A DNA stretch of 64,000 nucleotides. Origin: Wickerhamiella versatilis. Taxonomy: Eukaryota. The position numbers and the translations under genes are program-made. The notes below the pieces were generated by a model. It was given only the letters and a program-made list of their open reading frames with translations. It was not told the origin of the DNA and made no database searches. The stretch lies in contig JAQOWU010000007.1 of assembly GCA_030867685.1 (NCBI GenBank), positions 124,001 to 188,000 on the forward strand, written 5' to 3'. Of the stretch, positions 1 to 64,000 are shown piece by piece. Positions within the stretch are counted from its first letter, which is position 1; each line of letters starts with the position of its first letter.

Positions 1-197
1 ATGAGACTGCATATTCTTTCGGCACATCTTATTCTGATCGTCGTTTTGCTGATAGTAAGTCTTAAATAAAGATATGAGTTTCTGAATCAAATTCAAAGAA
101 TATTAGATATATAATTGTCAAATTATGTGAATTAGCGTGATCTCACATGATACGCAGGGTTATCTTGCAGTTATCCGAACTTAATAATGTTATCTAA

Positions 198-1928
198 ATG
201 ACTGGTGTGGCTAATACCCTTTTCGAGCCATTGGCAAGGCTTAAGTGGGGAATAATTCCCATTCGTCGCAAGGTGGATGATGATATCGAGGATACACAGG
301 GAAGTTCCTACGATGAGAAGGAGGGAGGCGTTCCACAAGGAACAACTCTTGAATATCGCGACGAGGCGAAACGACCCTGGACTAAGCTATTTGACGAATA
401 TGAATACAGAAAAAACATCTACGAACGTAAAGCGCACAAGTGGTATAAGTGGTTTGACGAGAATGATAAGCCTGCGGAGAGAAAGTTGATGTGGAAAATT
501 GATATTATACTGACACTATACTCTATGGCAGCATATTTCTCGAAATATTTAGCTCAGCAGAATCTCACAAATGTGTATGTCCAAGACGACTTTAAACGGG
601 ATATTGGTATGGGTGGGAATGACCTTGTTAACACGCAGGCTATATTCAATATTGGAAACATTGTTTTGCAGATACCCTTCGCCTATGCGCTGTATGCACT
701 TCCTCTCACATATATACTCCCTGCTTTGGACATATCATGGGCAATACTTACAATAGGAGCATCTCAGATCTCCTCTGTAGGCCAATTGAAAGCACTGAGG
801 TTTTTAATTGGTTGCTGTGAAGCTCCTAGCTACCTGGCGTACCAGTTTCTATTTGGCACGTGGATCTATGATCCAGCAATGATGACAAGACGTTCCTGTG
901 TTTACTACACCGGACAGTATCTTGGAATTTTATGCTCCTCAGTTCTGTCAGGTTCAATCATACGTCATTTTGATGGTGTCAATGGTTACCATGCATGGCG
1001 TTGGGTATTCATCTGGGATGGTATCATTTCGATAATCATTGGTGTCATTGGTTTGTATATGATTCCCGGTACTCCCACAGACTGCTACTCCATATGGCTT
1101 ACGGACGATGAAATTCGCTTGGTGCGGAATCGTTTAAAGAAGAATCACACTGCTGGAAGGGATAAGACCAATAGTCTTAGATCATTTTTTTCGATAAAGC
1201 TGTGGAAAAATATATTGCTGTCGTGGGAATTTTATTTTTTGAGCTTCTGGAATGGTTTAGGATGGAATACTAACAATGGCTCTAGTGGTGCGTATGTGCT
1301 ATGGTTGAAATCTACCGGTTGGTACTCTGAAGCCAAAGTCCAAGACATGTCAGCCATCACTCCAGGCCTGGGAATTCTATGGCTTATACTAATTGCTTTA
1401 TGGGCAGATATGCTGGAACAGAGATTTGCTTCTATATTCGGGGCACAGGTAATAAACTTGGTGGGTAATATCATTCTAGCGGTTTGGAATGTTCCAGTCG
1501 GAGCTAAGTGGTTTGCATGGATGATTCAATATTTCTGCTGGGCAGAGAGTCCACCTTTTTTCTCGGCTTGTAATGACATATTACGACGCGATATGAGGAA
1601 GAGAGCAGTCGTCATGGTTTGGCTTAATATGTTTGGACAAGCTGCTTACACCTGGATGTCGGTGATTATGTGGAAAACCGTAGAAGAACCTCGCTATCTG
1701 CACGGATTTACTTGGACAGCTTGCTCTGCATTCTCATTTGCCATGCTGTGTCCAGTAGCTATGTTTCTATACAAGCGTCAGGAGAAGAAATTCGCCCTGC
1801 AAAATGGCATTGTTCTGTATAACTCCAAGTACGAAAGCTGTCCGAGTATTTCGTTGTCTCACGAGGATTCTGACTCAGGTAAAATAGAATGGAAAGCTCC
1901 CAAGGTTGCTGTATCCCCCGCGAATTAG
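198..1928 (+). CDS. SEO1: MFS anion:cation symporter (allantoate permease family), Seo1-like sulfur-compound permease
   Basis: 576 aa with about 12 hydrophobic segments. N-terminal RLKWGIIP...EYRDEAKRPW..FDEYEYR matches the Seo1 N-terminus as recalled; WRWVFIWDGIIS is the DAL5-family motif. Confidence 0.85.
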   Translation: MTGVANTLFEPLARLKWGIIPIRRKVDDDIEDTQGSSYDEKEGGVPQGTTLEYRDEAKRPWTKLFDEYEYRKNIYERKAHKWYKWFDENDKPAERKLMWKIDIILTLYSMAAYFSKYLAQQNLTNVYVQDDFKRDIGMGGNDLVNTQAIFNIGNIVLQIPFAYALYALPLTYILPALDISWAILTIGASQISSVGQLKALRFLIGCCEAPSYLAYQFLFGTWIYDPAMMTRRSCVYYTGQYLGILCSSVLSGSIIRHFDGVNGYHAWRWVFIWDGIISIIIGVIGLYMIPGTPTDCYSIWLTDDEIRLVRNRLKKNHTAGRDKTNSLRSFFSIKLWKNILLSWEFYFLSFWNGLGWNTNNGSSGAYVLWLKSTGWYSEAKVQDMSAITPGLGILWLILIALWADMLEQRFASIFGAQVINLVGNIILAVWNVPVGAKWFAWMIQYFCWAESPPFFSACNDILRRDMRKRAVVMVWLNMFGQAAYTWMSVIMWKTVEEPRYLHGFTWTACSAFSFAMLCPVAMFLYKRQEKKFALQNGIVLYNSKYESCPSISLSHEDSDSGKIEWKAPKVAVSPAN

Positions 1929-2270
1929 ATCACTTTTATAGTATTGTGTTTAAAATAGATATCACCTGACATAATTGGTATAAGCTTTTCAATTGCTGTA
2001 CCAGGAAATCTGATTGCTCTCTGAAATAGACCTACTGCAGCGCTATATATCATAGATTTCATACGGGTAAGCAAGGATTTTTTGTATCAACACAATTACT
2101 GCATAATGTAGAAAAAAAAGAGAATGAATAGCTTCTATATTTATGCGAACTTTTTCTAGCCCGCGTATAATACAATCCCCGTGTTTGATTGTACACGCGT
2201 AAATCATTATCTCATAAATTGTGCTTATGTGATGATTGCGTGCTGCTGGTTACGTGCGATGATGTAATTT

Positions 2271-2278
2271 AACTGTGG
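2271..2278 (+). promoter_or_regulatory. Possible Met31/Met32-type sulfur-regulon site (AACTGTGG)
   Basis: AACTGTGG lies about 40 bp upstream of the monooxygenase ATG. It is a single short motif very close to the start and could occur by chance. Confidence 0.25.
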
Positions 2279-2315
2279 GGCTTAAAGAGGTGATGTTTCG
2301 ATTATCTGACCAATT

Positions 2316-3533
2316 ATGCCCAATTCAAACCATTCTGCCTCTGCTGTGCCCACTATCGATGAGCTCAATTCCCGCTTTCATCCGATATTTAAAGAAATAG
2401 CTGCCGGTGCAGCGGAACGGGACTTGCGTCGCGTTCTTCCTCGTGAGCAGATTACCAGGCTCAAAGAAGCTGGCTTCACTGCACTAAGAATTCCTCGAGA
2501 ATATGGAGGCCTCAATGCGACGTTTCGCCAAACCTTCGCGCTTCTCATAGACTTGGCAGCAGCTGACTCGAACATTGTTCAGTCATTACGTGCTCACTTT
2601 ACCATTGTTGAAGAGTTTTTAGAGGCGAATGATGTGGATGGTCTGAAGCAAATAGGTCAGGGATTAATATTTGGTAATGCAACGTCAGAAAAGGGTGTTG
2701 GAAATGTCGGACGCTTCCAAACTGCCCTGACTCCAGATCCTGCCAATCCAAATGACTATCTTTTGAATGGGTCAAAATTCTATTCAACAGGAAGTTTATA
2801 TTCTGATGTAATTAAAGTTGCAGCAGACCTTGATGGGGAACGTGCTGCTGCTGAGGTACCAGCGGATGCTAAGGGTGTTAGACAGTATGACGACTGGGAC
2901 GGGTTCGGCCAGAAGCTTACTGGATCTGGTACCACGATATTCGAAAATGTATCTGTAAAAGCTGAAAATGTAAAACTGTCCAAATGGATTCAAGGCGCAC
3001 ATCAGCCATATACCGCATATTTTCAGCTATTTCATCTGGCTGCACTGGCTGGAATTGCACGTGGAATTGCAGATGACGTTGCCGAACGGGTAAAAAATCG
3101 GAAAAGAACTTTCAGCCATGCATCTGCAGACTTGCCTAGAAATGATCCGCTGGTGCAGTCAGTTCTCGGACGCGTATACTCTGCATCGTTTGTAGCAAGA
3201 GCGGCAGTTTTGGATGTGGCAGATACAATTTCAAAAGCATTTGGAAAAGATTCACCTGAATACTGGGCTGATCAGGCGGAACTTCAGTCTGCCCAGGCAC
3301 AGGTAACCCTAATCCCATTGGTGTTATATGCGATCACTGATGCCTTCGAAACCGGCGGAGCATCAATTGTCGCAGAAGAAGCTAATCTAGACCGATACTG
3401 GCGTAATGCCCGGACTGTGGCTGTTCATAATCCCGCTATTTACAAACAGCGGGCAGTTGGAGAGTATTTTCTTACTGGAGACGCGAATACGCTCCCTTTC
3501 ACTTGGGCTGCCGGTGTCAGAACAACAAAATGA
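2316..3533 (+). CDS. Acyl-CoA-dehydrogenase-fold FMNH2-dependent monooxygenase, SfnB/DszC (SoxC)-like, bacterial type
   Basis: Motifs LNGSKFYSTGS, DDWDGFGQKLTGSGT and LDRYWRNART.AVHNP are typical of DszC/SfnB. Single uninterrupted 405-aa ORF. Confidence 0.85.
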   Translation: MPNSNHSASAVPTIDELNSRFHPIFKEIAAGAAERDLRRVLPREQITRLKEAGFTALRIPREYGGLNATFRQTFALLIDLAAADSNIVQSLRAHFTIVEEFLEANDVDGLKQIGQGLIFGNATSEKGVGNVGRFQTALTPDPANPNDYLLNGSKFYSTGSLYSDVIKVAADLDGERAAAEVPADAKGVRQYDDWDGFGQKLTGSGTTIFENVSVKAENVKLSKWIQGAHQPYTAYFQLFHLAALAGIARGIADDVAERVKNRKRTFSHASADLPRNDPLVQSVLGRVYSASFVARAAVLDVADTISKAFGKDSPEYWADQAELQSAQAQVTLIPLVLYAITDAFETGGASIVAEEANLDRYWRNARTVAVHNPAIYKQRAVGEYFLTGDANTLPFTWAAGVRTTK

Positions 3534-4387
3534 TGAGATCACCCCTGATATAAGTAACCGGTATATGATGACTTAACCATTGGTGTTTTCGCGAAATCGA
3601 CGCAGATTTGATGACCACAAAAAAAATGCCATTTTGCTTTGAATTAGTCTTTAAGCCTTTAGTCGTCGTTTAACCACTTAATCAAAGTCGCCATTGCGTC
3701 AAAAATATAATCTGGCCGTATGATAAGTTAGTGGTATAGTTTCAATGTGCGGATTATTCTAAACGGCTGTGCAAAGTTCACCATGTCTGTAGTACCTAAT
3801 TTGGCGACATAAGTTCAGAGGATCTATTTGCGATATCATATCCCATAGAATGTTTGAAACTCAGGTAGGAAGACTTTTCGAACTTATTTTATGTTGGGCT
3901 CTAAATTAACACGGTGTATCAAGCGTAAAGGAATGAACCTGCATTTTCCAACCAGTTTACGGCCATTTAGAAAAAAGAACTCGACTCCGTAGCTAAATTA
4001 GAATGATAGATGAACTAGAAATGCTGCTTGATCTGATATTGTTGGGTCCGAGACACCATCTATCTAATTTATGGTAACGTCTTAAGATCTCGTGACTAAT
4101 CAAGACCGACAGAAACCAAAAAACGCGTGTTACAGCGATTCAGGAATCGTTTTTGGCACTTGTGTCAGCTGTATATAATGGCTTCCTATAAACCTCCTAG
4201 GGCAGATGTATGTCTTGATAACTGGAAATAATGCATTAGTCTATACTAGCAAAAACAATGATGTTAGTGCATAAAATGAGATTCAGCTATAACGGTAATC
4301 CGCAGACGAAATCGCTATACATAATTCATAGTCGCATTTCCCAAGCCGAATCTAGACAGTGAAACATTGCGCAGCATACCATGAAAG

Positions 4388-5737
4388 CTATGTATGGGGC
4401 TGAGTCAAATTAACTTTTCCATTACCCCATGGCAGATCCGTGTTGTTGTGACTTAGCAGTTGCTGAGCTGGTGTTTTTCCAATCAATTCTTCCAAGTTCG
4501 GGGAGAAGATAGTCATATCTGCATATTTTCCAGATTCACCGCAAGTTCCTTGTGGAACATTCCCGTCGAAAACATCTTTGACAAAGATCATGGCACCCGG
4601 GGCCCCAACCAACATTCCTATAAGATGTTCAGGGAAGTAAACATCAGCCCATTGAATATTTGCTCCAGCGTCACACTGCTGTTGCACGTATAACTTGTCT
4701 GGCCCATAGGGGACTATTTCATCAGACACTGCATGATACACATAGCGGGGCATCTTAGGCACGGATACACCCACTGTTGATACATTCGAAAGTAGCGATT
4801 CATAACCGTAAATCTTTTGGACCAATGGGATGTCTAGCAGATATTCAGAGGTATGCTCGGTGAAGTTTGTGAAAAGGTGCGAGAGCAAGGATTGTAAAAG
4901 ACACTGATTCGGCTCTAATGCTTGGTTAATAGCTTGGCGAAGGTAATCATCGCAAATCTGATCTCTGGTCTTATTGTCGATGTCATAAACCTCCAGAAAA
5001 GCTGCAATAGTTGGTGGGATAAATCCGGCGAAAAAGCCAGCGTTGAGACTATCATATGTAGTTTTGAAATCCACGGGAATTCCTCCATATGCAGCACCGA
5101 TAACATTTAAATCACTGCCGTATGACTCCAGTAAGTTCAACATCCACGCAGTGGCATGGCCACCTCCGCTATACCCCGCAAATACCGTGGAAACATTAGA
5201 TGGCAAGCCTAATTCAGAAATTGCAGCCCTGACGCCATCAATGCCGGCACGTCCTTCTTCAAAGCCCGCATAAAAGGTATTGCGGCCTCCTTCGTGGTCA
5301 GGAGCAACAATGTAATAACCTTGTGCTAACGCCCAATTAAACCAAGGGGGAACATCCCAGTTAGATGTTAGTGCATTCGGGGAAATCAGTGAGTTTGCAA
5401 TCGAAAAGCTGGGAGCACAATTAGCGCCAGAAGAATCCTCCCATATTTGGAAAGATAGCAATTTAGGTTCGCTGCTTGGCCACCAAGGCTCAATAACAGT
5501 CGCTACACTGTGTGATGGCTCATTCTTTGTGTTATTCGTCCGGTAAAGGACCTGCGAGACATGTGATTTTTCTACCAGAAATTCGAGGGGTTCTATAGAT
5601 CGCTTTCGAATAATTTCACCCTCCCCATACGCACTTAGATTCGAAGGCGGGTTGTAGAAGCTGTCATCACTTGGTGCTGCCGTACCGACGAGTGACGCTG
5701 ATACCGCTGCGAATAGACAGAATAAGTTAACAAGCAT
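4388..5737 (-). CDS. Secreted lipase, CAL-A/LIP family (same family as the sophorolipid lactone esterase)
   Basis: Signal peptide, EDSSGANCAPS, PDHEG, nucleophile GYSGG and YHAVSDEIVP. Confidence 0.9.
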   Translation of the reverse strand: MLVNLFCLFAAVSASLVGTAAPSDDSFYNPPSNLSAYGEGEIIRKRSIEPLEFLVEKSHVSQVLYRTNNTKNEPSHSVATVIEPWWPSSEPKLLSFQIWEDSSGANCAPSFSIANSLISPNALTSNWDVPPWFNWALAQGYYIVAPDHEGGRNTFYAGFEEGRAGIDGVRAAISELGLPSNVSTVFAGYSGGGHATAWMLNLLESYGSDLNVIGAAYGGIPVDFKTTYDSLNAGFFAGFIPPTIAAFLEVYDIDNKTRDQICDDYLRQAINQALEPNQCLLQSLLSHLFTNFTEHTSEYLLDIPLVQKIYGYESLLSNVSTVGVSVPKMPRYVYHAVSDEIVPYGPDKLYVQQQCDAGANIQWADVYFPEHLIGMLVGAPGAMIFVKDVFDGNVPQGTCGESGKYADMTIFSPNLEELIGKTPAQQLLSHNNTDLPWGNGKVNLTQPHT

Positions 5738-7062
5738 GTATTTTTCGTCACATGAGTCTTGTTCTTATGTTATACGTGATTCGCGCGTGTCGATCCGATG
5801 ACAAACAAAATACCCCAACCAATTGTCCTAATTATCCTTTGTCCACAGTCGGAAACCTTTCGCTAACTTCTATAAGAAAGGTTATGGAGCCTCATCTTTT
5901 TTTCTGAGCCAGACATCGATGTCTTTTTAGCACTTTGATAGCGAAAGTAGTCTTAGTAAGATCCTGCGTGAAACAGGTCTCTCGGATGTTAGATCTGATT
6001 TTAGTAAAGCTGCGCACATCGGATGCACTTCAATATATGTCCCAAAGATACTACTGAGCGGTATAGGCGATTCAGATCTAATACAAGTCTATCCCAGGGT
6101 ACTTTATTAACTTAACCTTTTGGCTTCCTCAAGAATCATTAGATCTGCGCATACCTGGTGTCAAATTTATATCAAGATACATAACTGCTAGTGCCCAATA
6201 TTCTCTAGTAATAAGTGCAGCTTCGGCAATGCAAGATATCCCACTTGCCCGTTCCCCAGCCAGTCACAGTTAGAGAAAAGAACTTTATTGACCGTTGGTA
6301 AGTTAAATATAAGCACCGACTAATCAGATTTAACATAAGACTATGGCACGTGCCGCAAGGCGATCTCCGCGCTTTCGGCATGCTCCGTTGCCTCTATGGG
6401 GTAGACTTATTTGCGATGAATGCCTAGTTCTTATACTTTATAGAGAGTCGAAAGGATAATCAGATCTAGTAACGCACGACATTGCTTCACCAATATTCCA
6501 ACTAATGCTTTTTGAAAATAATGAACATAGGGGTCCATCAGAAACCTCCAAGTGATCAGCAAGTATCATGTTAAGCCCCAACGGAAATATCGGCCTAGCC
6601 TCTAAGCGATGAGCCCTGGCCCCAAACGGCTATATCCTAATTTTGAATGCCGATATTGACACTACCGTGTCATCGTTAATATATTTCATAAAACGTTGGA
6701 TTATGGGCAAATTGGAGAACAACTGTTCAGAAAAGGTCAAGTTTATGATACTATAGCTGGATTTTCGTCACACATAATGAAATAGGAAGAGGCAGCAATC
6801 ATCACTGTCGACTGAAAAAGGAAATGGCTCCGTGGAGATAATGAAAAGATTGGAATGCCATAGCTTTCATATGAAAACACTCCAACATCTCAAATTTAAT
6901 AATTTTCCTTCCACTAATCTTGTTAACAATTTATAATGAAACACTTAAGCTTCTGCATACTCTTTTTATTAGAGCAGGTTTATGCCGGGGCCAATTATGA
7001 ATCTTAGCTTTGCCAGTAATAAGACAATAATATAGTGCATGCAGCTCTAATACACATATTAT

Positions 7063-8295
7063 CTACTCCCTCAAAAGCGGCCCTATCTTCGAAGGCTCCC
7101 CTACCTGTACCTTCACTGGGGCGGGAAGCTCAGCCTGATTCCAGTGTACAGTAGCATAGCGAAGCCAATGGGCATACGTTCTTGGCACGTCATCCGAGCC
7201 TTCGTGATCCCTCCACAGCGAGCCAAGCGTATCTTTGAACACTCTCAGTATCAGACCATGAGCCAATTTGAACCCGAAGCTTTTTTTAAGGCATGTTTCA
7301 ACAATCTCGCGAGCAAATCGCTGCTCAGAATTCTCAGCTTCGTCTTGGTTGGGGAGGGAAAGAGACATCAATTCAAATGCACGCCGACCGTTCCACTCGG
7401 TGAACTCGTTGATGAGCTGCGAACCCACCATAAACTCAATACCATACAGGTGGTCTGCCATGTACTGCGGACCGTTCCAGCCATCTTCTTCATCCACAAG
7501 ACCCATAACTGCAGACATTACCTGGCCCTGGATGATATAGTCCGTCAAGAGCTTTCTCACCTCCTCTGGACCAATGATTTCTCCTGTTTTCTCGTCTTTA
7601 ATAGTATAAGAACCTTCCATAAGTGGAACGCCTGCCAGTAACGGCGAGCAATGCATTCCCTTTGTGTTCGTCCTACCTCCATCTGCGGCCCACAGCTGAA
7701 GAAAAAGTTTATGACATCGCACTAAGAATGGATTATTTGGGCGGGAGCCAAGAAAATAGTTGGTAAGTGAGCGTCCGTAGACACCACCATCGTGATAGCT
7801 CAAAAGCTCGAAGGATGAACGGGGGTTTCCTACCGTCTCGTTCCATAGGCGGTCCAAATCACCGATCTGAAGGAGGCCAACATCCGCGTATACTCCTCCG
7901 TATTGTAGCAGCAGTGGTAGTCGGACCAGATCTGATGTGTGTTGAGCTGGATAGTCGCCGTCAATAGACCCATCGGCAAACGCGCTGGGAAAGAGCTGGG
8001 TATCCAAGACATCAAGGAAGCGGTCAATATTTAACGAAGATCCAGGAACGCGATTCAAGATCCTTACCGTCCAGCCATTCCGTGAAAGGCGCCGGTGATA
8101 GGCCCGTACGTTGCGTTTTGCATACGCGCGCATAGATTCGTAGCCTGACTGCCAAAAGAACCACACAGTTTTCTCTCCTGAAACAGGAACGGGATGAAGA
8201 AGATCATAGTCCACTTCAGAATCGGACCGGAGGTCAAGAAGGTGAGGAGGAATGGCGTAAAGTCCCTCGGGGATGGCATAAGCTTCTTCGCTCAT
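7063..8295 (-). CDS. Capsule-polysaccharide-synthesis-like glycosyltransferase (GT32/Caps_synth-like)
   Basis: VWFFWQSG, HTSDLVRLPLLLQYGGVYAD and NYFLGSRPNNPF motifs; 410 aa, no signal peptide. Confidence 0.75.
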   Translation of the reverse strand: MSEEAYAIPEGLYAIPPHLLDLRSDSEVDYDLLHPVPVSGEKTVWFFWQSGYESMRAYAKRNVRAYHRRLSRNGWTVRILNRVPGSSLNIDRFLDVLDTQLFPSAFADGSIDGDYPAQHTSDLVRLPLLLQYGGVYADVGLLQIGDLDRLWNETVGNPRSSFELLSYHDGGVYGRSLTNYFLGSRPNNPFLVRCHKLFLQLWAADGGRTNTKGMHCSPLLAGVPLMEGSYTIKDEKTGEIIGPEEVRKLLTDYIIQGQVMSAVMGLVDEEDGWNGPQYMADHLYGIEFMVGSQLINEFTEWNGRRAFELMSLSLPNQDEAENSEQRFAREIVETCLKKSFGFKLAHGLILRVFKDTLGSLWRDHEGSDDVPRTYAHWLRYATVHWNQAELPAPVKVQVGEPSKIGPLLRE

Positions 8296-10006
8296 GACAG
8301 GGCTATGTAGCAGTGCCTTGTGGTATAACTACGAAACCACAGCCTTTAAAAAATGCGAATCAATATAGTTGGAAAAATACTTCCCGTCCTATATCTGAGC
8401 TATGATAAGAACGCGTAATGTTCTACACAGGATGATGACTCATACGTTATCACTCTGTTGTAGATACTAAGAGGTTAGACTCCTGTTGATCATACGAAAC
8501 GACTAACTAGAATGAGGCACATGAATGGAAATCCTTCTCTCATCTTCTTTGAATTGGGTTCTAGCTCGCGAGGCTTCTCTGTGGTGGTCTAAATTGGAGA
8601 CCCAGAACTTTGAATATATGCAGGCATGATTACAGATTTATAAATCAAAGCCAAGCAGACGGTATACCAGTAAACAGATTTATTTCACTCAGGTGGTCTT
8701 TCGTAGAGGCTGAGACCACCATGCGCCATCTTTCGACAGAGACATATGAAGGAAGAATATGCCAGATTTCTTGTGTATGAAGAGGAGTAAATACTAGCAC
8801 GTCATTCAGTGGTATCGTCATTATTAGCTCTGAAAGGAACATGCGGCGGCATCTAACGTGCTCCGCCGACTTGGCCACTCTTGGCCCCCCTGGTCCAACC
8901 TTGCCTGCACGACTCAGCCTTCTTGGCGGTTTGCTGAAGGTTCAGGTCCTCGCAAATGGTCGCGCGGCTTTATGTTATACACTAAAAAAGAAGTAGAGAA
9001 AAAATGCCAGAAATGCCGCAGGAAAGTTATTCGCGCATGGTCTGCGAAGCAAATTACCCGCAATTAACAGCCAGGCTACGCCGGATGTTACTAATACCAA
9101 TAGAGGACCTAGCTTTGATGTAGCTAAAAAAAGAAAAAAAATGCTATAAACTGAGTGGTTCGCTCCTTTCGAACGAAGTTTTTATTTGGATTTTTATTAA
9201 AGGCTATCTCACCTACAGGAGTGGTGGAGAATGCCAGAGATCAAGTCCAACAGTACCACCAAAATAATTACGAAAAAGGGGCGAGCTGGCCTTGAAAGTA
9301 GTAGTGATCTATGATATGAGCCTCATTCCTTGTGAAAAAAAAATCGGGCATGCGCACAAGTTAGTATCATGATCAGCTTCTGGTGCTTGGATGATTTCTC
9401 TTAGAGAGCTAGTAGCAGTCACTCCTGGCAGTAGACTATTTATCATGGACCACTTTGGGGAGATTGGATACTGGAAGGGTGAATTGACTCAAATAAGTTT
9501 CAGAATCACCCTGTCATCATTAATCTGGTCTATCATTATCTACTAGACTTCCGGAACTATTCTGCACGTCGTGCTTTCCGACTAGTCCCAGTCAGATAGC
9601 TGATAAATATTGTCTCGACATGAAAATGACATATTCCATACCTGTAAATGTGGTTCTTACTCGATTGAAAGGTATGCAGAAGACCACCTATTACCCAAGA
9701 CATGAATCCCGTCACCTAACTTCACAACTTCAATTATGATATTGCCATGACAACAACGATTTGCCCATGTTGCACGCTTGAATTATTCGTGGGATATGCG
9801 TATGCAACGGAAAAGGAAAGGATGTTTCAGGGTTCATTATTTAGCCTGCTTTTGCCGCTAGGTATCATAGAGTTGACTTAGTTAGATTAGGTATTTATTA
9901 GATTGGATAAGCTTGACACTTTAAGACTTCGAAGAAGTGTCCTCTCATAGAGTGCCAACTTTCTGATTGACCTTCTTCCGAGCTCGAACACACCTTACAT
10001 TTTGGT

Positions 10007-11236
10007 TTAAGTCAAGTAATAGCAGTATTCCTCAGCAGTTCCGTACGACTCATATGTGCAAAAGAGTAAGTACAAGAGGCTAATAATTCCTATTGGCGTC
10101 ACAGGCGCGTCTACGAGGGCACGACCAATAGTCGCCACAACCGGCGCAACCAGAACTAGTGAGATACCAGATCCAGCGATTATCGTGTTCACCGCTGGCA
10201 AGCTTATACCGCCTGCCAAGGCTAAGGTTCCCACGACGGAGGCAACCGCTGCAGAAGAACCAGCCACACCGAGACCAGTAATAGCAGTAACGGAGGTAGC
10301 AGCGGCCCCAGCTAAACCTAGTGGAATTGATCCAATCAAGCCAGCGACTACCGATAAGCCCGCGAGGGTCACTGCAGCTGCCACACTTGCGCTAGCTCCC
10401 GTCGCAATCACTGCTCCCACTAAACCAGCAACGCTAGTATCAGTCGCGATTTTGCCTGTCACAGCAATTCCAGCAGTTAGTGCAGTGGCCAGGGTACAGC
10501 CCGCAACAGAGAGAGCGGCGAGGATAGCCTGAGCCGCTACAAGGGCTGTTGTAGCTTCTGGCCCAGACGCCCCTATAGCAGTAACCGCAGCTACCGCATC
10601 CCCTATGACAGCGCCGGTAGCTATTTGCAAAACAGCTGTGACTCCTATCTTGGCTGCCGTGCCTGGTGGAATTCCTACCGCAGCGGCAGCCGCAGCAGCG
10701 CCCGCGGCAGCTACATCAGCTCCTTTTTCTCCCAGATCACCAGCTATCTTCAATTCCGAAGCCGTGCTGATTGCAGCACTGGCACCAATGGCTGCAGCTG
10801 GGACCTTGGGGACACCCTCATCGACAAGCGCATCCGCAGCTTTCGCAGCAGCATCACGGATAGCATCAAGGCTGTTACCGCCCTTCTCTTGCTCCAAAAC
10901 ACCTACCACAATACTACTAGCGTTACGTGCGGCAGATTCAGCTTCCGACTTTTTCAAACCGAACACAATCGCCACATGTACCGCCGTGTCATACGCGTCT
11001 TCTTCAGCGGCACTGTCTCCAGTCGCAGTTGGGTATGGGGGGATAGTACCGTAACTAGCAGTGACGCTGGGAAACTTCGGTGTTGCAAGTTGCTGCAATG
11101 TGGGCTTCGAACTGAAGTATAACGTTTGACTGCTCAACGGCACATCAGTCTGAGTCGTCGTAGCTACAGCAGCCGCTCTAATACAGGCCGTAAAGGCCAC
11201 GACTAAAACAGCGAGAAATCTCAGGCAAGATCCCAT
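10007..11236 (-). CDS. Secreted or membrane-associated Ala/Gly/Val-rich protein of unknown function
   Basis: 409-aa ORF with signal peptide, Thr/Pro-rich segment, amphipathic segment, then about 200 aa nearly uncharged. A decayed paralog nearby supports that it is coding. Confidence 0.7.
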   Translation of the reverse strand: MGSCLRFLAVLVVAFTACIRAAAVATTTQTDVPLSSQTLYFSSKPTLQQLATPKFPSVTASYGTIPPYPTATGDSAAEEDAYDTAVHVAIVFGLKKSEAESAARNASSIVVGVLEQEKGGNSLDAIRDAAAKAADALVDEGVPKVPAAAIGASAAISTASELKIAGDLGEKGADVAAAGAAAAAAAVGIPPGTAAKIGVTAVLQIATGAVIGDAVAAVTAIGASGPEATTALVAAQAILAALSVAGCTLATALTAGIAVTGKIATDTSVAGLVGAVIATGASASVAAAVTLAGLSVVAGLIGSIPLGLAGAAATSVTAITGLGVAGSSAAVASVVGTLALAGGISLPAVNTIIAGSGISLVLVAPVVATIGRALVDAPVTPIGIISLLYLLFCTYESYGTAEEYCYYLT

Positions 11237-12209
11237 TACAGACTATGTGCGAAGTTCAGATCGCTTGAAGATCCTATATATCTGTTTCCCAGTGCTTTAT
11301 TCATCCTGCAAATCTTGAAAAGTATCGCACACTCAGCTGCAGTAGATGCAGAAGTACCATTAGCCAGATTCACGGTGTAGTCGTGAGGTTTGGAGTGGCC
11401 AGGTGTTTTATAGCATTCCTATGAGCTGTGCGCAGGGAATGCATGGGTAAAGTATGATCAGAAACCAGCGAATTCGGAGAATGGGCTACAAATTCTCGCA
11501 TACCTTTTGCAAGCATAACGAGAATCGACGATGATCAACACATTAACCTATCCTGCTGCATGTATACCCTTACCCATTAGTTAATAATAAAAAGATTAGA
11601 CATAATATTTGCCAAAACATCGGAGTGATACTGTGTAATTCCATTCATTCATACGGCAATTAATGCCCGACCAGTGACTTCCTGCTATAACAGGAATATA
11701 TAGCATTTATCATCGCATTTTTGCCGTGAGTAGCAGACTGAGTTGAGGGGATCACTACGGCAATGGTGCCTAAAAAAAGAAACAAAGGCTATTATAATCA
11801 CCTGAACTCCCCTATTCTATAGCTGGTAATGCCTTGAAGGAATTGTTTGACCCCTAGTCGCTACCTTTCGTGCTGTTTCCTTCAGCAGTCTTGATTAGGG
11901 TAGGGGTTGCACTACAGTGGAAACAAGAATATGCAAATTGTAGGGTTTACAAACCACTTACTGCATACATCCCCGGTCCGCCTCGCCTAAACAACTCAGC
12001 ACGCTTAGCGGTTTGATGAAAGTTGTGGTACTCGTAAATAGTCCCATGGATTTATATCATTTACCGAGCAAGAATTAGGGGAAAATCGCCAGTCATGCTG
12101 CAAGAAAATTATTCGCGTATGGTCAGCACTCGCTCTTTAAGATGGTATCTGAGCTACCAATTGAATTTCTCATAGAATGAAAGTAACTTCTTATTTCTCC
12201 TCAATAAAA

Positions 12210-12620
12210 TTAGCAAAAGTCTGCACCAGGGCCATCAGATGCAACCAAGCAAAATATAGCGAGCCAAAAGGCGCCGTTGACTCCGGCTCCAGCAGCTACG
12301 GGCATACCGGCACCAATAGACGCTAGGAAAGCCCCAACTGAACCCCTATTGGGATAACAGGAGCTACGAGAATTGTGTTCAACACTTACACCACCTGCTA
12401 CAGTTGCACTAATACCAGCAGAAATAGCTGCTGGAACGGAGGCTGCAGTCGTAGCAGCTAAACCAAGGGGTCCTGATCCCATCAATCCAGCAACTGCCGC
12501 TAATTCAGCAAACTATGCGGCTACTGTTGCATTCGCTCCAGCCCCTCTTGCCAGCGCTGCACCGACCAGAGCTGAGACATCAGTGTTGTTGGCTATTTTT
12601 GATGTCAATTGGCTTTGCCC
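12210..12620 (-). pseudogene. Degraded paralog of the Ala-rich gene at 10007-11236
   Basis: One frame reads KIANNTDVSALVGAALARGAGANATVAA*FAELAAVAGLMGSGPLGLAATTAASV, versus KIATDTSVAGLVGAVIATGASASVAAAVTLAGLSVVAGLIGSIPLGLAGAAATSV in the intact gene. In-frame TAG at 12513-12515; no signal-peptide 5' end is visible. Confidence 0.75.
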
Positions 12621-13987
12621 ATAGATTCTGTCTGTAAGATGAATTTCTTCCAAAATATGCCGATTAATCCAATGGAGTGAAGGATTGAGAGAAGTGTGGT
12701 TCTCTACCCTATTGAAGGACCGCTGATATGTCTTAAATAGCACTCTCGGAATATTACCGAAGTCATTCTCTCCGGGGTTAGGGTATACAGAAGAGGTTTT
12801 TCCACGGTCAACACTTTAAATTTACCGGTTTTATTGTTAATTTATGTTATTTAATATGCCAAAGAAGCAGCTGAGTGCATTAGGCATATGAAAATGCTGC
12901 AAAAGATCTCCGTAAAGGGGTTCAATCAGTTGTCAATGTGGAGATTTATCATCCTTTGTTACTAATTTTTCAATTATTATCGCAGTACTACATATGTTAG
13001 AGATAAATATAAATATTCCATAAGGGCGGCTGAGATATTACCAAATAATTGCAGTGCTGATTTGGAAAATGTCCGCACGAGGTTATGAACGAAGAATCGC
13101 ATCCCTTCATGTCTAACTCTCATTACCCCAAACAGAATCACCTTAATGGTTCGTATGCTATGCTACGCACAGGGCCAGGCTGGATGGCCTCATTGGATCC
13201 CAAGTTTAGGCCGCTGATTCTGAGGATCCATAATGTGAGAGATATCTAACGTACGAACCTTTGTTTCCGAGTGAATCGTTTCTCTATCATTTCATCAGAT
13301 TTGCTTGCTAACGCTTACTTACATTGGCCCCATAAGATCCTCTAGCGTGATACTGAGTCTCTAAAATTCAAAAATCACTCAGCTCGATAATCTTGCATAG
13401 CTGTCGACAGAAAGTGAGTTCCTGCTGCATTTGCGTCCGAGCTGTACAGCGAGGCAGTGCTCTGTGGATGTAGGGCGGCACCCCGGTCTCCGCATGCTGC
13501 ATGTGCATGACATGCCGGTAACGCTATGACGCTCTGCTTGCCCTGTTATATGTCAAGTTGCAAAACTTGATGCAACGTAGCCTATAATATATTATTCTAT
13601 CTCACTCCGACCGAAATTTTATTCTACTAGTTATTGATCTTGTATCGATCTAACTCGACGAGCATCATATGCAGCCGTGGGGAAATCACATGAAAACAAT
13701 CTTCATGATTTCGTAAACATTTTTTACTTGACCGAGATTTATCGCTACGAGACTTTAGCAGTCATTTAATCCATGAACAGAATAGGGTAAATGGTTGGTT
13801 ACATTCTAAATTTCGTGAATAAATAAAGTTTGGCACTACGAATACCTGAAAGGACCTATATATGTATATGCACGATTATGTACGCATCGTACATGAAATT
13901 CCAACAAATATAAGCTTATGCGATCAGATCCAAAAATTCCCATTCTCGACAGCTGTAGGGAGCACATCTGGTAAAGTACGGAAAGGA

Positions 13988-16900
13988 ATGGTTAACGTTT
14001 GCCAAACCCTACTTACAGTCCTCTTCTCTGCAGGAGCTGTAGTGGGAACGGATTCCAGTTCGTTCCAGGATAGGTCGGCTCCCCTGCAACATCGGAGTGC
14101 CAATTCGTGTCCAAGTTCCTCGATATATCCACAGTGTCCACATTACAATTTTGGTTTCCATGCTTCGCAAGCTAACATGCCAAATGCGTCGATTTCAGTT
14201 ACAGATGCTACACTCGTGAGCGGTAGCACGTACAATGTAACTATTTCGTTCCAAGCTGAAGAAAATATGGACATTTCGGCGTTGGATGAACTGAAGATCA
14301 TAGGGCTCCAGTCGTCCTCAGAGACCACAGACGTTTTGTACTCTGTGAATGAAAAGAAGAAGTTCATCGAAAGCCCCAAAAAATGGGATGCCACAGTGCA
14401 GGTTAATGCGAATGTCAAAGGGAACACGGCGTGCATGCCAAGTTTTCAGATTCAATATGACTGGTGCTCACTCAGCGCCAGCTCCGCGGCTAGTGAATGT
14501 AATTCATGGAAATACGCGAAGTCATACGATTATATTACCGGCTGCAATAACGTGGATAACAACGGTAACTCTCAAACTGATGCATCCACCTTTTGCTGGC
14601 CCGTTAATTGCGAAGATGAGGCATCATCGACCACGTCAGTGGCGACTGAATCCTCAAGCACTTCTATATTCGTGCCGGGAACGACTGCCACACGTAGTGC
14701 GCATAACGTTCGAAGTAGCGCATTGACCACGACCACGGCCATTCCAACTACAACTATTTCATTCACTAGTCCGGCAACACATAGTATTCCTTTGCCAACG
14801 GCTTCCTCAAAATGCCAATGTGACAATGAAGATGTTGTGGAGGACATCGTCGATGCCCTTGGTAAGGCTGTGGATGAATCGTTCACCGTTCTCTCTGCGG
14901 GACTGACTCCATGGAACCTTCCTAAAAAAATCTCTTCTATCCAGAGTCTTTATAAGGATGTCCAGAGTCAGGCGAGTGACATAAGCTGTATCAGCTATAG
15001 TTCGCAAGCCCAACTATTCAAGATTCTTGACCAGGCGCTTGAGATAGTCCATGAGCTTCTTGAGGGAGTCGAATCTTTTGGCCTTGTTGAACTTGTTGAA
15101 CAAATAGCACCAGGCCTTCGATTGATCAACGAGGGACTCTCTAGTGTGATAGTGAAGTTTGGCGGAGGACTTTCTCTCAACCCATGTTGTGTAATCTGGG
15201 AAGAGGTTAACTGGTCTTCGGACTATGTTAACCAGGTGAATGGTATTGTTAATAAAGTTAACATCTTGGCACCCATCAAGTTGCCACATATTTCCGGTTT
15301 CGATCTCGGTGTGGGAGTTTCTGACTGCTCGTTGTCCAAATCTAGTGGAGCTACCGTAGTATCGTCGAAGACATTCAGCTCCAAGTTGTCTAGTGCGTCA
15401 TCCAAGGATTCTAGCTCGAAGATTGCTACTGCTAGTGTTACTCCTACAACAACGATCCCCTTCAGTAGTCCCGCCACACATAGTGTTCCGTTGCCAACAG
15501 CTTCTTCAAGTTGTCAATGTGATAATGAGGATGTTGTGGAGGATATTATTGACGCCCTTGGTAAGGCTGTGGATGAATCATTCACCGTTCTCTCTGCAGG
15601 ACTGACTCCATGGAACCTTCCTAAACAAATCTCTTCTATCCAGAGTCTTTATAAGGATGTCCAGAGTCAGGCGAGTGATATAAGCTGTATCAGCTATAGT
15701 TCGCAAGCCCGACTATTCAAGATTCTTGACCAGGCGCTTGAGATGGTCCATGAGCTTCTTGAGGGAGTCGAATCTTTTGGCCTTGTTGAACTTGTTGAAC
15801 AAATAGCACCAGGCCTTCGATTGATCAACGAGGGAATCTCTAGTGTGATAGTGAAGTTTGGCGGAGGACTTTCTCTTAACCCATGTTGTGTAATCTGGGA
15901 AGAGGTCAACTGGTCTGCAGACTATGTTAACCAGGTGAATGGTATTGTTGACAACGTCAACGTCTTGGCACCTATTAAGTTGCCACATATTTCTGGTTTC
16001 GATCTCAGTGTGGGAGCTTCTGACTGCTCGTTATCCAAATCTAGTGGAGCTACTGTCGCATCTTCAAAGACGTCTAGCTCGAAGATTGCTACTGCTACTG
16101 TTACTCCTACAACAACTATCCCAATCTCTAGTCCGTCAACACACAGTATTCCGTTGCCAACGGCTTCCTCAAAATGCCAATGTGACAATGAAGATGTTGT
16201 GGATAACATCATAGATGTTCTTGGTAAGGCTGTGGATGAATCGTTCACCGTTCTATCTGCAGGTCTGACTCCATGGAACCTGCCAAAACAAATCTCTTCT
16301 ATCCAGAGTCTTTATAAGGATGTCCAGAGTCAGGCGAGTGATATAAGCTGTATCAGCTATAGTTCGCAAGCCCAACTATTCAAGATTCTTGACCAGGCGC
16401 TTGAGATAGTCCATGAGCTTCTTGAGGGAGTCGAATCTTTTGGCCTTGTTGAACTTGTTGAGCAAATAGCACCAGGCCTTCGATTGATTAACGAGGGAAT
16501 CTCTAGTGTGATAGTGAAGTTTGGCGGAGGACTTTCTCTCAACCCATGTTGTGTAATCTGGGAAGAGGTCAACTGGTCTGCAGACTATGTTAACCAGGTC
16601 AACGAGATTATTGACAACGTCAACGTCTTGGCACCTATCAAGTTGCCACATATTTCTGGTTTTGATCTCAGTGTGGGAGTTTCTGACTGCTCGTTGTCGA
16701 AATCTAATGGAGCTACTGTGGCATCTTCAAAGACATCTAGCTCGAAGATTGCTACGGCTAGTGTTACTCCTACAACAACTATCCCAATCTCTAGTCCGGC
16801 CACACACAGTATTCCGTTGCCAACAGCCTCGTCAAGTTGTCAATGTGACAATGAAGATGTTGTGGAAGACATGATAAATGCTCTTGGTAAGGCTGTGGAT

Positions 16901-19900
16901 GAATCGTTCACGGTTCTTTCAACGGGTCTGACACCTTGGAATGTTTTCAAGCAAGTTTCGTCTATCCAAAGCCTTTATAAGGACGTTCAGGATCAGGCAA
17001 GTGATATTAGCTGTATCAGCTATAGTTCGCAAGCCCAACTATTCAAGATTCTTGACCAGGCGCTTGAGATAGTCCATGAGCTTCTTGAGGGAGTCGAATC
17101 TTTCGGTCTTGTTGAACTTGTTGAGCAGGTAGCACCAGGCCTTCGATTGATCAACGAGGGAATCTCTAGTGTGATAGTGAAGTTTGGCGGAGGACTTTCT
17201 CTCAATCCGTGTTGTGTAATCTGGGAGGAGGTCAACTGGTCTGCGGACTATGTTAACCAGGTGAATGGTATTGTTGACAACATCAACGTTTTGGCACCTA
17301 TCAAGTTGCCACATATTTCCGGTTTTGATCTCAGTGTGGGAGTTTCTGACTGCTCGTTATCCAAATCTAGTGGAGCTACTGTCGCATCTTCAAAGACGTC
17401 TAGCTCGAAGATTGCTACTGCTACTGTTACTCCTACAACAGCTATCCCAATCTCTAGTCCGTCAACACATAGTATTCCGTTGCCAACTGCTTCTTCTAGT
17501 TGTCAATGTGACAATGAAGATGTTGTTCAGGAGATTATTGACGCCCTTGGTAAGGCTGTGGATGAATCGTTCACCGTTCTATCTGCAGGACTGACTCCAT
17601 GGAACCTGCCAAAACAAATCTCTTCTATCCAGAGTCTTTATAAGGATGTCCAGAGTCAGGCGAGTGATATAAGCTGTATCAGCTATAGTTCGCAAGCCCA
17701 ACTATTCAAGATTCTTGACCAGGCGCTTGAGATAGTCCATGAGCTTCTTGAGGGAGTCGAATCTTTCGGTCTTGTTGAACTTGTTGAGCAGGTAGCACCA
17801 GGCCTTCGATTGATCAACGAGGGAATCTCTAGTGTGATAGTGAAGTTTGGTGGAGGCCTTTCTCTTAACCCATGCTGTGTAATCTGGGAAGAGGTCAACT
17901 GGTCTGCGGACTATGTTAACCAGGTGAATGGTATTGTTGACAACGTCAACGTCTTGGCACCTATCAAGTTGCCACATATTTCTGGTTTCGATCTCAGTGT
18001 GGGAGTTTCTGACTGCTCGTTGTCGAAATCTAGTGGAGCTACCGTCGCATCGTCCAAGACGTCTAGCTCGAAGATTGCTACGGCTAGTGTTACTCCTACA
18101 ACAACTATCCCAATCTCTAGTCCGGCCACACACAGTGTTCCGTTGCCAACAGCCTCGTCAAGTTGTCAATGTGACAATGAAGATGTTGTGGAAGACATGA
18201 TAAGTGCTCTTGGTAAGGCTGTGGATGAATCTTTCACTGTTCTCTCTGCAGGTCTGACTCCATGGAACCTGCCAAAACAAATCTCTTCTATCCAGAGTCT
18301 TTATAAGGATGTCCAGAGTCAGGCGAGTGATATAAGCTGTATCAGCTATAGTTCGCAAGCCCAACTATTCAAGATTCTTGACCAGGCGCTTGAGATAGTC
18401 CATGAGCTTCTTGAGGGAGTCGAATCTTTCGGTCTTGTTGAACTTGTTGAGCAGGTAGCACCAGGCCTTCGATTGATCAACGAGGGAATCTCTAGTGTGA
18501 TAGTGAAGTTTGGTGGAGGACTTTCTCTCAACCCATGCTGTGTAATCTGGGAAGAGGTCAACTGGTCTTCGGACTATGTTAACCAGGTGAATGGTATTGT
18601 TGACAACATCAACGTTTTGGCACCTATTAACTTGCCACATATTTCCGGTTTCGATCTCAGTGTGGGAGTTTCTGACTGCTCGTTGTCCAAATCTAGTTTG
18701 GCTAGCACTGCGACGTCCAGGACATTTATCTCCAAGGCGACTACAGCGTCATCTAAGAAGTCTACTTCGAAGATTGCTACTGCTAGTGTTACGCCTACAA
18801 CAACGATACCCTTCAGTAGTCCCGCCACACATAGTATTCCTTTGCCAACAGCTTCTTCAAGTTGTCAATGTGACAATGAGGATGTTGTTCAGGATATTAT
18901 TGACGCCCTTGGTAAGGCCGTGGATGAATCATTCACTGTTCTCTCTGCAGGTCTGACTCCATGGAACCTGCCAAAACAAGTCTCTTCTATCCAGAGTCTA
19001 TACAAGGATGTCCAGAGTCAGGCGGGCGATATAAGCTGTATCAGCTATAGTTCGCAAGCCAAACTCTTCAAGATCCTTGACAAGGCGCTCGAGATAAACC
19101 ATGAGCTCCTGGAGGGAATTGGGTCTCTTGGTATTGTTGAACTTGTTGAGCAGGTAGCACCAGGCCTTCGCTTGATCAACGAGGGAATTTCTAGTGTGAT
19201 GGTGAAGTTTGGTGGAGGACTTTCTCTCAACCCATGCTGTGTAATCTGGGAAGAGGTCAACTGGTCTGCGGACTATGTTAACCAGGTGAACGATATTATT
19301 GACAATCTCAATGTGCTAGCGCCTATTAAGTTGCCTCATATTTCTGGTTTCGATCTCAGTGTGGGAGTGTCTGACTGTTCCTCGTCGAGATCTAGTGGAG
19401 CTATGATATCGACGTCCAAGACATCTAGCTCGAAATTGGCTTCAGTGTCGTCCAGGGCTTCTCGTAGCACGTTTTCCACGGCGTCATCTAAGAAGTCCAC
19501 TTCGAAAATTGGTACTGCTTCTGTCACTCCGACAACAACTATCCCAATCTCTAGTCCGGCAACACATAGTATTCCGTTGCCAACTGCTTCTTCTAGTTGT
19601 CAATGTGACAATGAAGATGTTGTTCAGGAGATTATTGACGCCCTTGGTAAGGCCGTGGATGAATCATTCACTGTTCTCTCTGCAGGTCTGACTCCATGGA
19701 ACCTGCCAAAACAAATCTCATCTATTCAGGGTCTATACAAGGATGTCCAGAGCCAGGCGAGCGATATAAGCTGTATTAGCTATAGTTCGCAAGCCAAACT
19801 CTTCAAGATTCTTGACCAGGCACTCGAGATAAACCATGAGCTCCTGGAGGGAATTGGGTCTCTTGGTATTGTTGAACTTGTTGAGCAGGTAGCACCAGGC

Positions 19901-21622
19901 CTTCGATTGATCAACGAGGGAATCTCTAGTGTGATAGTGAAGTTTGGTGGAGGACTTTCTCTTAACCCATGCTGTGTAATCTGGGAAGAGGTCAACTGGT
20001 CTGCGGACTATGTTAACCAGGTAAACGATATTATTGACAAGATTAACGTCTTGGCACCTATTAAGTTGCCGCATATTTCTGGTTTTGTTCTCAGTGTAGG
20101 TGTGTCTGACTGTTCGAGTTCTTCATCGACTAGGACTGTCTCAAGTATTGGCACGTATTCTATCTCTGGAAGTGCTAGGTCGAGTTCCAGGAAACCGTCT
20201 ACATCTCTGACTTCTCGCCAATCTATACTCCCCTCTAGTGAGACCAGCATACGTTCCTCGGTGACATCTAGAAGCACGAGTACAGCTAGTATTTCGCGAA
20301 GTACGACTGCTCGGCAAAGTATATCATCTGTCTCGACACCAACTGGGACCTCTTCGAGTCAAAGCTCAGGGGGAGTATTGCGTTCTAGCTCGCAAGGCAA
20401 ATCATCATCAATACATAGCAAGTCATTCTCAAGTAGTGGCAAGTCACATGTTAGCTCGAGTACCATTTCTTCGGCGCCCTCCTTCAGTACTTCAAGCGCA
20501 CCGAAGTCAAGTCTGTCTTCAAGTGGTTCTAGCAAGTCACATGTTAGCTCGAGCACCATTTCTTCGGCGCCCTCCTTTAGTACTTCAAGCGCACCGAAGT
20601 CAAGTCTGTCTTCAAGTGGTTCTAGCAAGTCACATGTTAGCTCGAGCACCATTTCTTCGGTGCCCTCCTTTAGTACTTCGAGCGCACCAAAGCCAAGTCT
20701 GTCTTCACGGGTTTCTAGCTCATCAGGCGTGCACTGGAGTAATTCTAGCTCAATTGCGACAACTTCCACCTCTCATGTGCCATCTCCAGCTTCTAGTGGT
20801 TGCTCCTGCACCCTTGTTGGGACCCAAACTCCCGATGATGATTGCAGCTCTGATATTTCTCAGTCAGTGTTTGACGATTTGACTAATGCAAACGAGGAGA
20901 TTCAGCATCTGATTGCGTCCGGGTTGAGTCCTGACGACTTTACCAAGGTGTTATCCAGTATTTCTCATGTTATCACAGAGAGCGAGTCCTCTCTCAGCTC
21001 TGGCGGTTGTATTAACTCTGGTGATGGCCGTAGTATGATCTCACATTTGGAAACCCTCATTGGGTCTCTTGCCGAGGCCACTGCCCAAGAAAGTTCGGAA
21101 GACCTATTTGGCCAATGTCCTAGTTGCTTGAGCAGTTTTGGAAATGTTAGCAAGTCGATATCTGAACTCCTTAGGGAACTCGATGGCAAGCTGAAATCTA
21201 ATCCGTGCTCTGTTGATTGCGGTGGAGTATCTACCCTGAATAATTACGTCAGTACTTTGAATTCTTTCATTAGTTCATTGAATTCGAAGTATGGTACGAA
21301 CATCGCGAAGATTTCAAGTATCTCGGCTTGTGGTTCTGGTCAAAGATCGTGTTCAAAGAGTACTTGGACAACCACGATTCCTGTTCCTTGCACACAAACC
21401 TCTCTTCTCACTGGAACGGTCTATACCACTGGTAAACCAGAGGCAGCTGTCAGGCTGATGCAGGGGTCCAATGCGTTACGTGCTCGGGCCGTTCCTACAG
21501 CTGCAATTTCTAAGAGTGAATCTGAGAATTCAGGTGCTGTAGCTCAATCAGACTCTGGTGGCATCGCTAAGCCTATGGGGGTGTTCGTGATTACTGGCGT
21601 TCTTGTTGCGGCCCTTGTTTAA
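13988..21622 (+). CDS. Giant Flo11-type GPI-anchored adhesin with tandem globular repeat domains
   Basis: ATG at 13988 precedes a signal peptide (the ORF is open from 13862). Flo11A-like domain at 14135-14611 (LKIIG, MPSFQIQYDW, TGCNN.DNNGNSQTD..FCW..NC), Ser/Thr stalk, and hydrophobic C-terminal GPI signal. Confidence 0.88.
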   Translation: MVNVCQTLLTVLFSAGAVVGTDSSSFQDRSAPLQHRSANSCPSSSIYPQCPHYNFGFHASQANMPNASISVTDATLVSGSTYNVTISFQAEENMDISALDELKIIGLQSSSETTDVLYSVNEKKKFIESPKKWDATVQVNANVKGNTACMPSFQIQYDWCSLSASSAASECNSWKYAKSYDYITGCNNVDNNGNSQTDASTFCWPVNCEDEASSTTSVATESSSTSIFVPGTTATRSAHNVRSSALTTTTAIPTTTISFTSPATHSIPLPTASSKCQCDNEDVVEDIVDALGKAVDESFTVLSAGLTPWNLPKKISSIQSLYKDVQSQASDISCISYSSQAQLFKILDQALEIVHELLEGVESFGLVELVEQIAPGLRLINEGLSSVIVKFGGGLSLNPCCVIWEEVNWSSDYVNQVNGIVNKVNILAPIKLPHISGFDLGVGVSDCSLSKSSGATVVSSKTFSSKLSSASSKDSSSKIATASVTPTTTIPFSSPATHSVPLPTASSSCQCDNEDVVEDIIDALGKAVDESFTVLSAGLTPWNLPKQISSIQSLYKDVQSQASDISCISYSSQARLFKILDQALEMVHELLEGVESFGLVELVEQIAPGLRLINEGISSVIVKFGGGLSLNPCCVIWEEVNWSADYVNQVNGIVDNVNVLAPIKLPHISGFDLSVGASDCSLSKSSGATVASSKTSSSKIATATVTPTTTIPISSPSTHSIPLPTASSKCQCDNEDVVDNIIDVLGKAVDESFTVLSAGLTPWNLPKQISSIQSLYKDVQSQASDISCISYSSQAQLFKILDQALEIVHELLEGVESFGLVELVEQIAPGLRLINEGISSVIVKFGGGLSLNPCCVIWEEVNWSADYVNQVNEIIDNVNVLAPIKLPHISGFDLSVGVSDCSLSKSNGATVASSKTSSSKIATASVTPTTTIPISSPATHSIPLPTASSSCQCDNEDVVEDMINALGKAVDESFTVLSTGLTPWNVFKQVSSIQSLYKDVQDQASDISCISYSSQAQLFKILDQALEIVHELLEGVESFGLVELVEQVAPGLRLINEGISSVIVKFGGGLSLNPCCVIWEEVNWSADYVNQVNGIVDNINVLAPIKLPHISGFDLSVGVSDCSLSKSSGATVASSKTSSSKIATATVTPTTAIPISSPSTHSIPLPTASSSCQCDNEDVVQEIIDALGKAVDESFTVLSAGLTPWNLPKQISSIQSLYKDVQSQASDISCISYSSQAQLFKILDQALEIVHELLEGVESFGLVELVEQVAPGLRLINEGISSVIVKFGGGLSLNPCCVIWEEVNWSADYVNQVNGIVDNVNVLAPIKLPHISGFDLSVGVSDCSLSKSSGATVASSKTSSSKIATASVTPTTTIPISSPATHSVPLPTASSSCQCDNEDVVEDMISALGKAVDESFTVLSAGLTPWNLPKQISSIQSLYKDVQSQASDISCISYSSQAQLFKILDQALEIVHELLEGVESFGLVELVEQVAPGLRLINEGISSVIVKFGGGLSLNPCCVIWEEVNWSSDYVNQVNGIVDNINVLAPINLPHISGFDLSVGVSDCSLSKSSLASTATSRTFISKATTASSKKSTSKIATASVTPTTTIPFSSPATHSIPLPTASSSCQCDNEDVVQDIIDALGKAVDESFTVLSAGLTPWNLPKQVSSIQSLYKDVQSQAGDISCISYSSQAKLFKILDKALEINHELLEGIGSLGIVELVEQVAPGLRLINEGISSVMVKFGGGLSLNPCCVIWEEVNWSADYVNQVNDIIDNLNVLAPIKLPHISGFDLSVGVSDCSSSRSSGAMISTSKTSSSKLASVSSRASRSTFSTASSKKSTSKIGTASVTPTTTIPISSPATHSIPLPTASSSCQCDNEDVVQEIIDALGKAVDESFTVLSAGLTPWNLPKQISSIQGLYKDVQSQASDISCISYSSQAKLFKILDQALEINHELLEGIGSLGIVELVEQVAPGLRLINEGISSVIVKFGGGLSLNPCCVIWEEVNWSADYVNQVNDIIDKINVLAPIKLPHISGFVLSVGVSDCSSSSSTRTVSSIGTYSISGSARSSSRKPSTSLTSRQSILPSSETSIRSSVTSRSTSTASISRSTTARQSISSVSTPTGTSSSQSSGGVLRSSSQGKSSSIHSKSFSSSGKSHVSSSTISSAPSFSTSSAPKSSLSSSGSSKSHVSSSTISSAPSFSTSSAPKSSLSSSGSSKSHVSSSTISSVPSFSTSSAPKPSLSSRVSSSSGVHWSNSSSIATTSTSHVPSPASSGCSCTLVGTQTPDDDCSSDISQSVFDDLTNANEEIQHLIASGLSPDDFTKVLSSISHVITESESSLSSGGCINSGDGRSMISHLETLIGSLAEATAQESSEDLFGQCPSCLSSFGNVSKSISELLRELDGKLKSNPCSVDCGGVSTLNNYVSTLNSFISSLNSKYGTNIAKISSISACGSGQRSCSKSTWTTTIPVPCTQTSLLTGTVYTTGKPEAAVRLMQGSNALRARAVPTAAISKSESENSGAVAQSDSGGIAKPMGVFVITGVLVAALV
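14720..20115 (+). repeat. Eight near-identical in-frame tandem repeats (periods 699, 663, 663, 663, 663, 699, 735 bp)
   Basis: CQCDNEDVV recurs near 14813, 15512, 16175, 16838, 17501, 18164, 18863 and 19598. The antisense ORFs in the track repeat with the same periods. Confidence 0.95.
20441..20710 (+). repeat. About three copies of a 93-bp (31-aa) Ser-rich repeat
   Basis: aagtcacatgttagctcgag at 20441, 20534 and 20627, encoding KSHVSSSTISSAPSFSTSSAPKSSLSSSGSS. Confidence 0.92.
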
Positions 21623-22872
21623 ATTTTTAATATCTCTATTTTTATATACCCATTTTGTAATTTCCTTCTTTGAATTAAATGAATTTCAAACTTCGTGAAA
21701 AAAATTCATCGGTTTTGCGCATCCAAACTAAATTATCGTGCAATATAGAGGATAAAGCAATAAGAAAGTGACACAGAGTGCAGGATAAGCCTCACTACAG
21801 CTATAGTGCACTATCACTCAAATTCTTTTTATGACGTAGAATAGTAGAACATGTAAAAGCAAAGAAGTCGACGGTTTAAGAATTTTTGGGGAACGCACAA
21901 AGTTTTGCCTTTGGTGAGACCGATCTCTAGTCATAACCGCTCTTGCCCAATTCGTCATTTGTAGTAACACGACTCTGTATATAATGAGCGACGTCCATGC
22001 TCTCACAAGTAATGAAGCTCTCTTGGTGTAAAATTCTAGAACTACTCTAGCAATCTTAATTACAGCATCACGCTAACAATCATACGATCACTGAGTCCAG
22101 CCTAACTTGTAGTTAACCCAGTGCGGCAAACACTATTTCTGGAAGTTGAGGTTGTTGAGCAGAGGATATGATGATGTTAGAGCTGGATTGGTACGGTTGC
22201 TGGCTTCCTACCAAAATAGATACTATACTATATATGCTAGGCTTTTACAAAGCACCAAGCTTAGTGTGCATTTAGAGTTAAGTAGTCAGCAAAGACACCG
22301 GCCCAGGTAAGCACGCGAAAGGTAACTATCACATTATGAAAGCAGCATTGTCACTAGATGCGGCTCAGCTTCACATTGGTCACTACTGAAGTGGCACGAA
22401 TTCTAACACAAATTGGCTAACAAGCATATACCTCTAAAAGTCAAGCTATTACGCGTTATCTAACCATGCCCTATCAACTAGCAATAGGCACATTATTTAG
22501 GAGACAATATTAGGCCTGTGGCTCGCCGGCTAAGCCTACTTACTCGAAAGTCAAGCTTGGTTATGACATTTGCGTATCGTAATCATGGCTGAGATCACAG
22601 CTTAATCTATTGACCGTTTAGCGGGCGCATGTGGGTCCTCTTCTTAAAACCTTTAAATTTGATATTAGAGCATTGACTTTATGAAACTCACTGTGCTCCA
22701 AAAGAAAGTCCTTCAGAATGTCTTGTACAGTCCACCTAGTCAGTTGCCCCTTTCCGATGGGCTGCTCGGAGCTCCGGGTGAATTTTATTATTGCGCATAC
22801 TGATTTCCCTCACCCTAGCCCCACTTATATACGCCTTGTTTCATCGATTGTGCTTCCTATTTTTTGGATAAA

Positions 22873-24924
22873 ATGTGGCTTCTATTCGTAGTGGCCTCGG
22901 TTTCGACCACTCTGGGCTATGCCGTACCTGACTACTACTTCTCGTTGTGTAATGCCATTGTGGGGTCTAACGCAGCGGTCTCGAAGGTCTGTCCCGAAGC
23001 CTCTCCAGAATGCGTTTGTGGTCTCGACTGGTGGCTCGAGACCATGCGTGACTGCATCACCACAGCCAGCAATGCAAGCAGGACCCCTGAGAGTGCTGCT
23101 AACTGGAGCTGGGAAGCTATGTGTGCTACATGTGACAAAGTCGAAAACGGCTCTCTCAGATCGCTACAGGAACTTCCACAGCGTGGTGCGATAAATCGAA
23201 CCTTTATGGAGGCTAATAAAACGGCTTCTGCGGGCGCCTTTCACGTTCCGCTCGAAATGATTCAAGACGCAAACGTGATCGAAGCAGGCATGGCAAATCA
23301 TGAAACCAGCTATGTATCTTACTACTACTCCATGGGTACGCTTGGATATTTCTTTGGCATAGTGGTGTTGCGCTCATGCACCTATTGGCTATCGTGGCTA
23401 CTTCCATCCTTATCACAAAGAGTGTTTAACACGCACATTGCAAGGTTTCTCCGTAAGCATATTGCCCTGCCAGCTTTGTTCAACCATCGAGCGGCTGAAC
23501 CATTCCGAGTCACCCGCTGGTTGCTGCCCCGTCGCTTGATATCCCTGGCTCTGTTTGGGTACTACGTGATTATCCTGACATTTCTGTCAATAAAGTATTA
23601 TGTTGAATTGAGCCCTTTTGGGTATTCCACTCAGACTTCTTTTGTCACCACTGCACTTAGCACCCGCGCAGCATATCTTGCGACGTATCTGCTTCCCATT
23701 GTTTTTGCCACAGCAGGAAGAAATAACGTGCTGATATACTTGACCGGCTGGTCATTCGAGGAATGGAATCACTTTCATCGATATCTCGCCAGGCTAGTTG
23801 TTCTTCTTATAATCGTACATGCAATTTGCCACTGCATAACTGTCGAAGTTTCCGGAAGTAATTTATCAACACCTTGGTCTACTATGGGCGTTTGGGCACC
23901 GGGAGCCATGGCACTAATCTTCATGGGTGTGATGGTTGTGCAGGCTATGAAATACTTCCGTGAGAAGGCCTATGAGATTTTTCTAGTAGTCCATATACTG
24001 ATGGCAGTTGGATTTGTTGCATCGGTATGGTATCATGTTACGCGAATCGGTGCTTGCAAGGAGCAAATCTATACAGTAGTCGCATTATGGGCATATGACA
24101 GGGTTGCAAGAATAGTGCGTATCCTTATTTCTGGTCCATTCTCCCGTTGTGATATAGTAACTCACGATGGTGTGGTTGAATTGACCATACGCTACTCAGG
24201 CTTGTGGAGGGCGCGGCCTGGCCAGCATGTTTTCATCCACTTTATGGACCCGTTATATTTCTGGCAAGCTCATCCATTCACTGTAATGAAGCCCGAGAAA
24301 GAAGATGGTAAAATTCTGAAGGTATTTGCCCAAGCCCAATCGGGAATCACCAAGCATATATTATTGCATCATAGGCGTGAATGGACAGTCTGGGTTGATG
24401 GTCCGTATGGCATTGAATTTGATACTCGTCCATTCAAGGAAATTGTACTGATTGCTGGAGGAATCGGGATTACCGCCTGTCAGGCGTATGCTAGTCATAT
24501 CTTGAATCAGGGAAAAGACCAGCATTTGACCCTACATTGGATCATCAGAGATGAATATCCGCTGTTATGGTTCCAAGAGCAGCTTCAGCAATTTTGTATC
24601 GATCATCCTAATGTCTCTGTGACTACTTATGTCACATTCGGGGCACAGAGAGGTATAAGAAGTACTGTGGTAGCAGGCAGTAAAAAAGAAGATGAGATTT
24701 CGACAAAATATGACATGCGGTCAAATATTGCTATCAACAAGAAATATGGCCGGCCTTCACTCGGTAATATAACTGATAAGCATATAGCCCAATCTCAGGG
24801 CCCATTAGCATTCTTCGTCTGCGGTCCAGCTCGTATGTCAGATGATGTCAGGCAAGCAGTTGTCACGGGGTTGGACAGGACGGACAACTATGTCCAATTC
24901 TACGACGAGACATTCACGATGTAG
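22873..24924 (+). CDS. Ferric/cupric reductase (FRE family)
   Basis: Signal peptide plus Cys-rich N-terminus, GRNN, FHRYLAR and H-x12-H heme ligands, HPFT, DGPYG, IAGGIGIT, CGPARM. ATG at 22873; the track start is TTG. Confidence 0.92.
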   Translation: MWLLFVVASVSTTLGYAVPDYYFSLCNAIVGSNAAVSKVCPEASPECVCGLDWWLETMRDCITTASNASRTPESAANWSWEAMCATCDKVENGSLRSLQELPQRGAINRTFMEANKTASAGAFHVPLEMIQDANVIEAGMANHETSYVSYYYSMGTLGYFFGIVVLRSCTYWLSWLLPSLSQRVFNTHIARFLRKHIALPALFNHRAAEPFRVTRWLLPRRLISLALFGYYVIILTFLSIKYYVELSPFGYSTQTSFVTTALSTRAAYLATYLLPIVFATAGRNNVLIYLTGWSFEEWNHFHRYLARLVVLLIIVHAICHCITVEVSGSNLSTPWSTMGVWAPGAMALIFMGVMVVQAMKYFREKAYEIFLVVHILMAVGFVASVWYHVTRIGACKEQIYTVVALWAYDRVARIVRILISGPFSRCDIVTHDGVVELTIRYSGLWRARPGQHVFIHFMDPLYFWQAHPFTVMKPEKEDGKILKVFAQAQSGITKHILLHHRREWTVWVDGPYGIEFDTRPFKEIVLIAGGIGITACQAYASHILNQGKDQHLTLHWIIRDEYPLLWFQEQLQQFCIDHPNVSVTTYVTFGAQRGIRSTVVAGSKKEDEISTKYDMRSNIAINKKYGRPSLGNITDKHIAQSQGPLAFFVCGPARMSDDVRQAVVTGLDRTDNYVQFYDETFTM

Positions 24925-25546
24925 AGACACAGCAGAAGTACTTACTTAAATAGACTATAGACTAGAGAATTTGACTTTCATAAATTATAATCTGTCAAAG
25001 ATAAGATTGCTGAAGATAATGTATCCTACATTATCGACTTATTGACTAATACATGAGCATAAAGTATATCTAATTCTAATTGGGTGCTAAAACACTGTAT
25101 ATCCAGCCCTACTGTCACGCCGTTCCTGAGACTGGTTGGAAAATGCGACATAGCCCACCTCGGTTTGCACGAATGTCATGCATTATCTTGCGCACACGAC
25201 TCAAGATAGTGATCAAGAGTCACTTTATTGCCAATTATACATTAGATGGTCCTTCCAAAGCACCAAAGCACCAGTGTATCACTAATATAGAGTACGAAGC
25301 TCCAAAGCTCTACAGAACATTGGCAAGAGTTAGATATGCGGCTTAGTGCCTCTGGTGGTGGCTACTTTACGCATGGTTGCTGCTACTACTTTTGTAATTC
25401 GCAGGCTACGTCGACTAGATTTATATCAGTAAGCGCAATCTCATCTAAAGTGTTAGTGGACCGTCTTGCTTTATCCAATCAGTCTCAGGTAGTGAAGTGG
25501 ATTACCTTATTTAGGAATCACGGATAAATTTACACTGTGCAAAAGA

Positions 25547-25571
25547 TACATACATACATACATATATATAT
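25547..25571. repeat. Short (ATAC)n/(AT)n microsatellite
   Basis: atacatacatacatacatatatatat seen directly in the sequence. Confidence 0.6.
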
Positions 25572-25796
25572 GACAAATGAAATATCTTTGACCGGTAACA
25601 AATAATAAATAGATAGAGATGTGTAAACATAGTTGGAGCTTCTAGGCTCGTCATTAACTTTGCGAAGCGAAATTAGCCTAAATTAATCTAAAACTTTAAA
25701 AAATTAGCGAACTTGTTTCAGAATTATGATAAAATATACCGACGAACTGCTTAAATATGCCAGTATACCAGCTCAATTGCCATCCTTCTTTTCCTC

Positions 25797-26354
25797 ATGC
25801 AATTCACCACTCTTTCCATCCTTGCTTCTTTCGTTCTAGCTGCCCCTTCAAACTTCGATAACACCGTCGAAGACTGTTTCGACCAGAGTGACTATGACGC
25901 CAGCTCCAATCCTAACATGGCCGGCCTCCACAACGCCATCACCAACTCGAAGCAGGTCGTTGACACTCTGGCAGGACAAATCAAGTCAGGGGATGGTCAT
26001 GCAGTTGCCAGCTCGCTCAATGCCTTGATTACAGGAACTGACTCCCAGATTGACAATGTCCTGGGCATGCTCACGGACTCCAAGTTGTTAACATACGCCT
26101 CCCTCGGTGTCAACAAGGATATTGGTAACTTCCTTCTTGGCGACTTCTTCCAGTCCGTGACCAACGGTGTCGAGGTTCTGATCGGTAACATTGGTGGTGG
26201 TGCCATAGACTTGATCACCGACGGTGGGGTCAAAGACCTTTCAGAAGCCATTGGCAAGCTTAACGATATGGCATCCAAGGATTACCATGTTAGTGACAAC
26301 AAGGTTAATGCACTGACCAACGCTAACACCCAGCTCATGCAGCTCAAGCATTAG
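25797..26354 (+). CDS. Small secreted protein, family A (unknown function)
   Basis: Signal peptide, strong C-ending codon bias; paralogous to 26671-27189. Confidence 0.85.
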   Translation: MQFTTLSILASFVLAAPSNFDNTVEDCFDQSDYDASSNPNMAGLHNAITNSKQVVDTLAGQIKSGDGHAVASSLNALITGTDSQIDNVLGMLTDSKLLTYASLGVNKDIGNFLLGDFFQSVTNGVEVLIGNIGGGAIDLITDGGVKDLSEAIGKLNDMASKDYHVSDNKVNALTNANTQLMQLKH

Positions 26355-26670
26355 ACTATAAAACAGTTCCGTACTTTGTAGATATATACATATATATTCA
26401 ATCACTCAATATAAACCTATAATACCGGCAACACATATTGTATCGCATATTACATCTCAGGATGCAGCAGTTTGGTTTTGGATCAAAATTCACGAAAAAG
26501 CTTGTAAGGAACCTATCGCTTAATATTAACTAGAAATATCGATCGCCGCTGAAATGCATGGAATAAACGCTTACATTCTGGGCAGATCGTACAAAGGATG
26601 TCATCGGAGACAAACTTAGATAGAGCAAAAAAAATATGACTGGTTGTTGTTGGCTACCATAAAAAAGGAT

Positions 26671-27189
26671 TTACTTTGATTTTGGCAATGTGTTCTGGAT
26701 TTGCTTGTTGAGATCCTGCAACCTTGAAGTGTCCACGTTACTCTTGGAGGATAGCTCCGAAAGACGCGAATAATCTCCGGTTATACGTCCAACCATCTCG
26801 GCATCCATTCTGTCAGCTGCCCCACCCACCATGTTGGAAAGAAAAACTTCAGCACCGTTCGTCACGGACTGCACGAAAGGTCCAAGCAGAACATTTCCAA
26901 CGGCTTCACTCAGTCCTCCGGTGAGAGGTGCAAGTGCCTTTGATGTGGTAGCGATAGCATTGTCGATCTGGGAGTCGGCACCGGTTATGTAGGCAGTCAT
27001 GCGGTCAGCGTTGGCATGAATATCTCCATTGCCCCTAAGCTGGTTGTTGAGGGTGTCTTGAACTTGCTGGTGGTTTATCATGCCATTTTGAGATCCAGTA
27101 AGATCATTGTAATGATTGTGGCTGTTGCCCTGAGGCGTTTCCGCGGAAACAAGAGCAAAAAGAGCGAGAGAGAGAGTAGAGGTGTACAT
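26671..27189 (-). CDS. Small secreted protein, family A (convergent paralog)
   Basis: Signal peptide; shares ITGxDSQIDN and GNxLLGxFxQSVTNGxEV...NxxGGAxD with 25797-26354. Confidence 0.85.
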   Translation of the reverse strand: MYTSTLSLALFALVSAETPQGNSHNHYNDLTGSQNGMINHQQVQDTLNNQLRGNGDIHANADRMTAYITGADSQIDNAIATTSKALAPLTGGLSEAVGNVLLGPFVQSVTNGAEVFLSNMVGGAADRMDAEMVGRITGDYSRLSELSSKSNVDTSRLQDLNKQIQNTLPKSK

Positions 27190-27809
27190 TTCGATTGATA
27201 AGGGAACTTGCTCCCAATGATGGACTTAAATACCTGATTTCGGGCCCATTGGGTCTTACCGTACACCCTCTGATGAGTTTTGGGAAGATTATCTGGTGGT
27301 GCATCTCGTAATCTTATCTAGACTTCTGTCGGTGCTCGCCGTACCTGGACACTGTTGGAAATTGCAATCCAAGTTAGTCCCATTGCAACACTTCGGGCAG
27401 AGATAATTCGACACCGTTTCTAAATTTTTTTGTTCGTACATTAAGGATTAGCGGGTTCAGCCGTATTACTCTAAAACATGCTATATAATGGCATTTGCTG
27501 ATTAACGCCCCACACAAGGGGAGCGCTGGCTCAATGTGAAACAAGAAGCAGACTTGGAGAGTCAAATGCGAAAGGCTACTGGCTCACTGGAGAGGTTACG
27601 GTTACGAAATTAGCCAATCTTACAAAATTTCATAGTGGTGTTGTACACTAGACCTTCCGAAGTGTGGCGACCGTTATAAGCATCACTGCGACTGCGGAAA
27701 CGTTCCGTTCATAGCCGAAGTAAATAAGGCACAGGCTGATGAACAAGGTCGCAAAATATTTGACTGCAGTAAGTGCCAAAATCCGATCATCGTCACTGAC
27801 GAGGGAAAT

Positions 27810-29504
27810 ATGTGTATCTCTTGCCAGAAACTGGTGACCAACGCATGGCGCCGGAGCTGGAATGGGGAGGAGGGTAAACTGTGTTTTAACTGTAGCAAGC
27901 GATACGAAGGCCATAAAGTTTACTGTAAGAATTGCAACTTCGTACCTTATGCTGCCGATGTTATGAAAGGTTTGGCTTGTACAAAGTGTACACCGAAGAC
28001 CACGTGCGTTTCCTGCGAGGTCACAGAATCGCCACAGTGGCTCCCCAGCTGGGATCCTGACCAGAAGCTATGCCAAGCTTGTGGCACACGATATCAAAAA
28101 CATAAGAAATACTGTAGCGAGTGCCGGTTTGTCCCATACTACAGACAGACGCAATGCAAATGTGCGAATCCAGCAGCATGCATTTCCTGCATGAGGTCTT
28201 GTTCAGCAGACTGGGAAAGCTGGAGCAGCACTGAGGGAAAGCTATGCGGCATATGTGCTGCACGGTTTGGTCTCCACAAATCGCACTGCACGGGATGTGG
28301 TTTCATCCCGCCAACAGGTAAAAAAGTAATTACCAAAAAAGAATATAGGAAGCAAAACGGGGAGATCGTATCGTGTCCTTCCTGCTTCTCCACTACTTCC
28401 CCTTGTGTTTCCTGCAACACAATCCGGTCCATCAGCTGGCACAAGAGCTCGATAGGTAGGGGTAGAGTGTGTAATTGGTGTCACCTACGGCACGAGGAAC
28501 ATGGGAGCTTCTGTCAAGATTGTGGGTACATCCCACTAGCCGAAGAAGTAACTAATGATTGTCCACAATATGAGTGCACTGGAGCTATACAGAAGAGCCC
28601 ACCCAGCCAGCCCACAAAAAGATGCATGTCCTGCCACCAAGTACCCTTGGGATGGGTGGCTAGTTGGGATAACGCGTTAGGTCAATTGTGTGCACAGTGC
28701 GGCGATCGTTATAAGCACGTTAAAATGTATTGCGATGTGCCATATTGCCACCTCGTTCCGTTTCAGCACCAGATTGAAAAGGCAGGAAAAAAGGGGTTAT
28801 TTACTTGTCTCCAATGCGGACACGGAATGCGAAAAAATGATGCTCCGACCCCAGAAAGAAGAGATGATGATAAAGGTGTGGCCCAGGACCCGCCAAGCAT
28901 TGAAAATGCAACCCTCACCCTCTCGGATGGTGAACTTCAACCAGGCCCTAGACGCTCAAGAGGTAGAAAAGCTGGACCTTCGGGACCCTGTATCGCATGT
29001 GGCACTACAGAGACCGTTAAATGGCGCCCAAGCTGGGATAGTGAACAAGGCGCGCTTTGCAATGCCTGCGGCAAACGTCACATGAGAAATTCTGCGCACT
29101 GCACATTATGTGGCTTCATACCGAACAAGAAAGAGTGGGAAAAAATGCAAATTATGGTCAAAGAAGGAGAGCAAGGGGACCAACTCTTTCTGTGCCCTAC
29201 CTGTAGTCGTCAAACCGGTGGCGATCAATATAGCGTTGTTTGGACACCGCCTCCTGATAAAGGTATCCCGCGCATCTGCTTTTCATGTGGAGAAAACAAC
29301 ACCCTCACATGGCACCAAAGCTGGGAACCGGGTCAGATGCTATGCAATTCCTGTGGCATTCGTTGGAAGAACATGGGCATGCACTGCGACTGTGGTTACG
29401 TTCCATTTAAGTCGCAGTTGAGTAAAGTTTCATCTAAGGATGGTAGTCAAAACATCCAATGTAAAAAATGCGAAAAAATGATGACCGTCCATGTGCCGAA
29501 TTAG
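27810..29504 (+). CDS. Multi-zinc-finger protein with seven tandem Ash1-like GATA modules
   Basis: Seven repeats of CxSC-x7-W-xx-SW-x4-6-LCxxCxxR followed by CxxC-xxP...CxxC. The frame is open back to 27636 and encodes a further partial module, so the 5' end is uncertain. Confidence 0.8.
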   Translation: MCISCQKLVTNAWRRSWNGEEGKLCFNCSKRYEGHKVYCKNCNFVPYAADVMKGLACTKCTPKTTCVSCEVTESPQWLPSWDPDQKLCQACGTRYQKHKKYCSECRFVPYYRQTQCKCANPAACISCMRSCSADWESWSSTEGKLCGICAARFGLHKSHCTGCGFIPPTGKKVITKKEYRKQNGEIVSCPSCFSTTSPCVSCNTIRSISWHKSSIGRGRVCNWCHLRHEEHGSFCQDCGYIPLAEEVTNDCPQYECTGAIQKSPPSQPTKRCMSCHQVPLGWVASWDNALGQLCAQCGDRYKHVKMYCDVPYCHLVPFQHQIEKAGKKGLFTCLQCGHGMRKNDAPTPERRDDDKGVAQDPPSIENATLTLSDGELQPGPRRSRGRKAGPSGPCIACGTTETVKWRPSWDSEQGALCNACGKRHMRNSAHCTLCGFIPNKKEWEKMQIMVKEGEQGDQLFLCPTCSRQTGGDQYSVVWTPPPDKGIPRICFSCGENNTLTWHQSWEPGQMLCNSCGIRWKNMGMHCDCGYVPFKSQLSKVSSKDGSQNIQCKKCEKMMTVHVPN

Positions 29505-29636
29505 AAGCCCAACCCAGCTACTCATATGAAGAGGCTTTAAGCATGTCTATATCATCCATGAGTTATATAATCATATCTATGTATCTGACAAATTTAAATA
29601 AGTACCTAGGGCAATATCAAAGCCTTGCCTGATGAT

Positions 29637-31199
29637 CTAGTACGCATATCGGAAATTTTTATTCTCGCCATCCGTTAAGTCCTCCATAGACGACTGCATC
29701 GCATGCGTTTCCGGCGCGCCGTACTTCACGTCGCGTCGTCGATTGACTATTACGTAATAACAAAGCAGGGCAATTTGAAACACAAACGATATCACACTCA
29801 ACGCAGCAATTGCTTCCTTTGCAGACGGCCATCCTGCTTCTTTCTCGGAGTCTGTAAAGAGCTGAGGGCCTGAGAGATTGGAAGCGGAATAAAGACAGAG
29901 TACAGCCGAGCTGACGGTGATCTTTTTAGTGTGCCCTGTGATATTGGAGGTGACCATTGAGAGCATACCTCCATAGGACAACTGGGCGACCCAATTCCAC
30001 ATCCAAAGTCCGACGAGTTGCGACGCGTCGTTGGGACCCCATGATATGAGACAGCAGCACATTACGTTCAAGGATCCACCGAAGAGCATGTATGCGAACC
30101 GGTGGTGAGAGAAAAGGCCGGCGAGAGACACTGCACCGACGCCCCAGCAGCCAAGAAGCTGGAAGGCGCCGCCCGGCATTGTCATGAGAAGCGATTTCGG
30201 CTTTGACGAGACTACTTGGTTGATGAGGCTATTCTGGAAGGTTGTCATGGCCCCCATAATAATGCAATTGGCAATGATGTTCCCGAGGATGAGTGCGGTA
30301 TGCACAATTTCCGACGTGAAGGGTTCCAGGACCTGGTACCACTTGATCTTGGTATCGCCGAAGCCCTGCTGGTTGTCGCGGAGGCGGACGAGAAGGGCAC
30401 GCTTTTCGGGCTCGGTGAGGAACCAGGCTTCATCCGGGGTATTAGGTACGATGAAGAAGTAGAGAATGCCGGTGAGAACTGTCAGCAGGCCGAAGATGAT
30501 GTGGGCGATTCTCCAGCTGGCTATTGGGTAGTTGTGCGTGATGAGGCCGTAACCGACGGCGTTCACTAAAAAGATTGTGATGCCATTGGCGCCGGTCCAG
30601 ACCATTCCACCAGCTCCAAAATGCTGATGCTTCGGGAAGAACTGCGATACAGTGACCTGGAAGGACGAGATCATGATGGACTCACCGGCACCAAGGAGCA
30701 CGCGGCACACGACGTAGCCGGCATAGCTCTGGCTGGCAGATGAGCATGCAATCACGATGCCCCATAGGAGTACCACGATACCCGTGTAGCGCGTACCACA
30801 CTTCTTAACCACCAGGAATGAGAGGGGAACCTCGGCGACAAGGTAACCGAGGTAGTATGCGCTACTGGTCCACGAGAACATCTCGTTTTTGGTCATGTCG
30901 AGACCCCCGAGCCATCCCTCGGACTTGTCCTTGATGCCAAGGATTGCAGAAGTGGACAGGAGATACTTATCGGTGAACATTATCATGTATGTCCAGCCGA
31001 GTACCGCATTCAGCCCCCATGTCTTGGCTATCAATGACTTCATATCCTTCTTCGACGTACCAAGGTCCTCAAGGGCTTCTGGGGCGACCTCAGCATGGTC
31101 GAAGCTGGATTTGCTGTCGCCGGCGTACTCCACATACTCGACCTCTGGCTTGGGTTTCTCATCGTTGTTGATCTGAACTTCTCGTGAGCGGAACCACAT
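29637..31199 (-). CDS. MFS allantoate permease (DAL5) family transporter
   Basis: FSWTSSAYYLGYL, RVLLGAGES, SWRIAHIIFG, PDEAWFLT, NITGHTKK and DLTDGENKNFRYAY motifs. ATG at 31199; the track start is GTG. Confidence 0.9.
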   Translation of the reverse strand: MWFRSREVQINNDEKPKPEVEYVEYAGDSKSSFDHAEVAPEALEDLGTSKKDMKSLIAKTWGLNAVLGWTYMIMFTDKYLLSTSAILGIKDKSEGWLGGLDMTKNEMFSWTSSAYYLGYLVAEVPLSFLVVKKCGTRYTGIVVLLWGIVIACSSASQSYAGYVVCRVLLGAGESIMISSFQVTVSQFFPKHQHFGAGGMVWTGANGITIFLVNAVGYGLITHNYPIASWRIAHIIFGLLTVLTGILYFFIVPNTPDEAWFLTEPEKRALLVRLRDNQQGFGDTKIKWYQVLEPFTSEIVHTALILGNIIANCIIMGAMTTFQNSLINQVVSSKPKSLLMTMPGGAFQLLGCWGVGAVSLAGLFSHHRFAYMLFGGSLNVMCCCLISWGPNDASQLVGLWMWNWVAQLSYGGMLSMVTSNITGHTKKITVSSAVLCLYSASNLSGPQLFTDSEKEAGWPSAKEAIAALSVISFVFQIALLCYYVIVNRRRDVKYGAPETHAMQSSMEDLTDGENKNFRYAY

Positions 31200-32951
31200 C
31201 TTTAGGTTCGAATTCTGCGGTGAACGAGACCACTCTGCGCACGTCCGATATAAAAAATAGACAGACTTCTCGTACCCTAACTTTTTCTCCGCACTCACCC
31301 TCAGCGCGAATGATGTAATGCCTCATCTGGTGAGTTATCAGACCATGCTGATCTAGCGCACACTGCCGTGATCTGCGTTACAGGGCGAAAATCACTTGAC
31401 CAGATCAGGCAGGCAGTGAATTTCTGCGGAATTCTTGGCGTTTTTTTGGGGTAATTCTTTTTCTAACCCGGAAACGTATTCGCTGCAAGGTCGCAATTTA
31501 GTCATAACTGCATACCAGGGTGCGGGTTGTCCTTGCACTTGTTGTGTGGAGGGGAGACACTGTGTGAGAATTTTGAGATCAGCAAGTGGGCTGTCTTGTA
31601 TGGGGAGGGATGGTTCTATACGAATGACGCGAAAGAGCTCGAAAATGCAGCCAAGGTAACTCAGATAATCATGTCACAAATATGATTCATTGGATGGTGG
31701 GCTATCAAGTCAAACAGCAATCGAGATGCCATTCAAATACGAAAAGTTTCCAAGTTTATGCAGCGCTTGGCTGCCGAAGTGTATAGAAATAATTGCTGTC
31801 CTAGAAGTGCTAAAGTTGCATTTTGTATTCTTCAATCGGTTATTTACGGGAACATTGCTTTATTTTGCTATTGATACTAACCGTGCTGGCCTTTCAAAAA
31901 CCTGGACTAACTAGGTCGCCGTGGCCATCTCGCATTGTCTCACAAAATCTGGTTCATGCTGCAGAAATCGTGACAGGGGTGGCAGCATGTGATAAACCAT
32001 GGGCTCGCGTCCCTGCTAGATATTGTTAGTTTAACTACAATTTCTGATGCCGGAGCAGGCTTGGAAGCTCATGCCCATGTTACAGATATATATTCCGTAG
32101 GTTACTTTACGTTCCAACACCCCTATGCGGGCCTCCTACCTAATTTGTCTACCTGCAGCTCAGCGCTGTCCTCGAGATTTCTACTAGTGATCCTACCACG
32201 CGTTAAACTCTTAAGGCCATTGTCTAACCAGCCCAACCAGTCTTAGAAATAGCGTCGTTTAAACCTGGCAACCTGTCGCTGCGCCTCGCTCAACCATTAG
32301 TCAATTATTGATATGTACTTCCATCACGTACACCATTTGATTATAAAGTGTTATGCGGAATGCAGTCAATTTACATTTCGATAATCAAGTGTTCAACTAG
32401 CCGAATTGCTAAACGTTGAAGTTATCCTGCTTCGTTTGACAAGGGAGTGAACTCGTTAGTTTATTTCTTCTACCAAAAAGGGAAGTCTCCTAATGCAATT
32501 AGTCATAACTTTTTGACGGTGCACCGAACGTCTGTCTGCTCGTTGGCGACGCGAATGCATCCTCTCGTCGCTAAATGTTAGCTAGCAGATAGTCATGCTT
32601 TTATTCCTCGGGCCATTATCTGCTTTCTGGACGCTGGAAGATGAAAGCGGTGTTTCTGCCGGATCTCGTGTACGTCACTTCATAACCCTAGTTCAACAAG
32701 GGTGGGGAACATACCGACCGGAACTTCTAGTTCAAGGTATTTCGAGCTCAAGTTCGTAGACTACGTACTTTGGCAAACTATAATGAGAACTTGTCCTGAC
32801 GCTAGTCTTCCACCCGTCTCATAGTGATAATCCTTTGGTGTGTAAAGGACCGTTGTAAACACGACACACACACGACCATTAGTCAATGATCGTCGCGCTA
32901 GCAGATGATATTTAAATAGAGAAATAAGGCTACTAAATTCATCTGCATATA

Positions 32952-33590
32952 ATGCTGACCGGAAAAATAGTTCCTGCTGTCCTCGCCTTCGCGGCTTGTG
33001 CTTCTTTCCCTGTGGACTACAATAAACGCGGTTTAGCTGATTGCCTCAATCCACAACATGCCATCCAACTGGCCCAGACTCTCAAAGGCGACGTGCCACA
33101 GATAGCAGGCAATGTCACTGATCTTTCCTCTAAGCTGGGTTCGTTGACGACGAAGCTCGAAGGTGTCACCTCGGGTGATGTTTCTCAGCTCCTCTCTCCA
33201 TCTGTGCTGAATTCTGTGGAAGGAGTTGCCAAGGATATTACGGGTTTGGGGGAGATCGTGGTTGATCTCAATGACAATATTGAGTGGTCCTGCATTGGAG
33301 GAGATTTGTTGCAGAACATTGTGGATCAATTCGATTCTGTTGCCAAAGAACTCAACAGTTATGCCGAGAACGTCGAAAGCATTGTCAATGATTTGTCCGA
33401 CTCTAATCCAGTACAGGGTGCATTCGATCTTCTCAAGGATCTTTATCAACCCAACCAGGCGCTTCTCGGTATCCTCAAGAAAGCCCAAGGTGCGGTTCCA
33501 GGCATTGGCGGCGTCCTTGCTAATGTTACGGGTAGGGTTGAGGATTGCAGTACGAAGATTCACGATCTATTGGAAAAAATACCTCTCTAA
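32952..33590 (+). CDS. Small secreted helical protein, family B, copy 1
   Basis: Signal peptide, propeptide ending in KR (Kex2-type site), amphipathic helices and 3 Cys in the mature part. Confidence 0.85.
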   Translation: MLTGKIVPAVLAFAACASFPVDYNKRGLADCLNPQHAIQLAQTLKGDVPQIAGNVTDLSSKLGSLTTKLEGVTSGDVSQLLSPSVLNSVEGVAKDITGLGEIVVDLNDNIEWSCIGGDLLQNIVDQFDSVAKELNSYAENVESIVNDLSDSNPVQGAFDLLKDLYQPNQALLGILKKAQGAVPGIGGVLANVTGRVEDCSTKIHDLLEKIPL

Positions 33591-35071
33591 GCCTAGGAAT
33601 GGCGACGAATGTTCTCGCATCCAACGAGGCCTTTAAAAATGAAATAGGCTTCCCTTGATAGTAATGCTCTTGGTAATATTAAATAGTATGAGAACGGATA
33701 GTGAGTTAAGACGCAAGTAATGAGAAGTCATACATTGGTTTTGAAACCAAAGATCATTCCCGGTTATAAGCTCAAAGATGCATCTTAAGCATCGCCGATG
33801 TCCTTTGATTTGTAATTTCCCTGGCATCCCGATCCTCCCCGCAATTCGGCGAGTCCCCGAGCATTATCCTTGCCCTATCTGAGAATTAGGATTGTCTGAG
33901 TTCCATCGATTCAAAACACGCCACGAAAGATCGCTACACTCCATCTCGATGTCAAAAATATAATTAATCGGATGGTGGTAAAGTTTGGAAACACTTTTTC
34001 AAGTCAAAGAAAAATCGAGATACTATTCAAATGCAAGCAAATTCCAAGGCCATCTGGCATTGTAACAAGACAGCACGTGTTAATTCATTTGCTGGCGTCC
34101 CTAATATTATATTGTTAGTTGAACTACAATCTCTGATGCTGGAGCAGGCATAGAAGTTCATGCTCATGCTACCGTAGGTTCTATGCTACAACACCCCGAT
34201 CCGGGCCATTCGTTTACCTGCAGCTCAGCCCTGACCTCGCCATCCCTACTAGTCTTAACATGCCCCAAGATCTTAACTTCATTAATCGTAATTTCATTGT
34301 ATAACCAGCCCAACCAGTCTCACAAATGTCACCGATTAAAACTAGCAACCTGTCGCTATACCCTGGTCCATCATTACTCAGCACGTATTCCCGATAATTA
34401 ATGTGTACGTCCATGACGTACACGTGGATCATAAAAGTGTCATGCAGTAAATTCACGTTTTGAGAATCGAGTGTTCAACTAGCCGAATAAGGAGGATTGC
34501 TATACGTCGGAGTGATCCTCCCTCGTTTGCCCGATCTCACATGATGGTGTGAACTCATTAGTCTATTTCTTGTACCGGGAAGGAAGATCACCTTATGCAA
34601 TTAATCATAATATCTTGTGCATCGGACTACTGTCTACTCGATGGCGACGCGAATGTGCCCTCTCGTCGCTAATTGTTGGTTGGCAGAAATTCACGCTTCT
34701 CTTCCTCGGGCCCTTATCTGCTTTTTTGACCTTTGCAGATAAAAGCGGTATTTCTGCCGGATGTAGCGTAGCGTACATCACTTCATAACCCTAACATTAT
34801 GCTGATTAACAAGGGTAGGGAATTAGCGTAGAACATATCGGAAATTCTAGTTTAAAGCATTCCAAGCTCGAGTTAGTAGACTACGTACGTAGGCAAATTA
34901 TAGTGAGAATATTCCCGGACGCTTCTCCTGTCTAATGCCTCTACAAATCTCGTAGCGCAAGTCCTTTAGTATATAAAGGGCCATTATAAACACGACCATT
35001 AGTCACTGATCGTCGCGCTGGTAAAAGCTATTTAAAGAGAGAAATAAGGCTACTAACTTCATCGCTCTATA

Positions 35072-35719
35072 ATGCTCACTGGAAAAGTAGTTCCTGCTGT
35101 CCTCGCCCTCGCGGCTTATGCTCAATGTGCCTCTCTCCCTGTTGACTACAATAAACGTGGTTTGGCTGATTGCCTCAATCCAGGACATGCCATTCAACTG
35201 GCCAAGACTCTCGCAAGTGACGTGCCAAAGATAACTGGTGATGTCACTGATCTTACCTCTAAGCTGGGTTCTTTGACGGCGCAGCTCGGTGCTGCCACCT
35301 CGGGTGATGTGGCTCAGCTCCTCTCTCCAACTGTGTTGAATTCTGTGAATGGAGTTACCCAGGATATCACGAAATTGGGAGACGTCGTGATTGATCTTAA
35401 TGACAATATTGAATGGTCCTGCATTGGAGGAGATTTGTTGCAGAACATTGTGGATCAATTCGATTCTGTTGCCAAGGAACTCGATAGTTATGTCGAGAAC
35501 GTCGATAGCATTGTTAATGATTTGACCAATCTCAACCCAGTACAGGGTGCATTCGATCTTCTCAAGGATCTTTATCAACCCAACCAGGCGCTCCTTGGTA
35601 TCCTTAAGAAGGCCGAGGGTGTGATTCCCGGTATTGGCGGCACCCTTGCTAATGTTACGACTAGGGTTGAGGATTGCAGTACGAAGATTCACGATCTGTT
35701 GGAAAAAATACCTTTCTAA
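35072..35719 (+). CDS. Small secreted helical protein, family B, copy 2
   Basis: Close paralog of 32952-33590 with 3 extra codons in the signal region; both ORFs are intact. Confidence 0.85.
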   Translation: MLTGKVVPAVLALAAYAQCASLPVDYNKRGLADCLNPGHAIQLAKTLASDVPKITGDVTDLTSKLGSLTAQLGAATSGDVAQLLSPTVLNSVNGVTQDITKLGDVVIDLNDNIEWSCIGGDLLQNIVDQFDSVAKELDSYVENVDSIVNDLTNLNPVQGAFDLLKDLYQPNQALLGILKKAEGVIPGIGGTLANVTTRVEDCSTKIHDLLEKIPF

Positions 35720-37120
35720 GTCTAGTACTGGCTACGAATTTTCTCGCATGAAGCGAGGCTTTTAGAAAAAATAGTCTCTCCTTAATAGTAATGCTCTCGA
35801 TATAATTAAATGGTATGGAAATGGATAGCGAGTTAAGACGCGAAGGTACTAGAAACATGCGTTGGTTTTGAAATTGTTGCTGGAGCAAAAGATCATTTTC
35901 GGTTACAAGCTCAAAGATGCGTTTCAAGCATTCCGAGGTCCTTTGATTTCTAATTTGGTTGTAAATAGGATGCCCTCAAATTAGCGAATTTCCCGCCCTT
36001 ACCGTATATAATCCGAGGATTACTAGGTACAGGGTAGCGATACTCCGTGGCGTATTTTAGATTTTGTAGAGCCTGTTTAAGCACTATGGGGCGTAGTAAG
36101 TCACAGCAAGGTGCGCTTAGAATGTCTCGGTGCATTCAACTGAGTCATTTGTGAAAATACCGCTTTACTACATGATCCTGGTATTATTGTACCCGTCAAG
36201 TTGGAAGCGTGCTATCTCTAGGGCTAGCTAGTAGTTTCCTACATCCCATGCGGGGTTGTGCAAACTGTTTATTAGTGGATAATAATCTATACCCAGTCTA
36301 CTCCCGGGTTGAGTATGTTTAAGATTTGTTAGTATACCTAAGACGAAAATACCGACTTGAAACCTCTCTTCACTGCAAATGTACATGGAATTCTACTAGG
36401 TGGAAATTCCCCGGGATACCTTGGTGACCAAGGTTCAGCATATCATCGACTCCGTCACTTAGTAAATGCATGGATAAGTATTATCCTGCGCAATTACGAC
36501 GGCGACTATATGAATAGTTAATGCAAAGAAGAAATAATTAAACGGATTAGTTGAAGCAGTACTGGGAAGTCACCAAAAAAATTAGTGCTTGCAAATCGGC
36601 AGAATGTTTTTCAGAGGCAGATATCTGCACACAATGTATCGAGGATAGCCCTCCATCGAGGTGTATCCGCTAATCTAGACCAGCTAGTCTCAGGTAGCGA
36701 GATGGGTACGCTAAGCATCAATACCAATATCGGCATGTCTTTTAGAAATAGCGTCACAGGTATAAAAAGGAGAATTTAGAGCGTTTCACGCTATGACACC
36801 CGCTTCACGTGACAGCCAGACCTCAAAAAAGAAATTATATACCAAATTCTATCGGCTAGCATTTGACTAAAATAGTACTACAGACCTCACACTCACTAGG
36901 GAGTACACCACAGAATTATTGACTAGCAGGCAGCCGGCTTACAGGAGAATCCCTCTCGCATCCTAGCACCTTATCCCAGCATATCCGAAGTATCCATGCT
37001 ATTAGCATTTCACCCCAAAAGTACTTGAGAATTATGCAGTCGAGAGATTGACAAGATAGATTAGATTCAATCAGCTGCGCCGCGTTTATGTAATAAAGCT
37101 CAAAAAAGATTTCCCTAGTG

Positions 37121-39091
37121 ATGAACTCAGATATCACACAAAAGGAAGAACTCGAGCCCCACAAGCTCGTAGCAAAAGTTGAGCAAGATTCCGTGAGCGA
37201 AAAAAATGACTACGAAGTAGATTCAGCCGGTATCGATGAAAAGGTGCTTTCCCACTCGATTGACGAGAAAAACGGCTCTGATGGAGAAGATCACCGTGGT
37301 GTGGAACGCATTATGGCTGTTAACAAGGCTCTGGTTACCTCATACACGTTTACGCTATTCAATCGAGAATATTCTGTGCTCAAATGTCTGCTTCTGTTTT
37401 TCCTATTTCTGCACGGATATGGGTCTGGTTTAGATGGAGGTCTGAATAAAACACTTCAACAGGCAATTATATCCACTTTAGGCCATAACGGAGATACCTC
37501 AGCCGTTAATACAGTCCAGCATATGATCGCATCTGCAATTTATATGCCGTATGCCCGACTATCGGATAGGTTTGGTCGGGTAGAGTCATGGATAGCAGCA
37601 CTAATCCCATTTACAGTAGGGCGTATACTAGTTGCAGCTGCTCCAAATTTTTCGACTCTTTTTGCCGGTGTGGCTATTGGGGAGATCGGGTGGGCAGGCT
37701 TCAGCTTTCTTTCGAAGGCAATACTCTCAGATGTGACAGTGCTTAAGGACCATACTTTCGCAATGAATATATATGATCTCCCGGAGATTATAAACTTTTG
37801 GGCTGCTGGATACATATCTCAATCACTGATTGGCAACAAAGCAGCTGACTACCAGGATCATGAAGCAGGTGCCCGGTGGGGCATTGGAATGTTTGCCATA
37901 ATAACTCCATTCACCGCCCTTTTGATTGTATCTGTTTACTTTTATGCCCAGTTAATTGTATCTCGTCGTCACGAGTTGCCAAAGATTCGGATTGTTGCGC
38001 CTGGTAAATCCATCAGAGGTACGGTTTATGGATTTATCCAGGACCTGGACCTAGTAGGCGTGTTATTTTTTGCTGCAGGAATGGTTTTATTACTACTACC
38101 TTTAAGTCTTGCAGGAGGAAGTGATTCAAAGTGGAGCAGTGGGCAGAATATCGCAATGATATGCGTCGGTGGTGGGCTGATTCCTGTGTGGGTTCTATGG
38201 GAGGTGTACGTCGCCAAGAAACCATTGATACCCAGGCAGTATTTCGGGAGTACTTTCATCGCAGCCTGTGCCTTAGAGTTCCTCACTCGCTTTTCGTCTC
38301 AAGTCGTGGCAGCGCAGGCTAAAACTAATCTTCTGATAGGCTACGACCAGTCCACTCGGCAAGCACAGTGGATTGATTCTATATCAACCTTTGAGGGTGC
38401 AATTATAAATGCGATTGTGGGGTTAGTACTTCACCACTGGCCTCGTCCCAAATTCTTTTTGCTGACGGGTGGTGCTGTGTACATCCTTGGTGTCGGCCTT
38501 CTGGTCAAGTATAACAATGCATATTTCAGTGACCAAGGCATTCAAGGCTATATTGCCGCTGAGGTGGTGATGGGAATTGGAAGCACCTTGATGCGATATC
38601 CAACATGGACTTTAGTGCAGGCCTCTCTACCTCATGAAGAAATGGCTGCAGCAATTGCTTGCATGTTGTCCTGCTATCAGGTTGGGCATGCCGTAGGAAG
38701 CTGTGTGGGGTCTGCCATATGGGAGAATCTGGTCTCTAGGAATCTTCAGAAATACGTTGGCTCCCTTCCTTCCCAGAGAGTGAACGGAAAAGAAGTTTCA
38801 GCGAAAGCACTTGCAACAATGATATTCAATAATCCTAACAAATACACTGCCATTTTTCCTATGGGTTCGAAGGTACGTGATGCTATCTTAAAATCGTATC
38901 AAAATCCTGAGTATATTTCAGCGATCATTTCAGTCTGCTTTTCGGCTCTTCTTGTTATCTTCACCTTCATTCCTTTCCCTTACGATATCCACACAAATGG
39001 AGAAACTATTTCGGAAGAAAAGCGCAGGGAGGAGGAAGGTAAGTTTGGTCGTGGCAAAAAATCCTGGATTCTCAGATATGTCGGTTTCTAA
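37121..39091 (+). CDS. Siderophore-iron transporter (ARN/SIT family, 14-TM MFS)
   Basis: GVERIMAV, YARLSDRFGRVE, RWGIGMFAII and DLVGVLFFAAG...LLPLSLAGG...W motifs. Confidence 0.85.
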   Translation: MNSDITQKEELEPHKLVAKVEQDSVSEKNDYEVDSAGIDEKVLSHSIDEKNGSDGEDHRGVERIMAVNKALVTSYTFTLFNREYSVLKCLLLFFLFLHGYGSGLDGGLNKTLQQAIISTLGHNGDTSAVNTVQHMIASAIYMPYARLSDRFGRVESWIAALIPFTVGRILVAAAPNFSTLFAGVAIGEIGWAGFSFLSKAILSDVTVLKDHTFAMNIYDLPEIINFWAAGYISQSLIGNKAADYQDHEAGARWGIGMFAIITPFTALLIVSVYFYAQLIVSRRHELPKIRIVAPGKSIRGTVYGFIQDLDLVGVLFFAAGMVLLLLPLSLAGGSDSKWSSGQNIAMICVGGGLIPVWVLWEVYVAKKPLIPRQYFGSTFIAACALEFLTRFSSQVVAAQAKTNLLIGYDQSTRQAQWIDSISTFEGAIINAIVGLVLHHWPRPKFFLLTGGAVYILGVGLLVKYNNAYFSDQGIQGYIAAEVVMGIGSTLMRYPTWTLVQASLPHEEMAAAIACMLSCYQVGHAVGSCVGSAIWENLVSRNLQKYVGSLPSQRVNGKEVSAKALATMIFNNPNKYTAIFPMGSKVRDAILKSYQNPEYISAIISVCFSALLVIFTFIPFPYDIHTNGETISEEKRREEEGKFGRGKKSWILRYVGF

Positions 39092-39149
39092 CGGCTGAAA
39101 TAAGGACATTATGCTCAAGTGATATCAGAAAACGTATATTTCAAGCAAT

Positions 39150-39313
39150 AAGGCCGTTTGTCCGGGGATGGCTGGTACAGTCGGTAAACTTTATCATGCT
39201 CTATTTGGTTAATTAGGTGCCAATATCGATTATCATGGTGGGTTTCTTCAGTCTGTTGTTAATGGAGTTAACAAACTAATAAGGAATATCGCGGGCAGAA
39301 AACTTAAACTATA
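39150..39313 (+). pseudogene. Relic of a family A secreted-protein gene
   Basis: From 39237 the frame reads GGFLQSVVNGVNKLIRNIAG, versus GDFFQSVTNGVEVLIGNIGG at 25797-26354. Upstream fragments RLSGDG and ANID are interrupted by a stop and a frameshift. Confidence 0.5.
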
Positions 39314-40176
39314 ATATAATTCCTCGAAATATTCTTGCTTCAAGAGATAAATATTTAGCTAATTTAGCTAACCTTCTTTCTTTATCGCCAAAATTTATTC
39401 CGAGAATTAATAGATCCATCCATATTACTAAGTTATTATCTCACACCAAAATATGGTCATTCCCATGGATTCCTTATATCGCGTAAGTTATCTCTATGCA
39501 AGGTTATTGATGTTTTTGGTGTGCTAGTCGATTAGAGGTTATAAATTGATGTCGGAAGCATTTGCGCCTAAAAACTCTAGCAGAGGGCGGAGGGCCACCA
39601 TGGTACTAGAGCCGGAGCCGGGATAAGAGGTGCAGGAGGAGTGGGAGGTAGCATGCCTGCATTCTAGTTGTTCGGCAGCCTAGTTATGCCATTATGGTTT
39701 CTTAGTGGTATGAGTCCGAGCAATATAATGTTTGCTGTTTGCTTAGTTACCCGGCCTTGAGTCTTGTCTTAAAAACTAAAATAGCAATGACAGCAGTACC
39801 GACGCTCACATCCCGTGTAAGAATCTGCCCAAGTCCGTGAAAGGTGGCTGGATAATGCAAGATAGGCCGTTAATAGCGTGTCAGATATGGTTCACACATA
39901 CCTATTTTTAAACGCAGCAAAAGTAGATTGTGAATATGCAATATGATAGCAGCCACAACTCATTTCGTACCCATGGCTATAGGGCCCAATGAGCCCGATT
40001 CATGAGATAAAATGCTTTGCTACTCGGCTCCAAGAGAAACCTTTACCAAACCCGTAGTATCTTAAGGGATGATAATAACACCTAGTTAAACGGGCTATTT
40101 TTATTCTTGGACTAATTACTTCAGTACTGGCGAGACTGACAAAATAAAGTTGCTCCTTAGTATACATAAACAGTGA

Positions 40177-41145
40177 CTAGTAACCACCAACGGTGCCTGG
40201 GCAGCCATAACCTGCATGAGCCTTACCAGAGAAAAGATTGGTGTGGAAGTAAATCCCCTCATGTGCGCTCCAATAAAGCAAGTCAAGAATTGGCTCGATT
40301 GTGTCATAAATGTCCCCTTTCTTGAGATCATCGACGATACCCTGGATACCGCCTGCAACAGTATCGACTGTAAGAAGTTTAGGGAGTTTACCTGCTGGCC
40401 CATCCCACGATTCGGACTGTTCGAAGTACTGGTAATTTGTCCCATTTTCTGGGTTTATCCAGATCATGTTATTCGGGTGAGCATAACCAAGCTCAGGTAA
40501 AAGAATCCAGGGTACCCAGTCCTGTCCATTCCAAACGGCCGTATATATGTCGTCAAAGATATTATTGAATTCCTTGGCATACTGCGGATTACCCGTTCGA
40601 ACAGGGGCATAGACCACCACCCTATCAACAATTCCATACTGAGACTGAAGAGCAAGTGCGCCTAGTTGAGCGATAGATGCACCCATGCTGTGGCCAATTA
40701 CAGTGATGTTATCGTTGGGGTAATCATTGATAGCAGCCTGAACAGTGGAATTTACAGCTGACCACGACCGCTGAAACTGCTGATAAAATCCATGATGTAC
40801 TTTTGCTGAAGACGAGAGATTCGGAATTTCAGAGTTAACTTGTATGAAGTCAAGATCGTGAAGAACACTAACCCAGTCTGTGGTATTGGTACCTTGATAT
40901 GTTACCACTATCCCATACTCAGGGTCATGATAAACATCAACTCGTTGATCACTTAATTCTGAATATGGCAAAGACTTGATGAGAGTTGCATTCCCCACGG
41001 TCAATCCAGAGTACTGAAATTCACCAGATGAGCAGTAAGAATTCTCCTGCAATGCAGCTAAGTATTCAAGGTCGTAGACACTTGCAGGTGGTTGGCTTGC
41101 AGCGTTCACGCTGGTGCAAAAGAGTGCAAGGGCGCTCAAAATCAT
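40177..41145 (-). CDS. Secreted class 3 lipase, SMG1-like mono/diacylglycerol lipase
   Basis: Signal peptide, YQGTN, VHHGF, GHSMG nucleophile, NGQDWVP, GYAHP and HEGIYFHT...CPGTVG. Confidence 0.88.
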   Translation of the reverse strand: MILSALALFCTSVNAASQPPASVYDLEYLAALQENSYCSSGEFQYSGLTVGNATLIKSLPYSELSDQRVDVYHDPEYGIVVTYQGTNTTDWVSVLHDLDFIQVNSEIPNLSSSAKVHHGFYQQFQRSWSAVNSTVQAAINDYPNDNITVIGHSMGASIAQLGALALQSQYGIVDRVVVYAPVRTGNPQYAKEFNNIFDDIYTAVWNGQDWVPWILLPELGYAHPNNMIWINPENGTNYQYFEQSESWDGPAGKLPKLLTVDTVAGGIQGIVDDLKKGDIYDTIEPILDLLYWSAHEGIYFHTNLFSGKAHAGYGCPGTVGGY

Positions 41146-41757
41146 ACAGAACAGGGCAGAAGCGGCGGAGTTAAATACTCACGGAATGATCGTAGCGGCT
41201 TAGAAATAATTTATTGCTAGGTTGGTGGGGGTAAACGAGCAAACGGTTTCGAGTTAGTATATAATTCTGTAAGAAAATACGTAACCAATTTTTATTTGAG
41301 TGGACAGACAAGCAAAAGAAGATTGGTTCATATTGGCTGTCTTTTCCCCATCAATCCGTTTTATAGCGCATAATAATATATACCCCGCAACGTTGCCCTG
41401 GTTACTCGCGTTCTAAAGAGGAAATGGGCAAGGGTATAGGTTGATGATCTTCAAATAGCTTCATTAAAATATTTCACCTCTACATTTCGACTTGGCTCAA
41501 GTCAACATCACTTGTTACCCAATTTAGATACGTATTGATGCTAACTACTAGCTGGACAATTTCCACCAATGGGATATCTGGAAAGTACGGCTGAACCATT
41601 TATAATGACGTTATTTTTGGATTGCACCATCACCATTCTCACTAGAAGCATACACAGGGCATGGTTTGAGGAAATATCTCTCGACTCAGATCTCCGCTAA
41701 CAAAATAGAAAGAGAGGTGCACCTGTACAAATAGCACCGGTACTCAACCTTACATTG

Positions 41758-41950
41758 CTAAGTTAGTCCCAATAAGTGGTATATATCATCATCTTTCTGG
41801 AAGATGTAGTCACTAATGCGTTCAGCAAGACTGTAAAGGGCACCCACGGGCTGCCCTGCAATTATAATGGGAAAAAAATTGCCATCTGCCACCCGAAGAC
41901 CCACGAAACCAGATACTCGCGCAAGGCCATAAGTAACATCGTTTAAAAAG
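41758..41950 (-). pseudogene. C-terminal fragment of a GMC oxidoreductase
   Basis: ARVSGFVGLRVADGNFFPIIIAGQPVGALYSLAERISDYI matches the GMC C-terminal consensus (RV.G..GLRV.D.S..P....GN......AE..AD.I). The upstream 1.3 kb contains only broken short ORFs. Confidence 0.6.
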
Positions 41951-43652
41951 TCACTTTTTATACCAACCATGCAGCGAGCGTAAAAAATTGGGGTAAGACC
42001 AGATTTGATGGTGTTCGTCGCTATTTACTGAAGGTCCGGAAGGCCTCTCGAAAATCCCACTTATTTTGTCACTGGGCAGTCTATCTTGCTCAGAATTATC
42101 CTGGTGAATCATTGCCTGCTCATTAAATTGGCCCGAGTACGTTGAGTATGCTAGTATCATTACACAACAGAAGGCAAAAACTGGGATAAGTCGAGACTCT
42201 CTTTCAACAACACTTCACCAGCCTACAAGCCCGTGCCATATGTACTTGCATATCCAGTATCGAACATTCGTTGTAAACTCTCTTCTCATCAGTCATCCAT
42301 CAATGCCTCAATAAAATTACTGGGTGAGAATCCTCGGCCAATTGCAACAGTGGGCACGTACCTGAATGGCATAAAGTTAAACGTGCTAGCCACTCGGATC
42401 AATTTAACGGGCTGTACTACTGTCTGTGTAAAAAGTCTACGATACGGTCGTTAAAAGGCCCCAATTATTATTAATATAGTTTCTTATAGAAATTATCAAC
42501 TCATATGAAAGCCTGCGGCTTGAAAAGTACATCAATTTTGGTTCAATATCAAAGTTGTAACCCGCAATCATTATTAAAAGGTAAGGGGTAATATCCGGAG
42601 TATTGGGGAGGATAATTATCACTTCTTGCAGCAACAGCATTTATCTGACCGGAGCAATTAGCCCTACCAGTCTCAGCTAGTGAAGCACCCATTCCATTCA
42701 GTGGTCGGACCCTAACCATATTACTGCAAAAAGCTGAACCTTCAATATACGACTCGGTAAAGCTCATAATCCCGGAAAAAGTCACTAGATAACATATTTC
42801 CAGTCGATTCAGAACTCCATCATCATGGTTTCTTCACAGAAGAGCTATCACAAAGAAAGCGCAAACGACTACCCCCGGTGAATACCCTTACCCGTAATCA
42901 ATCCTGGGTGTTGTCAGATTTATGTTGTACCTATGACTTAAAACTTGCAGCGAGAACTTCTAATGGTAGAGCAACTTGTAATTCGGTAATATGGAGGCAT
43001 ACACGATTTGACAAAACAAAATACTCACCGGCTACCAATATTATGCAGGTAGTGGTTCTACTCTCTAAGGTTCACTGAGAATCCCATTTCCAGCTGTACA
43101 CCAGTGGACATATTGGCCTATCTCTAGGGCAGACAGCAGACTAGCCTTACAATCTTATAAGTCATCTCTGAAATGCCATTTCTAGGGATCGTGATATGGT
43201 TCTATTGCTATGGCTCTATGGAGTAGTCACGCTTCTTTAAAGCCTCCCTAAAACACAACTGAATCTTTTTGCAAGTCATCCTATCCTTTTATATATTCCC
43301 TCTAATAGCGAGCAACCTCTTGATGATAATGGCGGCAGTTACCTACCCTAAGCCTTGATTGCCTGCAAGACACAGATTTATAACGCAACATCGAGATCCA
43401 GAGAAAGCCCAGCCTACCATGTGCATCAAAATGTGATAATATCGAAAGACGTTTTTCAGGAAGATGGCATGATAGCAAGGCATATATGTTATCCTAGACT
43501 GGTTGCTTAGCCTGTTAAATGAAAATAATCAGTTTGGCAGGTTTCAAATTGGTAATACAGTGGACTAACATGCATTTCGCATCCCCTACCCTAACACATA
43601 CAACAGGTATTTATATAGTGACTTCGCAATTGTTTATGAGAGCGGAATAAAT

Positions 43653-44492
43653 ATGAGGTGCTGGTTTACATTTACGTGCCTTGCGTTCTGGAATATTTTA
43701 TCCCTTGCTCTAGCTGATAACCTGCCTTGGGACGAATCTATATTTTCGTTAGCAGCCGAGTGTGCAGGAAAGGCGTACCAGTCTACTTCGGATAATCAAG
43801 AAGTGGGTTCAGCAAGAGTTATACAAACGCTTGGAAAAGGTGATGATTCCCAGCGAGTGAATATATACCGCTCAGATGATCAGGGTGCGGTTATCATTGC
43901 CTGGGAGGGGACGACATTACAAAATCTCCCACAGATAATCAACTCAGCTGTACCAGATATTGAATTCGAATTTATTTCACCTGATCGCAGATTGGGTCTT
44001 AAAGCCGGAAGCCTGGTTTCGGTTGGCTGGCAAAGCCAGTTTTTCAAGAATTGGGATGACGCCAAGAATAAACTGGCCAGTGTTTTGAGTCAATACCCAA
44101 ATGACAAGCTGTATGTCACGGGACACAGTGAAGGGGGTGCTCTTTGCCAGTTTGGTGCTCTAGCCATTGAACACGAACTTGGGCACCATGTGGACAAAAT
44201 AATCGCTTTGGCCAGTCCTAGGCTTGGAAATGCGGTCTATGCAAGTAGCTTCACAGATACCTTCAAAGATCGATTCTGCGGTGTGACCAATGGAAATGAC
44301 TGGGTTTTTGATACGGTGCCACTTGCCTGGGGTTATGTGCATCCGAGCCCTTTGGTGTGGATCACACCGGCTAGTGGCGAGCAATTTACGTATCTCGATA
44401 ACGCAGAAACTCTCTATACGAGGGGTTATATGCCAAACTACCTTTCAATGAATGACCACAATGGAAAATATTTTGGAGTTCAGATCAACTAG
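43653..44492 (+). CDS. Secreted class 3 lipase, SMG1-like
   Basis: Signal peptide, QRVNIY, WEGT, GHSEG, PRLGN, NGNDWV, GYVHP and DHNGKYF; TATA-like element at about 43610. Confidence 0.87.
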   Translation: MRCWFTFTCLAFWNILSLALADNLPWDESIFSLAAECAGKAYQSTSDNQEVGSARVIQTLGKGDDSQRVNIYRSDDQGAVIIAWEGTTLQNLPQIINSAVPDIEFEFISPDRRLGLKAGSLVSVGWQSQFFKNWDDAKNKLASVLSQYPNDKLYVTGHSEGGALCQFGALAIEHELGHHVDKIIALASPRLGNAVYASSFTDTFKDRFCGVTNGNDWVFDTVPLAWGYVHPSPLVWITPASGEQFTYLDNAETLYTRGYMPNYLSMNDHNGKYFGVQIN

Positions 44493-45173
44493 TTCTCCCG
44501 CACGAGATCAAATAAGTTTCAAGCTAGGTCCACTTAATTAAGGAATAATGTAAGAGTTTGTGAACCAACTTGGATCTTCTTGGGTGTTTCTATCATCTGT
44601 TTCAGGAAAACACTTATATTTTTTGTAATTAATGATTTATATCTTGGTTAAAATCCCATTGATTTGACTCACCTTACTGAAGTTGCTGAAAAAAGGTATC
44701 GAGACTGCCTTAATGTGCATTGTACAACTAAACTGGGAGCCTTGAGACTGGTTGGAAGCTATCGAACAATGGTATGTCTGAGAATATCTGGGCCCATAAT
44801 GTTCTGTGCTCTATGATTTTGCTTTGACTGAAATCCCGCTTAATTGGGTTCCTTAGCTTCACTTCTTTATTTAATCTCCGTTATTACTGTTTTCCACTGG
44901 TGATTTCATTTCTTCTTTTATTTAAACACAATATAACTAGTACTGAAAAGTTCTCAATGAACTATGCTGCCAAATCACGCACCATAAATTTCCACATCGT
45001 GAGGTCTGGTGTGTTTGCATCATCTCGATCTACCACTGACCTGCATTTAATAATTACTAGCATCAGCAGCGCCAAAATCATTGGCAAACGTATATTGGCT
45101 CATGGATGGTTTAATCGTCAAGGTATGACGTATTTTAGCGGATGGTCAGCTCATTCACATTACTCATCTAGGC

Positions 45174-46109
45174 ATGTCGTTGCGCGAGAAGATGGATCAA
45201 CCTACAAAAGATAAGTTAGACGACAGTGGTGCTGATGAGACCAAACGAGAGAACAGCCTGAAATCTTCGGCAGTCTATAGGTGCAGAGAAGCTTTTCAGC
45301 AAAACATGTATATGCTAGGGATATTCTATGTACATTCCTCGCTACTTTCTTATATGTGGAGGGATGTATTGAAGCGAAAAAATTCACTTTTATTTATAGC
45401 TATTGCACTAATATTTACCACAGCTAATGTATCGCTTCTCAACATCAGATATCCTCGAAACATTGGTTTGAATATACTTCTTATACTTCTCCTTCTGGTG
45501 TCCATGCTCACAGGATGCAGTTGTGTCCCTGAAAACGACATCACTGTCGTATTATATATTAGCGTGAACGTGGCATTTGTCTGCAGCACAATGAGTTTCC
45601 CTACTCAAAAGCTTACATTCTCCTCGCGATACCACGGGCTTTTAGCAGCGACTGTATCGATATTCTATTCTACGTTACTGTATTGCCTACGTCACTTACA
45701 AAAGGAAACTCAACAAAGCATCTATCTTATTAGTTCACGTTTGCAGATCGTGATATCCATACTTGGGTTGATTTTACAGACACTGTCAAATCTTAAAAAA
45801 CTCCACCTACCACTCATCTTTCAGGATTTATTCATGTATATCGGCCCCTTTTTTATGAATATCGCAGCTTCGAAGTATCTTTTAGAGGACATGAACCTGC
45901 AAGCCGACTTTAGGTTCATTGTCCCACTCTGTACTTCGACAGTCCTGTCTGTATGTACCATTATGGGCGGCTACAATCTTAATCACCGTGATTTTAAAAA
46001 ATTCGAGCGATTACTTGTAAATCCGAAATTAGTTCTTCTTACCGGGTCACTCTTTGCAATCACTTTCGGTGCATATTGTATTTCGTCACAAGCAGGATAC
46101 TTTTTTTAG
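45174..46109 (+). CDS. Multi-pass membrane protein of unknown function
   Basis: 311-aa ORF with about 8-9 hydrophobic segments; weak colinear similarity to 54294-55238. Confidence 0.65.
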   Translation: MSLREKMDQPTKDKLDDSGADETKRENSLKSSAVYRCREAFQQNMYMLGIFYVHSSLLSYMWRDVLKRKNSLLFIAIALIFTTANVSLLNIRYPRNIGLNILLILLLLVSMLTGCSCVPENDITVVLYISVNVAFVCSTMSFPTQKLTFSSRYHGLLAATVSIFYSTLLYCLRHLQKETQQSIYLISSRLQIVISILGLILQTLSNLKKLHLPLIFQDLFMYIGPFFMNIAASKYLLEDMNLQADFRFIVPLCTSTVLSVCTIMGGYNLNHRDFKKFERLLVNPKLVLLTGSLFAITFGAYCISSQAGYFF

Positions 46110-46369
46110 AATGTCGATGTATCACTGCACAGAGTGTCTAAATTGTCGAGGCATGAGATGTCTAAAATGAACTTGAACTTGAAACAGCTAGGGAGCAAAC
46201 ATGAATGCATCTTCATGATAATAAATGGTCACTTGCCGTTATATCACTATGTTTATTATTTTACGCTCCACCGCATTTTGTTTACACCTCATTCTCCCAC
46301 TTGTCTCAGGTGATGAGGTGGGCTTTTATTATCCAACCAATCTGCGGGGAAACTTATTAACACAGCATA

Positions 46370-47173
46370 ATGTCTTTGGGTGTCGCAGGAAAAGTTGCAG
46401 CAGTGACGGGTGCTGGCCAGGGAATCGGTCGTTCTATTGCAGTGAGATTAGCTCATGATGGATACATTGTTGGCTGTTTGGATATCAATGTGGATCATGC
46501 TGAAGAGTCTGTAAAATTGATCAAACAGCAAGGTGGCTCGGGCACGGCTATAAAGGTCAACGTGGCTGACAGGGCTGATGTTTTTTCAGCGGTTGATAAG
46601 CTAGTTGCAGATTATGGCCGGCTCGATGTCATGGTGAATAATGCGGGACTCGGCCCTGTTACTCCAATTGAAGACGTAACCCCAGAGATATACCGCAGAG
46701 TTTATGATGTCAATGTTGGTGGCATGTACTGGGGTACTCAAGCCGCCATTCAACATTTCAAGAGTAGAACGCCGTCTAAACCAGGCGATGTCGTTGGAAA
46801 AATCATAAACGCGTCCTCACAGGCTGGACAGATTGGAAACCCTGGTCTGGCTGTTTATGGCGCCACGAAGTTTGCAGTTCGGGGAATTACGCAGACAACT
46901 GCCAGGGATCTGGCTCACTTGGGTATTACGGTTAACGCGTATTGTCCTGGCATAGTGCGAACCCCAATGATGGAAAGTATAGCCAGTAAAGTCGCCAAGG
47001 AGAATGGGAAAACCGTGGAGTGGGGACTATCACAGTGGGCACAGAATGTAGCATTGGGCAGAGTTTCAGAGCCAGAGGATATTTCGTCGGTTGTTTCATT
47101 CCTTGCCGGTAAGGATTCTAATTACATGACGGGTCAGGCCCTCATTGTGGATGGTGGAATGGCTTTCAATTAA
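46370..47173 (+). CDS. budC: SDR acetoin(diacetyl) reductase / 2,3-butanediol dehydrogenase, bacterial BudC/ButA type
   Basis: TGAGQGIG, NNAG, SSQAG..GNP.LAVY..TKFAVRG.TQT.ARDLA..GITVN.YCPGIV.TPM and YMTGQ...DGGM.FN follow BudC closely as recalled. Confidence 0.88.
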   Translation: MSLGVAGKVAAVTGAGQGIGRSIAVRLAHDGYIVGCLDINVDHAEESVKLIKQQGGSGTAIKVNVADRADVFSAVDKLVADYGRLDVMVNNAGLGPVTPIEDVTPEIYRRVYDVNVGGMYWGTQAAIQHFKSRTPSKPGDVVGKIINASSQAGQIGNPGLAVYGATKFAVRGITQTTARDLAHLGITVNAYCPGIVRTPMMESIASKVAKENGKTVEWGLSQWAQNVALGRVSEPEDISSVVSFLAGKDSNYMTGQALIVDGGMAFN

Positions 47174-47533
47174 ATGAGGATTAAAGCCAATGTAACTTGT
47201 AAAGTAGTGTAGCATTACAATAGAGCACATGACCTATATAGTAGGCGCTATCACGGCTAGAATCTTTTCCTCTCGCCTCTCGTAATGAACTAGAAATCTC
47301 TCCATCGTCCTAATGAATGTTACTTTACGTATAGTTGCAGGGCAACGTGAGTCATGAATTCTTCTTTGCTTAAGTTTCTGTAATATTAAGGGCTATTTCT
47401 ATCATCTTACCGGCAAGTGTGCGATAGTGAAGTGAGCCGAATTACATAAGAAACAAAATGCTTATCTGTCATGTCTATTTTTGGATAGATACACGATATC
47501 TCTAATCTTGCTGAAAAGCAGTGCAGATGTATA

Positions 47534-49519
47534 TCATGAAACAGTACAATTATTTGCTGCATCCTCGAACCTGTCAAAGTGTGCATCGTCGCCTATATCA
47601 GGAAACAGCGGTGCAGCTAGACCATCAAATAAAGGGTAAAGCACTTCTTCCATAGGCTCTTCTTCTGGCGATTGCATGAGAGACGAATTCGCGATCAACT
47701 GACTCATTATTTCCAAAAGCTCTTTCCAGATCTGAACGGCCGGATTTCTTATTGTTGGCATAAATGGCAAATACTCTGAGATGATAAGATTTTCCATGAT
47801 CTTCCGTAATTTTTCTAGGTTATCCTGGTTGTCTTTCTGATGTTGAGGATAGCGTAGCTGCCTGCAGAGCAGGGTACCTACAGCAGTTGTCACGACGAGG
47901 CTAAGAGAATAGCCACATGAACGACGAAACCTACTTTCCTCAGATGCAAATTCCAGTATTCTATATGCGGACTCGGTGACAATTTGGAGAGATGGTCTTG
48001 GAATAGTTGAGGGCAGAAAGTCAGGATAGAAAGCCGGTATGGAATGAATTAATAACAATGTGTGATAATACTTGAGCAGTGTTATCGGGATATAATGTGT
48101 TGTTAAATAATATTCAAACATTTTATACCCGGCATCACGAGGATTGATGCTTATCTGGTGGTAGTATTCCGGTAATTGGCTATACCAAATGGAGATATCA
48201 GTATCTAATTGCAAGATTACACCGTAAAGTTTCTTCGAAGAATATCTTCCATTGAAAATTTCAAACAGTGTTTCGCGCATCTCGTTATAAACCCGATGAA
48301 TTTCAAGGCTATAACCCAAAGGACTCGTCGAACCGAAATAATCAGTATATTTGCTCGGATCATTTATAGGAGACTTTTCCAATCTAAACATCGAGTTCGT
48401 TTGGTGAAAAAATGTCAGGACATGCCACACAGCTATGCGTTGCACCCCCATGTTTAACGAGAAGCGAAAGTTGAACTCGTCGAGATCGATTTTAATTGCT
48501 CGAGCCTTGGAAGCGATCACCAATAAATACCTCGCACTTGAAGGTAAAAAGATAAATTTATGCATTAGCCATATTAGCGTTATTCCACACCTTACAAGGA
48601 GAAAGCTGGGTTCTGAAAATGCCATGGACTCCAAAAATTCAATCGCCTTGTAAAGAGCAATACGGTATTGAGTTTCACAAAACTCAGTCGAATATGTCTG
48701 CACATCACTTGTTTTATTGAAGAGAGATGCAAAATAACATTCTAGTACTACTGCAGCCTCAAACCCACTCCGGATCCTAGGGGGTGTCTTCTCCCAGGCC
48801 TCGGGTTCGAAATCACGAGGTGTCATGAGGAACCGCAAAACCATTTCAGTGGGCTTATTGGGCAAGCTTTTTGCAACATAATGATGATCTGGTTCGTCTG
48901 GATCGTCACCAACTGCCTTTCTTAACAGTCTGCTATGTGTTTCAATGCACTGATTCACATAGGCTGGGTCCATTGACTGGTAAACGCACTCGTCGGACAG
49001 CTTATCCAGCAACTCATCGTTTTCAAGTTTTAAGCGCTGAACAGATCTTAGCATATTCTTCAATCGACGGACCATACTTGGATGCTGAAGCGGCTTGCCC
49101 AGTGTGGACAGGGTATCGACCGAAACCACAGTTTCAGAGCTATCAGTACACAGAAGTACAGCTCGAATCCAGTCGTTAAATATGGGTATACTTGCTTTCT
49201 CCCTATGTCCCAATTCTTTAGACTCCGCATTAGGTTCAGACTCTCGATTACATGAAACAGTGGGTTCAATAGATTTTGACCCTTCACCAGTATCAGACCT
49301 TCTCTTCAGTAGCCTTTCAATCCTTTGCAGCCTTTCCGTTACCTCCACAAACCTCCAGTCTGCTTTTGTGGGGCGACTACTTGCAGTGTAAACACAAGCT
49401 GTACCTGATATTCTGCATGAGCCACAAACAGGCCTGACACTATCACAGCGGGTCTTCTTACGTCTGCATGAATCACAAGCGATTAAAGTTTTGCGCTCAA
49501 TGCCTCTTGCGGGCCCCAT
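47534..49519 (-). CDS. Zn(II)2Cys6 fungal transcription factor
   Basis: ACDSCRRKKTRCDSVRPVCGSCRISGTACVY followed by a coiled-coil dimerisation helix; acidic C-terminus. Confidence 0.93.
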   Translation of the reverse strand: MGPARGIERKTLIACDSCRRKKTRCDSVRPVCGSCRISGTACVYTASSRPTKADWRFVEVTERLQRIERLLKRRSDTGEGSKSIEPTVSCNRESEPNAESKELGHREKASIPIFNDWIRAVLLCTDSSETVVSVDTLSTLGKPLQHPSMVRRLKNMLRSVQRLKLENDELLDKLSDECVYQSMDPAYVNQCIETHSRLLRKAVGDDPDEPDHHYVAKSLPNKPTEMVLRFLMTPRDFEPEAWEKTPPRIRSGFEAAVVLECYFASLFNKTSDVQTYSTEFCETQYRIALYKAIEFLESMAFSEPSFLLVRCGITLIWLMHKFIFLPSSARYLLVIASKARAIKIDLDEFNFRFSLNMGVQRIAVWHVLTFFHQTNSMFRLEKSPINDPSKYTDYFGSTSPLGYSLEIHRVYNEMRETLFEIFNGRYSSKKLYGVILQLDTDISIWYSQLPEYYHQISINPRDAGYKMFEYYLTTHYIPITLLKYYHTLLLIHSIPAFYPDFLPSTIPRPSLQIVTESAYRILEFASEESRFRRSCGYSLSLVVTTAVGTLLCRQLRYPQHQKDNQDNLEKLRKIMENLIISEYLPFMPTIRNPAVQIWKELLEIMSQLIANSSLMQSPEEEPMEEVLYPLFDGLAAPLFPDIGDDAHFDRFEDAANNCTVS

Positions 49520-49819
49520 GGATCTTCAGGGCTGAACCAAGCTCTGTTCGATGGCTGACAAAGCAGATATCAAGTCTATGAAGGCATTAGGGAATGGGAT
49601 AATGGTCCAGCATTGTTTTTGAGAAACGCAAACTAGGAATTAAAAAACATACTAGATTGTGCTGATCTCTATAGACGGATATATCTGCTAAGTGTCTTCT
49701 GTACACTGAACACTACTATACCCTAACCCCGGGGAGAGCGAGGCCGAGATCCGGACCTGTGCTCCTTGGTATATATATCTGGATCTGGTCTTTGGGGATT
49801 AATCCTCAATTCTGCTTTG

Positions 49820-51016
49820 ATGGTATCTAAAGCAACGCTAAATACAGACAGTTGCATGATGTACTCATCGCTCGATGAACCTCCGATTGATCCGCCGCCG
49901 AAATATTCCGCGATAAATGAGGACACTGGCAAACAAAACGTGGAGTCAAAGCCCAAAATGCTACCTATCATAGTACCGCAGTCAACCAAGCAGGCTGGGG
50001 CTTTGTATAATGCGTTCAGTTGTCCCTTTATGCGATGCTATTCACCGGACCTAGCGTATCTGGGCATCAGTGAAGAAAAATTCCTGGAAGTTATTGACGG
50101 ACTCAATGAAGTATTTATTTTACATCCATTATTTCAGACTATTAATGTGGCTGGCCTAGCTGTCTCGATGGTTCCCCATCATATTGCACAACTACTCGGA
50201 GGTGTGATATCATTAGGTGGTGGCATTGGTGGATCGGCATTGAGCTACGTCAGGACCAAAAAATATGTGAAACAGTTGAACGAAGAAACATTCTGGCCAA
50301 AAGGATTGTGTCTCAGAATTCGTAGTACGAAGAAAATGTTGAATGCCATTGGATTTGAAGGTGGGAACAATGCATTCAAGTCACACTTTCCTAATATTAA
50401 CAATGTTGAAGATGCAGAAATGTGCTCTTACTTTGGGAGACGGCAAGAAATTGACCAACACGAAGTTTTACTGGATGCCCTAGATGGTCGTGTGGCCTCG
50501 CTAACCAAAGACGTCCCGTCCGTGATAAAACCGACTAACTGGATGGACAACATGTCCTCATGGCAAGCTTCTAGAGCGGAAAAAAAACAGGTGAGAAAAG
50601 AGGCTGAACTTTGGAGGAAAGCACAAGAGAAAGGGTACGATGTCCAGAAAGAAACGCGACATGAGCAAAGAAATGTTGACAAAGTACTTCTAAAGATTGA
50701 AAAATATGAAAAGTATCGTGACAATGCTAAGACCCCAAAGAAATATAAACACGCGGAGGAAGAGCTGGTAAAGCTAAGGTCAGACTTACGAAAAGAGGAG
50801 AGAACTCGTGATAAAAAGGTTGCAGAGAAGATGCGTGACTTTCGCAGGGAGGGTTCTAAATTCACAGAAAATACAGCTAAAACTGCAATGCGGCTAAGGT
50901 GGATCGTAATTATGCCCAAAGCGAGTATAGGCCTGGACGAGGACCTAGTTGACGATGAAGAACTAGCTGACGACGAAAAGGTTTGTGACGAAAAATATTC
51001 GGTGAAGACCGCTTAG
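49820..51016 (+). CDS. Uncharacterised fungal protein with PPxY motif and charged coiled-coil C-terminus
   Basis: Long ORF. PIIVPQ...PFMRCYSPDL...ISEEKFLEVIDGLN resembles an uncharacterised fungal family. Start is uncertain (49820 or 49856). Confidence 0.7.
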   Translation: MVSKATLNTDSCMMYSSLDEPPIDPPPKYSAINEDTGKQNVESKPKMLPIIVPQSTKQAGALYNAFSCPFMRCYSPDLAYLGISEEKFLEVIDGLNEVFILHPLFQTINVAGLAVSMVPHHIAQLLGGVISLGGGIGGSALSYVRTKKYVKQLNEETFWPKGLCLRIRSTKKMLNAIGFEGGNNAFKSHFPNINNVEDAEMCSYFGRRQEIDQHEVLLDALDGRVASLTKDVPSVIKPTNWMDNMSSWQASRAEKKQVRKEAELWRKAQEKGYDVQKETRHEQRNVDKVLLKIEKYEKYRDNAKTPKKYKHAEEELVKLRSDLRKEERTRDKKVAEKMRDFRREGSKFTENTAKTAMRLRWIVIMPKASIGLDEDLVDDEELADDEKVCDEKYSVKTA

Positions 51017-51807
51017 TCTCAATTGCATGTGAATTATATTGTGAGTAATAAATATCTAGACGCATATATAACTATTCAGTTAGTATACAGCAGAGTCCAC
51101 TTTTCACCATTACTAATAACATATTTCCTATTACATTGTTCAACCAGCCTGGGTAGTTAATGAGTGATACTTCAGAAGAGAAATACATACCCGAAGCACA
51201 CCAAAAGGGTGAAGGGCGAAGAGAAAAAAACTCACTATGAAAGAAATGTCGTGAATGTACTTACACTGTCTAGCATTCCAATTATCACTTCTTGTTTGAC
51301 AATTGCACATCTACCATCTAAAGTGACCATTTATTACTGCCATTAGCTCCCCTATTACTTCTTCTTGTACACATCTACAAACCAAATAAGTTTTTTGTTC
51401 TTCGACGCATGGTGACTATTTGGATCTGCAGTATGTCCACTTTACTTATTGCAAGCGTATGGATTTCGTACTTCCAAACGTGCCACGTCCAAAAAGGAAA
51501 CAGTGAAGGCTTCGCATAAGGAAAACTCTGGCCTCCGAAGTCCAGCTTCACTTATTTCTAGCGAAGAATTGACCACTGCCATCCTGTCATGTCATTCTAT
51601 ACCCTTATCAGTCAGTATGTGACATGGGACTAATATGATGGAGTGTTACAACCCTTTCTCCAGTCAGAGTTTTAATTCGTATTGTTATTTTAGTAGAGAC
51701 CACTCTGCACCCTGTAATGCAAGCTATTTTCCATTCTCTTAGGAATGTGGCTTACCTTCAAATATTCCCGGGAGAGTTGTGTGAATACCCTGCAACTCTT
51801 GAGAGTT

Positions 51808-52272
51808 TCACTTCTCAGCATATTTTGGAACGACAGTAACAGCAGTAGCGCAACAGCAAACCTGGGACAGTTCACCAAATTCCCCCATAACCTCAGAATC
51901 AAACCGAAATCCATACGCAGCATTTGCTCCTGTTGCCTTTACACCCTCCACCATTCGATCGACGGCTTCTTCACGCGCATCTTGGACTAGAGAAGTCAGC
52001 TTATAAGCCTCGCAGGTATGACGGTACTCCTTACCTGTGTTACGAACCGATGTCGTTTTGAAAGATCTAAAAGACCGCCTTACCGTCGTACCATAGACCA
52101 CTCCATGAATCTTGACAATGTCGTATCCCGGAAAATCCCCTACTGTTGAAAGAAGAATACCATTATTCTGCTCGGGACATACTATGGTATACGGAGGTGG
52201 GGACTCGGGATCTGGATCGGCATCGGCTGCCTTTGTATCTGGATCTGGATGTTTTGACTTTCCAAAGGGCAT
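51808..52272 (-). CDS. YbjQ/UPF0145-family protein with N-terminal PPPY motif
   Basis: LSTVGDFPGYDIVKIHGVVYG...AREEAVDRM...GANA.YGFRFD...ATAV matches the UPF0145 pattern. Confidence 0.8.
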   Translation of the reverse strand: MPFGKSKHPDPDTKAADADPDPESPPPYTIVCPEQNNGILLSTVGDFPGYDIVKIHGVVYGTTVRRSFRSFKTTSVRNTGKEYRHTCEAYKLTSLVQDAREEAVDRMVEGVKATGANAAYGFRFDSEVMGEFGELSQVCCCATAVTVVPKYAEK

Positions 52273-52512
52273 TCAATATCACCAATTTGTCAAAATTGGA
52301 TATTCCAATGTGCTTACTAGCTGCTTTTTCCGGAATCCTGTGGAGATATAAATGTCTGGTCCTGCGGCATACGTCATATTCGTAAGCCATCAAACAACAG
52401 CTGCAGTGGCAGTGGCAGCGTCGGACTCACCTTCGATTCAAAATATGGAAGGGTGTTACCAAGAAACAAACCATATATATATCATTACGCTATAGAAAAC
52501 TTATTTGCTACG

Positions 52513-53001
52513 TCATACCTTCTCGCTCATTTGCTCCTTTGGCTGAGCCTCGTTCTTCTCCTTATCGGCACGAGACTTTGCCCACTTTGCAAAATATCTT
52601 TCAAAGCGATCCTCAAACAACACTGTCAAGAAAAACATCGCTACTATATAAGCAGATGTTGCTTGAAAACAAGGTCTGGACCACCCAAGGATCGTTGACT
52701 CGACCCCTAGCATATATAGCGTGTGACTGGGGAGAAAAAAGTAGTATTTATAGCGCTTTACAATGGGATCATTCTGCTTTACCTCAACATGTTCATACCA
52801 CTCCTTCTCCCATCCTTCACCACACAGGTCTGTCATTCTCCGGTGAACACGTCTGCTAACCAGACACGTAAGTGTAAGACCTATTATCATGAAAATGATA
52901 GAAAGAGCGAGTGGACCATATCGCTTGATGTGCTCGAAAGCCTCAAGATTCTCGGGAGAGAACTGCAGTAACTCGCGACCAAAATTCATTGGGCAACCCA
53001 T
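52513..53001 (-). CDS. Small membrane protein of unknown function
   Basis: ATG-started 162-aa ORF with 2-3 hydrophobic segments; weak similarity to 53545-54063. Confidence 0.55.
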   Translation of the reverse strand: MGCPMNFGRELLQFSPENLEAFEHIKRYGPLALSIIFMIIGLTLTCLVSRRVHRRMTDLCGEGWEKEWYEHVEVKQNDPIVKRYKYYFFLPSHTLYMLGVESTILGWSRPCFQATSAYIVAMFFLTVLFEDRFERYFAKWAKSRADKEKNEAQPKEQMSEKV

Positions 53002-53544
53002 GACTAAGCTTGCTGTTTCGGGCAGACGATAAAGAAATTAAAACAATCCCACTATGGTTTCTAAATGCCAGGCATTTACGTAGTATTAAAGAGGTGCAAA
53101 TAAATAAAATAGACTGTACCGCTATATGTACTGAAGAAGGATAAAACGAGATTCAGATCCATTGGCAGGTACTTAGTTCAGAGGGGCCCCTGTTTCCAAC
53201 CAGCAGAGGTTCCACCTAGTCGACAAACATCCTGCTTCATAAGGCCCCATTTCCTCGCTGCAGCAATGCCCTGTTATCTCTTGACTTTTGAGATCTTGCA
53301 GTATCGATTATGGTCATGCAGCAGCACGTTGCATATCCTGCAGTCATGCCTCAAACAATTCGAGAAACCCGGTTCACCTTGAAAATCGGGGACATGTAGT
53401 GAGATTGAATAGAATAGATGACAGCTATAGCTATAGCAAAGTTCATCGATCAGCGCTTCATACCAGGCAGTGTACAGGGCTATCTTGTCACCCAGGTCAT
53501 AGGCAAACTTAATAAATATCACCAATTAATCGAAACCGTGCACT

Positions 53545-54063
53545 TCATACTGCAGTCGCTTTGTTACCTTCAATAGCATTCGTCCTTTCACGTTCACCCA
53601 CAAACCTAGGTCTGAACACAACTGTCTTCCAAGCACCGGCCAAGTCCCTCCAACCACAGCAAGACTGCTTCTTTAGCGAACAGAAAAAAGCTATGGTCGA
53701 TATCGTTGAGGCAAGAACGAAATAAAGCGTTCCATAGCCAACCGCTACCGTAATTATTAAATCCACCACAATCGTCAAAAGATTACTGCATAAAGTCAAA
53801 CCCAGTAAGATCAGTCCACGAAGTTTGGGGTCATTATCATATATCTCAGTGTCATAAGAACGGCCGCTCTTTTTGCCTATCTCAATACCATGGACATTTC
53901 TTAACCTTGCTACAATGTGTTGCCAGCAACTGAGGGACATAAATCCCGAGACCATGAAGCACACTGCCACAAGGGGGACAAGCCCAATAGCTTCGATTCT
54001 CGACACTATCTCGTTTCCAATTAACGCAATAGTCCGCCGTGAAATGCCGTTTATATCGGGCAT
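53545..54063 (-). CDS. Small membrane protein of unknown function
   Basis: ATG-started 172-aa ORF with 3 hydrophobic segments. Confidence 0.55.
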   Translation of the reverse strand: MPDINGISRRTIALIGNEIVSRIEAIGLVPLVAVCFMVSGFMSLSCWQHIVARLRNVHGIEIGKKSGRSYDTEIYDNDPKLRGLILLGLTLCSNLLTIVVDLIITVAVGYGTLYFVLASTISTIAFFCSLKKQSCCGWRDLAGAWKTVVFRPRFVGERERTNAIEGNKATAV

Positions 54064-54293
54064 TTTATCCTTCGCTTATGATTTTGATTACAAATACCTC
54101 GCCGAACGATGACTTTGAGCTTGGGGTAGAAAGCCAAGTTTTTCAGCTCCTTTTCAGATTTTCAATCGTTTTTACTGTAGATTTCCAGCAACTTAGTACC
54201 TACTAAGCATCGGCACATCATGGACTCACAGCGACTCCAAGAATAAGATTGCTATATAATCAAGCAGTCTTATCCCGGTTGTGATAGCATATC

Positions 54294-55238
54294 ATGGTCT
54301 CATCTACGTGGACCAAAAACGCGGGAACTGACGCACTGGAGGTCGAGGATATTGACGCAATCAGTGAAACGGAGGAGCTCACCAGTTCACGCAGGTCGTT
54401 CCTGAAGTGGAACTTTATTCTACTTGGCGGCCTGTACTCCACGGTTGTAACTGTCACAGAGTTTTTTTATAAGCACTTCAGTTCTGTCATCAGTTTGCGA
54501 CTATTTACTATTATTATTTCCAGTTTTGCGTTATTTATGGCCCTTCTTACTGCTCTTGAGCTCAGATTTCGACATCATCCCTTTATCGGGGTAATGTTCG
54601 CCTTGATGCTACCCGTACCGACCGTTGCTCTATTTTTCTATCTGGGAGAGCCCTACACAAGCGTGCTAAGCTATGCATATTTAGATATGGCAGCTGCCTG
54701 TGGATTGGAGGCTTTATTTCTTCACATAAACATTGACCCGTTCCGGTGTAACCTATTTTTGCCGGGCATAATCGCCTCACTATTCCAAGCAATTCTTTTC
54801 TATGTTCCGTATAGGCTGGGAAAGGTGGATGGTGAGACGTTCTGGACAGTGGTACTGGTGGCAGTGATGACATCCCACTATTCACTGCTTATATTCAAAG
54901 CGCTACGCCCGAACCGGCTTCCCCTGTTGCCTAGTGCGCAGCAGCTTGCTATCAATGCTACCACTATGTCTAATATAACTATCGCTTCGAAAAAACTTTC
55001 AGACCATCTTCTTGAGCACGGTGTTTTCACTTCCGTTTTACCGTTTCTAATATCAGCAGTATCGGCGGTATTCACGTGCGTAAGTATGCACAAGCTCAGC
55101 CTGCGCAAGTACGAGAGGATTAGCGACAACTATTCTCAGGTGGACGCGTTGTCATTCTCAGAAATGATATTCATTTTTACACCACCTTTACTGCTCGCTG
55201 TGATCGGTTGCCATGTACCCCTTCCGGCCTTCATTTAA
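54294..55238 (+). CDS. Multi-pass membrane protein of unknown function
   Basis: 314-aa ORF with about 9 hydrophobic segments and an AT-rich terminator-like 3' flank. Confidence 0.7.
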   Translation: MVSSTWTKNAGTDALEVEDIDAISETEELTSSRRSFLKWNFILLGGLYSTVVTVTEFFYKHFSSVISLRLFTIIISSFALFMALLTALELRFRHHPFIGVMFALMLPVPTVALFFYLGEPYTSVLSYAYLDMAAACGLEALFLHINIDPFRCNLFLPGIIASLFQAILFYVPYRLGKVDGETFWTVVLVAVMTSHYSLLIFKALRPNRLPLLPSAQQLAINATTMSNITIASKKLSDHLLEHGVFTSVLPFLISAVSAVFTCVSMHKLSLRKYERISDNYSQVDALSFSEMIFIFTPPLLLAVIGCHVPLPAFI

Positions 55239-56387
55239 TCTCTACCGTTTTTCGTGATTTCGGGCAAACCCACGATTGATTTTCCCTTTGTTTTATGTAT
55301 TTAATATGGTATTTATTTATGTAAATCTTCATATTGCTGGTGGACGGGCTTTGTAAGTAAGCCTATCATTAGCTTAATGATAAGAAGGTACGTAATTCAT
55401 GACATTGTGCTGGTCTTCGTTATTCAGGTCTCTGACCTCGCTTTTTTGTAAGAAAAAGACAATAACTCGGTGATCCAGATGTGTGATGAGCTCCCTCCTC
55501 CTCAACCCCCTCCCCCTATTTATGAACTTTTGCGACCTAGGGACTTGCTGGGCCCCTGAGGTCACCCAAGTGGAGAATCGGGGGTAACTCAGTCTCAGGT
55601 ACTTCCGTTGCTTTAATATTTTTTCGATTCATCAAGGAACTGAAGTATGCTAAAATGAGCAAAAAAATAATTCATCGAAAGACCCACAGGATTGTAATGA
55701 TAGTACAGCATTGGGCCTTTTTGCGGCGAAGTGCCGTCATTTCGGGGGGTGAAAGAAAGTAAATGAGGGAATTCCAAGCGGGAAGAGGGGCCTCACGTTC
55801 TAAAGAGTAATCGATGAATATAATTCCATATTATCACAGGCATAAGCAATTTTTTATAGCGAATATCATTGCCAAGTTTGAAGATCATTTACCGCATGTG
55901 CTCGTCTATAGAAGATGGGAGCACTGCTCAAACATTATTCAATTATGAGGTTCACTATTGGTTTAGATCGGGCCATTTAAGGTATGGAATTGGTCAAAGC
56001 AAGTTAAGCATAATCCAATTAGACCCTATCTCCCGTGTATGCGATATCAACATTAGTTGCCAACATAGTTAATATTTTCGTTCCTCTGAAGCCTGAAGCC
56101 TGCCAATTTTCAATAAGAGATCTAATCCTATCTCCTTATGACACGCTTTGGGCGACGCTCCTATCATGCAAAAGACGATCATGCAAGTCTGCGCATCATC
56201 CCCGCCCTTAGAATGGCTTACTTCCGAGACCAGACCAGCCGAAATAACTGTTTTTCAAGACAGTTTGTGTTTGCAATTCCTACAGTACTATTTTTTTCTT
56301 TATCGAAATTTTTATTTATCCAGTTATTTTTGATCGTCTAAAAGAGCACCCCTGGCAGATCTCTAGAATGACTTTTTCCAGCTCTAC

Positions 56388-57659
56388 TTAACTGGTGCGA
56401 TTGCGGTGCAGCTCCAAAATATTCTCTTCCAGAACATCAAGGGGATCGAGGCGATCCGATTCCTCTTTCACAGCCATGGCACGCTTTTTAAACGTGGGAT
56501 CTTCATGGATCTTGCGCACAGCGCTAACAATATCCTCTTGCGACGGGTTTGCTGAAGGCAAAACTATCCCAATTCCAGCAAACTTGGCGCGCATCGCCAC
56601 AAATATTTTGTCTTCGGAATCGCCTCCAATAATCATCGGCGTACCATTTATCAAGCAGTGCTGAAGACCGCCATAACCACCGTTGTAAACAAAGCACTCG
56701 CAATAAGGTAGTAGCTCATCATACGGCAGGAAATCTATCACCCGACAGTTTTTTGGCAGCTCAATGTCCAATGTGGCATTCCGCTTGCCGAGAATTGCTA
56801 CGGTGAGCACATCTTCATCCTTAAGTGCCATAATGGTTGGAATGAGCAGCTGGTCATAGTCCAACGTATATGTTCCTTGGGAAACTCCAATAACCCGTTT
56901 GCCCTGGAGCTCTGGCCACCACGTGGGATAATCGACCGAAGAACTGGGATGTCTCACCGATCCTGCAAAGGCAAATTGCTCTGGAAGTTTGACACGTGGA
57001 GCCTCTAAAGACGGAGGGCAGAGCTGTAGTGCCTTATCGGCAGTTAAATAACCATACTCTATGAGGACTGTATCTGGTAAAGTCGAGGCCCCGAGGTTTT
57101 CAAGCATCGCGGCATGGTTTTTAATCGCCTTCTGAAGAAGTACTTTTTCCACGTATTCATCCATTGCTTTCCTACGAGCATGCTCAGTGTTGTTTGGATC
57201 GAGATCCAGGCCCTGTGTTTTTGAAACCCTCATAACGAAGGGTGTAATCCCTAAAGAGATCCATGGTATATTTATGTCTGAGCCGCGGTTCAAGACGTGG
57301 CTTCCAAAGAACATGACTTCGCTAATAATCACAGAATTGGGCCGTATGGCCTTTCGGATAGCCTCGACCTGCAGTGGCATGGCATCCACGTACTCGTTTG
57401 CAAGATCCAGAACTGGACGATCAGACTTTCCGCTCTTGAGCAGCGCAGCCTGCTCGGCAGCAGTATTGTCATCAAAGTCGGCGACCCCTCCAAGAGGAAT
57501 GAAGTCTGCACCAATAGCTTCCACCTTCTTACGGGCACTGGTGGCAGATATAACGGTCACATCGTAGCCACGGTCAATAAGACCTTTGCTAAGGCTTAAT
57601 ACCGGCCGCAAGTGGCCCGACAACCCATTAGCACATGCAATGACATGAGGCTTGGACAT
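56388..57659 (-). CDS. GT1 UDP-glucosyltransferase, similar to sophorolipid glucosyltransferase UgtB1
   Basis: ACANGLSGHLRPVLSL, LQLCPPSLE, FAGS, PTWWPEL, SQGT and DFLPYDELLP...YNGGYGGLQHCL.NG.P match recalled UgtB1 features. ATG at 57659; the track start is GTG. Confidence 0.85.
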   Translation of the reverse strand: MSKPHVIACANGLSGHLRPVLSLSKGLIDRGYDVTVISATSARKKVEAIGADFIPLGGVADFDDNTAAEQAALLKSGKSDRPVLDLANEYVDAMPLQVEAIRKAIRPNSVIISEVMFFGSHVLNRGSDINIPWISLGITPFVMRVSKTQGLDLDPNNTEHARRKAMDEYVEKVLLQKAIKNHAAMLENLGASTLPDTVLIEYGYLTADKALQLCPPSLEAPRVKLPEQFAFAGSVRHPSSSVDYPTWWPELQGKRVIGVSQGTYTLDYDQLLIPTIMALKDEDVLTVAILGKRNATLDIELPKNCRVIDFLPYDELLPYCECFVYNGGYGGLQHCLINGTPMIIGGDSEDKIFVAMRAKFAGIGIVLPSANPSQEDIVSAVRKIHEDPTFKKRAMAVKEESDRLDPLDVLEENILELHRNRTS

Positions 57660-57950
57660 AGGCTTGTTGATCAAATGGCTATCGAATGGTGAGTTGTGTG
57701 TGATACACAACACTAAGCAGACATGGGCGACGATCACCTGAGCATGAGCTCCGACTGTCTGGTTGGAGCACGCTAAATTGCAATTATGTACCTATGAATT
57801 TCATCTAATTATGAAACTACTAGCTTAGGTTTGATTGCCTGCCCGAAAATAATTAAAACGTTTTTTCTGCCATAGTATCTGAGCCCAGCCCTGGATCAAT
57901 GAATTAATTACCTAGCCAGAATAACTAGGTCCAATTACTGTATGATGCGT

Positions 57951-60900
57951 TCACTGACCAAGTGCTTGCAAGCTTACTAGTTCGGCATATCGGCCATTCT
58001 GAGCTAATAACGACTGGTGATCACCATATTCCACGATTCTACCGTCATCAAACACATATATGACATCAGCATTTTGAATACTGGATAGCCTATGGGCAAT
58101 TGACACTGTGGTTCGGCCCTTCGCTGCATTATCCAGGGCCTTCTGAACAATGGTTTCACTCTCGCTATCAAGCGCAGCGGTACTCTCATCCAGTATTAAA
58201 ATACTTGGCTGGTTGACAAGCGCCCTGGCGATAGCTACTCGTTGTTTCTGTCCACCAGATAGAAGGGAGGTTGAACCATAACCGCTTATTGTATCATAGC
58301 CACTCGGTAGAGACATGACATAGTCATGTATATTTGCCTCACGCGCTGCTTGCTCAATCATTTCATCCGTCAGATCAGAGTCATTCCCAGCCCATCCTAT
58401 GGCTATATTTTCTCGTATAGTCCCAGAATAGAGGATTGGTTCCTGTTCCACGAGCGAAATGTGACTTCGCAGTGACTTAATGTTATATTCACGGATATCA
58501 CGCCCATCTATAAGCACAGATCCACCGTTGACATCGTAAAATCTTTCAATCAGACCCACAGAGGTCGACTTACCGCACCCACTGGGTCCCACCAAAGCAA
58601 TGTACTGACCAGGTTTTGCCTTTAGATTCACGCCACGTAGCACTGGAACTTCTGGCCGAGTAGGGTACCGGAATTGAACATCCTTAAACTCGATGTGGCC
58701 CTTCACGCTTGGACTTATGCCTTCCGTTGACCAGCTATCTATGCAGGGCTGTGCTTTGAGCAGGCGGTATATATTCTGGGACGCCTTGAACGCTTTTGTC
58801 AAATTTGGCGAGTACGAGAACATCGACCCAGCCGACTGGGCACCCAGAATAATTGCCATAAACGAAATTATATTAGATTTGATACTGGCCTGAGGCGGAT
58901 CCCGGCTCAGTAGATAGCTTCCCCACCAAAACACCAGGGCATTGACCCACGGGGTGAGGCCCTGGGAAAAGCCATAGAGTATCGCGGAGCTGATCAGGCC
59001 GTAATGAGACTGAGACACTTGTGTATCAATTTTTCCGGAATATTCCGCCACTACTTTCCGCTCCCGGGTTAACGACTGCACAGTGCGTATTGCACCGACA
59101 TACGTGCTGGCCAAATTCCCACTGCTCTCGTATACTTTTTGCATACGACTTTCCAATCCACTGATTACCCACACCCGAAGGAATCCACAAAGTAACAGGA
59201 CTGGCGTTGTGGCTGTAGCGACCAACGCAATCCTCCAGCTCCACGGTATGCTGGTTATAATACCAGATAACAACATTATAATCGACTGGAATATCTGGCC
59301 CAGTGTCGCACCACCTAATCCTTCAATGGCCTTAGAGTCTTTGGCAAGCGTAGACATGAGTGCACCCGGAGTGTTCACTGGATAGTCAAAGAAGGCTATG
59401 TCCAGATGTAAAATATGCCGGAACAGTTGTAGCCTTATAGTGCGTACCAACCTATCGGAGGCGTAGGTCAAGGTATAAACAACAGTAATCGCAGCAATGA
59501 ATATAATGCAGCCAACAAAAAAGAACCAAGCGGTCAGCACATTAACCTCATGTCGCATTGGTCCATAATTGCCTGTCTGAGAAGCACCCGACTCTATCAA
59601 GGACTGTACAAGGTTCCCAGTTATCATTCCTAAAGATGGAAAGCAATACGCCATAACAACTGCCGCGCAGCCACCAAGAATTAAATACAGTCGTTCTGGC
59701 CGATTGAGCTTCCAATATAAGGAAATATACCTGCGGAAAGAGCTATCGCTTGGGGGTTTGATGCCTGGAATATCCTCTGCACTAATAAGAGTACGTGACT
59801 TTTCACTTCCGGAGGGGTAGACATTTGTAGGAACAGCTTTTTCGTCCTCTCGATTAATAGACGAAGTAGTAGTGTCATCTGCAGGATCAAGCTTGTCCTC
59901 ATAAACAATATCACCGGTCTCGTCCGATCGTTCGACCTCTTCATGCTGCTCGACTTTGGCAGCCACTTTCTGGGCCATAACTAGATTTGAATACATTCCA
60001 CCCAAATCGAGGAGCTCGGAATGCGTTCCCTGCTCAACGATTTTGCCCCGAGAAATAACAACTATCTTAGCCGCATTTTTTATGGTGGACAGACGGTGAG
60101 CAATAGTAATAGTGGTACGGTTCACACTGACCCTGTCAAGCGCGTCTTGCACAATATCCTCGGACTTAGAATCAAGGGCCGATGTGGCCTCATCCAGCAG
60201 AAGTATAGGTGGGTTTGACACTATCGCACGCGCAATACAAATACGCTGCTTTTGGCCACCACTAAGGAGGAATCCTCTATGACCCACATTTGTGTCCAGA
60301 CCATCAGTCAATTCTTGGATGAAGTCGTAGGCATTGGCATCCTTACATGCTGAAACGACCTTTTCGCGCTTGACATTCTCTGGGGCATCCTCCCATTCAC
60401 TGCCGATAAGCCCAAACGCAATATTTTCGAAAATAGATGTTGCAAACAACGTTGGCTCCTGCTGGACGTAACCTATCTGTTGCCTGAGCCATCTCACATT
60501 GAGCTGATCAAGCGGCTTACCGTCAAGCATTATCGAACCTGCAATAGGACAGTAGAAGCGTTCGAGCAACCCAACTATCGTGGACTTACCGCCTCCTGAT
60601 GGACCGACAAGAGCTACAGTTTTTCCGGCAGGGATATCGAGTGAAAAGTCCTCAAGCACTTCAATGTCGGGCCGAGAAGGATAGCGGAATTTGATATTGC
60701 TTAATGTAACGTGTCCCTCTAGCTGGTCCACTGGAATTACTTCTCCCTCGTCACTTTCGGCATCGATCATGGGTTGTCGGTCAATCACCTGCATCAGCGT
60801 CTTTGCCGCAGCCGTACCTTGGATAAGGTATCGGAGACTGGGCGCAACTGTTCCAAGCTGGAAAGAGCCGATTAGTGTTGCCAGAATAACGGCGAAGATA

Positions 60901-61955
60901 TGACCAACGAGACCAGTGTTATGACCTTTATCCCAGGCGATGATGCGCGATCCTTCCCAGAATCCCAACGCGTAGGTGAACAAAATAATGGACCACAACG
61001 CAGCAAGCATGACACTCTGCGAAATGGTGCTGGACAATGCAGGCCTAAGTGCAGCTGCAAGAGCGCTGTCGAACTTCTTTGTCAACTTTTCAGCGGCGCC
61101 AAACGATACCGTGGTACGAATTGCGCTGAATGCCTCCTCGGCAATAGTGGTTCCCCGGACAAAAAGCGCCCCACTCAATCCCTGGAATTTCACAATCATC
61201 GCTCCGCAGATCACCATTGCACAGAAGTTTGCGAAAACCGCGCTTAACAGAATAAGCGCTACCTTCCATTGCAAGCACAGCGAGATGATGATGGCCGCTA
61301 TAAACGCTGAGAGACCCTGAATCATAGAGGCTGCATGATGAAACGTTTCCTGTATCGACGTGGTGTCATTGGTGATACTCGTTGTGAGCTGCCCAATCCC
61401 CAGCTTGTCAAAGAAAGCGATATTTTGCCCGATAAGTGACCGCAGAAAGTTTTGTCGCCAGCGACCAGTAATTACCTCTCCACGATCTTCAAATAAATAT
61501 GATTCAAAAACAGATGAGCCAATGGTCCCAATTCCCAGGTATAGGTAATAGAGAGCCAAATGCTGAACACGACTCATAAACGAAGTCTGCGTACACTCCC
61601 CAGACCTAAGGCATCTAAATGCGTTGATTACGGCGCCATTAATAAATGAAACACACGGCAAGGAAACCCCATGGACTATGGCGAAAAATACCGCCAGGCA
61701 GAGGACAAACTTGTCAAATTTGTTACTGAACCGAATGATAGAGAATAACCCCACGTTTGGCATCGTGGTTTTTATTTGACTGCGAAGAATTTCGGCAGCC
61801 TCTGGGTCTAGCTGCTGCAGTTGAGACTCCACAGGGTCCTCATCGGTGGTTTGCTCTTTTTCGCCCTCATTTGGAGAAACTTCTACCTGCTTTTCATCAT
61901 CCAGGTGGTCCGAGCGGTCACTTTTGTCCTTTTTGCCCCTCCAAGACCCTAGCAT
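57951..61955 (-). CDS. Full-length ABCB (MDR/P-glycoprotein) exporter
   Basis: Two TMD-NBD halves with Walker A GPSGGGKST and GPSGCGKST, two LSGGQKQR signatures, and LLLDEATSALD. ATG at 61955. Confidence 0.95.
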   Translation of the reverse strand: MLGSWRGKKDKSDRSDHLDDEKQVEVSPNEGEKEQTTDEDPVESQLQQLDPEAAEILRSQIKTTMPNVGLFSIIRFSNKFDKFVLCLAVFFAIVHGVSLPCVSFINGAVINAFRCLRSGECTQTSFMSRVQHLALYYLYLGIGTIGSSVFESYLFEDRGEVITGRWRQNFLRSLIGQNIAFFDKLGIGQLTTSITNDTTSIQETFHHAASMIQGLSAFIAAIIISLCLQWKVALILLSAVFANFCAMVICGAMIVKFQGLSGALFVRGTTIAEEAFSAIRTTVSFGAAEKLTKKFDSALAAALRPALSSTISQSVMLAALWSIILFTYALGFWEGSRIIAWDKGHNTGLVGHIFAVILATLIGSFQLGTVAPSLRYLIQGTAAAKTLMQVIDRQPMIDAESDEGEVIPVDQLEGHVTLSNIKFRYPSRPDIEVLEDFSLDIPAGKTVALVGPSGGGKSTIVGLLERFYCPIAGSIMLDGKPLDQLNVRWLRQQIGYVQQEPTLFATSIFENIAFGLIGSEWEDAPENVKREKVVSACKDANAYDFIQELTDGLDTNVGHRGFLLSGGQKQRICIARAIVSNPPILLLDEATSALDSKSEDIVQDALDRVSVNRTTITIAHRLSTIKNAAKIVVISRGKIVEQGTHSELLDLGGMYSNLVMAQKVAAKVEQHEEVERSDETGDIVYEDKLDPADDTTTSSINREDEKAVPTNVYPSGSEKSRTLISAEDIPGIKPPSDSSFRRYISLYWKLNRPERLYLILGGCAAVVMAYCFPSLGMITGNLVQSLIESGASQTGNYGPMRHEVNVLTAWFFFVGCIIFIAAITVVYTLTYASDRLVRTIRLQLFRHILHLDIAFFDYPVNTPGALMSTLAKDSKAIEGLGGATLGQIFQSIIMLLSGIITSIPWSWRIALVATATTPVLLLCGFLRVWVISGLESRMQKVYESSGNLASTYVGAIRTVQSLTRERKVVAEYSGKIDTQVSQSHYGLISSAILYGFSQGLTPWVNALVFWWGSYLLSRDPPQASIKSNIISFMAIILGAQSAGSMFSYSPNLTKAFKASQNIYRLLKAQPCIDSWSTEGISPSVKGHIEFKDVQFRYPTRPEVPVLRGVNLKAKPGQYIALVGPSGCGKSTSVGLIERFYDVNGGSVLIDGRDIREYNIKSLRSHISLVEQEPILYSGTIRENIAIGWAGNDSDLTDEMIEQAAREANIHDYVMSLPSGYDTISGYGSTSLLSGGQKQRVAIARALVNQPSILILDESTAALDSESETIVQKALDNAAKGRTTVSIAHRLSSIQNADVIYVFDDGRIVEYGDHQSLLAQNGRYAELVSLQALGQ

Positions 61956-62473
61956 GCCTCTTACTACACCCTTGTATCTCAAGTGATGACAAAAGTAACC
62001 CTGGTATCTCAGGCGAGGTGACAAATATTGGGATAAAGCCGTGATCGGAGAATAGCGAGATGATCTTCATGAAAATACCTGTGATTGAAAGCACATCATT
62101 GAGATCACCCCTGCAGCGAGTGACACACAATTATTTTTAACAAATGTGTACACATAAACAAACTACACGCATTCCCGGACAAATATTGCATGGCAGTTAT
62201 GCCGGTAAACACTAGATACTTAATCGTCCGCAGTAAATCAGTTTTAATACCTAGCCCATGTTATATAATATTCCTGATTTGCATGATTGAAAGATTAAAA
62301 GATTGAATGGTTTTAGGGACGAGGCCGGTATAGAAAAAGTTTATCCCCGTTTTCTGCTTGACACTTTATTGTATGCGCATAAATAGAACGCATAAGTATT
62401 ACTTCGAAAAATTCTCCTAATCATATATCCACGTTACAAAACCAGGGTTCTCACGTGCTGAGACCCTAGCCCA

Positions 62474-63499
62474 CTAAAGCCGCGAGGGCGATGTGTCGAA
62501 AAGCTCTGTGCCGAATACACGATCCCAGAACTTGGTTGTAACACCAAATCCCATCTCGTAGTCCTTATAGTGATGGTCAATGTGTGCCTTTTTTGCCTCC
62601 GTCATGAAATTCGGGATTTGGCTGTGGTGTAAGAAATAGTGAGTGCAATCGTAAATAATATAGCCCAGATGTGAGCCCGCGTAAATAGTAGTCGCAAGGT
62701 GGAAGTTACGAAATACTACCTGGAAAACGTAAAACAGAGGGATTGCAAACAACAGAGCTACCGCGGGGGGCATTACAAGGCGGTGTCGGTCCATTGGTAG
62801 GAAGTGGTGGACTCCGTGAAGCATGAAGTGTATCGTATATGCCACTTGGAATTGCGGCAGGTGGTAGTCAAGGTGGAATAAAAATCTGTGTAGAGCGTAC
62901 TCTAAGAGCGTCCAGAAGCCAACTCCAAAGATATAAAGCGGTATGGCGTGCTCGAGTGGAAGGCCGCTGAAGCCCATCTTGAGGAGATGATAATTCACAG
63001 GCAGCCAAATTGCAGGCACAAGCCACCAAGGGGATCTGGTAAATGGTTCTAAAAAGTTTCCGAAGATCGGCGCAGAGCCATACTTGTAATGGTGTGGTTT
63101 GTGGACTTGCTCTATATAAAATTCACGAGTCCATTTTGCCCGCCAAATCTGCGGAACCATTGGCTCTCCGAGAATGATAAAGTGAGGCTCTTCAGGCTTG
63201 TTGTCCTTCTCATCCATCTCGGTATCCGTCGCACTTTTGGAGTCGGGGTCCGACTCTCCCGTGGGCAATCGGCCAACATAGTAATCCTGAAGGACTTCAT
63301 AGGCCGCCTCACTATGGGCATGAACGGTTTCATCCGCCATAATGTGGGTGATGTCTGAGTTGGCATATTTTGTTATCAATTCGTCGCCTCCAGGGTGGTC
63401 TTCAAGAAAATCCGTCACATCGTAGACCTCTGAGTTATGCATCATAACTAGGACACGATCCTGGCTCGCCAGCGTCTTGATTCGACTTTGTTCAGACAT
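62474..63499 (-). CDS. SCS7: Cytochrome b5-fused fatty acid 2-hydroxylase (Scs7/FA2H family)
   Basis: YDVTDFLEDHPGG b5 domain and His boxes LHRFLFH, HGVHH, HYFLHH, HIDHHYK; ATG at 63499. Confidence 0.92.
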   Translation of the reverse strand: MSEQSRIKTLASQDRVLVMMHNSEVYDVTDFLEDHPGGDELITKYANSDITHIMADETVHAHSEAAYEVLQDYYVGRLPTGESDPDSKSATDTEMDEKDNKPEEPHFIILGEPMVPQIWRAKWTREFYIEQVHKPHHYKYGSAPIFGNFLEPFTRSPWWLVPAIWLPVNYHLLKMGFSGLPLEHAIPLYIFGVGFWTLLEYALHRFLFHLDYHLPQFQVAYTIHFMLHGVHHFLPMDRHRLVMPPAVALLFAIPLFYVFQVVFRNFHLATTIYAGSHLGYIIYDCTHYFLHHSQIPNFMTEAKKAHIDHHYKDYEMGFGVTTKFWDRVFGTELFDTSPSRL

Positions 63500-64000
63500 G
63501 GTTTGCAAAAGGCGAAGTAGAACGACAGAATTCGGCGATTACGAATATATAGAGACGATCATTCATGTGTCTTGTATCTGGATAAAGTAAGCGATGACCG
63601 ACATTCATCAAACTCGATCTATATTTTTCCCCGATATTTTACCGCTTTAAGGAGCTCCATCGAGCTCAAAACACTATGTATATATTAGAACCATAGCACA
63701 GCGACTTTTTTCCTCCGAAAAGCCACTAGCCCAGCCCTAACCCCACGATAACCATCTGCGACGACCTTCTTGAAAACCCTGCATTAAAAGAATGAACTGA
63801 ATTATACGCTAGTAAGCTCTAGTCTAGTTGCATTCGTGCAATATCAATTCTTTTTTTTCAATCGGACCCCGGCTGTCCTAAGCCCCTGCACTTTGGCCTG
63901 TTAATAAGCGGCCTGATCTGCATATCTAAATCCCGTCATATAGTACTCCTAAGGTGGGTCCAGCAGATGTGGCATAGGGGAAAGGTATGGAGCCTGGGAA

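Follow-up and report, generated by a model that had tools for sequence, protein, structure and literature searches.

What kind of surface protein results when the stalk of a Flo11-type adhesin is built from folded domains, and what would such domains do there? This question is raised by a gene of the yeast Wickerhamiella versatilis, located in a 64-kb stretch of DNA that was analysed as a whole (the window), and described in an earlier note as a Flo11 adhesin with an odd stalk.

Architecture of the gene and reality of its array

The gene is a single uninterrupted open reading frame of 2544 aa at 13988-21622 on the plus strand, and no N is present in the whole window. An in-frame ATG lies upstream at 13862. 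It is unlikely to be the start codon: the hydrophobic leader sets in only at 13988, and T13863 is a C in two of the four sequencing runs that were compared (X15 and X20). The gene has the following parts:

13988..21622 (+): whole gene, with signal peptide, Flo11 head, eight A-type bundles, Ser/Thr region, one B-type bundle, tail and GPI-type signal
13988..14047 (+): probable signal peptide, aa 1-20, from hydropathy, its end placed by eye
14132..14584 (+): Flo11 adhesin domain, aa 49-199 (Pfam PF10182)
14612..14812 (+): Ser/Thr linker, the end of which is a conserved leader of about 20 aa
14813..15328 (+): A-type domain 1, five-helix, six-Cys
15512..16027 (+): A-type domain 2
16175..16690 (+): A-type domain 3
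16838..17353 (+): A-type domain 4, its first third diverged from the other copies
17501..18016 (+): A-type domain 5, the copy used for the structure model
18164..18679 (+): A-type domain 6
18863..19378 (+): A-type domain 7, of a sub-type shared with domain 8
19598..20113 (+): A-type domain 8, of a sub-type shared with domain 7
20114..20797 (+): low-complexity, conventional Ser/Thr region, 228 aa, 57% S+T
20439-20719 (+): 93-bp tandem repeat in three copies, inside the Ser/Thr region
~20834..21352 (+): ninth domain copy, B-type, diverged, with a different Cys set (own-genome search)
21353..21553 (+): conserved tail before the GPI-type signal
21554..21619 (+): GPI-type signal, with candidate omega Ser2523, a short spacer and a 13-residue hydrophobic end (by eye)

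The Flo11 head claimed in the earlier note is borne out by Pfam, where the match covers model positions 1-150 of 151 at E 3.5e-47 (160.7 bits, the curated cut-off being 25). Its count of eight domains of about 170 aa, each with six Cys and separated by Ser/Thr linkers, also holds for the array and had overlooked the ninth, diverged domain. Each A-type unit is exactly 172 aa long and has exactly six Cys (C1, C3, C59, C125, C126 and C172). The linkers between the units measure 49-73 aa with 49-53% Ser/Thr, and the leader of about 20 aa precedes every A-type domain, including those of the stand-alone secreted members of the family considered below. Both termini of the protein are hydrophobic and the omega candidate is a small residue, features that, by eye, are common to three related tails. 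The tail carries the motif L-x-[AR]-R, then A-x-P-T, at 21476, about 25 residues before the omega candidate, and this resembles a Kex2-type cleavage site.

With Flo11-type adhesins such as S. cerevisiae Flo11p, the protein shares a signal peptide (a probable one here), a single N-terminal Flo11 domain, Ser/Thr segments, recombining intragenic repeats and a GPI-type C-terminus. In contrast to the central low-complexity Ser/Thr repeats of those adhesins, 61% of the present protein consists of its nine folded helical domains. The gene fits only the broader class of 'Flo11 domain plus another structural domain' as set out in a survey of Flo11 proteins (PMC8621652); the partner domains listed there are further Flo11 domains, flocculin repeats, collagen and CBM_1, with no helical bundles among them, and the word 'HsbA' is absent from the main text of that survey.

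Is the array real? No two of the eight A-type units are identical, their identity being 87-97% in amino acids and 84.5-95.7% in nucleotides. Over all 28 unit pairs, the NG86 method gave a dN of 0.038 and a dS of 0.341, with a ratio of 0.11 (range 0.07-0.19), and the protein sequence of the repeats is therefore under purifying selection. Copies 4-6 share an identical middle third, which is near-identical in copies 1-3, and copy 4 stands apart in its first third, with 27-42 differences in 171 nt versus 8-24 among the other seven. Such mosaic copies are what gene conversion or unequal exchange would be expected to give. The net charge of the domains, scored in four copies, is -14 to -17. Among 24 listed sequencing runs, with many food fermentation metagenomes and none recorded as RNA, 20 carry the stretch or part of it. 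In the four runs that were compared, the copy-specific linker pieces were recovered with 0-3 differences, and no contig spans the array; eight as copy number holds for the present assembly only because of this. The missing spanning contig is also the point in favour of regarding the array as an artefact of assembly, a reading to which, together with that of a disordered repeat, we give almost no credence. The array is not an artefact because the copy-specific linkers recur in independent runs; in addition, the copies all differ, at no more than 95.7% nucleotide identity and mostly by synonymous changes, and four other genes of the genome hold arrays of two to four copies. The array stands as the real feature that the earlier note had taken it to be.

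A domain family and the composite origin of the gene

Searches of the organism's own genome placed the domain in a family that numbers 32 copies or more, spread over 14 genes: 25 are A-type, six B-type and one is more distant. The number is a lower bound because these searches score the best candidates only. The A-type and B-type profiles align in hhalign at 98.3% (E 2.2e-14, 166 columns). Six of the genes, three in locus L020 and the others in L022, L028 and L038, code for small secreted single-domain proteins, and the remaining eight, the present gene included, for GPI-type proteins. In the proteins of L016, L017, L018, L019 and L021, respectively 2, 4, 3, 1 and 3 A-type copies directly follow the signal peptide; the L023 protein has one B-type domain at each end, and the L024 protein has two B-type domains behind a PA14/GLEYA head. 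The domain is thus found as the N-terminal domain in six GPI-type proteins. For all 14 genes the nearest contig end is no more than about 250 kb away, and in Wickerhamiella and Starmerella yeasts long chromosome-end domains with low expression have been described (PMC13376923).

Other genes of the window deserve mention. Three of them code for lipases, which is weak context for a lipid-related reading, and small secreted helical proteins are encoded at 32952, 35072, 25797 and 26671. In a search of 149 ORFs the latter gave E 0.009-8 against the domain profile, and they were left out of the family count.

Where do the parts of the Flo11-headed gene come from? Its head is 74% identical, both in protein and in DNA, to the head of L029, a conventional Flo11 protein with a plain Ser/Thr stalk. 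In a tree of 31 of the 32 rows of alignment A3 (fragment P0015 was left out), the repeats of the gene cluster with the first L016 domain, with moderate support (90/93). The ninth domain, which shares 23% identity with the A-type (E 2.3e-7 in the own-genome search), and the tail affiliate with L023 and L024: the domain shares 42% identity with the C-terminal domain of the L023 protein and 37% with that of the L024 protein, and the tail is conserved with both and with P0010, being common to four proteins. By these sequence affinities, the gene is shown to be assembled from three families of its genome, one for the Flo11 head, one for the A-type array and one for the B-type module and tail. Judged on the same comparisons, the protein is a member of a wall and secreted family built on the domain, with a Flo11 head grafted on. 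The name of Flo11 adhesin with an odd stalk was right as to the head, which is real, and is better replaced by this framing.

Outside the genome, a HMMER search of 1.84 billion representatives returned 14 proteins, 12 of which were kept as family. P0012 and P0014, repetitive bacterial-looking helical proteins in which only 46-57 profile positions matched, were dropped. Those that were looked up, ten plus two, are ENA or Logan records. In two of them the domain stands behind an enzyme, an aspartic protease in P0007 and a Say1-type esterase in P0008; these two are probably from another species, because their domains sit on long branches and share 43-44% identity with the repeat. Word-index homologue searches returned only P0002, P0011 and P0013. 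None of the pattern matches in JGI metagenome contigs (127 and 595, with limited eukaryote coverage) or in GTDB genomes (85) was confirmed as a relative, so at that sensitivity there is no sign of a bacterial origin. The ESM Atlas gave no usable match for the repeat or for P0011, from which neither absence nor novelty follows. The family looks confined to a few yeasts, in collections whose coverage of eukaryotes is limited.

Predicted fold and likeness to Mp1p and HsbA domains

The domain had gone unrecognised in the earlier note, and Pfam agrees: none of its families fits the repeat. A described adhesin repeat, a possibility that the note had named, is not what Pfam finds here, there being no match to flocculin, flocculin_t3, CFEM or another such repeat for the repeat itself at E ≤ 1 or among the 25 families listed at E ≤ 10, nor for the whole protein at E ≤ 0.1. 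When given the 32-row alignment, AlphaFold2 predicted five helices (7-28, 36-53, 62-89, 92-121 and 129-152) followed by an extended C-terminal arm, with a pLDDT of 92.6 and a pTM of 0.89. A model of this confidence supports the view of the repeat as folded and helical and argues against disorder. A model from the single sequence (pLDDT 63.9) was set aside for the alignment-based one; its best match was a PhoU-like protein (Z 10.8), the bundles listed with it were generic, and none of its top 50 structural matches belonged to the Mp1p family.

In a wide comparison with 48,161 representative PDB chains, the alignment-based model matched best the LBD1 of Mp1p (5ecf; Z 11.5, rmsd 3.1, 143 of 151 aligned) and AfMp4p (5j5l; Z 11.4, rmsd 3.4, 141 of 152 aligned), followed by FANCI (Z 10.8, rmsd 3.5, 148 aligned), Mp1p LBD1-2 (6j6f; Z 10.6, rmsd 3.5, 140 aligned), the fungal five-helix protein g7941 (6zpp; Z 10.5, rmsd 4.0, 146 aligned), a pore designed de novo (Z 10.3) and the laccase small subunit 8paq (Z 10.2). 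All matches have a Z of 10-12, and the comparison tool advises about 13 for helical bundles, a lower Z possibly meaning a common arrangement; unrelated bundles are found within 1 Z of the top, FANCI tying with the top row and the de novo design with rows 3-7. A second structure comparison put 8paq first (Z 11.8, rmsd 3.1, 143 aligned), and nine of its top 10 were secreted fungal bundles at Z 10.5-11.8, seven of these being Mp1p/AfMp4p entries (three distinct domains). Foldseek returned nothing at E ≤ 0.001; its TM-scores were 0.47-0.54 for the Mp1p family and 0.60/0.64, the highest among the matches listed, for 6zpp. The five-helix bundle of about 150 residues in the Mp1p arrangement is matched as a likeness of fold, at a Z below the caution line of about 13. 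The comparison with HsbA and Mp1p-LBD folds suggested in the earlier note was an apt one, since Mp1p-family domains are the top structural matches. Sequence searches of the PDB with A1 and A3 ranked designed coiled coils at the top and gave apolipophorin III an E of about 0.6; these were taken as generic amphipathic helices.

Like the present module, the ligand-binding domains (LBDs) of Talaromyces marneffei Mp1p and Aspergillus fumigatus AfMp4p (5ecf, 5e7x, 5csd, 5fb7, 6j6f, 5j5k and 5j5l) are five-helix domains of about 150 residues, and the alignments with them are near full length (Z 10.5-11.6, rmsd 3.1-3.7). Mp1p and HsbA proteins, like the present family, are described as secreted or wall-located, with single- and tandem-domain forms (PMC5488042, PMC13537970). 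In contrast to Mp1p and AfMp4p, with which it shares 8-11% identity and no HsbA profile match, the module has six conserved Cys and an extended C-terminal arm of 20 residues, and the protein combines eight near-identical copies and a ninth with Ser/Thr linkers and a Flo11 head. Two more of the matches are also small secreted fungal bundles, namely the laccase small subunit of Pleurotus eryngii (8paq), reported to have four helices plus three short ones and to bind an enzyme (PMC10443355), and g7941 of Drechmeria coniospora (6zpp), a five-helix bundle of an effector family reported as broadly conserved (PMC10462633). Their Z to the model is 10.2-11.8 and 10.5, respectively, but both are single-domain proteins and, at 8-11% identity, have no sequence similarity to the module.

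Is there a link to HsbA in the sequence as well? None of the 32 members of A3 reaches the cut-off of the Pfam family HsbA (PF12296, 33.5 bits), the best E being 0.13 for two B-type stand-alone rows. The genome holds six ordinary HsbA matches elsewhere, none of them in the Flo11-headed gene, and the profile of these proteins matches AfMp4p at E 7.7e-12, which makes AfMp4p a relative of HsbA by sequence. Against this profile, which is made of six sequences only, hhalign gave 43.5% with A3, 2.7% with A1 and 2.5% when only A-type rows were used. Among 120 permutations of the helix blocks the native order came 18th, and the forward sequence scored above the reversed one in 26 of the 32 related rows, with low scores. 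With an hhalign score that depends on the alignment and a helix order at rank 18, the sequence link did not prove robust. Large hydrophobics make up 38% and Ala 5% of the domain, versus 27-36% and 6-16% in most of the six local HsbA domains; such a high hydrophobic and low Ala content could mean a filled core without a cavity. As modelled, the domain is shaped like an Mp1p/HsbA bundle and is not a PF12296 member, and common ancestry with the Mp1p/HsbA domains is, in our judgement, rather probable.

What the module may do at the cell surface

All 22 A-type rows, P0013 and the two N-terminal B-type rows have both C1 and C126, and the four C-terminal B-type rows have neither, probably through one loss event; P0055 has C1 and not C126. 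Their co-occurrence suggests a C1-C126 disulfide, and two more pairs are predicted among C3, C59, C125 and C172. Should the helices be arranged up and down like those of Mp1p, the six Cys and both chain ends would lie at one pole, where the disulfides would staple the bundle to the O-glycosylated Ser/Thr string, and the other pole, which bears conserved loops of hydrophobic and aromatic residues, would point outward. The three A-type loops at this putative free pole have 42% large hydrophobics versus 27% at the Cys pole, the value for the B-type being 28%, and a Phe or Trp is found in the helix 1-2 loop of 20 of the 22 A-type rows and of none of the eight B-type rows.

We propose that the array could serve as a multivalent grip on lipids or on hydrophobic interfaces (oil droplets, waxes and the air-liquid surface are examples), acyl chains possibly being held inside the bundle too, and that the Flo11 head would supply cell-cell or surface adhesion. 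Valency can vary because recombination exchanges and homogenises the copies, as seen in the mosaic pattern. The conserved basic site before the anchor may permit shedding, of a form that would end at Arg2500; for Flo11p, Kex2-dependent shedding has been reported at the N-terminus (PMC8617999). To this reading, in which a disulfide-stapled Mp1p/HsbA-like module in many copies grips lipids or hydrophobic surfaces under a grafted Flo11 head, and which builds on the predicted structure, we give an even chance. HsbA and Mp1p domains are described as five helices around a fatty-acid cavity, and in Mucor HsbA the hydrophobic helix 3-4 loop has been proposed from simulation as a surface anchor (PMC13537970). 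Mp1p has two lipid-binding domains and 13 homologues are reported with one (PMC5488042), and the stand-alone and N-terminal occurrence of the present domain parallels these homologues. The protease and esterase fusions resemble the use of an accessory binding module. A wider version of the proposal, which we offer tentatively, is that of a portable module of yeasts for lipids or hydrophobic interfaces, a disulfide-stapled offshoot of the HsbA/Mp1p fold deployed in the way of carbohydrate-binding modules, by itself as a secreted protein, as an appendage of proteases and esterases, and in arrays of varying copy number behind Flo11 and PA14 heads; the present protein would then be a nine-valent, possibly sheddable, lipid-gripping adhesin in which most of the binding falls to the stalk.

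Loops that are conserved, hydrophobic and exposed would fit a protein interface too. The module could accordingly be one for docking, recruiting or stabilising secreted enzymes (lipases, proteases) at the wall or binding a partner on neighbouring cells, with the array as an enzyme scaffold or a multivalent protein-protein adhesin. 8paq, which tops the second structure comparison, is a protein-binding laccase subunit and not a known lipid binder; it forms a heterodimer and is reported to stabilise its enzyme via a hydrophobic helix surface (PMC10443355). Recruitment of cutinase is reported for Aspergillus HsbA (PMC13537970), and the module itself is fused to a protease in P0007 and to an esterase in P0008. 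However, the closest full-length five-helix matches among the 48,161 chains are lipid binders, and we hold docking to be a somewhat doubtful alternative. It is compatible with the lipid grip, because HsbA does both.

Could the domains instead be inert, that is, disulfide-stabilised, protease-resistant beads that lengthen or stiffen the stalk and lift the Flo11 head above the wall? They occupy the usual place of the stalk repeats, the phenotypes of S. cerevisiae Flo11 are reported to be tuned by stalk length (PMC8617999), and the strong negative charge per domain would favour an extended chain. A spacer would make no sense, however, in the six stand-alone secreted proteins, or in the several GPI-type proteins in which the module is the only recognisable head; if both termini leave from one pole, each domain would add little length; and the dN/dS of 0.11, together with the conserved hydrophobic loops, points to a function of the surface. 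We therefore consider this role unlikely. The domains might also act as sinks or decoys at the surface and in the medium, capturing the toxins of competitors or amphiphiles that do harm, such as free fatty acids, glycolipids and antimicrobial peptides. Many copies, bound as well as secreted, would suit a stoichiometric sink. Mp1p is reported to sequester arachidonic acid (PMC13537970, PMC5488042), and a location near contig ends, as in all 14 genes here, is frequent for fast-evolving interaction genes. The combination with Flo11 and PA14/GLEYA adhesin heads, though, points to adhesion; we regard a sink as quite unlikely.

Leaving aside the function, how much of this is new? Tandem folded domains on wall proteins are already known, Mp1p itself with its pair being an example. 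In Candida albicans, Csa1 is a wall protein with several CFEM domains. Csa1 and the adhesins with multiple Flo11 domains (PMC8621652) show the same beads-on-a-string arrangement of Cys-containing folded domains, GPI-anchored, but the present domain differs from theirs in fold and in Cys pattern, and among the families listed there is no CFEM match in any A3 member. In the literature searched, which includes few subscription papers, neither the domain nor a Flo11 head with an array of helical bundles is described. New here are an unnamed domain family, which is probably a remote offshoot of a known fold, and its high-copy architecture.

In the usual view, a fungal adhesin has one head that binds and a glycosylated stalk that is passive. 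Here a folded domain under selection makes up most of the stalk, and this domain has also been shuffled to lectin heads and hydrolases and is secreted on its own. If the preferred reading is true and the domain binds lipids, the family would be a new branch of the HsbA/Mp1p fold and a small, stable module for surface display, and it would provide a concrete mechanism for the attachment of a fermentation yeast to oil or to air-liquid interfaces.

Start codon, alleles and length of the adhesin and its relatives

An in-frame ATG upstream of the adhesin gene (window 13862-13987) would add 42 residues without signal character to the protein. Since this codon reads ACG at 13862 in the sequencing runs X15 and X20, position 13988 is the likelier start. 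In one of the four runs compared, the isolate run X15, a contig (depth 23) lacks 7 bases at window 14110, a loss after which the reading frame would stop at about residue 74, and the X15 strain may carry an inactive allele of the adhesin gene. Two GPI-type family members are shorter in their database versions. The database protein P0002 has 914 aa against 981 aa at its locus (L016:2939-5884), and P0028 has 684 aa against 1313 aa (L023:2766-6707), with the shortfall lying in low-complexity repeats in both cases; either the strains vary in length or the shorter versions are collapsed assemblies.

Other genes of the window

Genes of the window outside the helical proteins
2316-3533 (+), acyl-CoA dehydrogenase-like monooxygenase (Pfam)
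4388-5737 (-), secretory lipase (PF03583)
7063-8295 (-), Caps_synth glycosyltransferase (Pfam)
10007-11236 (-), protein of 409 aa that looks secreted; its long C-terminal half is hydrophobic and rich in Ala, Gly and Val; no Pfam match
27810-29504 (+), protein of 564 aa; numerous Cys pairs, and four segments that score above the Pfam threshold for GATA zinc fingers
40177-41145 (-), class 3 lipase
43653-44492 (+), class 3 lipase
56388-61955 (-), UDP-glycosyltransferase beside an MDR-type ABC transporter (transporter named by sequence)

The monooxygenase and the Caps_synth glycosyltransferase are candidates for horizontal acquisition, and the multi-finger GATA array of the 564-aa protein is unusual. 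The UDP-glycosyltransferase and ABC transporter pair may be reminiscent of Starmerella glycolipid biosurfactant clusters. A lipase-like ORF resembling the window lipases is also found elsewhere in the genome (L031:4101-5096), adjoining the small helical proteins of that locus.

HsbA genes and small secreted helical proteins

The Wickerhamiella versatilis genome holds six ordinary HsbA-family genes (L032-L037), some with GPI-type tails and two of them side by side on contig C8. On the same contig, a short, weak match to the domain-family protein P0013 (4535962-4536123, minus strand; E 0.0075), with an internal stop, is perhaps a decayed member of the helical-domain family.

Small secreted helical proteins
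Cys-containing, without Pfam family:
window 32952-33590 (+)
window 35072-35719 (+)
L031:5891-6616 (-)
L031:7124-7798 (+)
L024:159-794 (-), at the locus of the PA14/GLEYA-headed member
Convergent pair, no Pfam match:
window 25797-26354 (+)
window 26671-27189 (-)

The two proteins of the convergent pair share a similar central motif. The two Cys-containing proteins of the window are 82% identical to each other, and in a search of 149 ORFs the domain profile matched four of the Cys-containing proteins weakly (E 0.009-0.09). Those of the window, L031 and L024 are possibly further remote bundles.

Follow-up and report, generated by a model that had tools for sequence, protein, structure and literature searches.

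Domains with a common predicted HsbA/Mp1p-type fold in a Flo11-type adhesin and a tandem pair of secreted proteins of Wickerhamiella versatilis

Domain X, which is repeated nine times in a Flo11-type adhesin, and family Y, to which a tandem pair of secreted proteins belongs, have the same predicted five-helix fold and helix order, as judged via shared reference structures. Both also have a conserved Cys ahead of helix 1 and another in the helix 2–3 loop. We favour, with moderate confidence, the explanation that X and Y are separately diverged, Cys-bearing subfamilies of the fungal HsbA/Mp1p five-helix bundle. The shared predicted fold, helix-for-helix order, Cys positions and gene architectures were computed, and the rest of this explanation we infer. 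The first-pass annotation had proposed that one uncharacterised domain is used both tethered (i.e. in the adhesin) and free (i.e. in the secreted pair). The predicted fold and the two Cys positions are indeed common to both, but the adhesin repeat and the protein encoded at 32952 (the 32952 protein) do not form one sequence family, as no sequence or profile match is significant above controls. Nor is the domain uncharacterised, because its fold is that of Mp1p, Afmp4p and HsbA.

The analysed window is a 64-kb stretch (C7:124001–188000) of a 9.9-Mb, 8-contig genome, and its genes are of fungal type and without introns as read. As read from the translations, X and Y both occur in secreted fungal proteins, which are free or, in the case of X, also S/T-stalked with an apparent GPI signal. 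The features of the adhesin gene and of the tandem pair are listed in Table 1.

Table 1. Positions of the adhesin and family Y features in the window
Feature	Position	Strand	Basis or remark
Adhesin open reading frame	13862..21622	+	2586 aa counted from first ATG
Flo11 domain, adhesin aa 91–241	14132..14584	+	PF10182, E 1e-45
Eight domain X copies, 172 aa each	14813..20113	+	Predicted five-helix bundle, Mp1p/HsbA type
Ninth domain X copy, divergent	20801..21352	+	~22% identity to repeat 1
Tandem duplication unit 1	32325..33830	+	Gene and its upstream and 3' flanks align with about 34420–35960
Secreted protein, 212 aa, family Y	32952..33590	+	Translation and predicted structure
Lys-Arg pair, aa 25–26 of 32952 protein	33024..33029	+	Candidate Kex2 site, presumed cleavage
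Cys31 (mature 5), ahead of helix 1	33042..33044	+	Invariant, 20/20 aligned family Y rows
Cys114 (mature 88), helix 2–3 loop	33291..33293	+	Invariant, 20/20 family Y rows
Tandem duplication unit 2	34420..35960	+	Aligns with unit 1
Tandem paralogue, 215 aa	35072..35719	+	82% identity to 32952 over mature part
Lys-Arg pair, aa 28–29 of 35072 paralogue	35153..35158	+	Candidate Kex2 site

The adhesin has an N-terminal Flo11 domain (155.9 bits against a PF10182 cut-off of 25) and, by eye, a hydrophobic C-terminus of the GPI-signal type. Judging by the translation, Met43 (13988) is the likelier start, with a hydrophobic leader after it. The eight X repeats begin at 14813, 15512, 16175, 16838, 17501, 18164, 18863 and 19598, contain six Cys each and are separated by S/T-rich linkers. 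The ninth copy aligns with repeat 1 at a score of 119, which none of 500 shuffles matched (reversed sequence, 45). The same C-terminal X variant ends this adhesin and two other proteins (C8:41–44 kb and C1:91–95 kb), a sign of module shuffling among adhesins.

Both Y genes lie on the plus strand where the first-pass annotation had placed them, and each encodes a hydrophobic N-terminus and a KR pair. The 32952 protein consists of a signal peptide (read from the translation), a short propeptide ending in KR and a 186-aa predicted five-helix bundle of the Mp1p/HsbA type, and has neither an S/T stalk nor an anchor. The KR pair is kept in most, but not all, relatives, and in a 20-row family Y alignment the only invariant residues are Cys31 and Cys114. 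These two, before helix 1 and in the helix 2–3 loop, would lie at the same end of an up-down bundle and are likely disulfide partners. The duplication that produced the pair (dN/dS 0.45) takes in DNA both upstream and downstream of the gene. Close relatives occur in other data sets and contigs of one other sample extend over both genes, which are hence not an assembly artefact. Four contig sets of that sample were compared with window 20750–37200: one covers it evenly and places both Y genes in a second, slightly different strain; the other three, from the same single study, cover mostly genes, among them the two Y genes and the 3' part of the adhesin gene. The latter were not counted as evidence of expression or co-expression, as they come from one study and their kind is not on record. 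Two relatives of the pair from other data sets (P0004 and P0005) are mosaics of both paralogues around aa 135–155, a hint that the tandem copies have undergone gene conversion or unequal crossing-over.

We compared X and Y directly at the sequence and profile levels. The strings quoted in the first-pass annotation do occur in the two proteins, but the three colinear matches built from them are not above chance as sequence. The local alignment of the repeat with the 32952 protein scores 45, a value reached by 27 of 500 shuffles and exceeded by the reversed sequence (48). The first matching block scores 8 (4/18 identities); the best one, the SCI motif plus the third block, scores 27 over 31 aa, but 73 of 300 shuffles do at least as well, as do 58 of 138 windows taken from unrelated helical proteins, and the reversed protein gives 36. 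In profile-profile alignment, X (18 rows) and Y (11 rows, later 20) did not beat reversed controls (26.5 versus 31.4, and 28.6 versus 33.8 with reversed Y). X against the Y core gave 22.4 (reversed, 21.8), and among profile subsets one pair was slightly over its control (32.6 versus 30.0) and others were under. Within-family positive controls passed, at 97.9% for two X subgroups and 89% for 32952-like against other Y proteins. Thus, the HHalign-type cross-match expected between the repeat and the mature proteins is not found by a clear margin above reversed controls.

The first-pass annotation would have abandoned its reading if the profiles did not cross-hit and the predicted folds differed; the profiles indeed fail to cross-hit, but the predicted fold is common to X and Y. 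Both match the Mp1p-LBD/Afmp4p five-helix bundle over the whole domain in predicted structures, at 7–13% identity throughout. Known counterparts are Mp1p and MpLp1–13 of Talaromyces marneffei and Afmp4p of Aspergillus fumigatus (PDB 5e7x, 5ecf, 5fb7, 5csd, 6j6f, 5j5k and 5j5l). Going by PDB entry titles, solved relatives of the fold have palmitic or arachidonic acid bound. Sequence-based resources return little: neither X nor Y has a curated Pfam match, PDB sequence searches with either gave coiled-coil noise or nothing and no Mp1p/Afmp4p-family chain, and the ESM Atlas returned nothing for X and, for Y, two unnamed Ascomycota clusters at 0.76, under the usable level. Nevertheless, a near-identical relative of the 32952 protein bears the precomputed label PF28544, so that a Pfam entry for Y may already exist. 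No Rfam match was found anywhere in the window.

The HsbA proteins of the same genome provide a bridge between X and Y. Six proteins match PF12296 (HsbA), four of them above the cut-off of 33.5 bits; four of the six have an S/T-rich hydrophobic tail and two have none. X and Y are not among them, as the best Y relative reaches 19.2 bits and a free X copy 13.2, and for this reason they are not filed as HsbA members. A profile of the six HsbA matches nonetheless aligns with X over 146 columns (score 31.3, reversed 19.4, low probability of 41%) and with the Y core over 132 columns (score 30.5, reversed 21.2, low probability of 34%). Despite these low probabilities, both alignments outscore 30/30 column shuffles, and both exceed the X–Y core link. 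Through the HsbA profile, residues 60–88 of the repeat fall on mature residues 89–117 of the 32952 protein, an offset of +29 that equals that of the ungapped 28-aa run in the first-pass annotation. For helix 1, by contrast, the bridge gives an offset of +13 rather than the proposed +2, and structural matches also give +13 (repeat 7 and mature 20 both fall on Afmp4p residue 25). Bridge and structure together indicate that the earlier alignment had the true helix-3 register and loop Cys, and that its first block was off by three turns. Y is the taller bundle, with helices 1 and 2 longer than those of X by 9–15 residues. One canonical HsbA protein of the genome (L077:1429–2010, plus strand; C7:1,277 kb; 47.6 bits) is Cys-rich with a C-terminal Cys run, from which it follows that cysteines were gained more than once in the HsbA fold in this genome.

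These results bear on whether X and Y are related at all. They could be two unrelated amphipathic five-helix bundles that merely resemble each other and Mp1p, as the lack of a significant X–Y match and the low identity to all structural matches would allow; unrelated bundles also come within about 1–2 Z units in a wide structure search. However, the X model and the Y model each, independently, put one and the same small group of secreted fungal proteins at the top with full-domain cover, each family aligns end to end with HsbA over reversed controls, and the sequence bridge agrees with the structure on the helix-1 offset. We regard such convergence as improbable, and X and Y probably descend from the HsbA/Mp1p superfamily.

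A closer relationship must also be weighed, namely that X and Y are sisters in a single disulfide-stapled clade within this superfamily, nearer to each other than to canonical HsbA, in which case the single-family view would be true at a deeper level. In both, one Cys precedes helix 1 and another stands immediately ahead of helix 3; the residues that follow are in one register by the HsbA bridge (+29 over 29 residues), and direct hhalign of X and Y lands on the same SCI region each time. Such a clade is also favoured by four of the six in-genome HsbA domains having no Cys and by one free X copy lacking both the N-terminal and the loop Cys. The scores point the other way: X–Y values are below those of X–HsbA and Y–HsbA and equal to reversed controls, and the X profile gives the 32952 protein only 8.5 bits, a score that many unrelated coiled-coil proteins surpass. 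The first and the loop Cys are 56 aa apart in X and 83 in Y, the longer helices 1 and 2 of Y put its first Cys out of register, X has four further Cys that are absent from Y, and bundle-end staples arise easily in secreted proteins. We consider a common stapled clade rather unlikely and retain separate divergence as the preferred reading.

We then surveyed free and anchored forms in the whole genome. A search with X found at least 31 domains in at least 13 genes. Eight are of the anchored type, with long S/T-rich regions, hydrophobic tails and 9, 4, 3, 3, 2, 2, 2 and 1 copies, and one of these has a PA14/GLEYA head. This wall protein (1156 aa; L027:2632–6102, minus strand; C8:41–44 kb) contains two divergent X domains. 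Five genes encode free, single-domain X proteins that have a leader but lack a tail. Three of them form a tandem at C7:2,426–2,432 kb (45–47% identical to the repeat, with the same stop position and dN/dS of 0.26, 0.27 and 0.51); the fourth is at C8:4,593 kb (38%), and the fifth, which is distant, at C8:144 kb. None of the five has KR ahead of the domain. Anchored plus free use in one genome therefore holds for X, with its eight stalked and five free genes, but not for the 32952 pair, which belongs to Y and is seen only free; the free counterparts of the repeat are distant genes without KR, and not the Kex2-type pair as had been supposed.

Family Y comprises at least 10 genes at four loci, all encoding proteins of 212–256 aa with no stalk. 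Two distant Y subfamilies stand head-to-head at 3/3 loci (L028, L054 and L055; C8:103.9–105.8 kb, C8:4,471–4,473 kb and C7:2,523–2,525 kb) and are under purifying selection (dN/dS 0.24 and 0.26); they may share a promoter or form a heterodimer. Four different Y genes follow one another at C8:4,470–4,474 kb. Beyond this genome, the Y profile gave nine clear matches among 1.84 billion representatives (210–241 aa, none named). Tethered Y was sought among 141 lower HMMER matches and rejected: in the 20 scanned, those with a family were generic coiled coils (i.e. HAMP kinases, chemoreceptors, tape-measure, Mce and other coiled-coil proteins), three had no family, and the median Cys content over all 141 is 0.08%. 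Among the top 8000 candidates scored with the X profile, there was one long protein and no short ones.

Every X or Y locus found is at most about 255 kb away from a contig end. The 11.3 kb between the adhesin end and 32952, which the first-pass annotation had given as about 11 kb, is sufficiently explained by this clustering, and we rejected physical linkage as the sign of a system. Two of the four Y loci have class 3 lipase genes no more than 5 kb away, a weak functional hint that is confounded by the same chromosome-end clustering.

If X and Y are indeed separate HsbA/Mp1p-type subfamilies, Y proteins would enter the secretory path, shed their propeptide at KR and close one disulfide linking the N-terminus with the helix 2–3 loop. 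They could then serve as soluble binders of fatty acids, other hydrophobic molecules or surfaces, as do Afmp4p, Yarrowia eFbp and HsbA. Domain X, which probably has the N-terminus/loop disulfide plus two more bonds, would have this same role, whether as a free protein or as one to nine arrayed copies on wall proteins rich in S/T, and the array behind the Flo11 head of the 13862 adhesin might form a multivalent hydrophobic-contact or lipid-holding stalk. X and Y need not cooperate, as their nearness would reflect common residence in chromosome-end gene clusters. By analogy, lipid or hydrophobic-surface binding is for each family about equally likely to hold or to fail, because relatives of the fold include a laccase subunit and g7941.

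The fold may instead bind proteins, with the free forms partnering secreted enzymes or acting on competing microbes and the repeats being rigid spacers for the Flo11 head. Recruitment of cutinase by HsbA and the laccase subunit among the relatives would fit, but most solved relatives contain fatty acids according to their PDB titles, lipase genes cluster at chromosome ends like all X/Y genes, and a mere spacer leaves unexplained why stand-alone secreted X is under purifying selection. We view this alternative as possible but somewhat unlikely. More doubtful still is a two-part system, in which X and Y would be a disulfide-stapled HsbA/Mp1p branch evolved by this yeast lineage, free bundles would collect the fatty acids or waxes that secreted lipases release, and up to nine arrayed bundles on Flo11- and PA14-headed adhesins would hold lipid or a hydrophobic surface at the wall, joining cell–cell adhesion to multivalent lipid capture.

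Several other genes in and beyond the window deserve mention. A third secreted family without a Pfam match is present at 25797–26354 (plus strand) and 26671–27189 (minus strand), with 28 matches in the genome and nine nearly identical members scattered over four contigs; no profile link to X or Y was found. Its polyproteins have five and two near-identical 148-aa units with KR between them (L074:1827–4187, minus strand; L075:2309–3265, plus strand) and look, from their translations, like Kex2-processed repeat proteins. At window 25500–26322, contigs of the other sample have loose ends at 25500 and a joint that skips 821 bases (weak, with 20 letters on its short side), which suggests that the 25797 gene is absent at that place in the other strain. 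A UDP-glycosyltransferase gene (56388–57659) stands next to an ABC transporter gene (57951–61955), both on the minus strand, with a fatty-acid-hydroxylase-like gene (by-eye reading) at 62474–63499, a group that we take to recall the glycolipid biosynthesis clusters of Starmerella yeasts. The window also encodes a 564-aa protein with many Cys-rich units (27810–29504, plus strand), of which four stretches match the GATA zinc finger and no other domain; a 409-aa protein rich in Ala, Gly and Val that has a leader, a long hydrophobic part and no Pfam match at E 1 (10007–11236, minus strand); and a capsule-synthesis-type glycosyltransferase of PF05704 (7063–8295, minus strand), a family that is commoner in filamentous fungi and bacteria.

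Yeast adhesin stalks are usually regarded as spacers. If the preferred explanation is true, the nine-bundle Flo11 adhesin and twelve more X genes, anchored or free, would mean a direct grip on oily or waxy surfaces or the holding of lipid at the wall, and the HsbA/Mp1p fold would be extended by two families missed by Pfam. The X and Y domains are small and stable-looking and hence directly testable. Beyond the region 32952–35719, the nine-bundle adhesin and the true free X counterparts are the most interesting part.

The tethered-plus-free design, which the first-pass annotation had thought undescribed, is not new in general and is already published for the Mp1p fold in the available text of PMC4999278. 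According to that text, Mp1p of Talaromyces marneffei combines two such domains with an S/T-rich region and a GPI anchor, and each of its 13 homologues has a single domain; among the 14 family members, three have a GPI anchor and nine a signal peptide without an anchor (PMC4999278, Table 2). Like Mp1p, MpLp and Afmp4p, X and Y have a five-helix bundle predicted over the whole domain and the same anchored/free genomic pattern. Unlike them, X and Y have conserved cysteines, at the low identities given above; X occurs in up to nine copies (two in Mp1p) and is fused to Flo11 or PA14/GLEYA heads; and Y has longer helices 1–2 and a KR propeptide.

HsbA-family members (PF12296) are five-helix proteins secreted by fungi, and HsbA adsorbs to hydrophobic polyester and recruits cutinase (PMC13537970, available text). 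Both X and Y show a weak full-length profile alignment to HsbA, but remain far under the Pfam cut-off. The eFbp1–4 (UP1–4) proteins of Yarrowia lipolytica form a secreted family that is restricted to its lineage and predicted to have the same fold; deletion and overexpression strains have altered fatty-acid handling, and extracellular fatty-acid uptake by yeasts is described as still open (PMC9526294, available text). The motifs quoted there for eFbp are not evident in X or Y by eye, and the same text mentions no anchored or tandem form, whereas X has both. Members of the five-helix family of g7941 fall into many unrelated sequence clusters (bioRxiv 2023.01.06.522876, available text). In the literature available, in which subscription journals are thinly covered and which included part of PMC7156268, we found neither these Cys-bearing families nor an HsbA-fold array in a Flo11/PA14 adhesin. 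The Cys-bearing X and Y subfamilies and their place in the adhesin thus appear to be undescribed.

The stalk of Flo11 consists of short S/T/P-rich repeats. The 13862 adhesin resembles Flo11-type adhesins in its Flo11 head, long S/T-rich region and hydrophobic C-terminus, but differs from them in a stalk that carries nine folded helical domains of 172 aa.
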